Assembly (NCBI GenBank): GCA_032718475.1
Contig: JAUCBJ010000116.1
Span: 1-64,000, forward strand
DNA: 64,000 nucleotides
Source: Nemertoderma westbladi
Lineage: Eukaryota; Animalia; Xenacoelomorpha
Direction: 5' to 3'
How positions within the stretch are numbered: the first letter of the stretch is position 1; every line of letters begins with the position of its first letter. The position numbers and the translations under genes were made by a program. The notes below the pieces were generated by a model that was not told the DNA's origin, did not search any database, and saw only the letters and a list, made by a program, of their open reading frames with translations. Shown here piece by piece: positions 1-64,000 of this stretch.

Positions 1-523
1 AGGGATCCCGATTTATCCGATGTGGTATTTAGTCCACGCGTCCCCGCCGTGTATAAGAGTGAAATAAAGATAACTGAGTTCTGAAGTTCGGTGTATAATA
101 ATAGGTTATAGGATATAGATATATTGTGAATTATACGGCAGGCGGGATACGGTAACTAAAGTCCCGTGATCCCCTAACTAAACTAATTGGCTGTACCCTA
201 CGCTAGCACTGCTGCACTGAGATAACTGAATCACTGATTAATAGGTTATTGGTTATATTGCACGGTGGCCTTACTGCTACTCAATCGATGCTATTCCCCC
301 CCTCTGATTGGTTAATACCCTTGTTGGCGCCCCGTGGAGTATTCCCGTTCACTCCACCTGTTCTCTCTGGGTTAGGGGTTTGGCCCCTGACCCTCTATTG
401 TGTGCTTCCTTCCCACTCTTATTGGGATGGCACGAGTTGGTTAATTGCCAAATCTCGTGGCTCCCAATATTGCTTATCGGCTTACAACTTTATGGGGTGT
501 TGGCGGGATTGAATAAGCTAACA
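1..523 (-). repeat. 3' LTR of element A (about 16 nt missing beyond the window start)
   Basis: Near-identical to 21316-21838; one substitution seen (gccaaatc vs gcccaatc). Confidence 0.95.
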
Positions 524-532
524 CTCCCCCCC
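524..532 (-). other. Polypurine tract of element A
   Basis: Minus strand reads GGGGGGGAG then TGTTAG; an 11-bp hairpin at 533-561 lies just upstream. Confidence 0.85.
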
Positions 533-1232
533 ATGCTATCTTCCCGGTAAGAAGATAGCATCAACCAAAAAGTGCGTTACAATCCCGCTGGATCCCGATC
601 TACTATCGGGTGTGGGGTGGAATTCTTTTCTCTCGGGGTCGGCTTTCCAGGCCGCCCCCTATGGGTATGATAATGCTACCCTGTGTGCCTGGCGTCTCAT
701 GTCGGGCCGATCGCGCTCACCTCCCACGCAACTTTTGTTTCCCCAACATTTTCGCCCCATCTCACCTTCACTCTCACCCTAACTCTCTCATACCCCCGGG
801 CCTCCTCGTCCCTTACTCAGCCTCTCATTCCCCCCCCCCCCCCACACTAGAATTGCGTTCGCACTCTCTCCGCACTTCGCACTCTTATTCCGATTCTCAA
901 CTCCACTTTGACTGTTTTATCTCTCCTGACGAACCTCCCCCCCCTCTCGTGCCGTCGCACTCAAGAAGCGTGAAATTGTCAGTTGTCTCGTCCATAGTGC
1001 CATAGTCAATTGTCCCCCAGTCCCAGTAGCTAATTGAGAAAGGTTGTATGACTATAGTACTTACTCCAAACGTATGTATTTTACTGCTAATCACTACGTA
1101 CGTACATACAAATTGCACTTATATGATTATTTGCATTAATTAAATTTATACTTAATAGTTCGTACGTTACATGCGGCGCCTTCCAGGCGCGCCACTTCCC
1201 AGTCTCAGTCTCATTCCCTCGTCTCCGGGAAC

Positions 1233-2924
1233 TTATCTGTTCCTCCTCACGTCCTCTTCCCTGGCCCGTTTCTTGGTTATCACCGCTCCTCTGGCATCAT
1301 CCGCTTTCTGCTTCCGGACCTTCGCTGCCACTTCCTTGCTGATCCCGGTCGTCGGCTCCTTGGGCGCTGGTGTTATTAATGCCCGATACCGCTTCGCCGG
1401 TGGCCCCTCAGAATGGCCTGGTTGTTTCCCTCGTGTGGCGTCCCATAGGATCATCTTCATTGCCTTTGGTACGTGTTCCGCCAAGAAATCCCTAAACTCC
1501 CTCCGGTTCTCTGGTGTCCACCTGTCCAGGTACCGTTGCGTGTTCATAACTCCGGCGAACGATGCCGCCGTTGCTACCTCTTGATAGGTAAACGGTAACC
1601 TTCGCTTTATGATTTCCATGTGGGTCTCCTGGTTTATGAGGAAGAAACCCCACTTGAACTCTTGGGCCTTCATGCGCTGGCGCGTCATGGCCCCGACGTC
1701 GGCCCACTCCTCGAACCTCGTGAACTTCTCCTCGTCGCTCATCCAGTCGCACTCGCGTCCGTAGTGCCCCCGAAAGTGGCACTTTGGACATCGGTTATGC
1801 AACCGTGGACACGCCCCCATCCTGTGACTTGGTTCTCTACAGTAGAGACAAAAGGTTCCCCGTTGGAACCGGTATAGGCAGCTGCTTTCCTGATGGGTCT
1901 GTCTCCCACAGTAGTCGCAGCCGAGTACCAATGTCTCCCGTCCCACCTCGTCCTTCGTCCCAAGCGATCTCCGCGGTCTATGGAGTCGCTGGTAGGCAAA
2001 CTTCTCCACGTTGCTCTCCCTGTTTACGTCGATCTCTCCGCCCCTCTCGGGCATCGTCTCCCCGAATACTATCCGTGGTGCCGTCCCCGGTTGCTCGCCC
2101 AACCTGATGGTGCTCCCCGCGAAATCCATCGCCGGCCCCTCGTGCACCCAGGTCCGCTTGCCGGATCTGTTCCAGAAGGCCCTCGCCCCACTGGCCGTCA
2201 CCACCCTTCCGCCAACCCAGTCCGTGTCCGAGTGGCCTATCCTTTCGATGGGCGGCATCTCTCCGAACTCGTCGTCGTCGTCCTCCTCTTCTGGTAGTGT
2301 CTCCAATCCCGGTATCCCGATGGATCCACTATGTCCCTTCCCGCCTTGGCTCTCGCCCGTAGCTCTCCATCCCTCTAGCTCCCTTAACTTCCTTGGCGGT
2401 TGGTCGCCCTCGGCGCCCGCTGGTATGGGCATCGCGTGCAACCCCGACGTCGACTGTTTCGGCGATCCCACCGTCCATCCCAATTCTCGCCCTAGAGACT
2501 CCCCCGAACTCCCCGACGAAGTCCAATGAGGTTCGTCTAGGCCCGCCTGTTCCTCGAAGCCATAACTCTGTGTCCTGGCCTCCTCTTCCCTCTCCTCTGC
2601 TTCTATCCTCTCCCGTCTAGCGACTTCTTCCAGTCGCTTTGCTTCCCGTCTATCCATCTCTAGCTGCTCCCATCTCTGATACGGTGTATCTGTCTCCCCA
2701 TCTACCAGATGTCGGCTGTTGTAGGACACCGACTCGCCCTTCAGCCCCGGGTGGTCTACCAGACCGTCAAAGGCCGTCTTAAAGGCTCTCCTGTAGCTTA
2801 GGGGTGATCCCGATAACAGAAATGCCCCTGGTTCCCTTTCGATAACTACGGTCATGAATAAGTTAAGCAAACTTATCATCATCCAGTCCTCCTGCAGGAT
2901 ATATCGCTTCTGATATACCTTTAT
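1233..2924 (-). CDS. C-terminal part of accessory ORF2 of element A: acidic linker, three CCHC zinc knuckles, basic tail
   Basis: CDYCGRQTHQESSC, CLYCREPSHRMGAC and CPKCHFRGHYGREC all fit C-x2-C-x4-H-x4-C; joins in frame at IKVYQKR to 11529-10687. Confidence 0.8.
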   Translation of the reverse strand: MKVYQKRYILQEDWMMISLLNLFMTVVIEREPGAFLLSGSPLSYRRAFKTAFDGLVDHPGLKGESVSYNSRHLVDGETDTPYQRWEQLEMDRREAKRLEEVARRERIEAEEREEEARTQSYGFEEQAGLDEPHWTSSGSSGESLGRELGWTVGSPKQSTSGLHAMPIPAGAEGDQPPRKLRELEGWRATGESQGGKGHSGSIGIPGLETLPEEEDDDDEFGEMPPIERIGHSDTDWVGGRVVTASGARAFWNRSGKRTWVHEGPAMDFAGSTIRLGEQPGTAPRIVFGETMPERGGEIDVNRESNVEKFAYQRLHRPRRSLGTKDEVGRETLVLGCDYCGRQTHQESSCLYRFQRGTFCLYCREPSHRMGACPRLHNRCPKCHFRGHYGRECDWMSDEEKFTRFEEWADVGAMTRQRMKAQEFKWGFFLINQETHMEIIKRRLPFTYQEVATAASFAGVMNTQRYLDRWTPENRREFRDFLAEHVPKAMKMILWDATRGKQPGHSEGPPAKRYRALITPAPKEPTTGISKEVAAKVRKQKADDARGAVITKKRAREEDVRRNR

Positions 2925-2927
2925 ATC

Positions 2928-3456
2928 TGTTAGCTTATCCAATTCCGCTAACACAAACCCATAGAGTGAGCCATAAAGCAATATTGGGAGCACGAGGTTG
3001 ATTACCAATCAACCTCGTGTCAGCCCAGTAAACGGGGACAATAGGCCCCAAAGGAGACACACACAATAGGGGTCAGGGGCCAAACCCCTAACCGAGAGAG
3101 AACACAGGGAGTGAAGGGAAACACTCCAAAGGGTGCCAACAGGGATATCAACCAATCAGAGGGGGGAAAGGCATCGATTGAGTAGCAATAAGGCCACCGT
3201 GCAATATAACCAGTAACCTGTAATCATTCATTCAGTTTACTCAGTCAGATCAGTAGGGTGGAACGGGGACTTCTGTCACCGTCCGCTACCGCCATTATAT
3301 ATTACCTGTTGTGTCATACTATACTATATCAACTATCAGACTATTATACCTTTATACATATTACCCAACATCAGAACTCTTTTACCTTTCACACACGGCG
3401 GGGACGCGTGGATAGAAAACCCAACGGATAAACCGGGATCCGTAGATCCCGTCACA
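2928..3456 (+). repeat. 5' LTR of element B (TG...CA, 529 bp)
   Basis: Diverged homolog of LTR A: TATA-like AATATAA near 3203, Inr-like TCAGTT near 3232, shared end GATCCCGTCACA. The end is inferred from A/B homology. Confidence 0.8.
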
Positions 3457-3465
3457 GTGACAGAA
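3457..3465 (+). other. Non-tRNA primer-binding site of B (GTGACAGAA)
   Basis: Exact reverse complement of TTCTGTCAC at 3271-3279 in the same LTR. Confidence 0.7.
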
Positions 3466-3585
3466 CTAGATCCGCCCAGCTGCCCTGACAGAGATAGAAT
3501 CCTAGCAGCTGCCCTAACAGTCTGACAGTGATAGAACTAGATCTAACCAACTGACAGACTGTGGCTGCCAGCTACCAAAGGCGAG

Positions 3586-6500
3586 ATGAGTCGAGAGAGA
3601 GGAACGACACCGCCGCGGACCCCGGACGACGATCTAACGATCCGCGAGGCCACGGCGAGACGATACGAACCCACGACGCCGGTCGATGCTACGCCGACCA
3701 CGTCGACGCCGGTTGACGCCACGTCGATAACGAGCAACCCGGCGAACCAAGATGTGGGGGGTCGTCTACGAGGAGAGAGCGAGTCGAGTAGAGGAGAGAG
3801 TGAGACGGGAGAGGAGAAAGACGAGTCGACGCGGAGCGAGGGTCGACATACCGATGTCACCGGCCAGCCACAGGCCGAGGGCGACGAGACGGCCCACCGG
3901 AACGGCAACGGTGGGGCCGCCGGTACGACGTCGGACCCGGAGAGATGGAGGGGAGGTCGGCGACGAGGATGTCGGGGTTTCTGATCGACTTCGACGAGCC
4001 TACGCCGCGACCCGGGAACAACTGAAGGAAGCTAGAGGAGGGGCTGAGATAGACCAGGTGAAGTTGAGGAGACGACTAGGTGAGTCGAACAGATACTTTG
4101 ATTACCTAGTGCGTTCTGGGCAGGGAGAACTGGCCGAGGAGAGAGCGAGAGGGGTTGCCTTCGAACTGTTTGGGCTATGGGAACGTAGGGGTATGGGGCC
4201 TGGTGTAGTGTACATAGGGCCATACTTAGTCGATGCCAGGGAAGTTAAGTTAGTGGGTTGGGCGGGACCGCACGAGGGCGAATCCGAGGTTAGCTCCGAG
4301 GATTCGGTCTCGTCGGTCAGCGAGGACCCCGGAAAGCGGGGGAAAGTTGAGTAGGACGGAGGGGCGGCGGGAGTCCGTCGCAACCGATAAGTCTGCTACA
4401 TCCTCCGCAAAAGAAAGACGGGTGCGAGAGAGTGAACGCATGGCATATAAATTAAAAATGGAAGAATTAGAGTGGCGACTGAGGGGAAGGAAGGAGCAAG
4501 AGAGTGAACGCGAAGAGCGTGAGGCAAGAGAACAGAGCGTGCGGTACACGTACAGTACGTACAGCAACCGTACGGGCGAGGGGGGTAGTAGTAGTGCGTT
4601 AGGAAATATTGGTATTAATAGTACCGTAGTAAATAACCCTAATCCCTTTATTACAGGAAATATTTTACCCGGTAGTAGTAATTTAAGTTTAAATTCAAAT
4701 AATAATATTAATTCAAATATTCAGAATAATCAAAATAATTCAAATAATTCGAATAGCAATTTAAATTTTGAAAATAATAATAATTCTAACTTAAATAATT
4801 TAAATAATAATCCCGTTTCAAATTCTAATAATTTAATTGATTTAACAAATAATATTGGGAATGGTGCTATTAATATGAACGTGTCAGACGTGTATAGCCC
4901 GGCAGACGGCGGCCTGGTAGGCCACGTAGTTAGTAGGCAGGAAGTGGCGGGGTTGCGCCAACCCGACGGCGGCCTGGTAGGCCACGTAGTTGGTAGGCAG
5001 GAGGTAGCGGGGTTGAGCCAACCCGAGGTGGGCCTGGTAGGCCTCGCAGTAGTAGAGAGAGAGGCGGGGGTGAATAGACCCAGCCGTAGTAGAGATAGTG
5101 TGTCGACTAGAGAGGGGTGTAGAGACGAAGTAAGAGATATTGAAGTTAGAAGTAGCGGGTGGGGGGGGGCTACGGGCACCCCACCGCGAGAGATTAGTAG
5201 CGAGAGAGGGGGGGCAGAGAGTGTCCCACAGGCGTCAGCGGATAATGCGCGGGCCGAATTAGGTAAACCGCAACACCCGGCGACGGAGAGTAATAGGGGG
5301 ATTGCGAGTATCCCCAGCGGCGTGCGATCGAGCAGAGAGAGACAGGTTGACGTCGCGAGAGGGCGGGCGACGGAACGTCGAGCCCAGTCAGAAGAGAGAA
5401 GATTAGTAGAGTTTAATAGAGAGGTCGAAGATAGGAGAAGATTAGTAGAGTATAATAGAGAGGTCGAAGATAGAAGAAGATTAGCAGAGTTTAACCGAGA
5501 GGTCGAAGAGAGAAGAAAGGAAGATAATAGAAGAGTCGTTGCTAGGAGCAACCGGAGAGCGAGGACGGATAGCGAGCCGTCGATAGTAGAGATGGAGTTA
5601 GGGAGTCAGTGGGGTCGAACTTCGGGAGATTGCCGTCGCCCCGGAGAAACGCACCGCACGCCAAGAGAGGGGTACAGGATGTACCGATACGAAGACGAGA
5701 GCAGGATAGGGGATCGAAGGGAAGCTTCCCGACGTGATATAGCTGCCGATCGAGAGTACGGTAGTCGCGGGGAGATTCGAGATTCGAGAAGAATAAACTT
5801 CGATTCGGAAGGGCACATGCAGACTGCAGGACATACTGTAGGCCTTACTGCACATACTATTATAGGCCATGCTGGGAGAGATAGAGTAGGCGATAGGGTA
5901 GCGCGGACGACGGGATTAAACCCGGAAGTCGCGGAGTACATACCGGTAGGTAGGCAAGAAGTGAATAGGCCTATATCGGTACCGGTACAGCAGCATGACT
6001 ATAATTTCCAGGGACACAACATATATCCAGGGGAGGGGAGAGTTATTGTAGATAGATGTATGGGCCCCAATATATTAACATCAACCCCAGTACCAAACAT
6101 ACCGGTGGGGGGGGGACAGGGTGACATTCCCCCATCACAATATCAACAATATACCCCAATAGGAGCGAGAACATCGAACCCCTTGGACGAGAACAGATCA
6201 TGCGACACGGAAATATGGAGGGGGCCGTTACCCCCAATGATATATCCGACGCAACAAATAAAATCAACAACAGATAGGACGGACGGACCGCACCCAACAG
6301 GAGAAACTATACAACATCCATCGAACCCATTAGAAGCGCAAGCGATGGGAATGGCCACATTGATCGATGCGTTAAAAACTAGGATCGAGTTACCACCTGT
6401 GGAACCATTTAAATTCGATGGGAGTAGGCCGGAAGAATATCTACAGTTTCGGCGCATGTATAGTAACGAAATATTAAGTAAGAACTTGACGCAGGCGGAG

Positions 6501-8414
6501 TGCCTAAAATATCTGCAAGTATATACAGGAGGCCCAGCATACGACATCGTGAGGCAATACCAGGGCATCGAGGGCGGCTTCACGACAGCATGGCGGGCGT
6601 TAGATAGGGAGTACGGGCACCCAGCCAAGATCATCCGGCAAACCCTGAGAGGCATAACATCGGATGGCCTACAGGACAATCCCGTTAGCATAAGGACCTT
6701 TGCGAACAAGGTCGAGAAGGCGTTAATCGTGTTAAAGACGCTAGACGCACCATACGAACTCAACGCGTCTAACAACATCACCACGATAGCGCAGGCACTG
6801 CCGATCTGGTTACGAAGGAAGTGGAGGAAAATCGCTTTCTCCACACGGGAAGAGAAGGGTGTGGAACCGGGCCTAGAAGAGATGTCGAGCTTCTTGAACT
6901 ATGAAGCCGAACTAATAACAGACCCAGTCTATAGCGAGGATAGTTTGGGGAAGGCACCTAAGACCGAATACAACTGGCCTGAACCCGAATATAATCCGAC
7001 AGACCCATTCTCGGGAGTGGGACAATCACTACCACATGCGGCCACACAGGGGACTGCTAGTCCACAGTTAGCTGGTAGCAGGGCCACACCGTGGCGGGGA
7101 CAGAAAGAAAATAACACCATAAATAAACATAATCCCAATGTACCCAGTAGGCCGAATACAGACAACCAAAACACTAAATCGGTACATATAAACCTACGCG
7201 CGATACGTGAGGGACTATACAGGGAACGCTATGATCCAGGATTCGAATGTCAATTACATCGGGATGGAACACATAAGACCAGGAGTTGTAAGCACTGGCA
7301 AGCGTTGCCCAAACAAGATCGTATAGCCTACACAGACGCGAACGGACTATGTCATCGATGTGTGGTAGAAGGACACAGGTCCGGAGAGTGTAGAGAGACA
7401 GCAGTTAGAGAGTCCGAGACTGGAGGCCAGGCAATGGCCACAAGCACGACAGAAGAGGAGAAGAAGAGAAAAGTACTACTCGGGGTAGTACCAGTAAAGA
7501 TATCAGGAGAGGGCGGTCGATCAGTAACGACATTAATGCTGGTCGACAGCGGAGCAGCCTTCACGCTGGTGGAGAACTGGGTGGCCGAAGAGATAGGGCT
7601 AAAGACAAGGCCGAATAGAATGGCGGTGACTACCGTCTCGAGTAAAGATGAGGTCCTGGAGACGAGGGCGGGGCGGTGCAGGATAGCAGCGATTGCACCG
7701 GGATGCGACTATGGGGCGACGATCGACCCCATCCACGTCATCGAATCGATAAACATCAACGCCAGGCGACCAACCAACATTGAGGTCGAGCAGTATAGAT
7801 TCCTGGACGGTATCGATTTCTCAATACCAAAGGTGGACGTTAGGAAGGTGTCCATTATAGTAGGGATGGACTGCCCGACGGCCCACGAGAGAACGAAGAC
7901 GGTCTTCGGCGAAGACAGGCAGCGGGACCCGACGGCGATCCTCACGCCGTTCGGATGGACGCTTAGCGGCCCAGTTAAAACTAAGATCCCATGCAGTGTG
8001 ACAGAGACATCAGGGTGCATGTTACCAGGCACCGCAGACATAGAGGACGAAGATAAGAAGCCGGAGGAGATAGTAGAGCCAGATAGGGAGGTGACAGTAA
8101 GAAAGTGGGCAGAGGAGAGTAGGTTTCCCAGCAAGCATCGGTATGGAGATGAAGCGGAGCGGACGGCGAGGTGTCCGGAGGACAACACTCCAGAGGAGTG
8201 TCTGGAGGAGTGTCTGAGGAGTGTCAGAGGAGTGTCCGGAAGAGATGCCGGTCCGGTTTGGAGGCATACCGACAAGGGGGAAGTCGAGAAGGAAGGCAGG
8301 ATGGAAAGGAATAGGACTACTGTTCTGCCTGTTCTTTCACTTTCTATTCATTCTGCCGGCGGGAGACAACAAAGAAAGAGATGGCATTTTGATGCCAAGA
8401 GAGGACATAGTTAA
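3586..8414 (+). pseudogene. gag: gag-protease of B (two +1 insertions near 3888 and 4349; open 1355-aa frame 4347-8414; RT/RH/IN deleted)
   Basis: LPPVEPFKFDG BEL gag domain, zinc knuckles, protease LVDSGA; colinear with A until GCMLPG. Confidence 0.85.
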
Positions 8415-8749
8415 GAAGGCGGTGGAGAGACCCGATTTTGGGGTGGTAAAGGGGGAGAGCCAATTCCAGATGAGTTGGAGTTGGCGAGGAAAGTGGGTGG
8501 AAAGATAAGAGGACGCGCAGGGGGACAGCGGGACAGTGCCTCATGGAAGAATCGATGGAAGATCGAGGGGCAGCTTAGAGTTTAGTCGTCCAATATTTGG
8601 ACTGAGGGGGGTGGGAATGAGGGCGAGACGCCCTTCCCACAAGAAATTAATTATTTAATTAAAAATAAAAATAAATAATAATAAATAATTAAATAATTAA
8701 AATAATAGTTAGTAGAAGTAAGAGGTAGTTCGAAGATAGGAGAGTAGAG

Positions 8750-9480
8750 ATAGAAGGCGGCGGGGCAAGGGAGTGTGGCATATTGTCATGCCACGAGTAG
8801 TAGTAGTGGGGTTGTGGGCACCGTAAGCGCCACGTAGAAGGAGAGTAGGTTAGAAGGCGGCGGGGTAAGGGAGTCTGGCATATTGTCATGCCACGAGTAG
8901 TAGTAGGGGGGTCGTGGGCACCGGAAGCGCCACGTAGAAAGTAGTAGGAGAGAGTGGTTGTGGGCACCGGAAGCGCCACGTAGAAAGTAGTAGGAGAGAG
9001 TGGTTGTGGGCACCGCAAGCGCCACGTAGATAGAGGTATTAGTTGAGGTGGAGATGTAGATAGAATGTTAGAGGTAGTAGAGAGGGCACATAGGGTGCCA
9101 GAGAGTAGAGTAGTAGAGAGGGCACATAGGGTGCCAGGTAGTAGAGTTAGAGTGTTAGAGGTAGTAGAGAGGGCACATAGGGTGCCAGAGTAGTAGAGAG
9201 GGCACATAGGGTGCCAGGTAGTAGAGTAGTAGAGGGTAGAGAGTAGAGTGGTTGTGGGCACCACAAGCGCCACGTAGATAGAGGGTTTTAGTTAAAGTAG
9301 TAGTAGAGTGGTTGTGGGCACCGTTAGCGCCACGTAGATGGAGGTAGAGTTAGTAAGAGGGTACATAGTACCAGTTGTGGTTGTGGGCACCGTTAGCGCC
9401 ACGTAGATGGAGAAAAGAGTTAGTAAGAGGGTATGTAGTACCGGTTGTGGTTGTGGGCACCGTTAGCGCCACGTAGATAG
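8750..9480 (+). repeat. Tandem array of short hairpin-containing units in B
   Basis: Repeated GTGGTTGTGGGCACCGnnAGCGCCACGTAG and GGCACATAGGGTGCC with GTAGAG-rich spacers. Confidence 0.9.
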
Positions 9481-9504
9481 AGTTAGCAGAAAGTTAGAGG
9501 GTTT

Positions 9505-10686
9505 TCCCGCCTGCCGTATAATTCACAATATATCTATATCCTATAACCTATTATTATACACCGAACTTCAGAACTCAGTTATCTTTATTTCACTCTTATA
9601 CACGGCGGGGACGCGTGGACTAAATACCACATCGGATAAACCGAAGAAGGAGAAGTTTGCCTACCAGCGACTCCATAGACCGCGGAGATCGCTTGGGACG
9701 AAGGACGAGGTGGGACGGGAGACATTGGTACTCGGCTGCGACTACTGTGGGAGACAGACCCATCAGGAAAGCAGCTGCCTATACCGGTTCCAACGGGGAA
9801 CCTTTTGTCTCTACTGTAGAGAACCAAGTCACAGGATGGGGGCGTGTCCACGGTTGCATAACCGATGTCCAAAGTGCCACTTTCGGGGGCACTACGGACG
9901 CGAGTGCGACTGGATGAGCGACGAGGAGAAGTTCCAGAAGGCCCTCGCCCCACTGGCCGTCACCACCCTTCCGCCAACCCAGTCCGTGTCCGAGTGGCCT
10001 ATCCTTTCGATGGGCGGCATCTCTCCGAACTCGTCGTCGTCGTCCTCCTCTTCTGGTAGTGTCTCCAATCCCGGTATCCCGATGGATCCACTATGTCCCT
10101 TCCCGCCTTGGCTCTCGCCCGTAGCTCTCCATCCCTCTAGCTCCCTTAACTTCCTTGGCGGTTGGTCGCCCTCGGCGCCCGCTGGTATGGGCATCGCGTG
10201 CAACCCCGACGTCGACTGTTTCGGCGATCCCACCGTCCATCCCAATTCTCGCCCTAGAGACTCCCCCGAACTCCCCGACGAAGTCCAATGAAGTTCGTCT
10301 AGGCCCGCCTGTTCCTCGAAGCCATAACTCTGTGTCCTGGCCTCCTCTTCCCTCTCCTCTGCTTCTATCCTCTCCCGTCTAGCGACTTCTTCCAGTCGCT
10401 TTGCTTCCCGTCTATCCATCTCTAGCTGCTCCCATCTCTGATACGGTGTATCTGTCTCCCCATCTACCAGATGTCGGCTGTTGTAGTACACCGACTCGCC
10501 CTTCAGCCCCGGGTGGTCTACCAGACCGTCAAAGGCCGTCTTAAAGGCTCTCCTGTAGCTTAGGGGTGATCCCGATAACAGAAATGCCCCTGGTTCCCTT
10601 TCGATAACTACGGTCATGAATAAGTTAAGCAAACTTATCATCATCCAGTCCTCCTGCAGGATATATCGCTTCTGATATACCTTTAT
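9505..10686. other. Templated patchwork: inverted LTR-A piece (9505-9640 = rc of 12-147), inverted ORF2 piece (9649-9934 = rc of 1722-2007), direct duplicate (9931-10686 = 2169-2924)
   Basis: Direct sequence comparison; GTTC microhomology at 9931-9934; two amino-acid-changing substitutions seen between the 756-bp copies. Confidence 0.9.
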
Positions 10687-11529
10687 CGCTCCTCTGCGAA
10701 ACTGATATACCTCCTGCTTTCCCGGTCTCGCTCCCCACTTCAGCGAGTTCGCTAGTTCTGCTCCGTATTCTTCCCTAAACTTCCCCCAATCCATTGGTTT
10801 GTGGCATACGAGCCCCAATAATTGGCCCATCGCCACCGCCCCGCATTGGCCTGAGTTCTCGACCACCCCCAATCCATCCGGTGCCGTCATAGCCATAAAG
10901 ACTTTCTGCATATCCAGGAGGTTGGTGGCGTCCGGACCGATGATCCTCTCCGCGTCCTCGCGAATCGCCGATCCCACTTTCGTCGTCGACTTCTCTCTTA
11001 CTAAGACTTGTACCGCTTTCGGCAGTCGGTCTAATTTCGGCCCGTCCTTCTTCCCATACGTCCCTAGGTCGAATAAGAAGATGTCCCCATTCGGCGCGGC
11101 CAAATGTAGGAGTATGGTCCTGGCCGACCCTGCCGTTCCTCGTCTTGAACCCGCTTCGTCCTCCACGGTTCCCTCGTCATCTAGGATCATATATCCTCCT
11201 CTGTTGACGGACTCTATGAATCTTTTCCAGTCCTTCCTCGGCGATTCCCTCGGATACTTCGGAATCCCGAACTTCGCTTCGTCCCCTTTCACCACGTAGT
11301 GGAAGTGTTGGAAGATCGCGTTGTCCAGCGACGGCGTCCCGTAGGTCCCGACCAACCGCTGTTCGTGCGCCTCCCGGAAGTGATCCTGCAGCGCTCGTGC
11401 CGCGTGACCCCTTTCCAACCTCTCGTAGTATCCTCTCGTCTTCTCCTCCGGGTGTCTTTCGGTGAAATCCACCAATATTTCTTTTCCTCCTGACTCCGCC
11501 TTTCTCTTCCTGATCAGCTTACTCGCCAT
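9931..11529 (-). CDS. N-terminal part of ORF2 of element A with a WRN/EXD-like DEDD 3'-5' exonuclease domain (about 10640-11210)
   Basis: ILDDEG (ExoI), LLHLAAPNGDIFLFDL, LP...KVGSAIRED (ExoII), LLDMQ, LLGLVCHK, QKRYILQED (ExoIII-like); ATG at 11529 followed by an RKRK NLS-like motif. Confidence 0.72.
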
Positions 11530-12042
11530 TCCGAACACTACACTCGCTCACCTGTAGGGTGGTGCCTTACCAAGGCGCAATACAGATGAGTGATGTATTA
11601 AGATGTTTCGTACAGTTCGATAATGGCCTACTTTTCTACTTAACTGCGCCTTTCAAGCTTAATTTAATCTAATTAATTTCGGAGCTAGTAAATCAGCCTA
11701 ATTTACAATTTCCGTCCGTTACTTTTATTATGTTCTAGAACGACTTTCCTTGTGTTACCACTATTTTTCGATTTTTAGCCCTATTCTATTTATTTATTTA
11801 TTTTGCTTTGATTCTACTGTCCTACTACTTACTACTGCCTATGGATTTATTCTATTCTCTCTCTGATCCATATTCTGGCCTACTCAGTGGGCCTATGCAG
11901 TACAGCAGTATGCGTCGTGTGGCCACACGATTTATCCAGCTGCACTCATATGCCCCCCTCTCTCTACTAACTCTACTTACTGCTAACTAATATCTATATC
12001 CTATTTACCCCTTTTACCTCTTACTCTCTCTCTCTAACTAAT

Positions 12043-12625
12043 GGTACTACGTACCCTCTAACTCTAACTCTGACTAGGTACCACGTACCTACTAACTCTA
12101 ACTCTAACTAGGTACTACGTACCTACTAACTCTAACTCTAACTAGGTACTACGTACCTACTAACTCTCTAACTATCGGTACTACGTACCCACTAACTCTC
12201 TAACTCTAACTAGGTACTACGTACCTACTAACTCTAACTAACTATTGGTACTACGTACCCTCTAACTCTAACTCTAACTAGGTACTACGTACCTACTAAC
12301 TCTCTAACTATCGGTACTACGTACCCTCTAACTCTAACTAACTATTGGTACTACGTACCCTCTAACTCTAACTCTAACTAGGTACTACGTACCTACTAAC
12401 TCTCTAACTATCGGTACTACGTACCCTCTAACTCTAACTCTAACTAGGTACTACGTACCTACTAACTCTCTAACTATCGGTACTACGTACCCTCTAACTC
12501 TAACTCTAACTAGGTACTACGTACCTACTAACTAACTAACTCTAGGTACTACGTACCTACTAACTAACTAACTCTAGGTACTACGTACCTACTAACTAAC
12601 TAACTTTAGGTACTACGTACCTACT
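12043..12625 (-). repeat. 18 copies of the hairpin GGTAC-GTA-GTACC with (GTTAGA)n spacers in A
   Basis: Copies counted directly; lies between the pol stop and ORF2. Confidence 0.9.
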
Positions 12626-12746
12626 AACTAACTAACTATTATTTTTATTTTATTTTATTTTTATTTGTGTGGGAAGGGCGTCTCGCCCTCAATCCCACCC
12701 CCCTCAGTCCAAAACTTGGACGACTAAACTCCACTCTAACTCCGCT

Positions 12747-15700
12747 CTAAGGTGCTCCTTCTAAGAGACAGCATTTACCTACCGCTCTCCTGTAGGTTTT
12801 TCTGTCCTTTGCACCTATCTTTCCACCTATCCGCACTTCTACCGATCGGACTCTTCCGTCCTCGTCGGAGTAGGTGCCTACAACTCTCGCCAACCGCCAT
12901 TGGTTGTTGATGATAGTATCATCCGTGACGATTACGAGATCTCCCTCTCTCAACTCCCTGTTTGGCTTCCTCCACTTGCTTCGCTTATGGAGCGTGGGTA
13001 GGTATTCTTCTACCCACCTCCTCCAATACTCTGCGCTTATTGCTTTAGCGACTTTCCAACTTTGGCGGGAGTGTATGTCATCTGGGTCTACACCCCGCAT
13101 ATCGATGGTCGCTGGCCTTTCCATCAGAAAATGGCTAGGCGTCAGCACGTCTAACGACTCAGGGTCATCATTCTCCGGATATAGCGGTCTGCTATTAATG
13201 ATCCCCTCGCACTTCGCAAGTACCGTCCGTAAGACGTCTTCAGTGACCATGTGGGTGTTCATCAGCTTCGTCATTAGACGTTTTGAACTGCCCACCAGTC
13301 TTTCGACGCATCCTAGTGTATGTGGTGCATACGGCGTCCGTCTCTCCCACTTTACTTGTCGTTTTCTCATGGCCGCCCTGACTTCTTCTCCTTCTAAGAT
13401 GTCCAAGGCTTCTGCCATCTCGCTCTCTGCGCCCACAAAGTTGGTGCCGTTGTCGCTGTATATCACTGCGATCGTCCCACCTTTGCGGTCCCTAAACCTT
13501 TCTAAGGCGTTAATGAACGCTGATGCGGTTGCATCTTGGGCGAGTTCTATCCCCACCGCCCGCGTATTGTTGCATACGAAGATAATGCCGTAACGTTTCT
13601 CCGTGTGTCGCATCACTTTGATCTTTATCGGCCCGAACATGTCCACACCGCAATGCGTAAATGGCGGGTCGTGCTGTCTTACCCTACTCGCCGGTAGTGG
13701 CGCCATCTCCTGTACGGCTCGTTCCTTCTTCGCTCGTCGGCAGGTCTGGCACTGCCCCACTACCGCTTTAACCTTCTTCCTTAGTTGTTTGACCCAATAG
13801 GTCCTCCTTATCTCTGTGAGGGTTCGGTTGGTGCCCCCATGCAGTATCGATTTGTGGGAGTCCCATATGATCTGGTGGACTATAGGCGATCCTGTGGGAA
13901 TGATGATGGGTTTCGGTGGCACGACTATACTGTTGTTATATCCCACCCTAGAATTCATTACTAGGATCCCATCCTCGTTGAGTTGTGGCGACAGCGTAAT
14001 CAACTCGCTGTCCCGTCGGAGGTGCTGTTGGTTGCCGACACGTTCCACCTCGTCGCCGTAGTTCTTGCGTTGTTCATAGCGGATCACTGCCTTGGCCGCT
14101 CCTTCCAGATCTATGGTTGTCCTGGTCTTCTTGTCCTTGCCGACTCCCGCAAGGAAATTCCCAAAGGCTCTCCAGTACGCCACTAGTTTCTTGGTCTTAT
14201 ACCAACTAGAACTGTAGCTGAGGAGTTTATCCGTCGGGTTATCGCACAGTTCCCTTCCTGGTTGCACGTCCCTAATCTCCCTCACCATCTGGGAGTATAT
14301 CTCTTCTCCCTCTGAATCTCCCTCTCCTTCTGATACTGGTTCCGAGCCCGGGTCCACCTTCTTCATCGGCGGCCAGGCCTCTCTATCGCTCAGAAATTGT
14401 GGCCCATGTTGCCACAATACTTCCTTCTTCAGGAAAGTGTGGCGTTCCACGCCCCTCGACAGCAAGTCCGCTGGGTTCTCATCTGTTGGGCAGTAGTGCC
14501 ACCTTTCCAGTTCTGTGCTCGCCCTTATTTCGTCCACTCTATTCGCGACGAATATCGGGTATCTCGTCTTTTCGTTGTGTAGCCATCCAAGCACTACCAT
14601 GGAGTCCGTCCAGTAGTGTGTCTCCACTATGTTGGGAATTGTATCCACTAGGTAGGCTGTGGCTCTAACTCCTAGTCTCGCAGCTGTCAATTCTAACTTG
14701 GGAACAGATGCTGAATCTGGCGGCGTTGACTTAGCTTTGCTAAAGGCTAGTCTGGGCTTGTGAGGCCCCTCTCGTTGTACTAAATAGAGTGCCGCTCCGT
14801 ATGCCTCTAACGACGCGTCGGAGAACATATGTAAGTCCAGATTCGTCATGTTCCCGTCCGGGAAATACACTCGCGGCATGTTGTATGTTCCCATCCTCTC
14901 CAAGTCTCCTGTCCATTTGCTCCACTGTTTCTTGATGTCCTCTGGTACTTCTACATCCCACTCATCCTTCAATTTATATACTCTCTTGAGTATCTGTTTC
15001 CCCGTGACTAGTAGTGGGGATGCTAGGCCTAGGGGATCGTATATCCTTGCTATATACGATACATAACCCCTCTTCGTATGGGTGTCTGCGCCCTCCTGGC
15101 TCAGCTGATACTTCAGTTCGTCTGTTTTCCTATCCCACACGATTCCCAATGCCTTCTGCTGGGATTCCGTTCTCTTAATCGCCATGTCCTGTCCTTTGGC
15201 TGTTGTAGGGTTGTCCATGGTCGATCCTGGTTTCTTGTCTTCTATTTCCTTGATAAATTCTTCTGAACTGGATTGGAATTTGGTCAGGTTGAAGCCGGAT
15301 CCTTTCAGGATGTCGCGAACCTCGCGCCCTGTTTCCAGTATCTCCTCAACCGTATTTCCAGACTCCATACCGTCGTCTACGTAGAAGCCGCGTCGGATCA
15401 TATCGACGGCCCTACTGCTATATCTATCTTCCTTCCCCTTTACCGTGTCTCTCACTGCCATAGTCGTCGTAAATGAGGACGACTTGGCCCCCATATTTTG
15501 TACTACCATCTTATACACTGGTATTACCGGCGGTTCTTCTTCGCCGTTATACCATAAGAAGCGTTGACTATCGCTATCTTCCTCTGTTACTCGGACTTGG
15601 TTGAACATGCCTTCTATGTCACACGTGAAGGCGTGTTTCCCATTCCTAAATCTAAGTAGTACTTCTATGCCCGAATTGTATATGTTTGGGCCCTCTAGTA

Positions 15701-17954
15701 GGTAATCGTTTAAGCACTTTCCGTCGGTCTTTGCCGATGCATCGACTACCATCCTAAGTTTACCTTTCTTTGGGTCTAAAGCTACGTGGAGTGGCAGGTA
15801 GTATGTCCTGTCCGTGTTCGGTTCGTCGACCGGTAACTCCACGGCCCATCCCTTCTCGACGTACTTCTTGATCGTTTTGTGAATGTACTCGTTCTTCTCG
15901 GGGCTCCGTTGTAGTGTTTGTTTCAGCTTGCGGAGTCTCGTGAGTACCATCCCTCTATTATCGGGTAGCGGTATCTTCGGTAGTTTCCATACCATTCCTA
16001 TTGTATACCGCCCCTCATCACACGTCATCGATTCCTCCACACTTTGTAGAGCCTGCTTGTCTTCTACCGAGGTCCCGACCCCTGTCTCTTTCAGTCCCTC
16101 GAAGTCTTGTCTGAGCAGTCTTTTAAGCTGCTCCTCTGCTCCCTCGTCACCCATTTCCTGCATTGTTCCCGCGAACATGCATCCTGATGTCTCCGACATC
16201 CTGAATGGTATCTTGCTCTTAATTGGACCACTCAGCGTCCACCCGAATGGCGTTAATATGGCCACCGGGTCGCTCTGCTTGTCTTCGCCGAAGACCGTTT
16301 GCATTCTCTCGTGGGCCGTTGGGCAGTCCATGCCTACTATGATGGATACCTTCCTAACGTCCACGTCTGGGATTGAGAAGTCAATGTTGTCCAGGAATTT
16401 GTATTGCTCGACCTCGATGTTGGTTGGCCGCCTGGCATTGATGTTAATTGACTCTATTACTTGGATGGGGTCGATGGTTGCCCCATAATCGCATCCTGGT
16501 GCCACTGCTGCAATTGCGCACCGTCCTGTCCTCATCTCTAGGATCTCGTCTTTGCTAGAGATGGTTGTCACCGCCATCCTGCTTGGCCTCGTTCTCAACC
16601 CTATTTCTTCGGCTACCCATTCCTCAACTAATGTGAAGGCAGCTCCACTATCAACCAGCATTAGTGTTGTTACTGATCGATTGCCTTCCCCGATCACTCG
16701 CACCGGTACTACTCCAAGTAACACCGTGCCTCTCTTCTTCGCCCCTACCGTGCTCGTTGCCATCGTTTGGCCTCTCCTTTGGCCAAACTTGACCGGCTTC
16801 TCTTGGCATTCCCTGGCCTTGTGTCCACTCTTTACACATCGCGAGCAGATTTTATTGCTCGACGCGTAATCTATCTGGTCTTGCCTCGGTAGCGCCTGCC
16901 AGTACCTGCAATTCATAGTTTTATGAAGCGCATTTGCGTGTAGCTGGCATTTGCTCTTTGGGTCGTAGCCCTCTTTATACAATGCATTGCGTATCGCAGT
17001 TATATTCGTACCAAAGTCCCTACTATTCTTATTGACTGGGTTTGGCCTACTGGACGTACTGGGGTTATGTTTATTCATGTTGTTATTGTTCCCCTGTCCG
17101 TCCCTTGATGTTGTCTTATCTTCGTTTGTCTGTGGACTTGCAGTCCCCTGCGTCGCTGCGTATGGCAATGATTGTCTGAGCCTCGGCAATGCGTTTGATG
17201 TATTGTGCTCTGGTTTGGGCCTGTAGTGATCTGTCTTTGGTCCCTTTCCCAGGCTATCTTCACTATAGACTGGGTCCGTTATTAGTTCAGCCTCGTAATT
17301 TAAGAAGTTTGACATTTCTTCTAAACCTGGTTCCGCACCCTTCTTGTCTCGGGTGGAGAAAGCGATCTTCCTCCATTTGTTGCGCAGCCAGCTCGGTAGT
17401 GCCTGCGCTATCGTGGTGATGTTATTGGACGCGTTGAGCTCGTATGGCGCGTCTAGCGTCTTCAGCACGATCAGCGCCTTCTCGACTTTGTTAGCAAACG
17501 TCTTAATGCTAACGGGATTATCCTGTAGGCCACCCGATGTTATGCCTCTCAGCGTTTGCCTGATGATCTTGGCCGGGTGCCCGTATTCCCTATCCAGTGC
17601 CCGCCATGCTGTCGTGAAGCCGCCCTCTATTCCCTGATATTGCCTCACGATGTCGTATGCTGGGCCTCCCGTGTATACTTGTAGATACTTTAGGCACTCC
17701 GCCTGCGTCAAGTTTTTTGTTAGTATTTCGTTACTATACATTCGCCGAAACTGTAAGTATTCTTCCGGCCTGCTCCCATCGAATTTGAACGGTTCCACGG
17801 GTGGTAATTCGATCCTCGTTTTCAACGCATCGATCAACGTGGCCATCCCCATTGCCTGCGCTTCTAATGGATTCGACGGGTGCTGTATAGTTTCCCCTGT
17901 CTGGTGCGGTTCGTCCGTCCTATTTCTTGATCTTCTCTGACTCGGATATGTCAT
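12747..17954 (-). CDS. pol: BEL/Pao gag(C-term)-pol polyprotein of A, 1735-aa open frame
   Basis: Gag FKFDG, PR LVDSGA, RT YYLPLH/LRMVVDAS/CDIEGMF/FYVDD, RNase H MFSDAS/WTDS, IN HHCC plus VDMFGP/SDNGTNF/VERL. Confidence 0.95.
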   Translation of the reverse strand: MTYPSQRRSRNRTDEPHQTGETIQHPSNPLEAQAMGMATLIDALKTRIELPPVEPFKFDGSRPEEYLQFRRMYSNEILTKNLTQAECLKYLQVYTGGPAYDIVRQYQGIEGGFTTAWRALDREYGHPAKIIRQTLRGITSGGLQDNPVSIKTFANKVEKALIVLKTLDAPYELNASNNITTIAQALPSWLRNKWRKIAFSTRDKKGAEPGLEEMSNFLNYEAELITDPVYSEDSLGKGPKTDHYRPKPEHNTSNALPRLRQSLPYAATQGTASPQTNEDKTTSRDGQGNNNNMNKHNPSTSSRPNPVNKNSRDFGTNITAIRNALYKEGYDPKSKCQLHANALHKTMNCRYWQALPRQDQIDYASSNKICSRCVKSGHKARECQEKPVKFGQRRGQTMATSTVGAKKRGTVLLGVVPVRVIGEGNRSVTTLMLVDSGAAFTLVEEWVAEEIGLRTRPSRMAVTTISSKDEILEMRTGRCAIAAVAPGCDYGATIDPIQVIESININARRPTNIEVEQYKFLDNIDFSIPDVDVRKVSIIVGMDCPTAHERMQTVFGEDKQSDPVAILTPFGWTLSGPIKSKIPFRMSETSGCMFAGTMQEMGDEGAEEQLKRLLRQDFEGLKETGVGTSVEDKQALQSVEESMTCDEGRYTIGMVWKLPKIPLPDNRGMVLTRLRKLKQTLQRSPEKNEYIHKTIKKYVEKGWAVELPVDEPNTDRTYYLPLHVALDPKKGKLRMVVDASAKTDGKCLNDYLLEGPNIYNSGIEVLLRFRNGKHAFTCDIEGMFNQVRVTEEDSDSQRFLWYNGEEEPPVIPVYKMVVQNMGAKSSSFTTTMAVRDTVKGKEDRYSSRAVDMIRRGFYVDDGMESGNTVEEILETGREVRDILKGSGFNLTKFQSSSEEFIKEIEDKKPGSTMDNPTTAKGQDMAIKRTESQQKALGIVWDRKTDELKYQLSQEGADTHTKRGYVSYIARIYDPLGLASPLLVTGKQILKRVYKLKDEWDVEVPEDIKKQWSKWTGDLERMGTYNMPRVYFPDGNMTNLDLHMFSDASLEAYGAALYLVQREGPHKPRLAFSKAKSTPPDSASVPKLELTAARLGVRATAYLVDTIPNIVETHYWTDSMVVLGWLHNEKTRYPIFVANRVDEIRASTELERWHYCPTDENPADLLSRGVERHTFLKKEVLWQHGPQFLSDREAWPPMKKVDPGSEPVSEGEGDSEGEEIYSQMVREIRDVQPGRELCDNPTDKLLSYSSSWYKTKKLVAYWRAFGNFLAGVGKDKKTRTTIDLEGAAKAVIRYEQRKNYGDEVERVGNQQHLRRDSELITLSPQLNEDGILVMNSRVGYNNSIVVPPKPIIIPTGSPIVHQIIWDSHKSILHGGTNRTLTEIRRTYWVKQLRKKVKAVVGQCQTCRRAKKERAVQEMAPLPASRVRQHDPPFTHCGVDMFGPIKIKVMRHTEKRYGIIFVCNNTRAVGIELAQDATASAFINALERFRDRKGGTIAVIYSDNGTNFVGAESEMAEALDILEGEEVRAAMRKRQVKWERRTPYAPHTLGCVERLVGSSKRLMTKLMNTHMVTEDVLRTVLAKCEGIINSRPLYPENDDPESLDVLTPSHFLMERPATIDMRGVDPDDIHSRQSWKVAKAISAEYWRRWVEEYLPTLHKRSKWRKPNRELREGDLVIVTDDTIINNQWRLARVVGTYSDEDGRVRSVEVRIGGKIGAKDRKTYRRAVGKCCLLEGAP

Positions 17955-20900
17955 CGGGGGTAGCGGCCCCCTCCATATGTCTGTATCACACGACCTGTTT
18001 TCATCTAGGGGTCTCGTTGTTCTTGTTCCTGTCGGGGTATATTGTTGATATTGTGATGGGGGAATGTCACCCTGTCCCCCCCCCCACCGGTATGTCTGGT
18101 ACTGGGGTTGATGTTAATATGTTGGGGCCCATACACCTATCCGCAATAATTCCCCCCTCCCCTGGGTATATGTTATGTCCCTGCATGCTGTAGTCATACT
18201 GCTGTGCTGGTACCGGTATAGGCCTATCAGCTTCTGGCCTACTCGCCGGTATGTATTCCGCGACTTCCGGGTTTAATCCCGTTGTCCGCGCTATCCTATC
18301 GCCTACATTGCCTCTCTCAGTATGGCCTACGGTATGTGCAGTAAGACCTACAGTATGCCCTACAGTCTGCATGTGTTGCTCGGGATCGAAGTTTATTCTT
18401 CTCGAATAATCCTCCCCGCGGCTACCGTATTCTCGATCGGTAGGTATATTCTGTCGGAAAGTTTCTCTTCGACCCCCCTCTCCACTGTTTTCATCTTCGT
18501 ACCGGTACATCGCGTACCCCTCTCTCGGCGTGTAATGCGTCTCACCGGATCGCATCCCTCCGGGGCGACGGCAATCTCCCGGAGTCCGACCCCACTGACT
18601 CTCCGTTCTCATCTCGACTACCGACGGCTCGCTGTCCGTCCTCGCTCTTCTATCTTTTGCGGCGATACTTCTACTACTCTCTTCCTCTCTTCTCCTATCA
18701 GTGGAATATTCCCGCTCACGAGATCCCTCGTCGACCTCCCAGTTAAACCCCACTGTTCTTATTTCCTCCTCTGATCGGGCTCGACGCTCCGTCTGCCCTC
18801 CCGCGACGTCAACCTGTCTTTCTCTGCTCGATCGCACATCGCTGGGGATACTCGCAATCCCCCTATTACTTTCCGTCGCCGGTTGTTGCGGTTTACCTTG
18901 TTCGGCCCTCGCATTGTCCGCTGACGGCTGTGGGACACTCTCTGCCCCCCCCCCCCCCCCTCTCGCCGCTAACACTCTGTTGTGGGGCCCTTGTAGCCCC
19001 CCCCCCACCCGCTACATTCTACTTCGCTACCTCTCGCCCCGCTACTATATATCTCTCTAGTCGACACATCAACCCTACCACAGTCGGGTCTGTTCAGCCC
19101 CGCCTCTCCCTCTGCTATTGCGTGGCCTTCCAGGCCCTCTACTCCCTGCCTACCAACTACGCGGCCTACCAGGCCCTCTGCTCTCTGTCTACTAACTACG
19201 TGGCCTACCAGGCCCTCTGCCCCCTGTCTACTAACTACGTGGCCTACCAGGCCCTCTGCTCCCTGGTTACGTAGGCCCGACGTGTTTACATTAATAGCAC
19301 CCATATTGGAAACGGAATTAATTTGCTCATTTGAAACAAAATCATTTGTATTATTCTGCGCGACTACGTTATCTGAATTATTTTGTAAATTCGGGCTAAG
19401 ATCATTATTTGAATTATTCGAATTATTCTGTGTAATTGCGTTATTTAAGTTATTTTGTAGGTCCGAATTCGAGTTATTATTTTGATTATTTGAATTATTT
19501 TGCGTAACTACATCAATATTAGGATTATTTTCTACACTAACACTGGGATTGTTCTGATTTAAATTTAAATTACTACCACTAGGCAAAGTATTTCCTGTAA
19601 TAAAGGTTTGATTAGCGTTATCCCATACGGTACTATTAATATCAACAACGTCTACTGTACCATTATTATTACCCCCCCCCCCCCGCCCGTACGGTCGCAC
19701 CAGTTTTGGGTCTGTCGTGCGGTCCCTGTCAGTGGAGTATTAATAAATATATCTACGGCCCTCGGCTCCTCAAAAATACTCGAGCCGGCCCCGGTTTCCG
19801 ACGGCGTCGCTCGCACGTATTCCAACTCGTGCTCCCCTCTAATTATATTTCCCGCAAACTCACTCTGCCGTTTCTCTAATTCCTTGCGCTCTTTTTCACT
19901 CTCTGCCATTTTCCCCTCACGCTCCTGGGTGTCCTTGATGGCCGAGTCTGCGGCACTCTTAATGCTCTCCCTTCGTCTCGCCTCACGCTCTTTGCGTTCC
20001 TTTTCCTTTCTCGTCTCATATTCCTTGCGTTCCTTTTCCCTTTTTGCCTCACGTTCCTTGCGTTCCTCGTCCTCCCTTGCCTCACGCTCTCTGCGTTCCC
20101 TTTCCTCTCTCGCTTCACGCTCCCTACACTCCCTTTCCTCTATCTCATCATACTCCCTTAGGCTTTTCAAAGCCCTTTCTGCCCTTTCTCCGGTTTCTCT
20201 AAGCAATACCGTTTCCCTCTCTAACCGCACTCTTCCCTCCTCTAGCCGTTCCTTCATTTCTCTCTGACCTTGCTCTGCCATGCTGAGACGGTATGCGGCT
20301 CCTATTTTCCTCACCGCTCTTTCTTTCGCGGAGGATGTAACAGACTTATCGGTTACGACGGATTTCCCCCGCCTTCCCGACCTACTAACTTTCCCCCGCT
20401 TCCCGGAGCTTTCTCCGACCGACGAGGCCGAATCCTCGGTGTTAACCTCGGATTCGCCCCCTTCGAGTCCCCTCCAACCCACCGGTTTTACTCCCCGGGC
20501 ATCGATTAAGTATGGCCCTATGTACACTGACGCTATGCTAGGTCCCATACTCCCACACTCCCATAGTTCAAACAGTTCGCCTGCAATTCCTTTTGCTCTC
20601 TCCCCGGCTAGTTCTCTCTGCCCAAAACGTATCAGGTAATTTAAGTGTCTATCCGACTCACCTAGTCGCTTTCTCAGTCTCACCTCGTCTACCTTCGCCC
20701 CTTCCTTCTTGGCGTCGTTTATCAGCTTCCGGGTCGCGTTGTAGGCCCGTCGAAGTCGCTCAGAAACCCCGACGTCCTCGTCGCCGACCTCTCCTCCGTC
20801 CCTCCGGGTTCGACGTCGTACCGGCGGCTCCACCGTCGCCGTTCCGGTGGGCCGTCCGTCGCCCTCGGCCTGTAGCTGGCCGGCGACATCGGTACCAATC

Positions 20901-21220
20901 TCTCCTCCGTCTCTTCGCGTCCGGCGTCGCACCGTAGGCCCCACCGGTTCGGTGGGCCGCTCGTCGCCCTCGGCCGGTAGCTGGCCGGCGACATCGGCGC
21001 GCCGTCCTCCGTCCCGTGTCGACTCATCTCCTTCTCCCTCCGTCTCGCTCTCTTTCTCTCTTGGCTCGACTTCGGGTTCCAGGCCCTCCTCGTCCTGTGC
21101 TTCCGGTTCGCCCGTTATCGATGGCTCCGGCGTCGTGGGCCTGTATCGTTTGGTCGCGGCCTCGCGGATCGTTAGGTCTTCGTCCGGGGTCCGCGTCGGT
21201 GTCTCGCCCGATTCACTCAT
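17955..21220 (-). pseudogene. gag: Long N-terminal gag extension of A (coiled coil, Asn-rich), split by frameshifts at poly-C runs
   Basis: Frames 19652-21220, 18969-19700 and 18067-19008 are colinear with the frame of B; breaks fall at C runs near 19675, 18950-19000 and 18080. Confidence 0.8.
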
Positions 21221-21290
21221 CTCGTTTGTGGCTAATGATTCGGCTAGCTAGGTTGCAGTTCTTAGAGTTTAACTAGGGCGGCAGCTCGGT

Positions 21291-21299
21291 TTTAGTTAC
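21291..21299 (-). other. Non-tRNA primer-binding site of A (GTAACTAAA)
   Basis: Exact reverse complement of TTTAGTTAC inside the LTR (minus strand 21475-21467; 160-152 in the 3' LTR). Confidence 0.7.
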
Positions 21300-21838
21300 T
21301 GTGACGGGATCCAGGAGGGATCCCGATTTATCCGATGTGGTATTTAGTCCACGCGTCCCCGCCGTGTATAAGAGTGAAATAAAGATAACTGAGTTCTGAA
21401 GTTCGGTGTATAATAATAGGTTATAGGATATAGATATATTGTGAATTATACGGCAGGCGGGATACGGTAACTAAAGTCCCGTGATCCCCTAACTAAACTA
21501 ATTGGCTGTACCCTACGCTAGCACTGCTGCACTGAGATAACTGAATCACTGATTAATAGGTTATTGGTTATATTGCACGGTGGCCTTACTGCTACTCAAT
21601 CGATGCTATTCCCCCCCTCTGATTGGTTAATACCCTTGTTGGCGCCCCGTGGAGTATTCCCGTTCACTCCACCTGTTCTCTCTGGGTTAGGGGTTTGGCC
21701 CCTGACCCTCTATTGTGTGCTTCCTTCCCACTCTTATTGGGATGGCACGAGTTGGTTAATTGCCCAATCTCGTGGCTCCCAATATTGCTTATCGGCTTAC
21801 AACTTTATGGGGTGTTGGCGGGATTGAATAAGCTAACA
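21300..21838 (-). repeat. 5' LTR of element A (539 bp, TG...CA)
   Basis: Matches 1-523; end at 21300 inferred from the CCCGTCACA terminus shared with B. Confidence 0.88.
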
Positions 21839-24440
21839 TTTTTGATAATTCTTCAATTATCCTTCTAAGTGCCAAAATGGGCTCCATGGTCCCACGACCT
21901 TTACGGAACCCATTCTGATTTCCACGGAGCAGTCTCTCAATGGGATCCCTGATGCGATTTAATAGAATCCTATTGTATAGCTTTGCAGCAATCGAGATCA
22001 ATGAGATTCCCCGAAAAGAACCATAGAGTGTTAGGTTGCCCTTCTTGGGAACTGGCACCAACTTATTTGTTTTCATTTCTTGTGGGACTCTTGTTGTTCG
22101 GTACATGTCTACTATGATGGGATAGATGAGCTTTAAACACTCAGGTATTTTAAAGACCTCAGGGGGAACACCATCTACTCCACTGGCACGATTGGTCTTA
22201 ATGCTCTTTGCAGCAGCCTTCACTTCTGCAAAGGAGATATCGCCAATGGGAATATCTGGGAGTACAGACTCAGACACTTTTACTTCTATAAAGTTATCAG
22301 GCAATACCCTGTCATTATTGAGGAGCTTTTCAAAGTGGGCTTTCCAACCATTGAGGCGATCGGCTGGGGATTCAGCCTTAACCTTGGTGGTTGGTTGGCT
22401 TTTCCGCCCAGTAAGCAAATTGATCGATTTCCATGACTGGGATGATTGCCTGCTGTCGTCAGCATCATTGATGGCATCAACCTGTTGGTTTATTAGCTCC
22501 TGTAGATTAACAGAGTACTGCCTGTTCAGGGACCTAGATGCAGCCTTAACTGCATTCTTGGCCGCTGTAGTCTGTTTGAGTCGGGACTCTTTCTGCGCCT
22601 CATGAAGGTCATTTCGGCACTTCTGAATTTTGTTGTCAGTCCAGGGGGCCCTTTTCCTGTTTCGAGGGTATACAGGAACTGTTTATGCAGCTGCTAACTT
22701 AACTGCTTCTGTAAAGGCAGTATAGCCCTCACAGTGATCTGCCGCCTCAGAGGCAAGAGCCTCATACCTATTGCTCAGCTGTAGTGTGAAGCTGGATCTC
22801 ACACTTGGCTGTTGCAACAGAGAGGACCAGTAATGCCGCGGCAAGGCAGATTTCGTTGTTCTGCTAGCACGCAGACTAAGTCTTACCTTGGCTACAATAA
22901 GGCGGTGATCACTGGAGAAGGGTCGAAGTGTAAATGCATTACAGTCTTGTATAGAGCTCCTGTATTTCCTACGAAACAGAATATGGTCTAACTGGGACTT
23001 GTGACCACTGGGTCCACTATGAGTCCATAGCTTTCCTATTCGCTTCTTGACTGGGTTCCAGCCGAAAACAATCCATTTCCAGAGATAAAATCCTGAAGAT
23101 GGACAGAATTTCGGTTAACACTATTGCTATAGACCCAGGGCGATGTAGGTGATTGATGCAGACTCGCATTAAAGTCTCCCAGGAATGTTAAGAATGCATG
23201 CTGATCCACTCCATCAGTAGCTGCTTGTAGATTGTGGTAGAAATTTTCCACCTCCTCTACAGGGGCAACACTAGTTGGAGAGTAGCACACAATCAGAACC
23301 ACCTTAGGAAACTTCTTAACCAGTCTTCCAGAACATGAGAAGTGGCAACGGATGATGCGGTTAGAGATTTGGTCTATTTTGTCCAATGCTGCATGTGCAG
23401 TTGGATTCATCAATAGACCAATTCCACCATTGCCACTATCATCTGCTGACGCGAGGGCGAGTCGCCAACCGCCCCCCATGTCCTTAATCACAACCTCATC
23501 AGTCTGTCCAGTCTGCATTCGGTGCTCTTGAACACCCACTGCGCTAAGAGAAAGCTTATCTGCCAAGGCAGTCAGCTCACCTTGTCGCATTGGGGACCCG
23601 ACATGTTAGGGTGTTTACTGAGGCTAGTCTAGTGACTTGCCTCAGATTCACCAATGGCTTTGTTGGTCGGGGTGGAACATGAGAGTAGCCTCCAACTCCA
23701 GAATTCCTCTCCCCATCACAATCTGGCCTCCCTGGTGACCCAGGGTTTGGGCCAGAAAGGTCATCAGGAAAGGGACTCAAAGAATTGTTGGCTGCTCTCT
23801 CTCCAGTAGGGGGTGAGACAGGCAGCCAGTCAGGAGTTAACTGACGCCTGTGAGGCCAATTGTGTCCGGTAATTCCACTGGCCTCTAGTGGCCGGACCTC
23901 CGCATTGCTAATGTAATCCATAGTGGGGGTTGGGGGGTGCTTTTTTGCCGAGCCAGCTCTCAGGGCAAATACCACACCCTGGTTTGCCATTCCACAGGGT
24001 GGGTGTCGCAATGGAGTCAGATATGAGACCCATCACCCATATCTACTCTGGTGTACATGACCCACCATTGGCTGTTGCAGCTCATCTGCTGGGTCATGCC
24101 CTGTACCCTTGCTGCCAGGTGCAGGTCGCAGTGAAGTGCTCTCAGAGTGGACATGAGAACACTCTACTCCTGACCAGCCATTGGTAGATCACCATCTGCC
24201 TGGTCAGGCCATATACCCCTGCAGCCAAGTATATGGGTCCTTAATCCAGGACCAAGGGCGTCCTTATCCCAGAACGAAGGGGGTCCTAGTTACAGGACCA
24301 GATTTGCCCTAGTAAGAGGGGCTATGCAGCTACAGGTGGCACCTCCTTTATGCTGCATGGAGGTGGCAAGTTTTCTTGATCAATGACCTAGAATACCTGA
24401 CCTGACCCGACGCTGTACTGCAATGCTCTCTGGTCACGTA
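21839..24440 (-). mobile_element. RTE-like LINE (5'UTR, APE endonuclease, start of RT), frameshifted and interrupted by element A
   Basis: VGVQEHR, GIGLL, VCYSPT, LGDFNA, LDHILF, SDHRL; RT ASGVDG, PKKGNL, RGISL, QNGFRKGR; 5' boundary approximate. Confidence 0.8.
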
Positions 24441-24964
24441 GTAATTACTCATCAATTGTTTACAACCGACTTAGAGTAGCGTACAATAACGCAGCACAAT
24501 AAGCTTTTCTCGATCCCGTTTGGTGCTAGTATGTCGAATTTCTTCGGTTGTAATAATTTACCATGTTTCATTCACATTCGATATAAATCAATTTCCAGTT
24601 TACATAGTAGAATTTCTATGTCTAATAATGTAATCATCAATTCAATTATTTGCTATGCATATTTTCATGGTTCACGAATTAATGATATGTGCGATTCAAG
24701 AAATTTGGTTTCATAGTTTATATCCCATTATCCTCCCTTAGTAATTTTCTCTTAATAACTACATATTTATAATTAGTATAAATTATAATATCATATGTGC
24801 TGTAGGTAGATAGATCGATGTAGAATAGTTACAAATAGATATGGGCTGATTGTTGTTTGTAATATAAATATCATGTTGCCTGCTGTAAATGATAAATAAT
24901 AATAATAATATTAAGAATGCTATGCCGGCTTGATATGTCAGTAAACCATCCAAAAATCAACTAA

Positions 24965-25957
24965 TCTATATATATAAATATCGATTGTCTGTCTGTGTGT
25001 TTGTCATCGGCGGGAAACGTCGTTATATCGAGGTGAATTTTATACATCATTTATGTGCGAATGCGTATTTGTGGTCAAATTGGGCTATTATTCCATAACC
25101 ATTTTCAGCCAAATTTGTCAACCAGCAGGAAACTCTATAACAGCGGTTGCACCAACAGACTCAATCTGTTCTAAATGATACTTTGCAGATACGTTCCTGA
25201 CCATAGACTGTGTGTTTTGGAAGACACTGATCAATCTGCAGTCCTCCAGTCTGCCACTAGGGGGCGAAATGTCAGAAACTGAAAACCTTCTCCCATTTCG
25301 TTATTATTAAAGCCTTTTAGCTGATCTGTGGCAGAGGTCTACTATACCATAGGCTGTGTGTTTTCGGAGGATGCTGACCAATCTGCAATTCCCCAGTCTG
25401 CCGCTAGGGGGAGAAATATCTGAAAGTGAAAACCTTATCCCATTTCATTGTTTATAATGCTTTTTTGCTGATACTTGGCAGAGGTCTACTACACAAAGAC
25501 TGCGTGTTTGGGGAGGAGCTAGAACAAGTCTGCATTTCTCCAGTCTACCGCTAGGGGGCCAAATGTCTGAAAGTGAAAACCTTATCCCATTTCGTTATTA
25601 ATAATGCTTTTAAGCTGACACTTGGCAGATGTGTATTACACCATACTGTAGGGTGTGTGTCTGGAGAGGACGCCGAACAACCTGCAGTTCTCTATTCGGC
25701 CGCTAGGGGGCGAAATGACGGAACGTGAAAACCTTATCCCATTTTGATGTGTATAATGTTTTTAGGCTGATACTTGTCAGAGGTCTACTACATCAAAGAC
25801 TGCGTGTTTGTGGAGAACTAAGACCAATCTGCAATAGCTCTGTCTGCCGCTAGGGGGCGCAATGTCTGAAAGTGCAAACCTTTATGCATTTCATTGTTTA
25901 TAATGCTTTTTTGCTGATACTTGGCAGAGGTCTACTACACCATAGACTGTGTGTATT
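24965..25957 (+). mobile_element. Truncated non-autonomous Helitron-like element (family H1) with five ~147-bp repeats
   Basis: TCTATATATATAAA start, (GTCT)n, homology to 29050-31166 and 62824-64000. Confidence 0.7.
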
Positions 25958-27019
25958 TGAAACAGAACCAATTTACTCTCCCATTCAAATTATAATTTAA
26001 TTAGTATTACTTATAGGCAGCAGAGCATATGGTAGTCCCTGGCCATCATAAATACATCATTGGACTGGTTTTAAGTTCTTGAATATATTTATTTTTAAGT
26101 TCTTGTATATACTTATACGATTATGTAATATTTAGAACTTGTTCAAAGATATCAATTATATCAGAAATAATGCTGCAACAAAATCATAATTAACTTCAAT
26201 ATTATACTTTAATATATTCTTGGTAAATCTGCCCAAACCTGCACTGTTGCGAACATGACATGTGTTCATATGTTTATAGAGATAATATATATATACCAAT
26301 CTGTCAGTATCCTCTCCTACAATTCAATGTTACTCTAAATTTAATTATCCTAGCCAGTCGTCCACAGGGACATCTATGTGTTGACGTGGTGGTTGCCACA
26401 AAAGTAGATCCGTCTTCACTTCTCTAGATTCCATGTTTATTTATATTACATATTAGTCAGTTCAGCAGTTAGTACTTAGTAGTAGGCCTACTGCAGGTAT
26501 TGTAGGCAGTTTAGATAAATCAAATTGCTTGTTAGAAAACTGTGCAAGTTACAAAAGCGTGAACACCCTACACTGGCTTGCTGTAAGTGAACTAGTTAGT
26601 TCACTTGTTGCCAATTCTTCTGATTGGTTCTTAGCTATTGGGGTAGTAGAAATTAAGATATAGTAATCGATTGGTTAGTACTCTCTAGCAAGTCACTGAA
26701 ACAATATTGGGGAATCGCCTACAGTGATTCATCCCTGTACAATCTATGCACTATGGATAAGCAATATATATATATATGTGTGTGTGAAACCCGTTTACTG
26801 TATGACAATATAATAGATTGCTCAACACATGATCTTCACTTTGATTGGCCGACAGGCCATATTGCTACATTGACTTTGCTAGGTAGTAATAAGACAGCTC
26901 AACTGCATGCAACCCAACAGCTCAACTACATGCATTTCTCAAAAAGACGCAGCATTTGTTATGTTACATATACTCCAAGAATCAGCTTAAACATATTAAG
27001 ATCAACGAAATGGACAATG

Positions 27020-27230
27020 TTATTATCACTTTCATATGTTCGCCATCTAGCGGTAGACTGGAGAACTGTAGATGAATTACCTTCCTAAAAAAAGATTCAG
27101 CATTTGGTTGCATTCAGCAATAATGAGCCAATTTCATATGTTCACCATTTAGCGGTAGACTGGAGAACTGTAGATGAATCACCTTCATAAAGAATGATTC
27201 AGCATTTGGATGCATTCAGCAATAATTAGC
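27020..27230 (-). repeat. Two inverted remnants of the CTCF-motif repeat unit
   Basis: Reverse complement reads CTACAGTTCTCCAGTCTACCGCTAGATGGCG. Confidence 0.7.
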
Positions 27231-27362
27231 ATGTCAAAATGGTAACACCGACAATGATAACAACGCAAACAACTTTTTTCCAAAATTTACCCAACCCTGG
27301 CAGCATTGCCAACTTTGTGGCTCGACCCACAAATCATAATTTATTTTAATATTATCTATCTA

Positions 27363-29049
27363 TCTATATAAAAATATCTCGTGTGTCTGTCTGTTCGCTT
27401 TTACGTTTCGCCTCATCTCTACCATTTATCGCGATTGTGACAGATTCGGAACCGGCCTGACTTCGGACGTTGCAACGTGACATTTTCTAGAAAGTTACAG
27501 GTGTCATTTTCGTTTTAACGCCGTTTTATCCCACAAATCAGTGTTAGCTGCTACCCATAAAATATAAAACCATTATTCCAGGTGATCTGCGTTTGTACCT
27601 AGGCAGACGGGGTACTGCTGACTGCGGTACTGGTAATGCATATTACAGAATTAGGCCTATGCCTAAATGCTGTTGTTGTTGCTGTACCGGTGGCCGGTAC
27701 TGCAGTACTGCTGTACTGTGGTAACGGAACGGTAATTTTATTTTTTGGGTTCCCCGGTCAGACTGTCAGACGGTAGCGCAGTAGGCTTTTTGTTCGTATC
27801 GCAGCGGACATGCTGACATGCATTGCTGCACTTCAGCACTTATCAGACTCGTCACGGTCCGCCGGTACCGGTCAGCCGGTACCGGTATTACAGTATTACG
27901 ATTAGGGCTGTAGGGTAACTGATCTGACTGAACTGTACTACAGTACTAGTGTTAGTGTATTATAATACCAGCTGACCGGTACGACTCTGCGACTACTGGT
28001 ACGATGCCTACTGTTATAATCAGATAATGCCTCCGAAAAAGAGAGCCAGACTGACACATAGAAAGAAGAACCGAGATTCTTCCAGGGTGGCGATAACAAG
28101 AGCATTGGAAAATGATGTCGATATGGAAATTCGCCTGGCTACGGATCGAACTGCAACAGCACGATCTTCTGAATCTGCCGCAGAACGGGCAACTCACCAG
28201 ACAGCGCATAGGGTTGCAACTGCAACAGTGCGATCTTTAGAATCTGCCGCGGAACGGGCAACTCGCCGGACAGCGGATAGGGCTGTAGGGTTGCAATTGC
28301 AACAGTCTGACAGTGCGATCTTTAGAATCTGCCGCGTAATGGGCAACTAACTCGCCGGACAGCGGATCGAGTTGCAACTACAATAATGCGTGGCAGTGAA
28401 ACTGCTCAGCAATGGGATGCTCGACAAACTTTAAATCGTGATGGCCAACTCTACGGTCGCATCTTCTGATCTTCCCGAGTTATCCATCCTGATAACCTTC
28501 ACTACGCATTGAAAGAAACAGCCAATGAAGTCACCTGATTGTAATTGATATGTTTCATGAATGGGGACTACAAATTCTCTAATTGGCGACACTGGAGATT
28601 GATTTGTGAGTCCGAGCCCAGATAAATTATCTACAAGGGGGTCGGTCGTGTGTAATCCAGTAATCCGAGCACGGAATGGAAGAATCGTAATTGAAAAATT
28701 TGAGCCACATCGATTTTTTGGCCGGATCTCATCTGGAATCAATTGTCTTACTTGATATTCCATTGCATAATTGTGTAGTTTACAACTTTTATTGGTTGAA
28801 ATTAATTATTTTGTTCAGAATGATTTGGTAATCAATTAAATTTGGTTATTATAAAGAATTCTAATATCTTATTATTATTGTCACTGGGGAAACTCATTAA
28901 GCAGAAATTTCCAAAGGCAGTTTAGTTCATATGACTTTTAATCCATTGATAAAAAAAAAACTTAATTTAATTTAAAACTTAATTTCTCACTTTGTGGCTG
29001 CTTGCGGTCTAACTAGAAAGTCTGTGGCTGAAGGCCACAGGCTTTCTAG
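27363..29049 (+). mobile_element. Internally deleted Helitron (family H3)
   Basis: 5' TC start, 3' hairpin ending CTAG at 29049, RepHel N-terminal remnant; 5' part homologous to 53651-53870. Confidence 0.7.
28027..28440 (+). pseudogene. Remnant of a Helitron RepHel N-terminus with STPR-like ~23-aa repeats
   Basis: MPPKKR start; ESAAERAT...ADR repeats; frameshifted after 28290. Confidence 0.55.
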
Positions 29050-31166
29050 TCTATATATATAAATATCATGTGTTTGTTTGTTTGTCTGTCTGTCTGTCCA
29101 TCAATACGTTTCTACATACAAGCACCAATCGGAGCTCACGGCACATCGAATGGAAGCTCTCGTCAGGAGCACGTGCACTGTCGCTATCTCGAGTCTTATT
29201 TTGCGCATTTGTTTGCGTGAATGCAGATTTCGTGAATGCAGATTTCGTGAATTTGGTACCGGTAGCGCGGTAGGCCTAGCAGTTCATTCTGTCACTCTAC
29301 ATGTTGGGTCTCGACTATTATGCTACTTTTTCATGCGCATCTACGTGATGCAGACTGCCCCGAGTACATGGACGCGAAACGTCGTTATATCGAGGCGAAT
29401 TTTATGCATATTTATGTGCAAATGCGTATTTGTGGTCAAATTGGGCTATTATTCCATAACCATTTTCAGCCAAATTTGTCAACCAGCAGAAAACTCTATA
29501 ACAGCGGTTGCACCAACAGACTCAATCTGTTCTAAATTATACTTTGCAGATACGTTCCTGACCATAGACTGTGTGTTTTGGAAGATACTGATCAATCTGC
29601 AGTTCTCCAGTCTGCCGCTAGGGGGCGAAATGTCTGAAACTGAAAACCTTCTCCCATTTCGTTATTATTAATGCCTTTTAGCTGATCTGTGGCAGAGGTC
29701 TACTATACCATAGGCTGTGTGTTTTCGGAGGATGCTGACCAATCTGTAATTCCCCAGTCTGCCGCTAGGGGGAGAAATATCTGAAAGTGAAAACCTTATC
29801 CCATTTCGTTGTTTATAATGCTTTTTTGCTGATACTTGGCAGAAGTCGACTACACCATAGACTGCGTGTTTGTAGAGAACTCTGAATAATCTGAAATTCC
29901 TCTGTCTGCCGGTAGGGGGCGCAATGTCTGAAAGTGAAAACCTTCACCCATTTCGTTGTTTATACTGCTTTTTTGCTGATACTTGGCAGAGGTCTACTAC
30001 ACAAAGACTGCGTGTTTGGGGAGGAGCTAGAACCAGTCTGCATTTCTCCAGTCTACCGCTAGGGGGCCAAATGTCTGAAAGTGAAAACCTTATCCCATTT
30101 CGTTATTAATAATGCTTTTAGGCTGACACTTGGCAGATGTGTATTACACCATAGGGTGTGTGTCTGGAGAGGACGCCGAACAACCTGCAGTTCTCTATTC
30201 GGCCGCTAGGGGGCGAAATGTCGGAACGTGAAAACCTTATCCCATTTTGATGTATATAATGTTTTTAGGCTGATACTTGTCAGAGGTCTACTACATCAAA
30301 GACTGCGCGTTTGTGGAGAACTAAGACCAATCTGCAATAGCTCTGTCTGCCGCTAGGGGGCGCAATGTCTGAAAGTGAAAATCTTTATGCATTTCATTGT
30401 TTATAATGCTTTTTTGCTGATACTTGGCAGAGGTCTACTACACCATAGACTGTGTGTTTGGGGAGGAGCTAGAACCAGTCTGCATTTATCCAGTCTACCG
30501 CTAGGGGCCAAATGTCTGAAAGTGAAAACCTCTTATCCCATTTCGTTATTAATATGCTTTCAGGCTGACACTTGCCAGATGTGTAATACACCATAGGGTG
30601 TGTGTCTAGGTAAGACGCCGAACAAACTGCAGTTCTCCATTCGGCCGCTAGGGGGCGAAATGTCTGAAAGTGAAAACCTTACCCCGTTTCGTTGTTTCTA
30701 ATGCTTTTAGGCTGATACTTGTCAGAGGTCTACTACACCATAGACTGCGTGTTTGTCGAAAACTCTGACCAATCTGCAATTTCTCAGTCTGCCGCTAGAG
30801 GGTGAAATGTCTCAAGTGAAATCCTTCTCCCATTTCATTGTTTCTAATGCTTTTTTGCTTATACTTGGGAAAGGCATGCTTGACCATAGGCTGTTTGTAT
30901 GTGGAGGACACTAACCAGTCTGCGGATTTCCAGTCTACTGCTAGGGTGCGAAATATCTGAATCTGAAAAGTAAAAACATTCTCACATTTATTTATTAAAA
31001 ATGCTTTTACGCTGATAATTGTCAGAGGTCTACTGTACTACATCATAAAGCTGCATCTATGTGAAGGACGTTGACCAGTGTGGATATCTGAAAAGTAAAA
31101 CAGCATCAGTCCTTTTGTTTGAGAGAACACTCTCAATCATATGAAGTTTTGGTAAGTTAATTAATT

Positions 31167-33085
31167 TATAGAATTATATTCTCATAAATGCCGTGGATTT
31201 TCAAAATTTTATTTTGTTCGAATTAACTTTCTATAAAGATTACATTAAGTCTTCATTTGCATTTACTATATCTATTTGTATAACATTGTTCAAGTGGTTC
31301 AGTAGCTCAGTCGGTTAAGCGTTGGAAATTCGTGTTGTAGGTATCGAGTTCGAATCCCAGTAAGTGTGAATTATTTTTTGTGCTAAGTTTCAACTCATTT
31401 AAATTAACCGCTACGAATTAAATTGCATTTGCTCAAGGTAGATTAACCAATAAGATTGCAGTTATTAGATAGTAACCAATGTCGTGCAAGATACGTGTTC
31501 GCTGGACCAATGATTATCTTTAAAAACCTAGTAGAACTCATAGAACAATCTAGATTTATCTCGATTGATTGCAGCACAAATTTGCTATAAAAGGTGCGAT
31601 TTGTTCATTAGTTATCACTCTTAATCACTTATTAGTTATCTCTCACTTACATCCATTAGTTATTTCAGATTACATTGTTTATATTAATATAATTGTTGGT
31701 TATCTGTAATAAAGTCAGAATTATCGCTATATCTGCCCTTTTCTATCATGTTTCACCACGGTGAACCTAACTGAGGGACAGGATGGCAGGCTAGACATCG
31801 GGCCACAGCAATGAACGGGAACATCGGAGGAATGTAGACAGGAGACCACCCACAATACTGATTCGTAGTTATTCGCCCATCGCCTGAAAGGTTAGACAGC
31901 GTTCGATGCCTCGCTACCTAAGTATAAGACCTGCGATCGAAGGTAGAAGTAGCGACACACTGTATGCCAAAAAATTTAAATTTAGGAACCGTATTATTTT
32001 GACTCGGGAAAACCCGCGGAAACCCTTCGTATTCCTACGGGAGGTGAGGATAGGCAGAGAGATACCAGTACACAGATAGGACACAGGCACACCATTACAC
32101 GGCATGCACATTGGTAGGGTGCAGCAAACTGTACGCCTAACTCATTTGCCAGGTATAGGTGTGCTGGTGGCTTGTCAGTAGTACAACGGTGTTCATCGTT
32201 TGCGTTGGAGCTTGTAGGCCAGGAGAGGGTTACTGTGTTTTTTCCCTGAATTAAAATTATACCGTTCAGGCGGTAGGGCAGTTTACTGCTAGGCATATAA
32301 ATTAAGGCTATTAGGGATACTAACACCTACCGTGTCCCCGCCGACATCCTGTTAGGAAGTTGCCGTGCCCATCTAGGCAACCAAAATTCTAGATAAGAAC
32401 ACCAGGCTAGCTATTTGTAACTGTACGCCTACTGTAGTAAACTAACACATTTCTTCTTAGTATTAGGGACCTGGTAAATAAAATTGCCGAATTCTGGGCG
32501 TAGTATTAACCTTATGCCTGAATTTGAGTCCTGGAAATACACAAAAGGGGGAGGAGCCTTATCATTTGTAAGTATTAGACCTACAAACTACCAAAATTAG
32601 AATATTTGTAAAATGTACACCGGACCCAGTAAATGATATTATACGAAGGATTACAAAATCAATTTGACCCTGAATAAAAACACACGCGCGTTTAGGAATT
32701 ATTTGTACCTCGAAATATATAAAATAATTTGTCCATACCACGGCTTTGCCCGCTAGTTATATTTGTAGCTAGCATCTCTCTCACCCACCATATAAATCAC
32801 ACCGCGGCAAAGTATACGAGCGCTTTTAGTCCGTCAGTGAGTCAGCAAGATTATTAGGATTCACTGCGCGGGATTTTGTTTTATCGAAGTTTGTCCGTTC
32901 GTAGACTGTCTTCTGCCTCACCGGTTATAAGAGACCAATACTGCAATAGATTTGCTTACTTGGAGTTTACTGTTTTGGTGAGAAGGTTGGATTATGCCTT
33001 GATTCACAAACTTTACAGTAGGATATTGCGGTATAAGTTGTTACTGTCTCTTACAACAGTAGGAATGTGACCTATGTTGATTTCA
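31167..33085 (+). repeat. 5' LTR of C (TA...CA termini)
   Basis: About 17 substitutions vs 46973-48891 by eye; TATAAAAG near 31586, TTAGTT Inr-like near 31608, AATAAA near 31708. Confidence 0.93.
31296..31379 (+). promoter_or_regulatory. tRNA-derived Pol III cassette in LTR C (copy at 47102-47185)
   Basis: A-box TAGCTCAGTCGG 31303-31314, B-box GAGTTCGAATCC 31346-31357, T6 terminator 31374-31379; no proper cloverleaf. Confidence 0.7.
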
Positions 33086-33096
33086 GTAGGAATACG
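33086..33096 (+). other. Non-tRNA primer-binding site of C (GTAGGAATACG)
   Basis: Exact reverse complement of CGTATTCCTAC at 32028-32038; directly abuts the LTR end defined by comparing both LTRs. Confidence 0.65.
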
Positions 33097-33892
33097 TTTT
33101 ACTGAACTACGGTTCAGTAGGACTAAAGTTATTTGAAAATTTTGTATTTTGAGGTAAAAATTTGTATTTGATTAGCTAAGTGCTAATTTTTTGAAATAAA
33201 AATTTTGATTTGAACCGCGTGTAAAATATTTGGAATTGAATACCGGTGTTTAAAAGGGTTTAAATACCATATTGTACCGGTACAAAATTTTCATGAAAGT
33301 AAAACCTAACTCTTTTGTTTTTCAGGATTCAGAGCTCATTTCTAGACTGTAACGAGAGCAAGACCGTGTTTAGCAAGTTTGGGAGATAGATAACTCAACA
33401 ACTTTGGTTGGGAAAATCGCACTTCGTCCGCAACGCTGGAAACGGAAAGGTTCACGTCCGGTTTGTATCTGGGAATCTGTTTTCTGGAGAATCATTGGAG
33501 GGGGTGAGTTCGAAAAGTTGCATAAATCACTTAGGCATTACCGTATTAGTTAAAATTATTGTGGGTTCCACTGTCTCAAGTATTTATGCATTCCGCACGA
33601 TTTCTTTGTTTATTGCTGAATTAGTCCGTATTATTGTATTTGATTTACCTTTTGATAACGTATATCGTTATCCGATTTATTTGTTATAAAATTGGCCACC
33701 AGGCTAATTTTATTATATACTTACCCCGTGACATTTATTTGCTGTAAAATTGGCCGCTAGGCTAATTTTATCCATTTGCTATAAAATCGGCCGGTAGGCT
33801 AATTTTATATGACTGTAATTAATACCGTTTAGATATAAATACGGTAAGTTTGATACTTTGACACTCACTTTACTTGACTTACAACTACCGAA

Positions 33893-36800
33893 ATGAGTGA
33901 CAAACAGGACTATACGAAGAATACACCTACCGACTATGACTCATTTGACGCGGATAAGTCAGTAGCGGAAGAACCACAGGGGAAGACTCGCGAGCCTACC
34001 GAACCTACACCGTGCGCGTCACCAGTACATCCAACGGGGGTACCGGATGCCGTAGTACGAGGCGACGGCAGGACCGAGGATTTTCTAATGGTCCCGCAAC
34101 CTAGACACAGGGAAACGCACATGGTAAGTTCAGTAGGAAGCCAGGAGAGCGTTGTTAGAAGCGTCGGAGGATACATGGCACATATTACCAGGAGTATTGG
34201 AGAAGGCCAACGCATATTAGACGAATTGACTGCTCCGATGTCTCGGTTCGAGTTCTACATCCTACAGGTTAGAGTACAGAGTAAAGTACATAAGTCCGTA
34301 GATAATCTAATTGGTCTACAAGATCTAGCTAGACAGAGACAGGACATGGACACACAGTTCAGAATCCTCGAGAAATTAATGATCGCTAGGGAGAAACTGA
34401 TTCAGTTTAAGACGACCGTTAGACAGATAAAACAGGAACAAGCGGACCAGTTATTAGGTGAGTCGGTTTCCGACGAATTATTGCAGCCCGAGGAAGAACA
34501 GGAACTGTACAGACTGGATGGACAACTGAAATATCTGACAGATCACTTACATATGTGCGGCGAAGACGTCGGCGATTTGGAAACCGTGCCGGAATATACG
34601 AGGGAAACTTCACCCGTACAAATCGAACTGGCACCGGGAATACTGGATCAATCGTTAGTGAGTATTCGCAGCGAAATTGGCGAGGTAAGTATAGTGACGT
34701 CAGAAATTTCTCGACAGCAACAACAGTACTGCAGACAACAACGAGAAATTGAGGAACAAACTCAATTGTTAACGGTACAAGCGGCTGTAGAGGAAGAGAA
34801 ACTACGCGTTGCGAATGTTGCGAGAATCTCTCATCTGCAAGAACAAGCCGAGTTGGAAGCAGCCGAGATGGAAAGGTTAGAGTTGGACATTGCACAACAA
34901 ACGGCAGCAGCCGAGTTAGCGCAACAAACGGCAGCGGCAGCGGCCGAGTTAGAGCGACAAAGGTTAGTTTCAGAAGCAAGAGCCGAAATGAAAAAACGGC
35001 AAATAAAGGCTCAATCAGCTATACGACTAGCGGAGTTCGAGGCGCAACAACAACAGACGGAACAACGCGAGAAGGAAGTTAAACTTCATTTCGAACTCGA
35101 AAAGAAGGCGAGAGAATTAGCCAACGCCAAGGAAGATCTGGATCTTCAAGCCCGCGATCGATCGAAGAGATCTCGAGACGGACACGATCTAGACCGGATA
35201 GAGGTAAGACATCGTCAAATTCAGGAACGAATGAAGGAAGGAAGCGTAGGAGCACCTGAGCGAGAATGGGAATTGGTTAAAGACTTATGTCAACGATTTC
35301 CTCAAGTAACTCCGATGTTCGCACCAATTACGAATAAAGGACCTGTTTCGATTGCTGGTAGTAGTAGTATATCTCCTATACACGATGCGACGGAACACAG
35401 GTATGTTATTCCGGACAAGTTTGTACCGCCAAGAGCAACGTCATCGCCTATTCCGAGAGTCAAGGTAAGTAACCCGCCGATTACAGATCGTAATAGTTTA
35501 TTGGCAGGGCCTGCATTAATGACGACTAAACAGGTGAGTCAACCATCGACACCAAAACCGGTCACGCACAACGTAAACCCAACTGTGTTTAGACCTATGA
35601 GGACTTTGGACTCAAACGCTATTACGCGACCACGAATTCAGTTTACATCACAATCTACGACTTCGAGGAAGACTTGTGAGCCTACCGAGCAACGGAGACC
35701 AGTGGATACGCGACCGCTTAATCAGTTTACATCGCAATCTACGACTTCGAGGAAGACTTGTGAGCCTACCGAGCAACGGAGACCAGTGGATACGCGACCG
35801 CTTAATCAGTTTACATCGCAATCTACGACTTCGAGGAAGACTTGTGAGCCTACCGAGCAACGGAGACCAGTGGATACGCGACCGCTTAACCAGTTTACAT
35901 CGCAATCTACGACTTCGAGGAAGACCTGCGAGCCTACCGAACAACGGAGACCAGTGGATATGCGACCGCTTAATCAGTTTACATCGCAATCTACGACTTC
36001 GAGGAAGACCTGCGAGCCTACCGAACAACGGAGACCAGTGGATACGTGACCGCTTAATCAGTTTACATCGCAATCTATGACTTCGAGGAAGACCTGCGAG
36101 CCTACCGAATGACGGAAACCAGTAGACGATGTTTCGAAACGGAATGTTAGAATTCGGACAACCCAACGAACGCGAGCACGTCGGCCACCGTATCCAGATG
36201 ATAGTAGTACTTCGAGCGAATCGGATTACCCGGAACGCGAGGTGTTTAGAACAGGAGCGGCCGATGAATGCAAACGCGAGCGTTCAACAAATTCCTTTAT
36301 AGACAATCCTCCACAAAATACACCAACACAGAAAGCGTTACAACCAACGGACGCGATTAGTACACAACAATTTGCCGACATCTTGCGACCAGTTGTTAAC
36401 AAGTTAGCCCAGATCGAGGAACGTTTGGAGGAAGTTCAAACGGATAGTTCGCGAAACACCGAATTCGAACACAATAGAAACCCGAAGGATCCGCAAAGAG
36501 CGATACCTTCAAGAAACACCTCGTATCAAAGAAAAGCGCCAAGACGGGAGAACATCAACTCGATTGCCAACCAAGGACGCGAAACTTTATAGCTAAATTC
36601 GCAGCCAGACAAGGACTACCGGTGCAACAACCACCTAAGTTTTCCGGTAACTCTAAACATTGGCACACATTCGTAGACTACATCGAATCTCAAATTGCGG
36701 CGTGCGCTTTTACATCAAGGGAAAAGTTCAACTATCTGCTTCAAACCTTGACGGGAGAACCCAAACGCTTAGCCGAGACTTTCGTTGGTGTACCAGATGC

Positions 36801-39800
36801 GTTCGAGTTAGCATACGATCGCTTAACTTCAATCTACAGAGGTACAGTCAGCATGGCCAAGTCAGTGATAGAGGAACTCTGTAAGGGGGGGGGCTATTAC
36901 TAAACCCGTCGACTTACTAAAACTAGCTGACGAAATTAAGAACGCTATCACTACATTAAGATCTATTGGACAACTCGATTACGGGAACACCCCTACAGTC
37001 CTATTAAAAATCATAGGAAGACTCCACCATCGACTTCGTTGGGAGTGGAGGAAGATCGAATATCAGCGAGAGGAAAGGGGCGGATTTTTGAAACTGGAGG
37101 ATGTGTACCTATTAATATCTAGGGAAGCAGTGGTGGAGACTCGATCCAACTACACTGACCAACACATTGTAGCAGAAGGAATCACCTTACCATCATACAA
37201 CCGACAAAAACAACCGACGACATCCACCAAGACGGCCACTTACGCCACACCAACAGAAACCCGACAATTTTCGGACGGTAGTAAAGTATCCGCACCTATT
37301 GGGATCAAACAGACCAGACAGCAACTGAGTGCAGACTTTAGCGGTTGCCAATATTGTGAGCAGTTAGGCAAGCGGCATACTAGTCACAAATTAAGAGGTT
37401 GTCGTCTGTTTCGCGAGTTAAACTCGGAAGAACGAAGACTACAGATACGGCCATTGGATTCTTGTTGGCGGTGTACGCAACACGGACACGTTCGAAAAGA
37501 CTGCCCAAATACGGACACCTGTCCATCCTGTGGACGCAACCATGACGGTTTGCTCCATACCGATAGTCATACGCCGACAAAACGCTTCACTAGGGAACAC
37601 CCAGAAGCAGCAGCGAAATGCAATACTGCGTATAAGAATCGAGAATCGAGAACAACTCCAACTTTCGTGACACATATTCGGGATTGTTTCCCGGAGCAGT
37701 CTGGGTCTTCTGATGAGGAAACCGAGGACGACGACATATACTCAGATGGAGCCGAACAACCATCGATCGCACTTCTGACGCCTGACCAACTAAAAGGATT
37801 TAGCGTAATTCCTGTCAAGATTACTGGCACAAAAGGGAGTAAACGAATCTACGCTATCCTGGATTCAGCCTCATCTCACAGCTATGTGGACGAGAAGGTA
37901 GCTGATGTCGTGACGGATCTCCGACAAGGTAAGAACGTCAAATACACTGTAAGTAGTATGCATGGACAACGTACAATACCAGTGACACGAGTTAAGTTAA
38001 ACTTAGACACTCTTCTTCCAAAATCGCAACATAGCGAAAGGGAGAGGTCTTTGTTACCCTTTAAGGATTTAACTTTTGCGGCCACTAAGGACTTTAGTAA
38101 TCTACTGGGTCCAGTGCCAGAACAATTCTTAGAGGACCGTAAGTATTTCAGACACCTTGGTGTACCTGAATGTCCTGTTAACTATAGATCAGTAGCAATG
38201 CTGATTGGGACAGATCAATTCAATTTACATCAAGTGTGGGAAACCAGACCATCGGTAGTCGTAGCAGGAAATGCATACGCCTGTCGAACTCCGATAGGTT
38301 GGTATACTCGAGTGCCTGTGCGCACACTAGATATAAGTGATGAGGAAGACGATGTACAAAGTACATGTAGTTTATTAACTACAACTTCAACTCATTCCTT
38401 TTCACACGACAAAGACTATACTACACTACGTTCGACAAAACACAACAACGTTACAAGTACGACGTGTGTAGCGAGTACGATAAGTCACAAAGAGCAGCCA
38501 ATCCACAAGGTTAGTGTAAAGATTGAGAAGGAGCGGAGACAGGCAGAGGTTCCATCAACGATAGATGATAACGCCGGAAGGCTTGCGAGTCTACCTCAAC
38601 CAATAACCTCAACAACGCCCGTCGATGACGACGCGTTAAGAAATCATCAAGTGGAACAAGCCGCGCGAGATAAAGAATTAACAGAGAAAACTATCAGGTG
38701 GTTGGAACAAGACACAGCCGAACCTGGTAGTTACGAACTATGTATGTCGGAACAAGAGAAACAATCTTTAAAGATCATGGAAGATACTATCCGCCAGACG
38801 AAAGACGGACATTATGAGGTAGGGATGCTATGGCGTAACCAACGTCCTAAACTTATAAATAACTTCTAAAAAGCTTTAAGATGTTTAAACTCAATACGAC
38901 AACGTTTATTAAAGGACGAGAAAGCCCATCTGCAGTACAATACTCAGATGGAGACGTATTTGACAAAGGGATACGCTATCAGGATGACAAACCCAGAGAT
39001 TGTGACTGACCAGACATACTATTTGCCACATCACTACGTGAGACACCCCGATAAACCAGACAAAGTAGGTGTAGTTAATGACTGCGCGGCTCTGTTTGAC
39101 GGAATGTCTCTCAATAGTGAGCTGATGGATGGACCAAACATGAATAATTATCTCATGGGGGTGATTATGCGCTTCCGTCAGCGCCAAGTAGCATTTACTT
39201 GTGACATAGAAGCGATGTTTCACCAAGTGCGAGCATTAGAGCGAGACAGAGACAGTTTGAGGTTCCTCTGGTACCCGGATGGAGACTTAAGTCAACCACC
39301 GGCGACTTACCAAATGCAAGTTCGCGTATTCAGTGCCAGGGACAGCCCAAATTGTACTATGTACGCCCTGAAGCAGACCGCTAGAGATCAGAAACATAAA
39401 TATGACCCAGAGGTAATCCGAGTAGTAGAACGAGACTTTTACGTTGACGATGGATTACAAAGTTGTGATACAGTAGAACGTGCTATAACAGTAGCACATC
39501 AATTACGGGACTGTTTAGCAGGCGGAGGTTTTAACCTCACCAAGTTTGCCTCAAACAGTGCCGAATTAGTAAATTCATTCGAAACGACTGAACGTGGGGT
39601 TGGTGACATTGACTTGGAATTCGAACCACTACCAATGACCAAGGTGTTGGGACTATTTTGGGACCCGAACACAGACAACTTTCGAGTGAAGGTAAGACTG
39701 GACGATCAAGGGGATTCTCTGACAAAGAGGTCTTGCTTGTCAAAGCTGAGTCGACTGTTCGACCCCTTAGGTTTTATCAGCCCAATAATACTGCAAGCAA

Positions 39801-42737
39801 GAATATATATGCGCAGTATTTGGAAAGATGGACTGACATGGGACGAACTGATCTCATCCGAACAAGTGGACTTATGGAAAACTTGGGAGGCGCAATTGTC
39901 TTCACTAGAAGATTATTCCATACCCCGGGTATATTTTCCATTACAGACGACATTTCCTGACAACTTAGAATTACATTGTTTTTCCGACGCCAGTGACAAC
40001 GGCTTTGGAGTGACAGCGTATTTGCGCAGACAAGTAGACTCAGATGAGTTTGATGTATCGCTCATTACTTCTAAGGCTAAAACAATGCCTACTAAGTATA
40101 TGACGACACCACGCGCTGAGCTACAAGCCGCAACTCTGTCAACTACCATTATGAACCTTATACAGACGGAATTACAATCAAGTTTACAGATATTTTATTG
40201 GACTGACGCGACGTTAGTTTTATTTTATATAAACAACGACACACTTGAATTCAAGACATTTGTAGCTAACCATCGTGCAGAAATTCTAGACCATTCAATA
40301 AAGGAAGATTGGCGACATTGTCCCGGACCACAAAATCCAGCTGATATTGCGTCGCGAGGAATGATGCCTGAGGAATTCTGTAAACCGGAAAACAAGGAAT
40401 TTTGGCAACACGGACCACAATTCTTACAAAGAGCAACACAACATTGGCCGCCACTATACGATAACAAGTCTAATACTATTCCCAAGGACGCCGAAATTAA
40501 AAAACCAAAGAAAGGGAAAGCAAAGAAAAAGACAACGGCGAAACTTAAGAAGAAACCAAAGGCGAAATGGAAAGATATAACTTACAAAGTTAAGACAGGA
40601 AGACTTGCGAGCCTTTCTCAACCAGACGTACCGCCAGACGGTCAACCAGACGTATCGCCAGATGATCAACCAGACGTATCGCCAGACGATCAACCAGACG
40701 TATCACCAGACAGTCATTCAGACACGTTACCAGACGGTCAACCAGACATTTTGCCAGACATGTCACTAGACGTTTCGCCGGATGTTCCGCGAAACATTTT
40801 ACCAGACATATCACCAGATGTCCAACCAGACACTAGTAATGTACTGACACACAGTAAAGCCGCAGTTTCCCTATTGGAGCGGCCTTCTATTGACAAACTA
40901 CCAAACTTGACACCCTTGAGTAACCATAAGTACAGTGAAACCTCATGTATTACAGATGTGGGTAGTACCTACGCAAATGTAAATACAGGTGTTACTTTAC
41001 GCTCAAGAGACATACCAACCTTACAACCTACGGTGAGACCTGGGATCGACACACAAAGTACCGACAATCAAGGTAAGAAGACAAAGAAGGACAAATTACT
41101 TGTAGACCCGGACGGATCAACAGTCAACAAGGGAATACCTACTGGCGGACCCGTGGGCCCATCTAGTAAATCAAAACCTTCCAAATTCTCCATTGACTTA
41201 CCTGATGATGTCATAAATACTTACGTCGACAGAATTGTAAACCTGACAGATTCTTGGACAAACGCGTGCCGAAAATTAGCGTGGATTGTACGTTTTGTAC
41301 AATACGTTAAAGGCAAACGCGACTTTACACGTCGACTCACATTGACTGAGATTGACAGATGTGAAATTAAATTAATTCGCCATTACCAATTGCGATATTT
41401 CGCACGCGAATCCCCATACATCTATAAGTCAAGGTCAACCAATCAAGTCGTCACCAATATTGAGTTGGAGTCCGATAATTTATAATGGCTTAATTTGTCA
41501 TAAATCTCGGCTTCAAAACATTGACTTTAATACTGATTTTAGATACCCGATAATAATACCGCAACATCACGAATTACAACGTGCAATGATACTGGACGCA
41601 CATTTACATCTGAAACACGCTGGAAGACACCACTGTCTTTCATACTTACGTACAAGATTTGTATTAATTAGACCCAGTAAAGCGCTAAGTTCAGTGACGC
41701 GTATGTGTATTATTTGTAAAAAGGTACATTCTAGAATAGGTACCCAAGAAATGAGCGAACTTCCACAAGCACGACTACAAGCATTCAGACCACCTTTCAC
41801 AGAGACTGGAATTGACTGCTTTGGTCCCATACATACGAAACGTGGACGTATACTAGTAAAACGCTGGGGACTGATTTTCACATGCATGTCCAGTAGGGCA
41901 GTTCATATTGAACGTGTGATGGATCTTTCCACCAACGCCTTTATACTAGCATTGCGGCGATTTATCGCTAGACGCGGACTAGTAAAATGCTTGTACTCAG
42001 ACCAAGGTACAAACTTTGTTGGTGCTCGAAATGAAATTGCTAGAGCCTTTAAGAAATTAGATCATGATCAAATCTCAAACAAACTACGTCCTTACAAAAT
42101 TGTTTGGAAGTTTAATCCTCCAGACAATCCATGGAGAGGCGGAGTCTGGGAGAGATTGATTAGATCTATAAAAACAGCCATGGCAAAAGTAATTCCAGTA
42201 AACCACATCTTGACAGACGACCAACTGACCATATTGTTTGTTGAAATCGAGGCAATACTAAATACTAGACCAATAGTATTAGTACCCGATGACAAACAAT
42301 CCCAGTTTGCTTTGACACCTGCACACCTGCTAATGCAGGCACCGACTTCTTTGTTGCCTATTTCTATTCCAATAGAAGGCGATAGCTACGGTAGAAAAGC
42401 GTGGAAAATCACGCAACTACTGGCTAACAAATTATGGGAAATATGGCAAAATCATTATTTGCCCTCTATTTCTGCCAGAACTAATTGGTACAATAATACT
42501 CGCGCTTTAAGAGTGGGAGATCACGTGCTGTTAGCAGAAGTGAATTTAAAAAGACGCTTCTGGATAACAGGTGTAATTTTAGACACACATCCATCTATGG
42601 ATGGAGTGACAAGAACTGTGACGGTACGGACAATTGACGGTCGTACAGTAGACAGACCGACTCAACGTCTAGTACTTCTTGAAGAGACGCGAAACAAGTC
42701 TGGAGATTACAAGTCTCCAACAAATGTTAGTAAATAG
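33893..42737 (+). pseudogene. pol: gag-pol of C with several stops and frameshifts
   Basis: Gag PPKFSG, zinc knuckles, PR ILDSAS, RT YYLPHH/CDIEAMF/FYVDD, RH CFSDAS, IN IDCFGP/SDQGTNF/WERL; breaks near 36047, 36590, 36890, 38867 and 41410. Confidence 0.92.
35638..36128 (+). repeat. About six 84-bp tandem repeats in gag of C
   Basis: 28-aa unit NQFTSQSTTSRKTCEPTEQRRPVDTRPL. Confidence 0.95.
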
Positions 42738-43476
42738 TAAGGAGTTTACAAATAGATTTCCACGTACCTGTACACTGTAGTAAAGACAGCGGTAGAATTC
42801 CATTTCCTTTATATGTGAACTACTACTAGGATCGGCATGCTGCATTGCAGCTGCATTTTTAAGAATGCTGTGCCGGCTTGTCAACAATATATGTGAACAT
42901 TGAGGGTTGTACCCTTATGTGTCACATAGGAGCGGGATTTGTAGGTATAAGAAATGGAATTCTACTTGGAACTCACAATATTGAGACATTTTCGAAATTT
43001 TAGACAATCCATTTGGATTTGAAAAATTTTTAAAATTTTCTCCAGTGAATAGATTTCAGGGTACAGTCGGGTGGAACTTAAAATTAGAGAAACAAGAGAA
43101 CGGAAGACTTGCGAGCCTTTCTTAAATTTAATTAAATTTTACACGGTCTTGTTTCAATAAGTTACGTCAAATAATAGACTTCCCTATATTTATTACTAAT
43201 TCTTGACTGCTTATTTTCTGATAATAGTTTGGGATCAAAAGGTGAGTATTTTAGACTCACAGCCAGTTTAGCCCAAATTCGTTTTTATTTCGGCAAAAAA
43301 TTTAGATAAGAAACAGTGTGTCATTAAAGAAACCTTAGATCTTAGGCTATGGGTAGGAGGTTAGAGCGTTGTCGAGCCAAAAGGGCAGACGAAAACTCTC
43401 ACATCTCCTCACAACTAACAATAAACTCTGTTGTATTCCCTCTAGTAGCAATGATTATGTAACCATACTTCAAATA

Positions 43477-44994
43477 ATGGTGAAGGGGATACATGGAGAG
43501 CCGAGATGGGGATATGATATCCAAGAGGAAGCAGCAGCTCCTTTCGAAAGATTCGGTGCAAAGGATTACACCATATTCGGAATAAAAGATTTATCAGAAA
43601 GTACAGCAAAACTTGCTAAAACTAAATATGACTCGACGGTATTAAAGAGAAGGCAAAATGCGTTAAATGAAAGAATCGAAAGTTTACGCAAAACCTTCAA
43701 CGAACTTTACCCGAACTTTACGACGCTTTATATGATACGGGAGATATTAGCGAAGACCCCAATACCGAAATTAGTCGTTTGTATCATACCATGCAATACC
43801 TGAAGGCGCATGAACCTATGCCTGCGGTACGCGATGAATTCGATGGAATGCATCTTTACAGACGAACTCGAGGGGACGATAGAAAAACAAAGGAAGCCTT
43901 TTCAGTTTATAAACTTTATTATCAATGTGGTGCTTGTATGCGCGAACAACAAAAGGCGATTCCGATGCGTTTGAATAAGGAAAATCCCGAACCGATATTG
44001 GCGAGGTGTTCGAACCATCAACAACTACGCTACCAGGAAGGAGGGTATCCTTTATCGAATCCGTATCATTCATTTGCTATGTGTGGACCAAAGGCGGGAG
44101 AAATTGTCATTTGTCCACCTAAGATTGTTGAACCCGATGCATTTGAACTTACGCTGGAAGAGGTGACTCAGTCAACCCGCGAAAAGAAAGAAGCTCTTAG
44201 CCTATACAGAGCCTATAAGGCTTTCGAGGAAGGTGAGATGGAAGAATGGGGCGGAAGACTCGCGAGCCTACCTTACCATTGGACGTCACACGATCAGACT
44301 TCAGCTAAGGAGATGACACCGAAAATTTTCGAAAGTATAAACTTTGCCCAAAATGTTTAATCGTATCACAAATGGTGAATTTGATCGGTTTCGAACAGAA
44401 AAGCGAAACAAGGGAGCTTGGTTAACCGTCGCATGGGCGTACCTAGCCGCATTCTATCACAAACGTATACGAGCGAGCGTATTCGAGGAAGAGGAGATCC
44501 TAGAGGCGACCAACATACCAGCTACTCCGGTTGCGCCGTCTGCACGTCACCCTCGGGAGGACGGACAGAACAAGATTATAAGGGTTCAAAAGGTGAGCCA
44601 ACAACTAAAGAAAACCATAAATATTGAAGAAAGAAAGGGTAGTGAACCGACTATTCGCGTTACTCGGGATACGGTGTCACTTCCCAGAGAACCGCAAGGA
44701 GGTTTAGGACACATACCAGCCGATCAAAAGGGGGCGCAAGTTTCTCTTGGGTCTGCGTCGTCCGCTTCCCGCGCATTCCCAGACGTTTTGCCAACAGTGG
44801 ATACAACTAATCGATCACGAGGAGTCGGTCGAGGATTTGGGATGCCTAATAGACGAGCATGTGAGGAAATGGTCGCACAATCTCCCAACGTACAAGGTAA
44901 ACTAGTGACTCTCCCCACAAGTCCCATACCGCGAGCAAAGTCACCTGTACGCAGTTTTCGAGGACGCGGCAGGGCTCGATCCACCAAGCGGTAA
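43477..44994 (+). pseudogene. Accessory ORF2 of C, unknown protein of about 500 aa with two frameshifts
   Basis: Three overlapping same-strand frames 43369-43803, 43779-44360 and 44344-44994; CGAC-x23-CSNH; no signal peptide or TM segment; splice signals upstream. Confidence 0.6.
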
Positions 44995-46962
44995 AAGGGA
45001 GGGCAAGGGTGGACGGAAGGCTCGTGAGCCTTTCTTATGTATTGTTTATGTAATTTGTATTGTTCTAAATTTATGCAATTTATATTGCTCCAAATTTATG
45101 TATTTTGTATTGTTCCAATTTTATGAAATTTAGAAGGAATTTAAATTTAGAAGGAATTTATATTTAGAAGGAATTTATATTTGAAAGATTTATATTTGAG
45201 ATGCCAAAAGAGTTTATATTGTCCTAAACTTATGCAGTTTATACCTAAAGAGGTGAGGTCTCTATAGGGGTGTAAACAACAGGCGGCGGTGGACTCGTGA
45301 GGGTCTGGGGGCACGTTAATTCCGCATATATAGTGCTAGGGGGTCACTGAAGGCCCTCGTGTCTAACGAACCATGAATCGACATGGTGCCGTGGTACCGT
45401 CTAGTCGGCCTGTTGCCGTACTGCCAGTCCTGTACACAGTAGGGGTGGTGGCATGGTGTGATTTGTGGCACATGTGGCGTGAACTATGTTTTGTATGTGG
45501 GCGATCAGTGGCAGTTTGCTTGGGGCTTGGATGGGTTCCTTTGGCCATCAGCTGTTCCGTTTTTTTGATACTATATGTTATTGTCTCCATGTCAGCTGAT
45601 TGGTCTTTGGGATTTGTTTGGGTCTTTGAGCTTTCTGTTGCTGTGGGTACGTGAGTACACGTGATTGTATGTGTGGCCACTGCGAGTAAGTATGGGAACC
45701 CTTGCCAGTTGGTCCAGACGCCGCTGGTATTAGTAGGACCATACTTTACTGCGCCCCACCATACTTTGTGCACACAAAGTTATTTTGCCCTGACGGCAAA
45801 ATAAGGTACTCTCGACTTGGTGGTTGGTCGATACAATTTGTCCCTTCCGATTTTGACCCCGATTTTGTCTTTCCCGATTTTGTCTCTGTGTGTGCATGGT
45901 ATGTGTTCGATTTTGTGCTTACCGTTGTGTACTTGATATTGTGAACATCTGTTGAGTACACGTGTACAGTGACTGGTAAGTGGTTACTTGTTCAGTAGCT
46001 TTTGAGCTACAGACAGTATTGTTTTTTAAATACTGCCGGCGAGGCAGGTGAAAACGAGTCAAAATTCCATGTTGGGTAGCGCAAGCCCACATGGGACAAG
46101 ACCGTCGGTTAGGCCCAAGGGCGACCTTGGTGCTCGATCGCTATTGACTGGTCCACCTGCCGGTTGACTCTTTGTTATACTTTGAGTTGGCTCGATGTAC
46201 AGTCAGGCCACAGTAAGTTGACAGTAGCCGACCATCTGGCTACACGTTCGACGAGCTGTGCTGGTGTGATCGGGGAATTGAAAATTGAACCCGGGAAGCA
46301 TCAGGCCACCCTCCGGCCCGGTCTGATAATAACAAGCAGTCGGACTGGACCCAGGGGTGGTGGAAACACGTCCGCCTCGTGGGTGCGCCTCCGGGAGGAG
46401 ACCAGAAGGACACAAGTGATTGTTCTAAACTTATGCAGTTTATATTGTTCTAAACTTATGTCGTTTATATTTTATATTTAGTAAGATTTATATTTAGAAA
46501 GTGTTATATTTGTAGTCATTCCAAACTTACGCAATTTTTTGTTTCGAATATTATGCAATTTATATTTTATAAAGAAGCAGTATTTGTATTCGCAGTAAAT
46601 AGAAGGCAAGAGCAGACGGAAGACTTGTGAGCCTTTCTTGTGATTATTTGAAATTATTCCGAACTTATGCAATTTGTTTTATATTTAAGTAGCATTTGTA
46701 TTTGTGATTGTTTGAATTTATGCAATATTTGAGATGCAATAGATTTATTTTGGTGAATTTAATTTAGATTTATATTGTACTTACTTAATAAAGCCTTAAA
46801 TACGTAAAGTTTGAATTTGTAATTATTTTGTATCAAATTATTATGTAAAGGTATTATTGTTGAGATTTAATTTGTAAATATGTAAGTACGTCCCAAGTAT
46901 TCCATAATTTGATTTAGTATTGGTGAAAACCGTATATTTTATGCACGATAATATCCTGTTTT

Positions 46963-46972
46963 CATGGAGCGG
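46963..46972 (+). other. Short PPT of C
   Basis: CATGGAGCGG directly before the 3' LTR. Confidence 0.55.
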
Positions 46973-48891
46973 TATAGAATTATATTCTCATAAATGCCGT
47001 GGATTTTCAAAATTTTATTTTGTTCGAATTAACTTTCTATAAAGATTACATTAAGTCTTCATTTGCATTTACTATATCTATTTGTATAACATTGTTCAAG
47101 TGGTTCAGTAGCTCAGTCGGTTAAGCGTTGGAAATTCGTGTAGTAGGTATCGAGTTCGAATCCCAGTAAGTGTGAATTATTTTTTGTGCTAAGTTTCAAC
47201 TCATTTAAATTAACCGCTACGAATTAAATTGCATTTGCTCAAGGTAGATTAACCAATAAGATTGCAGTTATTAGATAGAAACCAATGTCGTGCAAGATAC
47301 GTGTTCGCTGGACCAATGATTATCTTTAAAAACCTAGTAGAACTCATAGAACAATCTAGATTTATCTCGATTGATTGCAGCACAAATTTGCTATAAAAGG
47401 TGCGATTTGTTCATTAGTTATCACTCTTAATCACTTATTAGTTATCTCTCACTTACATCCATTAGTTATTTCAGATTACATTGTTTATATTAATATAATT
47501 GTTGGTTATCTGTAATAAAGTCAGAATTATCGCTATATCTGCCCTTTTCTATCATGTTTCACCACGGTGAACCTAACTGAGGGACAGGATGGCAGGCTAG
47601 ACATCGGGCCACAGCAATGAACGGGAACATCGGAGGAATGTAGACAGGAGACCACCCACAATACTGATTCGTAGTTATTCGCCCATCGCCTGAAAGGTTA
47701 GACAGCGTTCGATGCCTCGCTACCTAAGTATAAGACCTGAGATCGAAGGTAGAAGTAGCGACACACTGTACGCCAAAAAATTTAAATTTAGGAACCGTAT
47801 TATATTCACTCGGGAAAACCCACGGAAACCCTTCGTATTCCTACGGGAGGAGAGGATAGGCAGAGAGATACCAGTACACAGATAGGACACAGGCACACCA
47901 TTACACGGCATGCACATTGGTAGGGTGCAGCAAACTGTACGCCTAACTCATTTGCCAGGTATAGGTGCGCTGGTGGCTTGTCAGTAGTACAACGGTGTTC
48001 ATCGTTTGCGTAGGAGCTTGTAGGCCAGGAGAGGGTTACTGTGTTTTTTCCCTGAATTAAAATTATACCGTTCAGGTGGTAGGGCAGTTTACTGCTAGGC
48101 ATATAAATTAAGGCTATTAGGGATACTAACACCTACCGTGTCCCCGCCGACATCCTGTTAGGAAGTTGCCGTGCCCATCTAGGCAACCAAAATTCTAGAT
48201 AAGAACACCAGGCTAGCTATTTGTAACTGTACGCCTACTGTAGTAAACTAACACATTTCTTCTTAGTATTAGGGACCTGGTAAATAAAATTGCCGAATTC
48301 TGGGTGTAGTATTAACCTTATGCCTGAATTTGAGTCCTGGAAATACACAAAAGGGGAAGGAGCCTTATCATTTGTAAGTATTAGACCTACAAACTACCAA
48401 AATTAGAATATTTGTAAAATGTACACTGGACCCAGTAAATGATATTATACGAAGGATTACAAAATCAATTTGACCCTGAATAAAAACACACGCGCGTTTA
48501 GGAATTATTTGTACCTCGAAATATATAAAATAATTTGTCCATACCGCGGCTTTGCCCGCTAGTTATATTTGTAGCTAGCATCTCTCTCACCCACCATATA
48601 AATCACACCGCGGCAAAGTATACGAGCGCTTTTAGTCCGTCAGTGAGTCAGAAAGATTATTAGGATTCGCTGCGCGGGATTTTGTTTTATCGAAGTTTGT
48701 CCGTTCGTAGACTGTCTTCTGCCTCACCGGTTATAAGAGACCAATACTGCAATAGATTTGCTTACTTGGAGTTTACTGTTTTGGTGAGAAGGTTGGATTA
48801 TGCCTTGATTCACAAACTTTACAGTAGGATATTGCGGTATAAGTTGTTACTGTCTCTTACAACAGTAGGAATGTGACCTATGTTGATTTCA
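46973..48891 (+). repeat. 3' LTR of C
   Basis: Direct repeat of 31167-33085. Confidence 0.93.
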
Positions 48892-48968
48892 CAATTAATT
48901 AATGTTTGGAATGGTGAATAGGCTTGTGAACTAGAAAGCCGTGGCCCGAAGGGCCACTGGCTTTCTAG

Positions 48969-51900
48969 TCTTATCTAATCTAATATTTATAAATCTCGAT
49001 TGTCTGTCTGTCTGTCTGTCTGTGTGTTTGTCATCGGCTATACAATCGAACCCATCTCGATGAAATCTCGCTTGCTATATCTCGTTAGAAAGATCTCGCC
49101 CTAACTCGTTGCAACGTAATACTCAGAGCCGTCTGAAGTTCGCCCGTCTGCCGCTAGAGGGCGATTTTCGTGATTTTCGGGCGAAATTTATCGAATTATT
49201 TCGGTTCTTCTATCGGTAATTAATTATTTAGAGGGCTAACATTTATCCCACCTGGTATAAAATTAACATGGGTAGATTCGCCGTGTCCCATTCTCACAAA
49301 GTTTTTATTTTATTCGAGTGTTTAATATAAATATGTATGATTATTTATTGATTAAAAATCAAATAGTGTATAAATATGTCATATTCGCCAAGCACGATCG
49401 AATTGGCCTATTGTTATTGAATAGGGAAGGATTGTTTTCTGTTACATAGCAACATTAAGGTAATTATTGAACTCGCAGCTAGCTGGCTGGGCACAGATAA
49501 GGAGCAAGCAGGCTGGAGTGTTGATTGGGGTGGGTTTGGGTTGTCTGTTCCGAATTGCTCAAGAGTAATTCTGCTTTCTCAATCATTGGCTGCATGGAAG
49601 GAGAGGTTTATAACATTTTTTTTTATTGTTATGAATATTAAAAGTAAAATAATTATTTCTGTAGGCCTATACTTACTGTATTATTATTTTATCTAATATT
49701 ATACATCTAATCTCGATGAAATCTCGCTTACTATAGCTCGTTAGATAGGTCTCGCCCTAACTCGTTGCAACGTAATACTCAGAGCCGTCTGAAGTTCCCC
49801 CGTCTGCCGCTAGAGGGCGAATTATCCTATAGTGAAAACCTGATCTTATTGGGTTGTTTTTAATGCTTTTGAGCGGAAACTTGGTAGCTATATACTGCAG
49901 CATAGGCTGTATATTTCCAGAGTCACTGGGTTGTCTACAGTTCCCCAGTCTACCGTTAGAGGGCTAAATGTCTGAGAGTTAACATCTTCTCCAACGTTAT
50001 TATTTACAATCCGTTTTGACTGAAACTTGGTAGGCATCTACTACAGCATAGGCTGAATCTTTACTGAGTCGCAGAGTCGTCTACAATTTCCCAGTCTGCC
50101 GCTAGAGGGCGAAATGTCTGCAAGTTAACATCTTCTCCAACTTTGTTATTTATAATCCATTTAGACTGAACTTGGTAGGCATCTACTACAGCATAGGCTA
50201 TATCTTTACTGAGTCGCGCAGAGTTGTCTACAGTACCCGCGTCTGCCGCCAGAGGGCGAAATGTATGAAAGTTAACATCTTCTCCAACTTTGTTATTTAC
50301 AATCCTTTTAGACTGAAACTTGGTAGGCATCTACTATAGCATAGGCTATATCTTTGCGGAGTAGTAGAGTCGTCTACAGTTCCACAGTCAGCCGCAAGAG
50401 GGCGAATTGTCTGATAGTGAAAACCTCATCCCATTTGGTTCTTTTTAATCCTTTTGAGCTGAAATTTGGCAGGTATCTACTACATCCTAGGCTCTATCTT
50501 TACGGAGTTGCAGAGTCCTATACACTTCCACAGTCTACCGCTAGAGGGTGAAATGTCTGAAAGTTAACATCTTCTCCAACTTTGTTATTTACAAACGGTT
50601 TAGACTGAAACTTGGTAGGCATCTACTACAGCATAGGCTCTACCTTTACGGAGTCGCAGAGTTGTATACAGTTCCCCTATCTGCCGCTAGAGGGCGAATT
50701 GTCTGATAGTGAACACCTCATCCCAATTGGTTCTTTTTAATCCCTTTGAGCTGAAACTTGGCAGGAATCTACTACAGCATATTCTGTATCTTTACGGAGT
50801 CCCAGAGTCGTCTACAGTTCTTCAGTCTACCGCTAGAAGTCTGAATGTGAACATCTACACCAATTTTGTTATTTACAATCTGTTTAAGCTGAAACTTGAA
50901 AGGCAGGCATTTTACTTCACCATAAACCCCATCTTTACCAAACTGCAGCGCCGTCTACATTTCACCAGTCCGCAGGTAGAGGGTGGATCTGAAAGTTATC
51001 ATTTTCTGGAAATTTTGTTATTTACAATCTTACTAAAGTTGAAACTTGACAGTTATCTCTTATGGGGGTGGTGTTTTATTTAATGATGGTGTCTGTTCCA
51101 TATGCAGTTCTCCAATCTCCCACACATATTCATATATCATCTGCACGTGCACTAGAAAGCTGTGGCCCGAAGGGCCACAGGCTTTCTAGTCTAATATATA
51201 TAAATCTCGATTGTCTGTCTGTCTGTCTGTCTGTCTGTGTGTTTGTCATCGGCTATACAATCGAACCCATCTCGATGAAATCTCGCTTGCTATATCTCGT
51301 TAGAAAGGTCTCGCCCTAACTCGTTGCAACGTAATACTCAGAGCCGTCTGAAGTTCGCCCGTCTGCCGCTAGAGGGCGATTTTCGTGATTTTCGGGCGAA
51401 ATTTATCGAATTATTTCGGTTCTTCTATCGGTAATTAATGATTTAGAGGGCTAACATTTATCCCACCTGGTATAAAATTAACATGGGTAGATTCGCCGTG
51501 TCCCATTCTCACAAAGTTTTTATTTTATTCGAGTGTTTAATATAAATATGTATGATTATTTATTGATTAAAAATCAAATAGTGTATAAATATGTCATATT
51601 CGCCAAGCACGATCGAATTGGCCTATTGTTATTGAATAGGGAAGGATTGTTTTCTGTATCATAGCAACGTTAAGGTAATTATTGAACTCGCAGCTAGCTG
51701 GCTGGGCACAGATAAGGAGCAAGCAGGCTGGAGTGTTGATTGGGGTGGGTTTGGGTTGTCTGTTGCGAATTGCTCAAGAGTAATTCTGCTTTCTCAATCA
51801 TTGGCTGCATGGAAGGAGAGGTTTATAACATTTTTGTTTTAATGTTATGAATATTAAAAGTAAAATAATTATTTCTGTAGGCCTATACTTACTGTATTAT

Positions 51901-53647
51901 TATTTTATCTAATATTATACATCTAATCTCGATGAAAACTCGCTTACTATAGCTCGTTAGATAGGTCTCGCCCTAACTCGTTGCAACGTAATACTCAGAG
52001 CCGTCTGAAGTTCCCCCGCCTGCCGCTAAAGGGCGAATTATCTGATAGTGAAAACCTGATCTTATTGGGTTGTTTTTAATGCTTTTGAGCTGAAACTTGG
52101 TAGCTATATACTGCAGCATAGGCTGTATATTTCCGGAGTCACTGGGTTGTCTACAGTTCCCCAGTCTACCGTTAGAGGGCTAAATGTCTGAGAGTTAACA
52201 TCTTCTCCAACTTTATTATTTACAATCCGTTTTGACTGAAACTTGGTAGGCATCTACTACAGCATAGGCTGAATCTTTACTGAGTCGCAGAGTCGTCTAC
52301 AATTTCCCAGTCTACCGCTAGAGGGCGAAATGTCTGCAAGTTAACATCTTCTTCAACTTTGTTATTCATAATCCATTTAGACTGAACTTGGTAGGCATCT
52401 ACTACAGCATAGGCTATATCTTTACTGAGTCGCGCAGAGTTGTCTACAGTACCCGCGTCTGCCGCTAGAGGGCGAAATGTATGAAAGTTAACATCTTCTC
52501 CAACTTTGTTATTTACAATCCTTTTAGACTGAAACTTGGTAGGCATCTACTATAGCATAGGCTATATCTTTGCGGAGTAGTAGAGTCGTCTACAGTTCCA
52601 CAGTCAGCCGCAAGAGGGCGAATTGTCTGATAGTGAAAACCTCATCCCAATTGGTTCTTTTTAATCCTTTTGAGCTGAAACTTGGCAGGTATCTACTACA
52701 TCCTAGGCTCTATCTTTACGGAGTTGTAGAGTCCTATACACTTCCCCAGTCTACCGCTAGAGGGTGAAATGTCTGAAAGTTAACATCTTCTCCAACTTTG
52801 TTATTTACAAACGGTTTAGACTGAAACTTGGTAGGCATCTACTACAGCATAGGCTCTACCTTTACGGAGTCGCAGAGTTGTATACAGTTCCCCTATCTGC
52901 CGCTAGAGGGCGAATTGTCTGATAGTGAACACCTCATCCCAATTGGTTCTTTTTAATCCCTTTGAGCTGAAACTTGGCAGGAATCTACTACAGCATATTC
53001 TGTATCTTTACGGAGTCCCAGAGTCGTCTACAGTTCTTCAGTCTACCGCTAGAAGTCTGAATGTGAACATCTACACCAATTTTGTTATTTACAATCTGTT
53101 TAAGCTGAAACTTGAAAGGCAGGCATTTTACTTCACCATAAACCCCATCTTTACCAAACTGCAGCGCCGTCTACATTTCACCAGTCCGCAGGTAGAGGGT
53201 GGATCTGAAAGTGATCATTTTCTGGAAATTTTGTTATTTACAATCTGACTAAAGTTGAAACTTGACAGTTATCTCTTATGGGGGTGGTGTTTTATTTAAT
53301 GATGGTGTCTGTTCCGTATGCAGTTCTCCAATCTCCCACACATATTCATATATCATCTGCACGTGCACTAGAAAGCTGTGGCCCGAAGGGCCACAGGCTT
53401 TCTAGTCTAATATATATAAATATCGATTGTCTGTCAGTCTGTGTGTTTGTCATTGGCTATACAATCGAACCCATCTCGATGAAATCTCGCTTGCCATAGC
53501 TCGTTAGAAAGGTCTCGCCCTAACTCGTTGCAACGTAATACTCAGAGCCGTCTGAAGTTCGCCCGTCTGCCATTAGAGGGCAATTTTCGTGATTTTCGGG
53601 CGAAATTTATCGAATTATTTCGGTTCTTCACTGCACTAGCTTTCTAG
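48969..53647 (+). mobile_element. Head-to-tail Helitron-like family H2: two ~2.2-kb units (48969-51189, 51190-53405) and a deleted unit (53406-53647)
   Basis: CTAG|TC junctions, terminal hairpins, ~146-bp internal repeats with CCGCTAGAGGGCG. Confidence 0.8.
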
Positions 53648-54605
53648 TAGTCTATATAAAAATCTTGCGTGTGTCTGTCTGTTCGCTTATACGTTTCGCC
53701 TCATCTCTACCATTTATCGCGATTGTGATAGATTCGGAACCGGCCTGACTTCGGACGTTGCAACGCGACATTTTTCTAGAAATTTACAGGCGTTATTTTC
53801 GTTTTAACGCCGTTTTATCCCGCAAATCCGTGTTAGCTGCTACCCCTAAAATGTAAAACCATTATTCCAGCTGGTTTCCTGACAACTGCGGAACTGACTG
53901 CAAGCAGTCAGCAGTGTGATACTGTGATACAGCTGTACCAGTGTACAGGTGCTGAGGTGTACCGTCATTTAATTCAGTAATTCTGTACGGCAACGGCAGT
54001 ACAGCAGTACTGCTGTACAGCTGTACAAACTTGCGCTTAGCAAACAAACTTAGCTAAAAAGCTTATGCAAACTGAGATCTGTAGGCCAACTGAACTGTGT
54101 AATACCTATGCATGAACTGTACTGCTGTATGCTTTGCTTACGCTTTCGTCAGTCATATAGACGTACTGCTGTACTGCTAAGATAGGCCTTATCACAGTAA
54201 CAGGTTCCCAGGTAGGCCTACCTGCTACCGGCTGACCAGTAATGCTAACCCATAGATCAGTAGATTGTTGGACCGTACTGCCATAAAGCAACACATATAC
54301 TGATATAGGCATAGGCCCGATGCATTTCTGCATTTAGCTGGAGTATGGAGTCGTGGAGTTCCGTAGACAACTCTGTAACTCGCCTAACTGCTGAACTGGT
54401 AAGCCTACCTGCCTACTGCGTAGCATACTGCCCTATACTGCTATAATACTGCAGTGACAGTGATGCAGTGAATTAATACAACTTAACTATATACTATACA
54501 ATACATACATCATTGTGAATTGTGATATTGCTATATACAACTGCATTTCGTCAATTGTATTATAATTGTTGAAACAACATCATCTGCTATTCATAATAGG
54601 GAATA

Positions 54606-55622
54606 ATGTCCAGTCAGAACCAAGGTCGATCTAGCTTTAGTCAACGAGATTCTTGTGGTACGGCTCCCTCAACAAAACAGGGGATAAAATCCAAAAGTCC
54701 AAGATTAAAACCAAGACCTGTAGAATGGGAGACAGTGAAAGTTGAATGCACAATCTGTCTTCACACATGGACCGAGGTTGAGATTCGAAAGAAATCAGAT
54801 ATTATAAATGAGCCTTTCTCGTGTGGTTTCTGCTCTGCTGAACTCATCAACAAACTCCAGCAAGCACTTCAGATGCTCCAAGAATCCCACTCCAGTAAGT
54901 CTGATGTGCTCTACACGGAAATTCAGAATGCAGCAGATAGTGCATCTGCCGAAAGCAAAGATATATCCTCAGATGTGTCTTCCTTGCGGATTGAATTAGA
55001 GTCTCGGATTGATGAAATCGCAGCCAAAACCTGCGAAGTCAAGGACAAATTAAATAATATTGAAACTGTTGGAGGCGGGCTTGGTTCCGGTTGCAGTGAA
55101 AATAACTCTTGGGCTGATATTGTCAAGAAAAATGCTGACCAAATCGGCAATCTAACAAAGAAACTTGAGGGTGCAGCGGCCACTACTACTAATACGCAAT
55201 CCTTGGAGAGCATAGAGAAAATCATATCTGTAAATGAGCAACGCAAAAAGAATGTTATAATTCGTGGTGTACCAGGTGATACTCAAGCTACTCCTGAAGC
55301 CCAACGTCTTTCCGATAACCAGTTCTTACAATCAACCTTACATACTTCCCTTCCTCACCATGGGATATCCCGCCTGGGGAAGAAAAGAGATGATGGAAAG
55401 CCACATCCTCTACGACTAATATTTCAATCATCAGAAACTGCCTACAGAGTCCTGGAAATGAAATCATTCACAGTGGAATCTGATTCAGCTACTGTGCGAT
55501 ATTATTTTGACAAGGACCTTTCGAGGTTCGATCGTGAACGTGCCTACAAGGAAAGGCAGCGACGTAGACTACAGAATCGTCCATCCGCAACACTATCCAA
55601 CAATGTTGATAGGGTTGACTGA
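54606..55622 (+). CDS. CR1 ORF1 (zinc-finger-like motif, coiled coil, RRM-like region)
   Basis: CTIC...CGFC, heptad region, RKKNVIIRGVP. Confidence 0.85.
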   Translation: MSSQNQGRSSFSQRDSCGTAPSTKQGIKSKSPRLKPRPVEWETVKVECTICLHTWTEVEIRKKSDIINEPFSCGFCSAELINKLQQALQMLQESHSSKSDVLYTEIQNAADSASAESKDISSDVSSLRIELESRIDEIAAKTCEVKDKLNNIETVGGGLGSGCSENNSWADIVKKNADQIGNLTKKLEGAAATTTNTQSLESIEKIISVNEQRKKNVIIRGVPGDTQATPEAQRLSDNQFLQSTLHTSLPHHGISRLGKKRDDGKPHPLRLIFQSSETAYRVLEMKSFTVESDSATVRYYFDKDLSRFDRERAYKERQRRRLQNRPSATLSNNVDRVD

Positions 55623-55781
55623 CAATTAATATCTACTGCTAATGGTACACCTACACATCCCATACCCCACCCCCACCCCCATATATTTTCCCAACTGGCA
55701 CGTCATAATTTCCCTACTACCCCTATATCATCAACCACAACTGCCAATACATACAATCCTATCACTAACCCAGCTCCATCC

Positions 55782-58709
55782 ATGATTTCAGGTGGGTCTG
55801 ACATTACTATCCATACCCCAAGTGCCTCAGCTGCAGGCACAAAGCAGCTTAACATCCTTTATACTAATGCTGATTCCTTACATAACAAACTCAGTAATTT
55901 GCAAACACGAATTGCAAGTTTCCAACCCGACATTATTGCAATTACAGAGGTTTTACCGAAAAACAAAATATTTGAATATAGTATAAAAGATTACACCCTA
56001 GACGGTTATAACAGTGAACATCATAATCTGGACGACTCGTTTTGTCAACGTGGGATCATAATCTACACAAAGAATAACAATTGTGGAACATCTATGGACT
56101 TACGTACCATCAGATTGAGATACACTACATTTTCGGAGATTGTTTTGATACAATACATCTACCAATATCTAGGCAAAAAAGAGACAGTTATATTTGGATG
56201 TATTTATTGTAGTCCTAACTCCACCCCGGACAATAATAAAGAGCTAATCAGTTCCATTAATTTATTGTGTAAAGAAAATAATCCTACTCAAATAATATTA
56301 GTTGGTGACTTTAATATGTCTGAGACACAGTGGACAACTTTGCAAACATCAAATTCAGACGAATCTGAAATTCTTTGTTGCTTTCAGGACAACTACTTGA
56401 GCCAACATGTCGACCAACCCACCCGCTTTCGCGAAGGAAACATTCCACGCATCTTAGACCTAGTCCTAACATCTGAACGTGACATGGTAGATAAAATTTC
56501 CTACACACCCCCTCTTGGAGCTAGTGACCACGTTGTCCTCGAGATTAGCCTGACCACACTTTCAAGTCCAGCATCACCTGTAACTGAATATAAAGTATTA
56601 TCAAAGGCAAACTATAATGCAATGGCGACATATATACAGTCATTCAATTGGATAGAAGTCCTAACACCAATGGATACAACTGAGGCATGTGCATGTCTTT
56701 ACAAAACTCTTGAGTATTGTATACATAATTATATACCTGTCAAAAAATGCCGTTCATACAACTACCCCAAATGGATGACCAGGGATGTACGCAAACTCAT
56801 TTCCCTGAAGAAATCAGCATGGCGAACCTTCCGGAGGACCAATACACCTTCTGCCTACAACAAATATAAACAAAGGAGAAATATTTGCAATGATGCTGTG
56901 AAAAAATCCAAACAAGATTACGAGCGCTCAGTAGCACTATCAGCCAGCAAAGACCCGAAACAGTTCTGGAAATTTGTGCGGTCGAAAACAAAGTCTCGCG
57001 GCACAATAGCCTCCTTGAAAGACAAGCAGGGAAATATAGCAACATCTAATGTTGACAAAGCAGAAGTTTTGAATCAACAATACTTTTCTACTTTTACTAC
57101 CGAGGACACACATTCTGTTCCTGATACATCAACCTCAATTCCAGAAGCAACAATTAACTGGGTAGAATTTACACCATCTGTGGTGGAACAAGCTGCATCT
57201 CAGATAAACTCATCTGGTGCCCCTGGCCCTGATGGAATCTTCCCGATACTCATAGTGACACTCATCGCCGTACTGGCTCTACCCCTCTCTATTATCTTTC
57301 AGAAGTCGTTGGAAAGCGGCATTGTTCCCCAGCCTTGGAAGGAAGCAAATATTACGCCTATATTCAAGCGTGGAGTCCGCTACCTTCCTATAAACTACCG
57401 GCCTGTTAGCTTGACCTCGATTCTCTGCAAGCTAATGGAAAGAATCATAGCCAATAACTTATACTCTTTCTGGAAAGAGTTCTCTCTGCTAACCATGGCA
57501 CAGTATGGATTTCAAAGAGGAAAGTCATGCACAATCCAACTCATTGACGTTGTGTTCCAGTGGGCAAAGGCCCTGGATGAAGGCAAATGCATAGATGTTG
57601 TATACCTAGATTTCCTCAAGGCGTTTGACACTGTGCCACACCAGCGATTAATTAAAAAGATGGAGAATATGGGGATTTCTGGTTCCCTGCTTGTATGGCT
57701 CAGGTCATTTATTACAGGTCGCTGGCAACGAGTCGTAGTTGGCGGGTCTCACTCCAAATGGGTTCCCGTTCTTAGTGGAGTACCTCAAGGGAGTATTTTG
57801 GGCGTTCTTTGCTATCTGGGATTTATTAACGATCTACCGGACGCTGTGACATGGATAATACACCTCTTCGCAGACGACACTAAGGACAGTGCCATATTTA
57901 CCCCATCCCCATATCTAACATGCGGGCCCCTCCAAAACGATCTTGACAACCTTTACAGATGGAGTGTCGTGTGGCAGCAGCTATTTAATAATGACAAATG
58001 CAAAATTATGCACATAGGAAGGACAAACCCAAAGTTTGCTTACACCCTGGGAGATATTACCAACCAGCATCACCTTGCGGAAACTACAACAGAAAAAGAT
58101 CTTGGTGTTTACTTCCAGAATAATCTACATTTCAGCATCCACATCGCCAACATTGTTAAGAAAGCAAACAGCCATCTTGGTCTTATATACCGCAGCTTTA
58201 ATCATATAGATGGCGATATATTTCTTGGGTTATACAAGAGTATGGTTCGTCCCATTCTTGAATATTCATCTGTGGTTTGGTCTCCAAAAAAAATTGGCGA
58301 ATCGAAACTAATCGAAGGAGTACAACGCCGCGCGACGCGGCTTGTCTCAGGTCTCCGTGATCTCGATTATCCTTCACGCCTTCGTAAGTTGGGTCTGCCA
58401 ACGTTGGAATACCGGCGCCACCGCGCCGATATGATCCAAGTCTATAAACTGCTGACCGGTCTCGATAACGCAGACTACCGCACTTACTTCACATTGGATC
58501 CTTCCAGTCGTCGCGGACACTCTCTGAAGTTATTCAAACCTCGGGCGCGTTTGGTATTATGTAATGACACCTTTAGCTATCGAGTAATCGACGATTGGAA
58601 CAGTCTTACCGAATCTGTTGTTTCATCGCCGACTCTAAACACATTCAAGTCAAGGCTAAACGAACACTATAAGAATTTGCCATTGAAATTTTCCCCATCC
58701 TGGTGGTAG
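55782..58709 (+). CDS. CR1 ORF2 endonuclease-reverse transcriptase, 975 aa
   Basis: ITE, VGDFN, LDLVLT, SDH; YRPVSLTS, DFLKAFD, GVPQGS, FADD, EKDLGV, VQRRATR. Confidence 0.95.
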   Translation: MISGGSDITIHTPSASAAGTKQLNILYTNADSLHNKLSNLQTRIASFQPDIIAITEVLPKNKIFEYSIKDYTLDGYNSEHHNLDDSFCQRGIIIYTKNNNCGTSMDLRTIRLRYTTFSEIVLIQYIYQYLGKKETVIFGCIYCSPNSTPDNNKELISSINLLCKENNPTQIILVGDFNMSETQWTTLQTSNSDESEILCCFQDNYLSQHVDQPTRFREGNIPRILDLVLTSERDMVDKISYTPPLGASDHVVLEISLTTLSSPASPVTEYKVLSKANYNAMATYIQSFNWIEVLTPMDTTEACACLYKTLEYCIHNYIPVKKCRSYNYPKWMTRDVRKLISLKKSAWRTFRRTNTPSAYNKYKQRRNICNDAVKKSKQDYERSVALSASKDPKQFWKFVRSKTKSRGTIASLKDKQGNIATSNVDKAEVLNQQYFSTFTTEDTHSVPDTSTSIPEATINWVEFTPSVVEQAASQINSSGAPGPDGIFPILIVTLIAVLALPLSIIFQKSLESGIVPQPWKEANITPIFKRGVRYLPINYRPVSLTSILCKLMERIIANNLYSFWKEFSLLTMAQYGFQRGKSCTIQLIDVVFQWAKALDEGKCIDVVYLDFLKAFDTVPHQRLIKKMENMGISGSLLVWLRSFITGRWQRVVVGGSHSKWVPVLSGVPQGSILGVLCYLGFINDLPDAVTWIIHLFADDTKDSAIFTPSPYLTCGPLQNDLDNLYRWSVVWQQLFNNDKCKIMHIGRTNPKFAYTLGDITNQHHLAETTTEKDLGVYFQNNLHFSIHIANIVKKANSHLGLIYRSFNHIDGDIFLGLYKSMVRPILEYSSVVWSPKKIGESKLIEGVQRRATRLVSGLRDLDYPSRLRKLGLPTLEYRRHRADMIQVYKLLTGLDNADYRTYFTLDPSSRRGHSLKLFKPRARLVLCNDTFSYRVIDDWNSLTESVVSSPTLNTFKSRLNEHYKNLPLKFSPSWW

Positions 58710-61700
58710 TACCGTATAATAATTAATTAATTTAATTAACCATCGCCATCCAAATATCAACATTTATTTTATTTAAGATTTAATTTGTATGAAATGTAAT
58801 TACGTGAATATTAACAATTTTTGAGTGGAGAGAATTATTTTTATCGTTTCTTAATCCTTTTAGGCTATCTATCTTTTTATATCACTTATCATTTTGTCAC
58901 TTGTGAAACACAACTAATTTTTACCATGGTTCAAGTTCATGCTATTCTAAAAAATCGAAAGTGTACGTGTCATTACAAATTGGACAATGCTATTGTCAAT
59001 GCATTTATTTTATTATACAAACAGTACCGCAGGTGAATATAATCACTGTACATGTACATACATACAGTGATTATGACTATTTTATTTATTTACTCATTTA
59101 ACAGTGTGTATATATATATATAAATATCTTTTGTAATATGTTTGCCAATCTTAATTATTTTAATGCTTCCTTTTACTCGTTAGTCGTTACACTGTCTAGC
59201 GTCACTCTACCTTATTTTATTTTGAGCTGTTGACGCAACTTTTTTTATAAATGATTTTATTCAGCCCGTGTTTTACACTACACTACGATTTACATGTGTC
59301 ATGCATACTGTGTACTATTGCCCTATTTATATTCAATCCGGACAGACGTATTTCCATAGTAACTAACTGTATTGCATGCTTTAAATGTGCCAGTATAATA
59401 TATTTTACTTGCCTCTTTTCTTACTTACTCTACGTAAAACAAAATACCGGTATATTGTCTCAAACTAATTTAACAGTACTTTATTATTGTGATATATTTG
59501 TGAATTATGGGTGCTAAAAGTATATACACTTTCCGTATCACCCTTTTAACTATTAAACTATTAAACTATAATAGGCCTAACCAACAACGGATCAATTTCT
59601 GGCAGGCATAACACCGAATGACCGAAACTTATCAACAGCGGCTAAACGGGATTTATGTGAAACCATCGATCGCGAACCTGCCGGTGACCAGAGTTCTGGA
59701 ATTGGCGGTTTTTATCCCGCCTTTCATCATCTCTACCATTTATCGCGATTGTGATAGATTCGGAACCGGCCTGACTGCGGATGTTGCAACGCGACATTTT
59801 CTAGAAATTTACAGGCGTTATTTTCGTTTTAACGCCGTTTTATCCCGCAAATCCGTGTTAGCTGCTACCCCTAAAATGTAAAACCATTATTCCAGCTGGT
59901 TTCCTGACAACTGCGGAACTGACTGCAAGCAGTCAGCAGTGTGATACTGTGATACAGCTGTACCAGTGTACAGGTGCTGAGGTGTACCGTCATTTAATTC
60001 AGTAATTCTGTACGGCAACGGCAGTACAGCAGTACTGCTGTACAAACTTGCGCTTAGCAAACAAACTTAGCTAAAAAGCTTATGCAAACTGAGATCTGTA
60101 GGCCAACTGAACTGTGTAATACCTATGCATGAACTGTACTGCTGTATGCTTTGCTTACGCTTTCGTCAGTCATATAGACCAATAGACGTACTGCTGTACT
60201 GCTAAGATAGGCCTTATCACAGTATCAGGTTCCCAGGTAGGCCTACCTGCTACCGGCTGACTAGTAATGCTAACCCATAGATCAGTAGATTGTTGGACCG
60301 TACTGCCATAAAGCAACACATATACTGATATAGGCATAGGCCCGATGCATTTCTGCATTTAGCTGGAGTATGGAGTCGTGGAGTTCCGTAGACAACTCTG
60401 TAACTCGCCTAACTGCTGAACTGGTAAGCCTACCTGCCTACTGCGTAGCATACTGCCCTATACTGCTATAATAGGCCTAACCAACAACGGATCAATTTCT
60501 GGCAGGCATAACACCGAATGACCGAAACTTATCAACAGCGGCTAAACGGGATTTATGTGAAACCATCGATCGCGAACCTGCCGGTGACCAGAGTTCTGGA
60601 ATTGGCGGTTTTTATCCCGCCTTTCATTCATTAACTAGGATTATACCGGTAGGGTATATCAGTAGGACCTATATGGTTAAAGTAAAACCTGAAACACGAA
60701 GCGCAAACTCGGAACTATGGGTTACTTTTTGTTACAATGCTGCAATGAGAAGGGACAGAGTCGTAGTCGTACCAACGGGCAACTGCCAATATTGTTACTC
60801 GGTTCTTTGGTATGACGAAATTGAAGGATCACGATGTCTGGCAGTGGCAGGATGTGTCGTGTTGCACTAATGGGAAGTCGTTAACACGGCGTGATACGTA
60901 GGCGTGATACACTTTACTAAGTTGAGCGGTAAGTTGTTTTATTCAATATGGAACCATTGAGCCTATTTCAGTATTTATAATATCACATTTTTTATATTAT
61001 ATTATATTATTTATTATGAATGTTTATTACATTACATATGTTATATATATTACATAATTACAGTGAATACCATACTGTACATTGGTTTGTTGCCTTTACC
61101 TTTTCCTTACACTTCATATGTTATATTTTAATGCTATCTTTAGTGCTTGTTTTTAACTGATTTAATGTCAAATAAAAAATTCCAATTCCAATTCCATTCT
61201 ACGAACTCGACGATATGCTATAAATCATTTACAGTATTGGTGAATGGTAGAGGATTTATTGTCACGAATAAAATGCTTAAACATGTACCGGTATGTCAGT
61301 ATGTGTGATTTAATATCATTTTAAATGATACCGGTTCTTATATTAATAAGTCACTGTTTAATGTGATAGCGTTTTATGGACCCATGCGAGGCATACCATA
61401 CATTCTGCTGTTATATTTCACTTTGCAGTTTACCCCGATATGAATAATACCAGGTTTCCAGTAAGGTTACAGAAGGGCTGAATCTAACAAAAACAATATA
61501 CAAATTAGTATCCGTTAAGCCCAGGTTATAAATAGAAATAAGCGCATTTAGCACCTGAATATTATATAGTAGATTTAAGTACAAAGGAAATGATAAATAA
61601 TTATTTATTTTTTTTTTTAATAATTTTATTTATTTGTATTACGTATTTCTTTGGAGCCTTTAAAAGCATGTTAGGGTTTTTGAATCATGGAAACAAAGTA

Positions 61701-62823
61701 ATATTTTTAGTACAAGATATTATTTATATAAAGATATTATTTATATAGTTAATGTATTATTATTATTCGTATGGTTTTGTGAGGAGCGACGGTTCAATTT
61801 CACCCTGCTACTGGCAACGATGCCATTTGGTGATATTTGGTTAAATGACAGTAAAATTCGTATTTTTGTGTAAATTGTATGTTTCTTGTGAAGATTTTAA
61901 TAATTTAGTGAATTAAGTTGAATTAAGTTTTTTAATACTTTTTAATGTTTATTACGGTAATAGTTAAAATTTTATTTAACTATTTATTTATATTTAACAG
62001 GTGAACAATAGCCGCTACACTAATAATTAAATGGAAGTTGGATGTGCGAATGGAACCGCATTGTCAACGACTCCACAATATGTTCCACGCAGCTCTTGGA
62101 TCGAATCTCGCCCAGCGTAGAAACCTTAATTGCGTCGCCGCGAGCGGAGTGGGTGGTGGTGGTGAATAAATTCGTTGCATAAATTAAATAAACATACATA
62201 TTATATGAATATTATTACCGGTATGTATACACTTGTAGCAGCTAAAGTGATAAGGGTGAACAACTGATAACCAACTGTCACAGCCCTTGAAAATTATATA
62301 ATATAAGTGACAACTCAGACTTTAACTCTCGTCATATTACTTGTTTAATTAGTTAATAGCTTTTATTGAATGCATTTGTTTAGAATAAGTTGGTTATTGT
62401 GTTTGTCAATTAAATTTGCTTCATAATAATTATAATAATAATGTTAATTTTATGGTGAAGCCACATAAATAAATAAATAATCACAATGCAAAGCAAAGCA
62501 GGTTGCTCTAATGGCTTTTATTCAACTGATAACAGAGATCTGCTACACGATAGGCTGCGTGTTTAGGGGGACGCTGACAAGTCTGCAGTTCTCCAGTCTG
62601 CCGCTAATGGCCAAAATGGTTGAAAGTGAAAACCCGCCTATTTTTTGTTTATAATTATTTTGAGGTGATACTTTGCAGGTATCTACTACAGCATTGGTTG
62701 CGTCTCGGAAAGAACACTGCAACTCATGTGACCTTTTTTAAGTTATTTAATTAAGCTGTTTGTTTGAAGTCTAAACATGCTTGTGTACTAGAAAGCCGTG
62801 GCCGAAGGCCACGGGCTTTCTAG

Positions 62824-64000
62824 TCTATATATATCTATATATATAAATATCATGTGTCTGTCTGTCTGTTTGTCTGTCCAAACTATACGTTTCTACACAC
62901 AAGCACCAATCGGAGCTCGCGATACATCGAACGAAAGCTCTCGTCAGGAGCACGTGCACTGTCGCTATCTCGAGTCTTATTTTAAGTGTTTGTTTACATG
63001 AATGCAGATTTCGTGAATTCGGTACCGGTAGTGCAGTAGGCCTAGCAGTTCATTCTGTCACTCTACACGTTGGGTCTCGACTACTATGTTACTTTTTCAT
63101 GCGCATCTACGTGATGTAGACTGCCCCGAGCACATAGACGTGAAACGTCGTTATATCGATGCAAATTTTATGCATCATTTATGCGTGAATGCGTATTTGT
63201 GGTCAAATTGGGCTATTATTCCATAACCATTTTCAGCCAAATTTTTCAACCAGCAGGAAACCGGTTGCACCAACAGGTCTGTTCTAAATGATACTTTGCA
63301 GATACGTTCCTGACCATAGACTGTGTGTTTGAGAAGACACTGATCAATCGGCAGTTCTCCAGTCTGCCGCTAGGGGGCGAAATGTCAGAAACTGAAAACC
63401 TTCTCCCATCTCGTTATTATTAATGCCTTTTAGCTGATACGTGGCAGAGGTCTATTACACCATAGGCTGTGTGTTTTCGGAGGATGCTGACCAATCTGCA
63501 ATTCCCCAGTCTGCCGCTAGGGGGAGAAATATCTGAAAGTGAAAACCTTATCCCATTTCGTTGTTTATAATGCTTTTTTGATGATTTGGCAGAAGTTGAC
63601 TACACCATAGACTGCGTGTTTGTAGAGAACTCTGAATAATCTGAAATTCCTCTGTCTGCCGGTAGGGGGAGCAATGTCTGAAAGTGAAAACCTTCACCCA
63701 TTTCGTTGTTTATACTGCATTTTTTGCTGATATTTGGCAGAGGTCTACTACACAAAGACTGCGTGTTTGGGGAGGAGCTAGAACCAGTCTGCATTTCTCC
63801 AGTCTGCCGCTAGGGGGCCAAATGTCTGAAAGTAAAAACCTTATCCCATTTCGTTATTAATAATGCTTTTAGGCTGACACTTGGCAGATGTGTATTACAC
63901 CATAGGGTGTGTGTCTGGAGAGGACGCCGAACAACCTGCAGTTCTCTATTCGGCCGCTAGGGGGCGAAATGTCTGAACGTGAAAACCTTATCCCATTTTG
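62824..64000 (+). mobile_element. Another H1 Helitron-like copy, cut by the window end
   Basis: CTAG|TC junction; colinear with 29050-30250. Confidence 0.8.

Follow-up and report, generated by a model that had tools for sequence, protein, structure and literature searches.

Elements A, B, and C, three BEL/Pao LTR retroelements in the window (the whole stretch of DNA analyzed here, 64,000 nt), probably prime minus-strand DNA synthesis with a 9–11-nt segment of their own RNA, judging from their sequences, and it is very likely that they self-prime in some form. Self-priming as such is already known, having been described for Tf1/sushi and Tcn1 elements (Ty3/gypsy) and predicted for TAR elements (copia) in the cited passages of earlier work (PMC6317226, PMC4600332, PMC3601003, PMC6934838). 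What appears to be novel, with support at the sequence level, is its occurrence in BEL/Pao, an internal primer, and spliced primers in relatives. The sequence-only reading of this DNA knew of no earlier description in BEL/Pao, and our literature search likewise found no report of one, subscription journals and Repbase reports lying outside its coverage. Two BEL/Pao surveys mention neither PBS nor tRNA in their main text (PMC3118150, PMC554778).

LTR complements in elements A, B, and C

The limits and main coding regions of elements A and B are the following.

2928..3456, plus strand, 5' LTR of element B (529 bp, TG...CA)
3271..3279, plus strand, anti-PBS of B (predicted 3' segment of the self-primer), in a local hairpin
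3457..3465, plus strand, PBS position of B, without TGG
4254..8414, plus strand, gag-protease ORF of B, ending before the RT
21300..21838, minus strand, 5' LTR of element A (539 bp)
21467..21475, minus strand, anti-PBS of A
21291..21299, minus strand, PBS position of A, without TGG
12747..21247, minus strand, gag-pol region of A, with several frames upstream
18113-12747, minus strand, 1788-aa open frame of A (protease, RT, RNase H, integrase)
1..523, minus strand, A-type 3' LTR, last 16 nt outside the window; anti-PBS copy at 160-152
531-524, minus strand, purine tract before the A-type 3' LTR

The sequence-only reading had noted that the 9-mers following the A and B LTRs are exact reverse complements of segments of their own LTRs, that gggac precedes and cgt follows both segments, and that neither element has a TGG PBS. 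All three observations were reproduced, no TGG occurring within 9 nt of either LTR. Three of the nine positions differ between A and B (PBS positions 3, 6, and 7), and each difference is indeed matched in the LTR partner, but the changes are probably not compensatory mutations in the classical sense as had been proposed. Because the primer would template a new PBS in each cycle, they need not be independent compensations. Swapping the A and B partners cost 3–12 kcal/mol of primer:PBS duplex energy; the duplex of A is weak (-7.3 kcal/mol). A second PBS-like stretch is present in B at 3526-3544, 70 nt downstream, and a second anti-PBS-like 8-mer in A at 21497-21489 (minus strand), upstream.

The LTR ends deduced by the earlier reading, 21300 and 3456, are backed by contigs and a partial 3' copy, but not by the loose-end group of run X1 (11 contigs, median 9 nt), whose longest member departs about 2 nt earlier. 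The 3' LTR copy of A (523-1) is 99.8% identical to its 5' LTR and runs past the window edge, and the start of the A/B LTR is fixed by a run X6 contig linking the purine tract with position 2928/523. Two run X5 contigs support the B LTR end by tracking the LTR to 3456 and then entering unlike flank (median 238 nt), and one public contig tracks B through 3465 before differing. The LTR end position is not identical in every A/B-type copy. Public contig depths show the family to be high-copy in the organism concerned. Contigs from one presumed RNA run are of low depth and span neither the primer segment nor the PBS. An intact target duplication was not found for A or B in the window.

Element C has two LTR copies within the window.

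31167..33085, plus strand, 5' LTR of C (1919 bp, TA...CA)
32028..32038, plus strand, anti-PBS of C, 11 nt
33086..33096, plus strand, PBS position of C, without TGG
33878..42737, plus strand, gag-pol of C in pieces, with stops and a frame change
46973..48891, plus strand, 3' LTR of C, 99.1% identical to the 5' LTR and fixing both LTR ends

An exact complement of the 11 nt that directly follow the LTR (33086-33096) is present at 32028-32038, and the flanks of C match as a target duplication at four of five bases. At offset 0, matches as long as the observed one arose in 13 (A), 3 (B), and 2 (C) of 5000 dinucleotide shuffles of each LTR, and in 34, 10, and 4 of 5000 when offsets 0–3 were allowed. 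Offset 0 was also the best of 350 downstream positions in all three elements, with 0 of 345 downstream offsets reaching its length. No splice junction lengthened the match in A, B, or C (best 7 nt, none, and 8 nt, respectively), and the three elements are of the contiguous type. ARAGORN found no tRNA in the window and made one undetermined call among 28 loci, and an Rfam search across both LTR regions gave nothing near the gathering score.

As in canonical BEL/Pao elements (Belpaoviridae, Semotivirus), A and C have the domain order Gag, protease, RT, RNase H, integrase with Pao-type domains, together with LTRs ending in CA and a purine tract, both features being BEL/Pao criteria. Pfam domains in A are DUF1759 (Gag), Peptidase_A17, DUF5641, and integrase, and those in B are DUF1759 and protease, the region from RT to integrase being absent. 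The best listed protein matches to the RT-RNase H carry PF05380 at 32–38% identity, and none among the matches listed exceeds 39%. A and C are themselves only 36% identical in this region, near the identity of A to any listed database protein. The C LTR (1.9 kb) and the span of A exceed the ICTV ranges (PMC8742986).

Self-complements in metagenome relatives

Relatives were obtained with a profile built from A, C, and 16 hits (the best 80 of 358, among 588 metagenome stretches scanned). The LTR 3' end was fixed by two copies ending in CA at 13 of the 80 loci, of which L026 and L035 are the same, giving 12 distinct relatives; the 67 loci without fixed ends were left out of the counts. For matches across a splice junction, one intron was allowed, provided that its donor was strong and its acceptor rich in pyrimidines. 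Ten of the 12 passed the strict self-complement test with 10–15 nt exact, and only 0–1 of 120 downstream control blocks did as well. The complement is contiguous in two of these (L053 and L061) and spans a predicted LTR splice junction in the other eight (11–15 nt; L009, L011, L023, L025, L035, L043, L046, and L057). L001 failed with 6 nt under the strict splice filter, reaching 11 nt with a looser acceptor. The self-priming reading advanced for A and B thus gains support from the sequence tests, the third element, and these distant relatives, complementarity being kept in C (11 nt) and 10 of the 12 with a single relative of the tRNA type. According to the ICTV profile, Belpaoviridae have an 18-nt PBS for tRNA-Arg or tRNA-Gly and a poorly understood replication (PMC8742986); unlike canonical BEL/Pao, A, B, C, and 11 of the 12 relatives have no such site (no TGG), L047 alone having one.

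When each PBS was compared with each LTR, at least 9 nt came from the element's own LTR in 13 of 15 cases and from a foreign one in 9 of 210; the two highest cross-matches belong to the sister families L025 and L043. A tree of 78 BEL/Pao loci, built without named superfamily references, showed the self-complement trait spread across it; the RT-RNase H of A and C groups with BEL/Pao proteins. Spliced and contiguous types did not cluster (240/500 and 174/500 shuffles as low), and the branches on which A and C come together are long, leaving their placement unsure; neither intron loss nor intron gain could be read from this tree. Among the 67 loci lacking fixed ends, a de novo scan, made without a null and left uncounted, yielded candidates of 13–15 nt such as L018, L020, and L063. 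No relatives were found in IMG/VR.

The elements share a common anatomy. The PBS begins 0–4 nt after the CA of the LTR, and AC closes the primer segment in 13 of the 14 elements, AT in the remaining one. Its 5' boundary also follows AC in 8 of 14, compared with a background of 5.5% (binomial 2e-7, post hoc), which is a hint of a second cut. Matches are purely Watson–Crick apart from one of 14 elements, where G-U wobble lengthens the distal end. The segment lies 86–278 nt from the LTR end in 13 elements as opposed to 1047 nt in C. C and 10 of 11 relatives have an AATAAA or ATTAAA downstream of the segment, and no canonical polyA hexamer was found after it in A or B.

Tf1/Tf2 of Schizosaccharomyces pombe, Tj1, Tf1/sushi, and Tcn1 are described in the cited passages as likewise having no tRNA PBS and a 9–15-nt LTR complement right after the LTR (PMC7175516, PMC4600332, PMC5341516). 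In Tf1, as these sources relate, the first 11 nt of the RNA pair with the PBS (PMC7175516, PMC5341516) and the RNase H cut falls between nucleotides 11 and 12 (PMC7175516). The match lengths found here are near this 11 nt, and the neighboring U5 stems predicted in A and B would also resemble those of Tf1. Unlike Tf1/sushi, however, A, B, and C are Belpaoviridae with Pao-type domains and no chromodomain hit, and promoter motifs in A and B would place the primer 37–67 nt or more inside the RNA rather than at its start. The primer also ends in a conserved AC, unlike that of Tf1, and in 8 of the 10 relatives that passed, only joining across a predicted splice junction yields it. Self-priming in the TAR lineage of Ty1/copia (Houba, Osr-1) was predicted, according to the cited passage, from an LTR stretch of 10 nt or more with a complement 0–5 nt after the LTR (PMC6317226); C and the 10 relatives have such a complement, and A and B are 1 nt short of it. 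TAR elements are plant copia, and an internal or spliced primer is not among their features as described in that passage.

RNA folding and a candidate priming cycle

The following motifs and structures were predicted in B.

3205-3209, plus strand, TATA-like box (motif scan)
3232-3237, plus strand, Inr-like TCAGTT with a predicted start near 3234 (motif scan)
3280-3293 with 3397-3406, plus strand, R/U5 long-range stem (constrained folds; same in A)
3434..3451, plus strand, U5-end hairpin, 5 nt before the LTR end, conserved in A (21325-21305)

In both A and B, TATAA and TCAGTT are accompanied by a CCAAT-like box, all with the usual spacing, and these motifs predict a transcript start that precedes the primer segment by 37 nt in B and 67 nt in A. 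A TATA box about 30 nt before the segment was seen in one of 14 elements. In predicted folds the segment of A and B sits in a local hairpin. Forcing the primer:PBS helix produced the same junction in both (R/U5 stem, small hairpin, U5-end hairpin) at a cost of 2.2 (A) and 1.2 (B) kcal/mol over the best fold. The helix pair probability is 0.03 (A) and 0.07 (B) from the predicted start; for an RNA beginning at the segment it is 0.97 and 0.36, and the junction is then the minimum-energy fold of both. The A and B regions were no more stable than shuffles (z -0.45 and -0.59). An upstream supporting helix was equaled by 1 (B), 139 (A), 160 (C), and 49 (L053) of 1000 shuffles; being significant only in B and not specific to A and B, it was rejected as a shared feature.

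The right LTR end of LTR retroelements is set by the start of minus-strand synthesis. With no tRNA site present, an invariant self-complement at the LTR edge argues for self-priming, the primer probably lying inside the RNA and a cut being predicted just after the terminal AC. Transcription would begin upstream of the primer segment, at the TATA/Inr motifs, and the leader would then refold, probably chaperoned by Gag, from the local hairpin hiding the segment to the junction in which the primer:PBS helix lies beside the R/U5 stem and the U5-end hairpin. The RNase H of the RT would cut after AC, as in Tf1, leaving a 3'-OH from which U5/R would be copied back to the cut before a jump to the 3' LTR. 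For this jump R must reach past the cut, which fits the polyA hexamers downstream of the primer segment in C and most relatives. Plus-strand synthesis would finally copy 9–15 nt of the primer, rewriting the PBS in every cycle, and such rewriting would explain both the wobble-free matches and the PBSs that spell splice junctions. The Tf1 self-primer is reportedly not removed. A long 5' leader on the primer would call for a second cut or an RT stop, with no described counterpart. A broader scheme is possible but doubtful, namely that a large animal branch of BEL/Pao replaced tRNA priming with a primer excised by two cuts, each after AC, which the host would splice together across an LTR intron in most families and which would be ready-made in A, B, and C after intron loss.

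An additional ORF of A may bear on how the primer is released.

9892..11547, minus strand, extra ORF of A after pol, N-terminal part WRN/DEDDy 3'-5' exonuclease-like
1233..3008, minus strand, downstream part of an A-type extra ORF with zinc knuckles, B being inserted inside it at 2928

Language-model features (Atlas) match the N-terminal part of the former ORF to WRN-like 3'-5' exonuclease clusters (0.94, 178/256 features), in which 34–50% of members carry PF01612; Pfam, PDB sequence, and homolog searches were all blank, and the single-sequence fold had a pLDDT of 33.6. The ORF is exonuclease-like in these model features and could trim a primer. Bdelloid Juno and Vesta elements likewise have an extra post-pol ORF (ORF3) resembling a 3'-5' exonuclease (DEDDy), according to the cited passage (PMC5408684), although they belong to other LTR lineages. 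Unannotated frames also follow pol in C (43671-44994).

It is unlikely that a self-derived primer is released by trimming instead of an RT cut, a short or sliced LTR transcript annealing in trans and being chewed 3' to 5' down to the duplex, in A and B perhaps by the element's own exonuclease-like product. The resemblance to WRN-like enzymes and a helix that always stops at a mismatch with a fixed AC speak for trimming. Against it, the exonuclease call has neither alignment nor fold support, the post-pol frames of C gave no match to such an ORF, and fewer than 300 nt separate pol from the 3' LTR in all 11 signature relatives (11/11), which leaves no place for one. Alternatively, the pairing could serve packaging, dimerization, or translation as a structural switch, with another RNA acting as primer. 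Such a switch could draw on the low cost (1–2 kcal/mol) of shifting the segment between local hairpin and long-range helix, but we consider it improbable when the partner always lies 0–4 nt after the CA of the LTR, the required start site of the minus strand, where a TGG site is absent and pure Watson–Crick matches end at the fixed AC.

Priming by a fragment of a host tRNA, or by another small RNA, with the LTR complement secondary, has a precedent in the half-tRNA primers of some copia lineages, as the cited passage has it (PMC6317226). We regard it as very unlikely here, given that the 14 elements have widely differing PBSs, each pairing with its own LTR and not with others, while a set of host fragments would follow neither each LTR nor its splice junction. 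A chance match or misplaced LTR end could be suspected in A and B, whose ends are supported by one partial second copy and by short contigs, with one loose-end group diverging about 2 nt early; however, C and the 12 relatives have two-copy LTR ends, and with the shuffle and position controls this explanation becomes highly improbable. Should self-priming as proposed here be correct, the ICTV definition of the whole family as tRNA-primed would need correcting, self-priming would have an independent origin in animals, and primer-release chemistry beyond that of Tf1 would be needed for an internal primer, its AC end, and the spliced primers of relatives. Such elements would presumably be beyond the reach of tRNA-fragment control, and LTR annotation that relies on the PBS would overlook or misread them.

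Other sequence features of the window

Both C LTRs begin with TA rather than TG (31167 and 46973). They contain a tRNA-like stretch in which A- and B-box motifs precede a T run (31295-31365, copy near 47100-47170), on which ARAGORN and Rfam made no call and which is possibly a Pol III unit or SINE remnant. Four CAGTAGGA motifs surround the C LTR end (33015-33122), one of them in a 12-bp hairpin directly after the PBS.

The 3' end of B adjoins a mosaic of A-type fragments (9505-10686), all 99–100% identical to their sources, comprising an inverted LTR piece (9505-9643), an inverted copy of 2007-1722 (9649-9934), and a direct copy of 2169-2924 (9931-10686); it is either a recent rearrangement or an assembly join. 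Purine-rich tandem repeats lie between pol and the extra ORF in A and B (8578-9500 and 12017-12731), with units of about 32–34 nt in A. The purine tract of the A-type 3' LTR is preceded directly by a 13-bp inverted repeat (546-578), and an RT fragment (21789-22682, minus strand) abuts the A 5' LTR.

A non-LTR element with two ORFs, encoding an APE endonuclease and RT, occupies 54600-58709 (plus strand). Arrays of a 146–147-bp repeat with a CCGCTAGGGGGC core, a CTCF-like motif, are found at 25049-30971, 49616-53173, and 63162-64000, and adjoin TCTATATATAAA-type ends of the kind that typifies Helitron-derived elements.

Follow-up and report, generated by a model that had tools for sequence, protein, structure and literature searches.

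A BEL/Pao retrotransposon of Nemertoderma westbladi carries an ORF3 with a predicted DEDDy-type exonuclease domain and three zinc knuckles

Introduction

The bdelloid rotifer elements Juno and Vesta are LTR retrotransposons whose PR-RT-RH-IN order and GPY/F motif are those of the Ty3/gypsy type. Rodriguez et al. (2017), who report this domain order and motif, describe DEDDy-type ORF3s in both elements and in the Athena/Terminon elements (PMC5408684). In the passages of that paper devoted to them, the Juno and Vesta ORF3s are non-envelope frames that follow pol, carry an RNase D-like DEDDy domain with an altered acidic motif (DEED) and lack a transmembrane segment; no fusion to zinc knuckles is noted there. 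The same passages name 3'-end processing and Mut-7-like activity as possible roles of DEDDy ORFs and argue for their exchange among retroelements. Athena/Terminons are non-LTR, Penelope-like telomeric elements with many ORFs, including a DEDDy accessory ORF with a proposed part in 3'-end processing (PMC5408684), an account repeated in the relevant section of PMC6431247.

Two sets of cellular proteins and one set of retroelements offer further points of comparison. RNase D, WRN-exo, Nibbler/Mut-7 and EXD2 (PF01612) have the motifs ExoI (DxE), ExoII (KxG...D) and ExoIII (Y-x3-acid) in that order. Egalitarian, EXD1 and Maelstrom, which are host genes, share the fold and bind RNA in the germline, and Egl is named in the title of a structure as binding I-factor RNA. 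The retroelements Tf1 and sushi have a primer binding site (PBS) that directly adjoins the LTR and can pair with part of it; the Tf1 complement is 11 nt long, its primer is cut by RNase H, and the pertinent passages report no extra nuclease (PMC7175516, PMC4600332, PMC6317226). According to the same sources, self-priming elements of this kind are Ty3/gypsy, and the mechanism has been proposed for some plant copia elements.

Here we analyse a window of 64,000 nucleotides (positions 1 to 64,000, forward strand, of contig JAUCBJ010000116.1, assembly GCA_032718475.1), which holds an LTR element, A, whose ORF3 fits by description the DEDDy ORF3 type of Juno, Vesta and Athena: it is a non-env frame that follows pol and lacks a transmembrane segment. 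Element A differs from Juno and Vesta in being BEL/Pao, in the acidic motif of its ORF3 (D-E-D-E vs DEED) and in three zinc knuckles, and its LTR organization is unlike that of Athena/Terminons. Its ORF3 shares the motif order of the cellular DEDDy exonucleases but is unlike them in having Glu at ExoIII, ∼35 extra residues between ExoII and ExoIII, a knuckle fusion and a Pfam score below threshold, and beyond the predicted fold no LOTUS or further domain in common with Egalitarian, EXD1 and Maelstrom was seen in it. The PBS of A resembles that of Tf1 and sushi, with a complement of 9 nt rather than 11. Whereas DEDDy ORF3s were already known from rotifer LTR and Penelope-like elements, a literature search conducted mostly at the level of titles and abstract openings, with few subscription papers, found no report of a DEDD nuclease ORF in BEL/Pao elements, of its fusion to knuckles or of a D-E-D-E motif.

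Element A and its third open reading frame

Element A is a BEL/Pao LTR retrotransposon with the domain order PR-RT-RH-IN (Table 1). Its gag-pol frame contains DUF1759 (Pfam E = 1e-10), an aspartyl protease, RT, Peptidase_A17 (5.6e-40), integrase and DUF5641 (3.8e-24), with all three of the quoted matches above cutoff; a Pfam scan of the first of the gag-side frames found no family. The single difference between the LTRs at 523 comparable bases indicates that the insertion is young.

Table 1. Features of element A and of the neighbouring elements in the window
Feature	Coordinates	Strand	Basis or remark
Element A, LTR element	1-21838	-	Paired LTRs and PPT enclose the ORFs
3' LTR of A, cut by window edge	1..523	-	
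PPT of A, adjoining 3' LTR	524..531	-	
ORF3, 3' piece	1233..2924	-	End lies 710 bp ahead of 3' LTR
Three CX2CX4HX4C zinc knuckles	1749..1919	-	Exact motif matches
Element C, sister nested in A	2928..9500	+	LTR 2928-3456; PBS 3457-3465 complementary to 3271-3279
Inverted scrap of A's LTR	9505..9643	+	
Inverted scrap, identical to 1722-2007 (knuckle region)	9649..9934	+	4-nt overlap at junction
ORF3, 5' piece, aa 1-533	9931..11529	-	
756-bp direct duplication, first copy	9931..10686	-	Second copy 2169-2924
Helical, charged stretch (aa ∼361-400), then an acidic linker rich in Gly/Pro/Ser (aa ∼400-520)	9970..10480	-	Composition
Predicted DEDDy-type 3'-5' exonuclease domain, aa 96-320	10570..11244	-	Remote similarity; D117, E119, D192, Y289, E293
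34-bp tandem-repeat spacer, pol to ORF3	12017..12640	.	
BEL/Pao gag-pol open frame of A, 1788 codons	12747..18113	-	Pfam domains
Gag-side low-complexity frames of A, three overlapping frames	18067..21247	-	
PBS of A, flush with LTR end, without TGG start	21291..21299	-	
9-nt LTR segment complementary to A's PBS, candidate self-primer	21467..21475	-	A complement of this kind exists for ∼0.2% of window 9-mers
5' LTR of A, TG...CA, 539 bp	21300..21838	-	Matches 3' LTR at 522/523 comparable bases
Element B LTRs	31167-33085 and 46973-48891		1919 bp, 99.1% identical

ORF3 lies between pol and the PPT, in the env position, with its ATG at 11529, 1218 bp beyond the pol stop. A preliminary description of this DNA had placed an ORF there, and we likewise find it to be the third frame after pol, ahead of the PPT and the 3' LTR. 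The joined frame of about 844 aa proposed at that stage is also borne out: 11529-10687 gives 281 codons from the ATG, and 2924-1233 gives 563 codons and a stop. The link between 10687 and 2924 is not arbitrary, because the two pieces share a 756-bp direct duplication whose copies are in the same reading frame and differ at 2 positions. Just upstream of the ATG, at 11545-11560, is a splice-site-like motif, CAG/GTGAG, which could be a donor or an acceptor.

This copy of ORF3 is rearranged. Along A, the order is ORF3 from 11529 to 9931, the inverted copy of 1722-2007, the inverted LTR scrap, element C on the opposite strand, and ORF3 again from 2924. As assembled, the 5' frame crosses into the inverted scrap, where a stop at 9892-9894 ends it after 545 codons and leaves it without knuckles. 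The nuclease-like region lies wholly inside the single frame 11547-9892 and requires no join. The rearrangement may be an assembly artefact. Contigs from read sets X2 and X3 diverge from the window at 9931 and continue with sequence corresponding to the 3' piece immediately below 2169, which indicates that un-rearranged ORF3s are present among the copies. Matching contigs numbered 5283 in X1, 2859 in X2 and 2737 in X3 (the three sets come from two studies, and X1 and X3 are from one sample), and all identity bands were occupied, which fits a multi-copy and diverse A family. A further set, X5, tentatively an RNA set, gave 5 contigs and was set aside as evidence of expression. In a post hoc observation, the LTR scrap at 9505-9643 begins 4 nt downstream of the candidate self-primer, near the expected end of a strong-stop cDNA, but falls short of the end of the LTR; it may record a template switch.

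A predicted DEDDy-type exonuclease domain

Residues 96-320 of ORF3 very probably have a DEDDy/DnaQ-type fold, as the preliminary description had proposed from motifs and as both a language-model search and a profile test with shuffle controls indicate. The domain is remote from known families: it reaches no Pfam family at E values up to 1 and stays below the PF01612 gathering score, it has no NCBIfam family, and a PDB sequence search returned 0 matches at E = 10. In a language-model search of the ESM Atlas with aa 90-350, 25 of the 30 matches carried PF01612 and 5 were unnamed eukaryotic clusters. The best PF01612 match scored 0.94 (176/256 features), with the annotation on only 34% of the members of the best named cluster, and the unnamed clusters scored up to 0.95; by chance rates measured on entire proteins, a score of 0.9 is attained by 4-10 of 100 shuffled sequences.

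For the profile test, we collected 120 bacterial loci carrying an ExoI motif and kept the 72 in which the motif lay in a frame of 150-260 aa; all six of the profile proteins that were tested belong to PF01612 above cutoff. Against this 72-protein profile the ORF3 domain scored 10.0 bits vs 4.6 for the best shuffle (none of the 974 reported shuffles, of 2000 made, attained the score of the domain), and it ranked first of 293 six-frame segments of the window (E = 0.026; next 1.8). An hhalign comparison gave a score of 38.2 and a probability of 73%, compared with a maximum of 22.0 among 150 shuffles and with 12.2 for the reversed sequence, with the three Exo motifs colinear. Eight other frames of the window reached no more than 18.

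The DxE, KVG...D and Y...ED motifs noted earlier are present as D117-x-E119, K184-V-G...D192 and Y289...E293-D294. The alignment is colinear through D117/E119 of ExoI, the LHL...LFDL strands, K184-x-G186...D192 of ExoII and Y289 of ExoIII, and ExoI D-x-E and the ExoII Asp have the order and spacing of PF01612. D117, E119, K184, G186, D192 and Y289 occupy invariant columns of a 52-row alignment in which identity to bacterial PF01612 members is 14-23%, and ∼35 additional residues separate ExoII from ExoIII compared with the cellular enzymes. The DEDD assignment holds in part. D117, E119 and D192, together with Y289, align with catalytic positions, whereas Glu takes the place of Asp as the fourth acid: the ExoIII pattern Y-x3-D is absent, with E293 in the Asp column and D294 beside it, so that the motif reads D-E-D-E.

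AlphaFold was uninformative on the single sequence (pLDDT 31.8). When supplied with a borrowed alignment of 51 of the 72 bacterial exonucleases it gave a model with pLDDT 72.6 and pTM 0.74, a circular result that speaks to compatibility only. The best fold match of this model had Z = 12.5 with an rmsd of 3.5 over 162 residues, which is not independent of the alignment. The DnaQ-fold matches of the model, with Z values from 12.5 to 11.5, were apPol exo, RNase D, WRN, Nibbler, diDNase, Egalitarian and Exd1; because the top matches tie within one Z unit, they do not assign the domain to a DEDDy subfamily.

Linker and zinc knuckles

A charged helical stretch and an acidic linker separate the predicted exonuclease domain from three CCHC knuckles, a motif that binds single-stranded nucleic acid. 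All three knuckles (1919-1878, 1850-1809 and 1790-1749) are exact. They had been assigned to the interval 9931..11529; they are indeed part of ORF3, but they lie outside that interval, in its 3' piece. Atlas look-alikes of the C-terminal part of the protein are multi-knuckle proteins (DUF8363, zf-CCHC) that score at most 0.88 and offer a lead only. The highest mean hydropathy over 19 residues is 1.3 in either piece and falls on the ExoIII helix, in agreement with the earlier statement that there is no transmembrane segment. We considered and rejected an envelope gene for ORF3, which has no transmembrane anchor.

Selection and relatives of ORF3

Variation among copies indicates that ORF3 is under selection and that the protein matters to the A family, as the excess of synonymous change implies. 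In the core of the domain (10635-11195), 34 of 40 changes were synonymous (40 of 58 variants); for transitions the expected share is 0.34 (p = 3e-11; crude omega 0.09). The wider region, whose variants overlap the core set and, like it, had adjacent changes scored singly, gave 25 synonymous changes among 35 coding variants (from 40 of 162 variants). By part, again from 40 of 162 variants, aa 5-310 had 16 synonymous changes out of 18, aa 331-520 had 7 out of 13 and the knuckle scrap had 2 out of 4; in aa 331-520, 6 of the 13 among the variants listed replace a residue. Among the indels listed, none with a share of at least 10% falls inside ORF3, and several lie upstream of the ATG. The exonuclease claim had originally been staked on conservation of the acidic residues among copies, and it came through: among the variants listed, codons D117, E119, D192, Y289, E293 and D294 are variant-free.

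A search of 1.84 billion representatives found no homolog of the domain; the sole match, a 19-residue stretch repeated 14 times in a tandem-repeat protein, was rejected as an artefact. Likewise, there was no ORF3 homolog in metagenome contigs, phages or viral contigs (0 loci) or in word-indexed, length-limited searches. An integrase query for relatives with their flanks returned one contig of 1459 bp, too short to hold ORF3, and none among viral contigs. The idea that ORF3 was captured from a host gene is unproven, since these searches found no donor and the relevant part of PMC5408684 argues for exchange among retroelements.

Primer binding sites of elements A, B and C

In each of the three BEL/Pao elements of the window, the PBS abuts the LTR and can pair with part of that element's own LTR, over 9 nt in A, 9 nt in C and 11 nt in B, a Tf1-like signature of candidate self-priming. 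In A and C the complementarity falls 1 nt below the 10-nt cut-off of PMC6317226, and no GT-AG splice join in either element yields a primer complement of at least 10 nt. Our literature search, largely at title and abstract level, found no report of self-priming in BEL/Pao elements.

Element C is likely a non-autonomous sister of A. It retains gag-protease in a frame of 1386 codons. Its match to the pol of A extends to residue 650 and is regained at the integrase end, and the element then terminates inside the spacer, short of ORF3; missing from it are RT and RNase H, most of the integrase, ORF3 and the 3' LTR. Its 9-nt pairing is retained with letters that differ from those of A on both sides (chance share ∼0.002 each). 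The preliminary description had cited C as showing the priming signature without an exonuclease. We rejected C as a domain-free control: it is a deletion derivative that ends where ORF3 would begin, and this makes it uninformative on that point.

Element B is a distant BEL element with a Pol identity to A of 33-35%. Its PBS (33086-33096) has an 11-nt complement at 32028-32038 in its own LTR (chance share 0.0007). After pol it has a frameshifted ORF of ∼500 codons with a Cys/His cluster (43357-44994, + strand), and the post-pol frames of B gave no exonuclease signal, no similarity to the ORF3 of A and no meaningful Pfam match. B is decayed and is a single element, so that it provides one contrast rather than a survey. 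At the boundary given by blast, its LTRs start with TA rather than TG.

Function of ORF3

With a probability of about 0.5, we interpret ORF3 as an accessory RNA-directed 3'-5' trimmer that acts outside the core steps of reverse transcription. ORF3 would be a predicted exonuclease of DEDDy fold, in a D-E-D-E variant, joined to three knuckles that would grip single-stranded RNA while a two-metal site removes 3' nucleotides. Its most likely substrates would lie in the germline: small RNAs of the host, intermediates of silencing, or the transcript ends of the element itself. The reading as an enzyme is favoured by the kept catalytic positions and by selection. The knuckles are the sole evidence on RNA vs DNA, and it is from them that the RNA reading is drawn. 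Because the other BEL lineage, represented by B, carries a different ORF at the same place, ORF3 would be a swappable helper module, and this swap between lineages points to a host-facing or helper role. The narrower proposal that ORF3 is a transposon-encoded, Nibbler/Mut-7-like trimmer of piRNA or siRNA 3' ends that suppresses germline silencing is rather unlikely. If small RNAs of the host were indeed trimmed by it, ORF3 would represent a rare case of an animal transposon armed with an enzyme against silencing.

A possible, if doubtful, alternative is that the domain is a non-catalytic RNA-binding DEDDy fold of the Egalitarian/EXD1/Maelstrom kind, which would carry, protect or localise element RNA in the germline. 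The Glu in place of the ExoIII Asp suits this idea, but such a substitution is still able to bind metal, which counts against it, as do the three acids and the Tyr that are kept despite 14-23% identity to the family and the variant-free catalytic codons among the variants listed. In the borrowed-alignment model, Egl and Exd1 tie with active nucleases (Z = 11.5 vs 11.7-12.5). The putative catalytic residues of Egalitarian are described as dispensable for RNA binding and function (PMC13186709), and the same non-catalytic possibility is raised in the text on DEDDy ORFs in PMC5408684.

It is unlikely that ORF3 is instead a packaged enzyme that polishes cDNA by removing non-templated or mismatched 3' nucleotides so that the LTR ends suit integrase. 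The resemblance of the knuckles to nucleocapsid motifs counts in favour of this role, which is also suited by a PBS that, like that of Tf1, directly abuts the LTR end, and by the DNA-acting enzymes WRN and Pol A exo, which share the top places among the fold matches of the borrowed-alignment model. The Tf1 RT is reported to add non-templated 3' nucleotides to most cDNA (PMC11042837). Against cDNA polishing, B shares this PBS layout although its ORF3 is unrelated, and the ORF3 of A is a separate frame that opens 1.2 kb past the pol stop and shows no sign of fusion to Gag-Pol.

We consider it very unlikely that the DEDDy resemblance is coincidental and ORF3 an unrelated orphan accessory protein. 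The lack of a family-library match and of a homolog in our searches, an hhalign probability of only 73% and an uninformative single-sequence model would suit coincidence, but the language-model search and the shuffle-controlled profile agree, the three motifs are colinear at the expected spacing, and the low scores of the eight other window frames also argue against it. Weakest among the options raised earlier, and most improbable, is that the minus-strand primer arises when the enzyme trims RNA back to the self-complementary PBS duplex: A does have a self-complementary PBS that is kept by matched changes in C and lacks a tRNA-type TGG start, but B has its longer self-complementary PBS without the domain, in Tf1 it is the RNase H of the element that cuts the primer free (the relevant text of PMC7175516), and a 3'-5' exonuclease would be expected to destroy the template before it could free a 5'-terminal primer from an intact transcript.

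As an accessory trimmer, the ORF3 of A would extend the non-envelope enzymatic ORF3s from rotifer elements to BEL/Pao. It also offers an unbroken domain to assay for a question of role that dates from 2017, and the outcome of such an assay would separate counter-silencing, RNA chaperoning and cDNA polishing.

Surroundings of element A

LINE-type RT frames are found at 21789-22682 (- strand) and 54600-58709 (+ strand). The first of these stops at the 5' LTR of A, which indicates that A inserted into a LINE. Related arrays of 146-147 bp repeats at 25000-31000, 49700-53200 and 62500-64000 probably sit inside repeated DNA elements.
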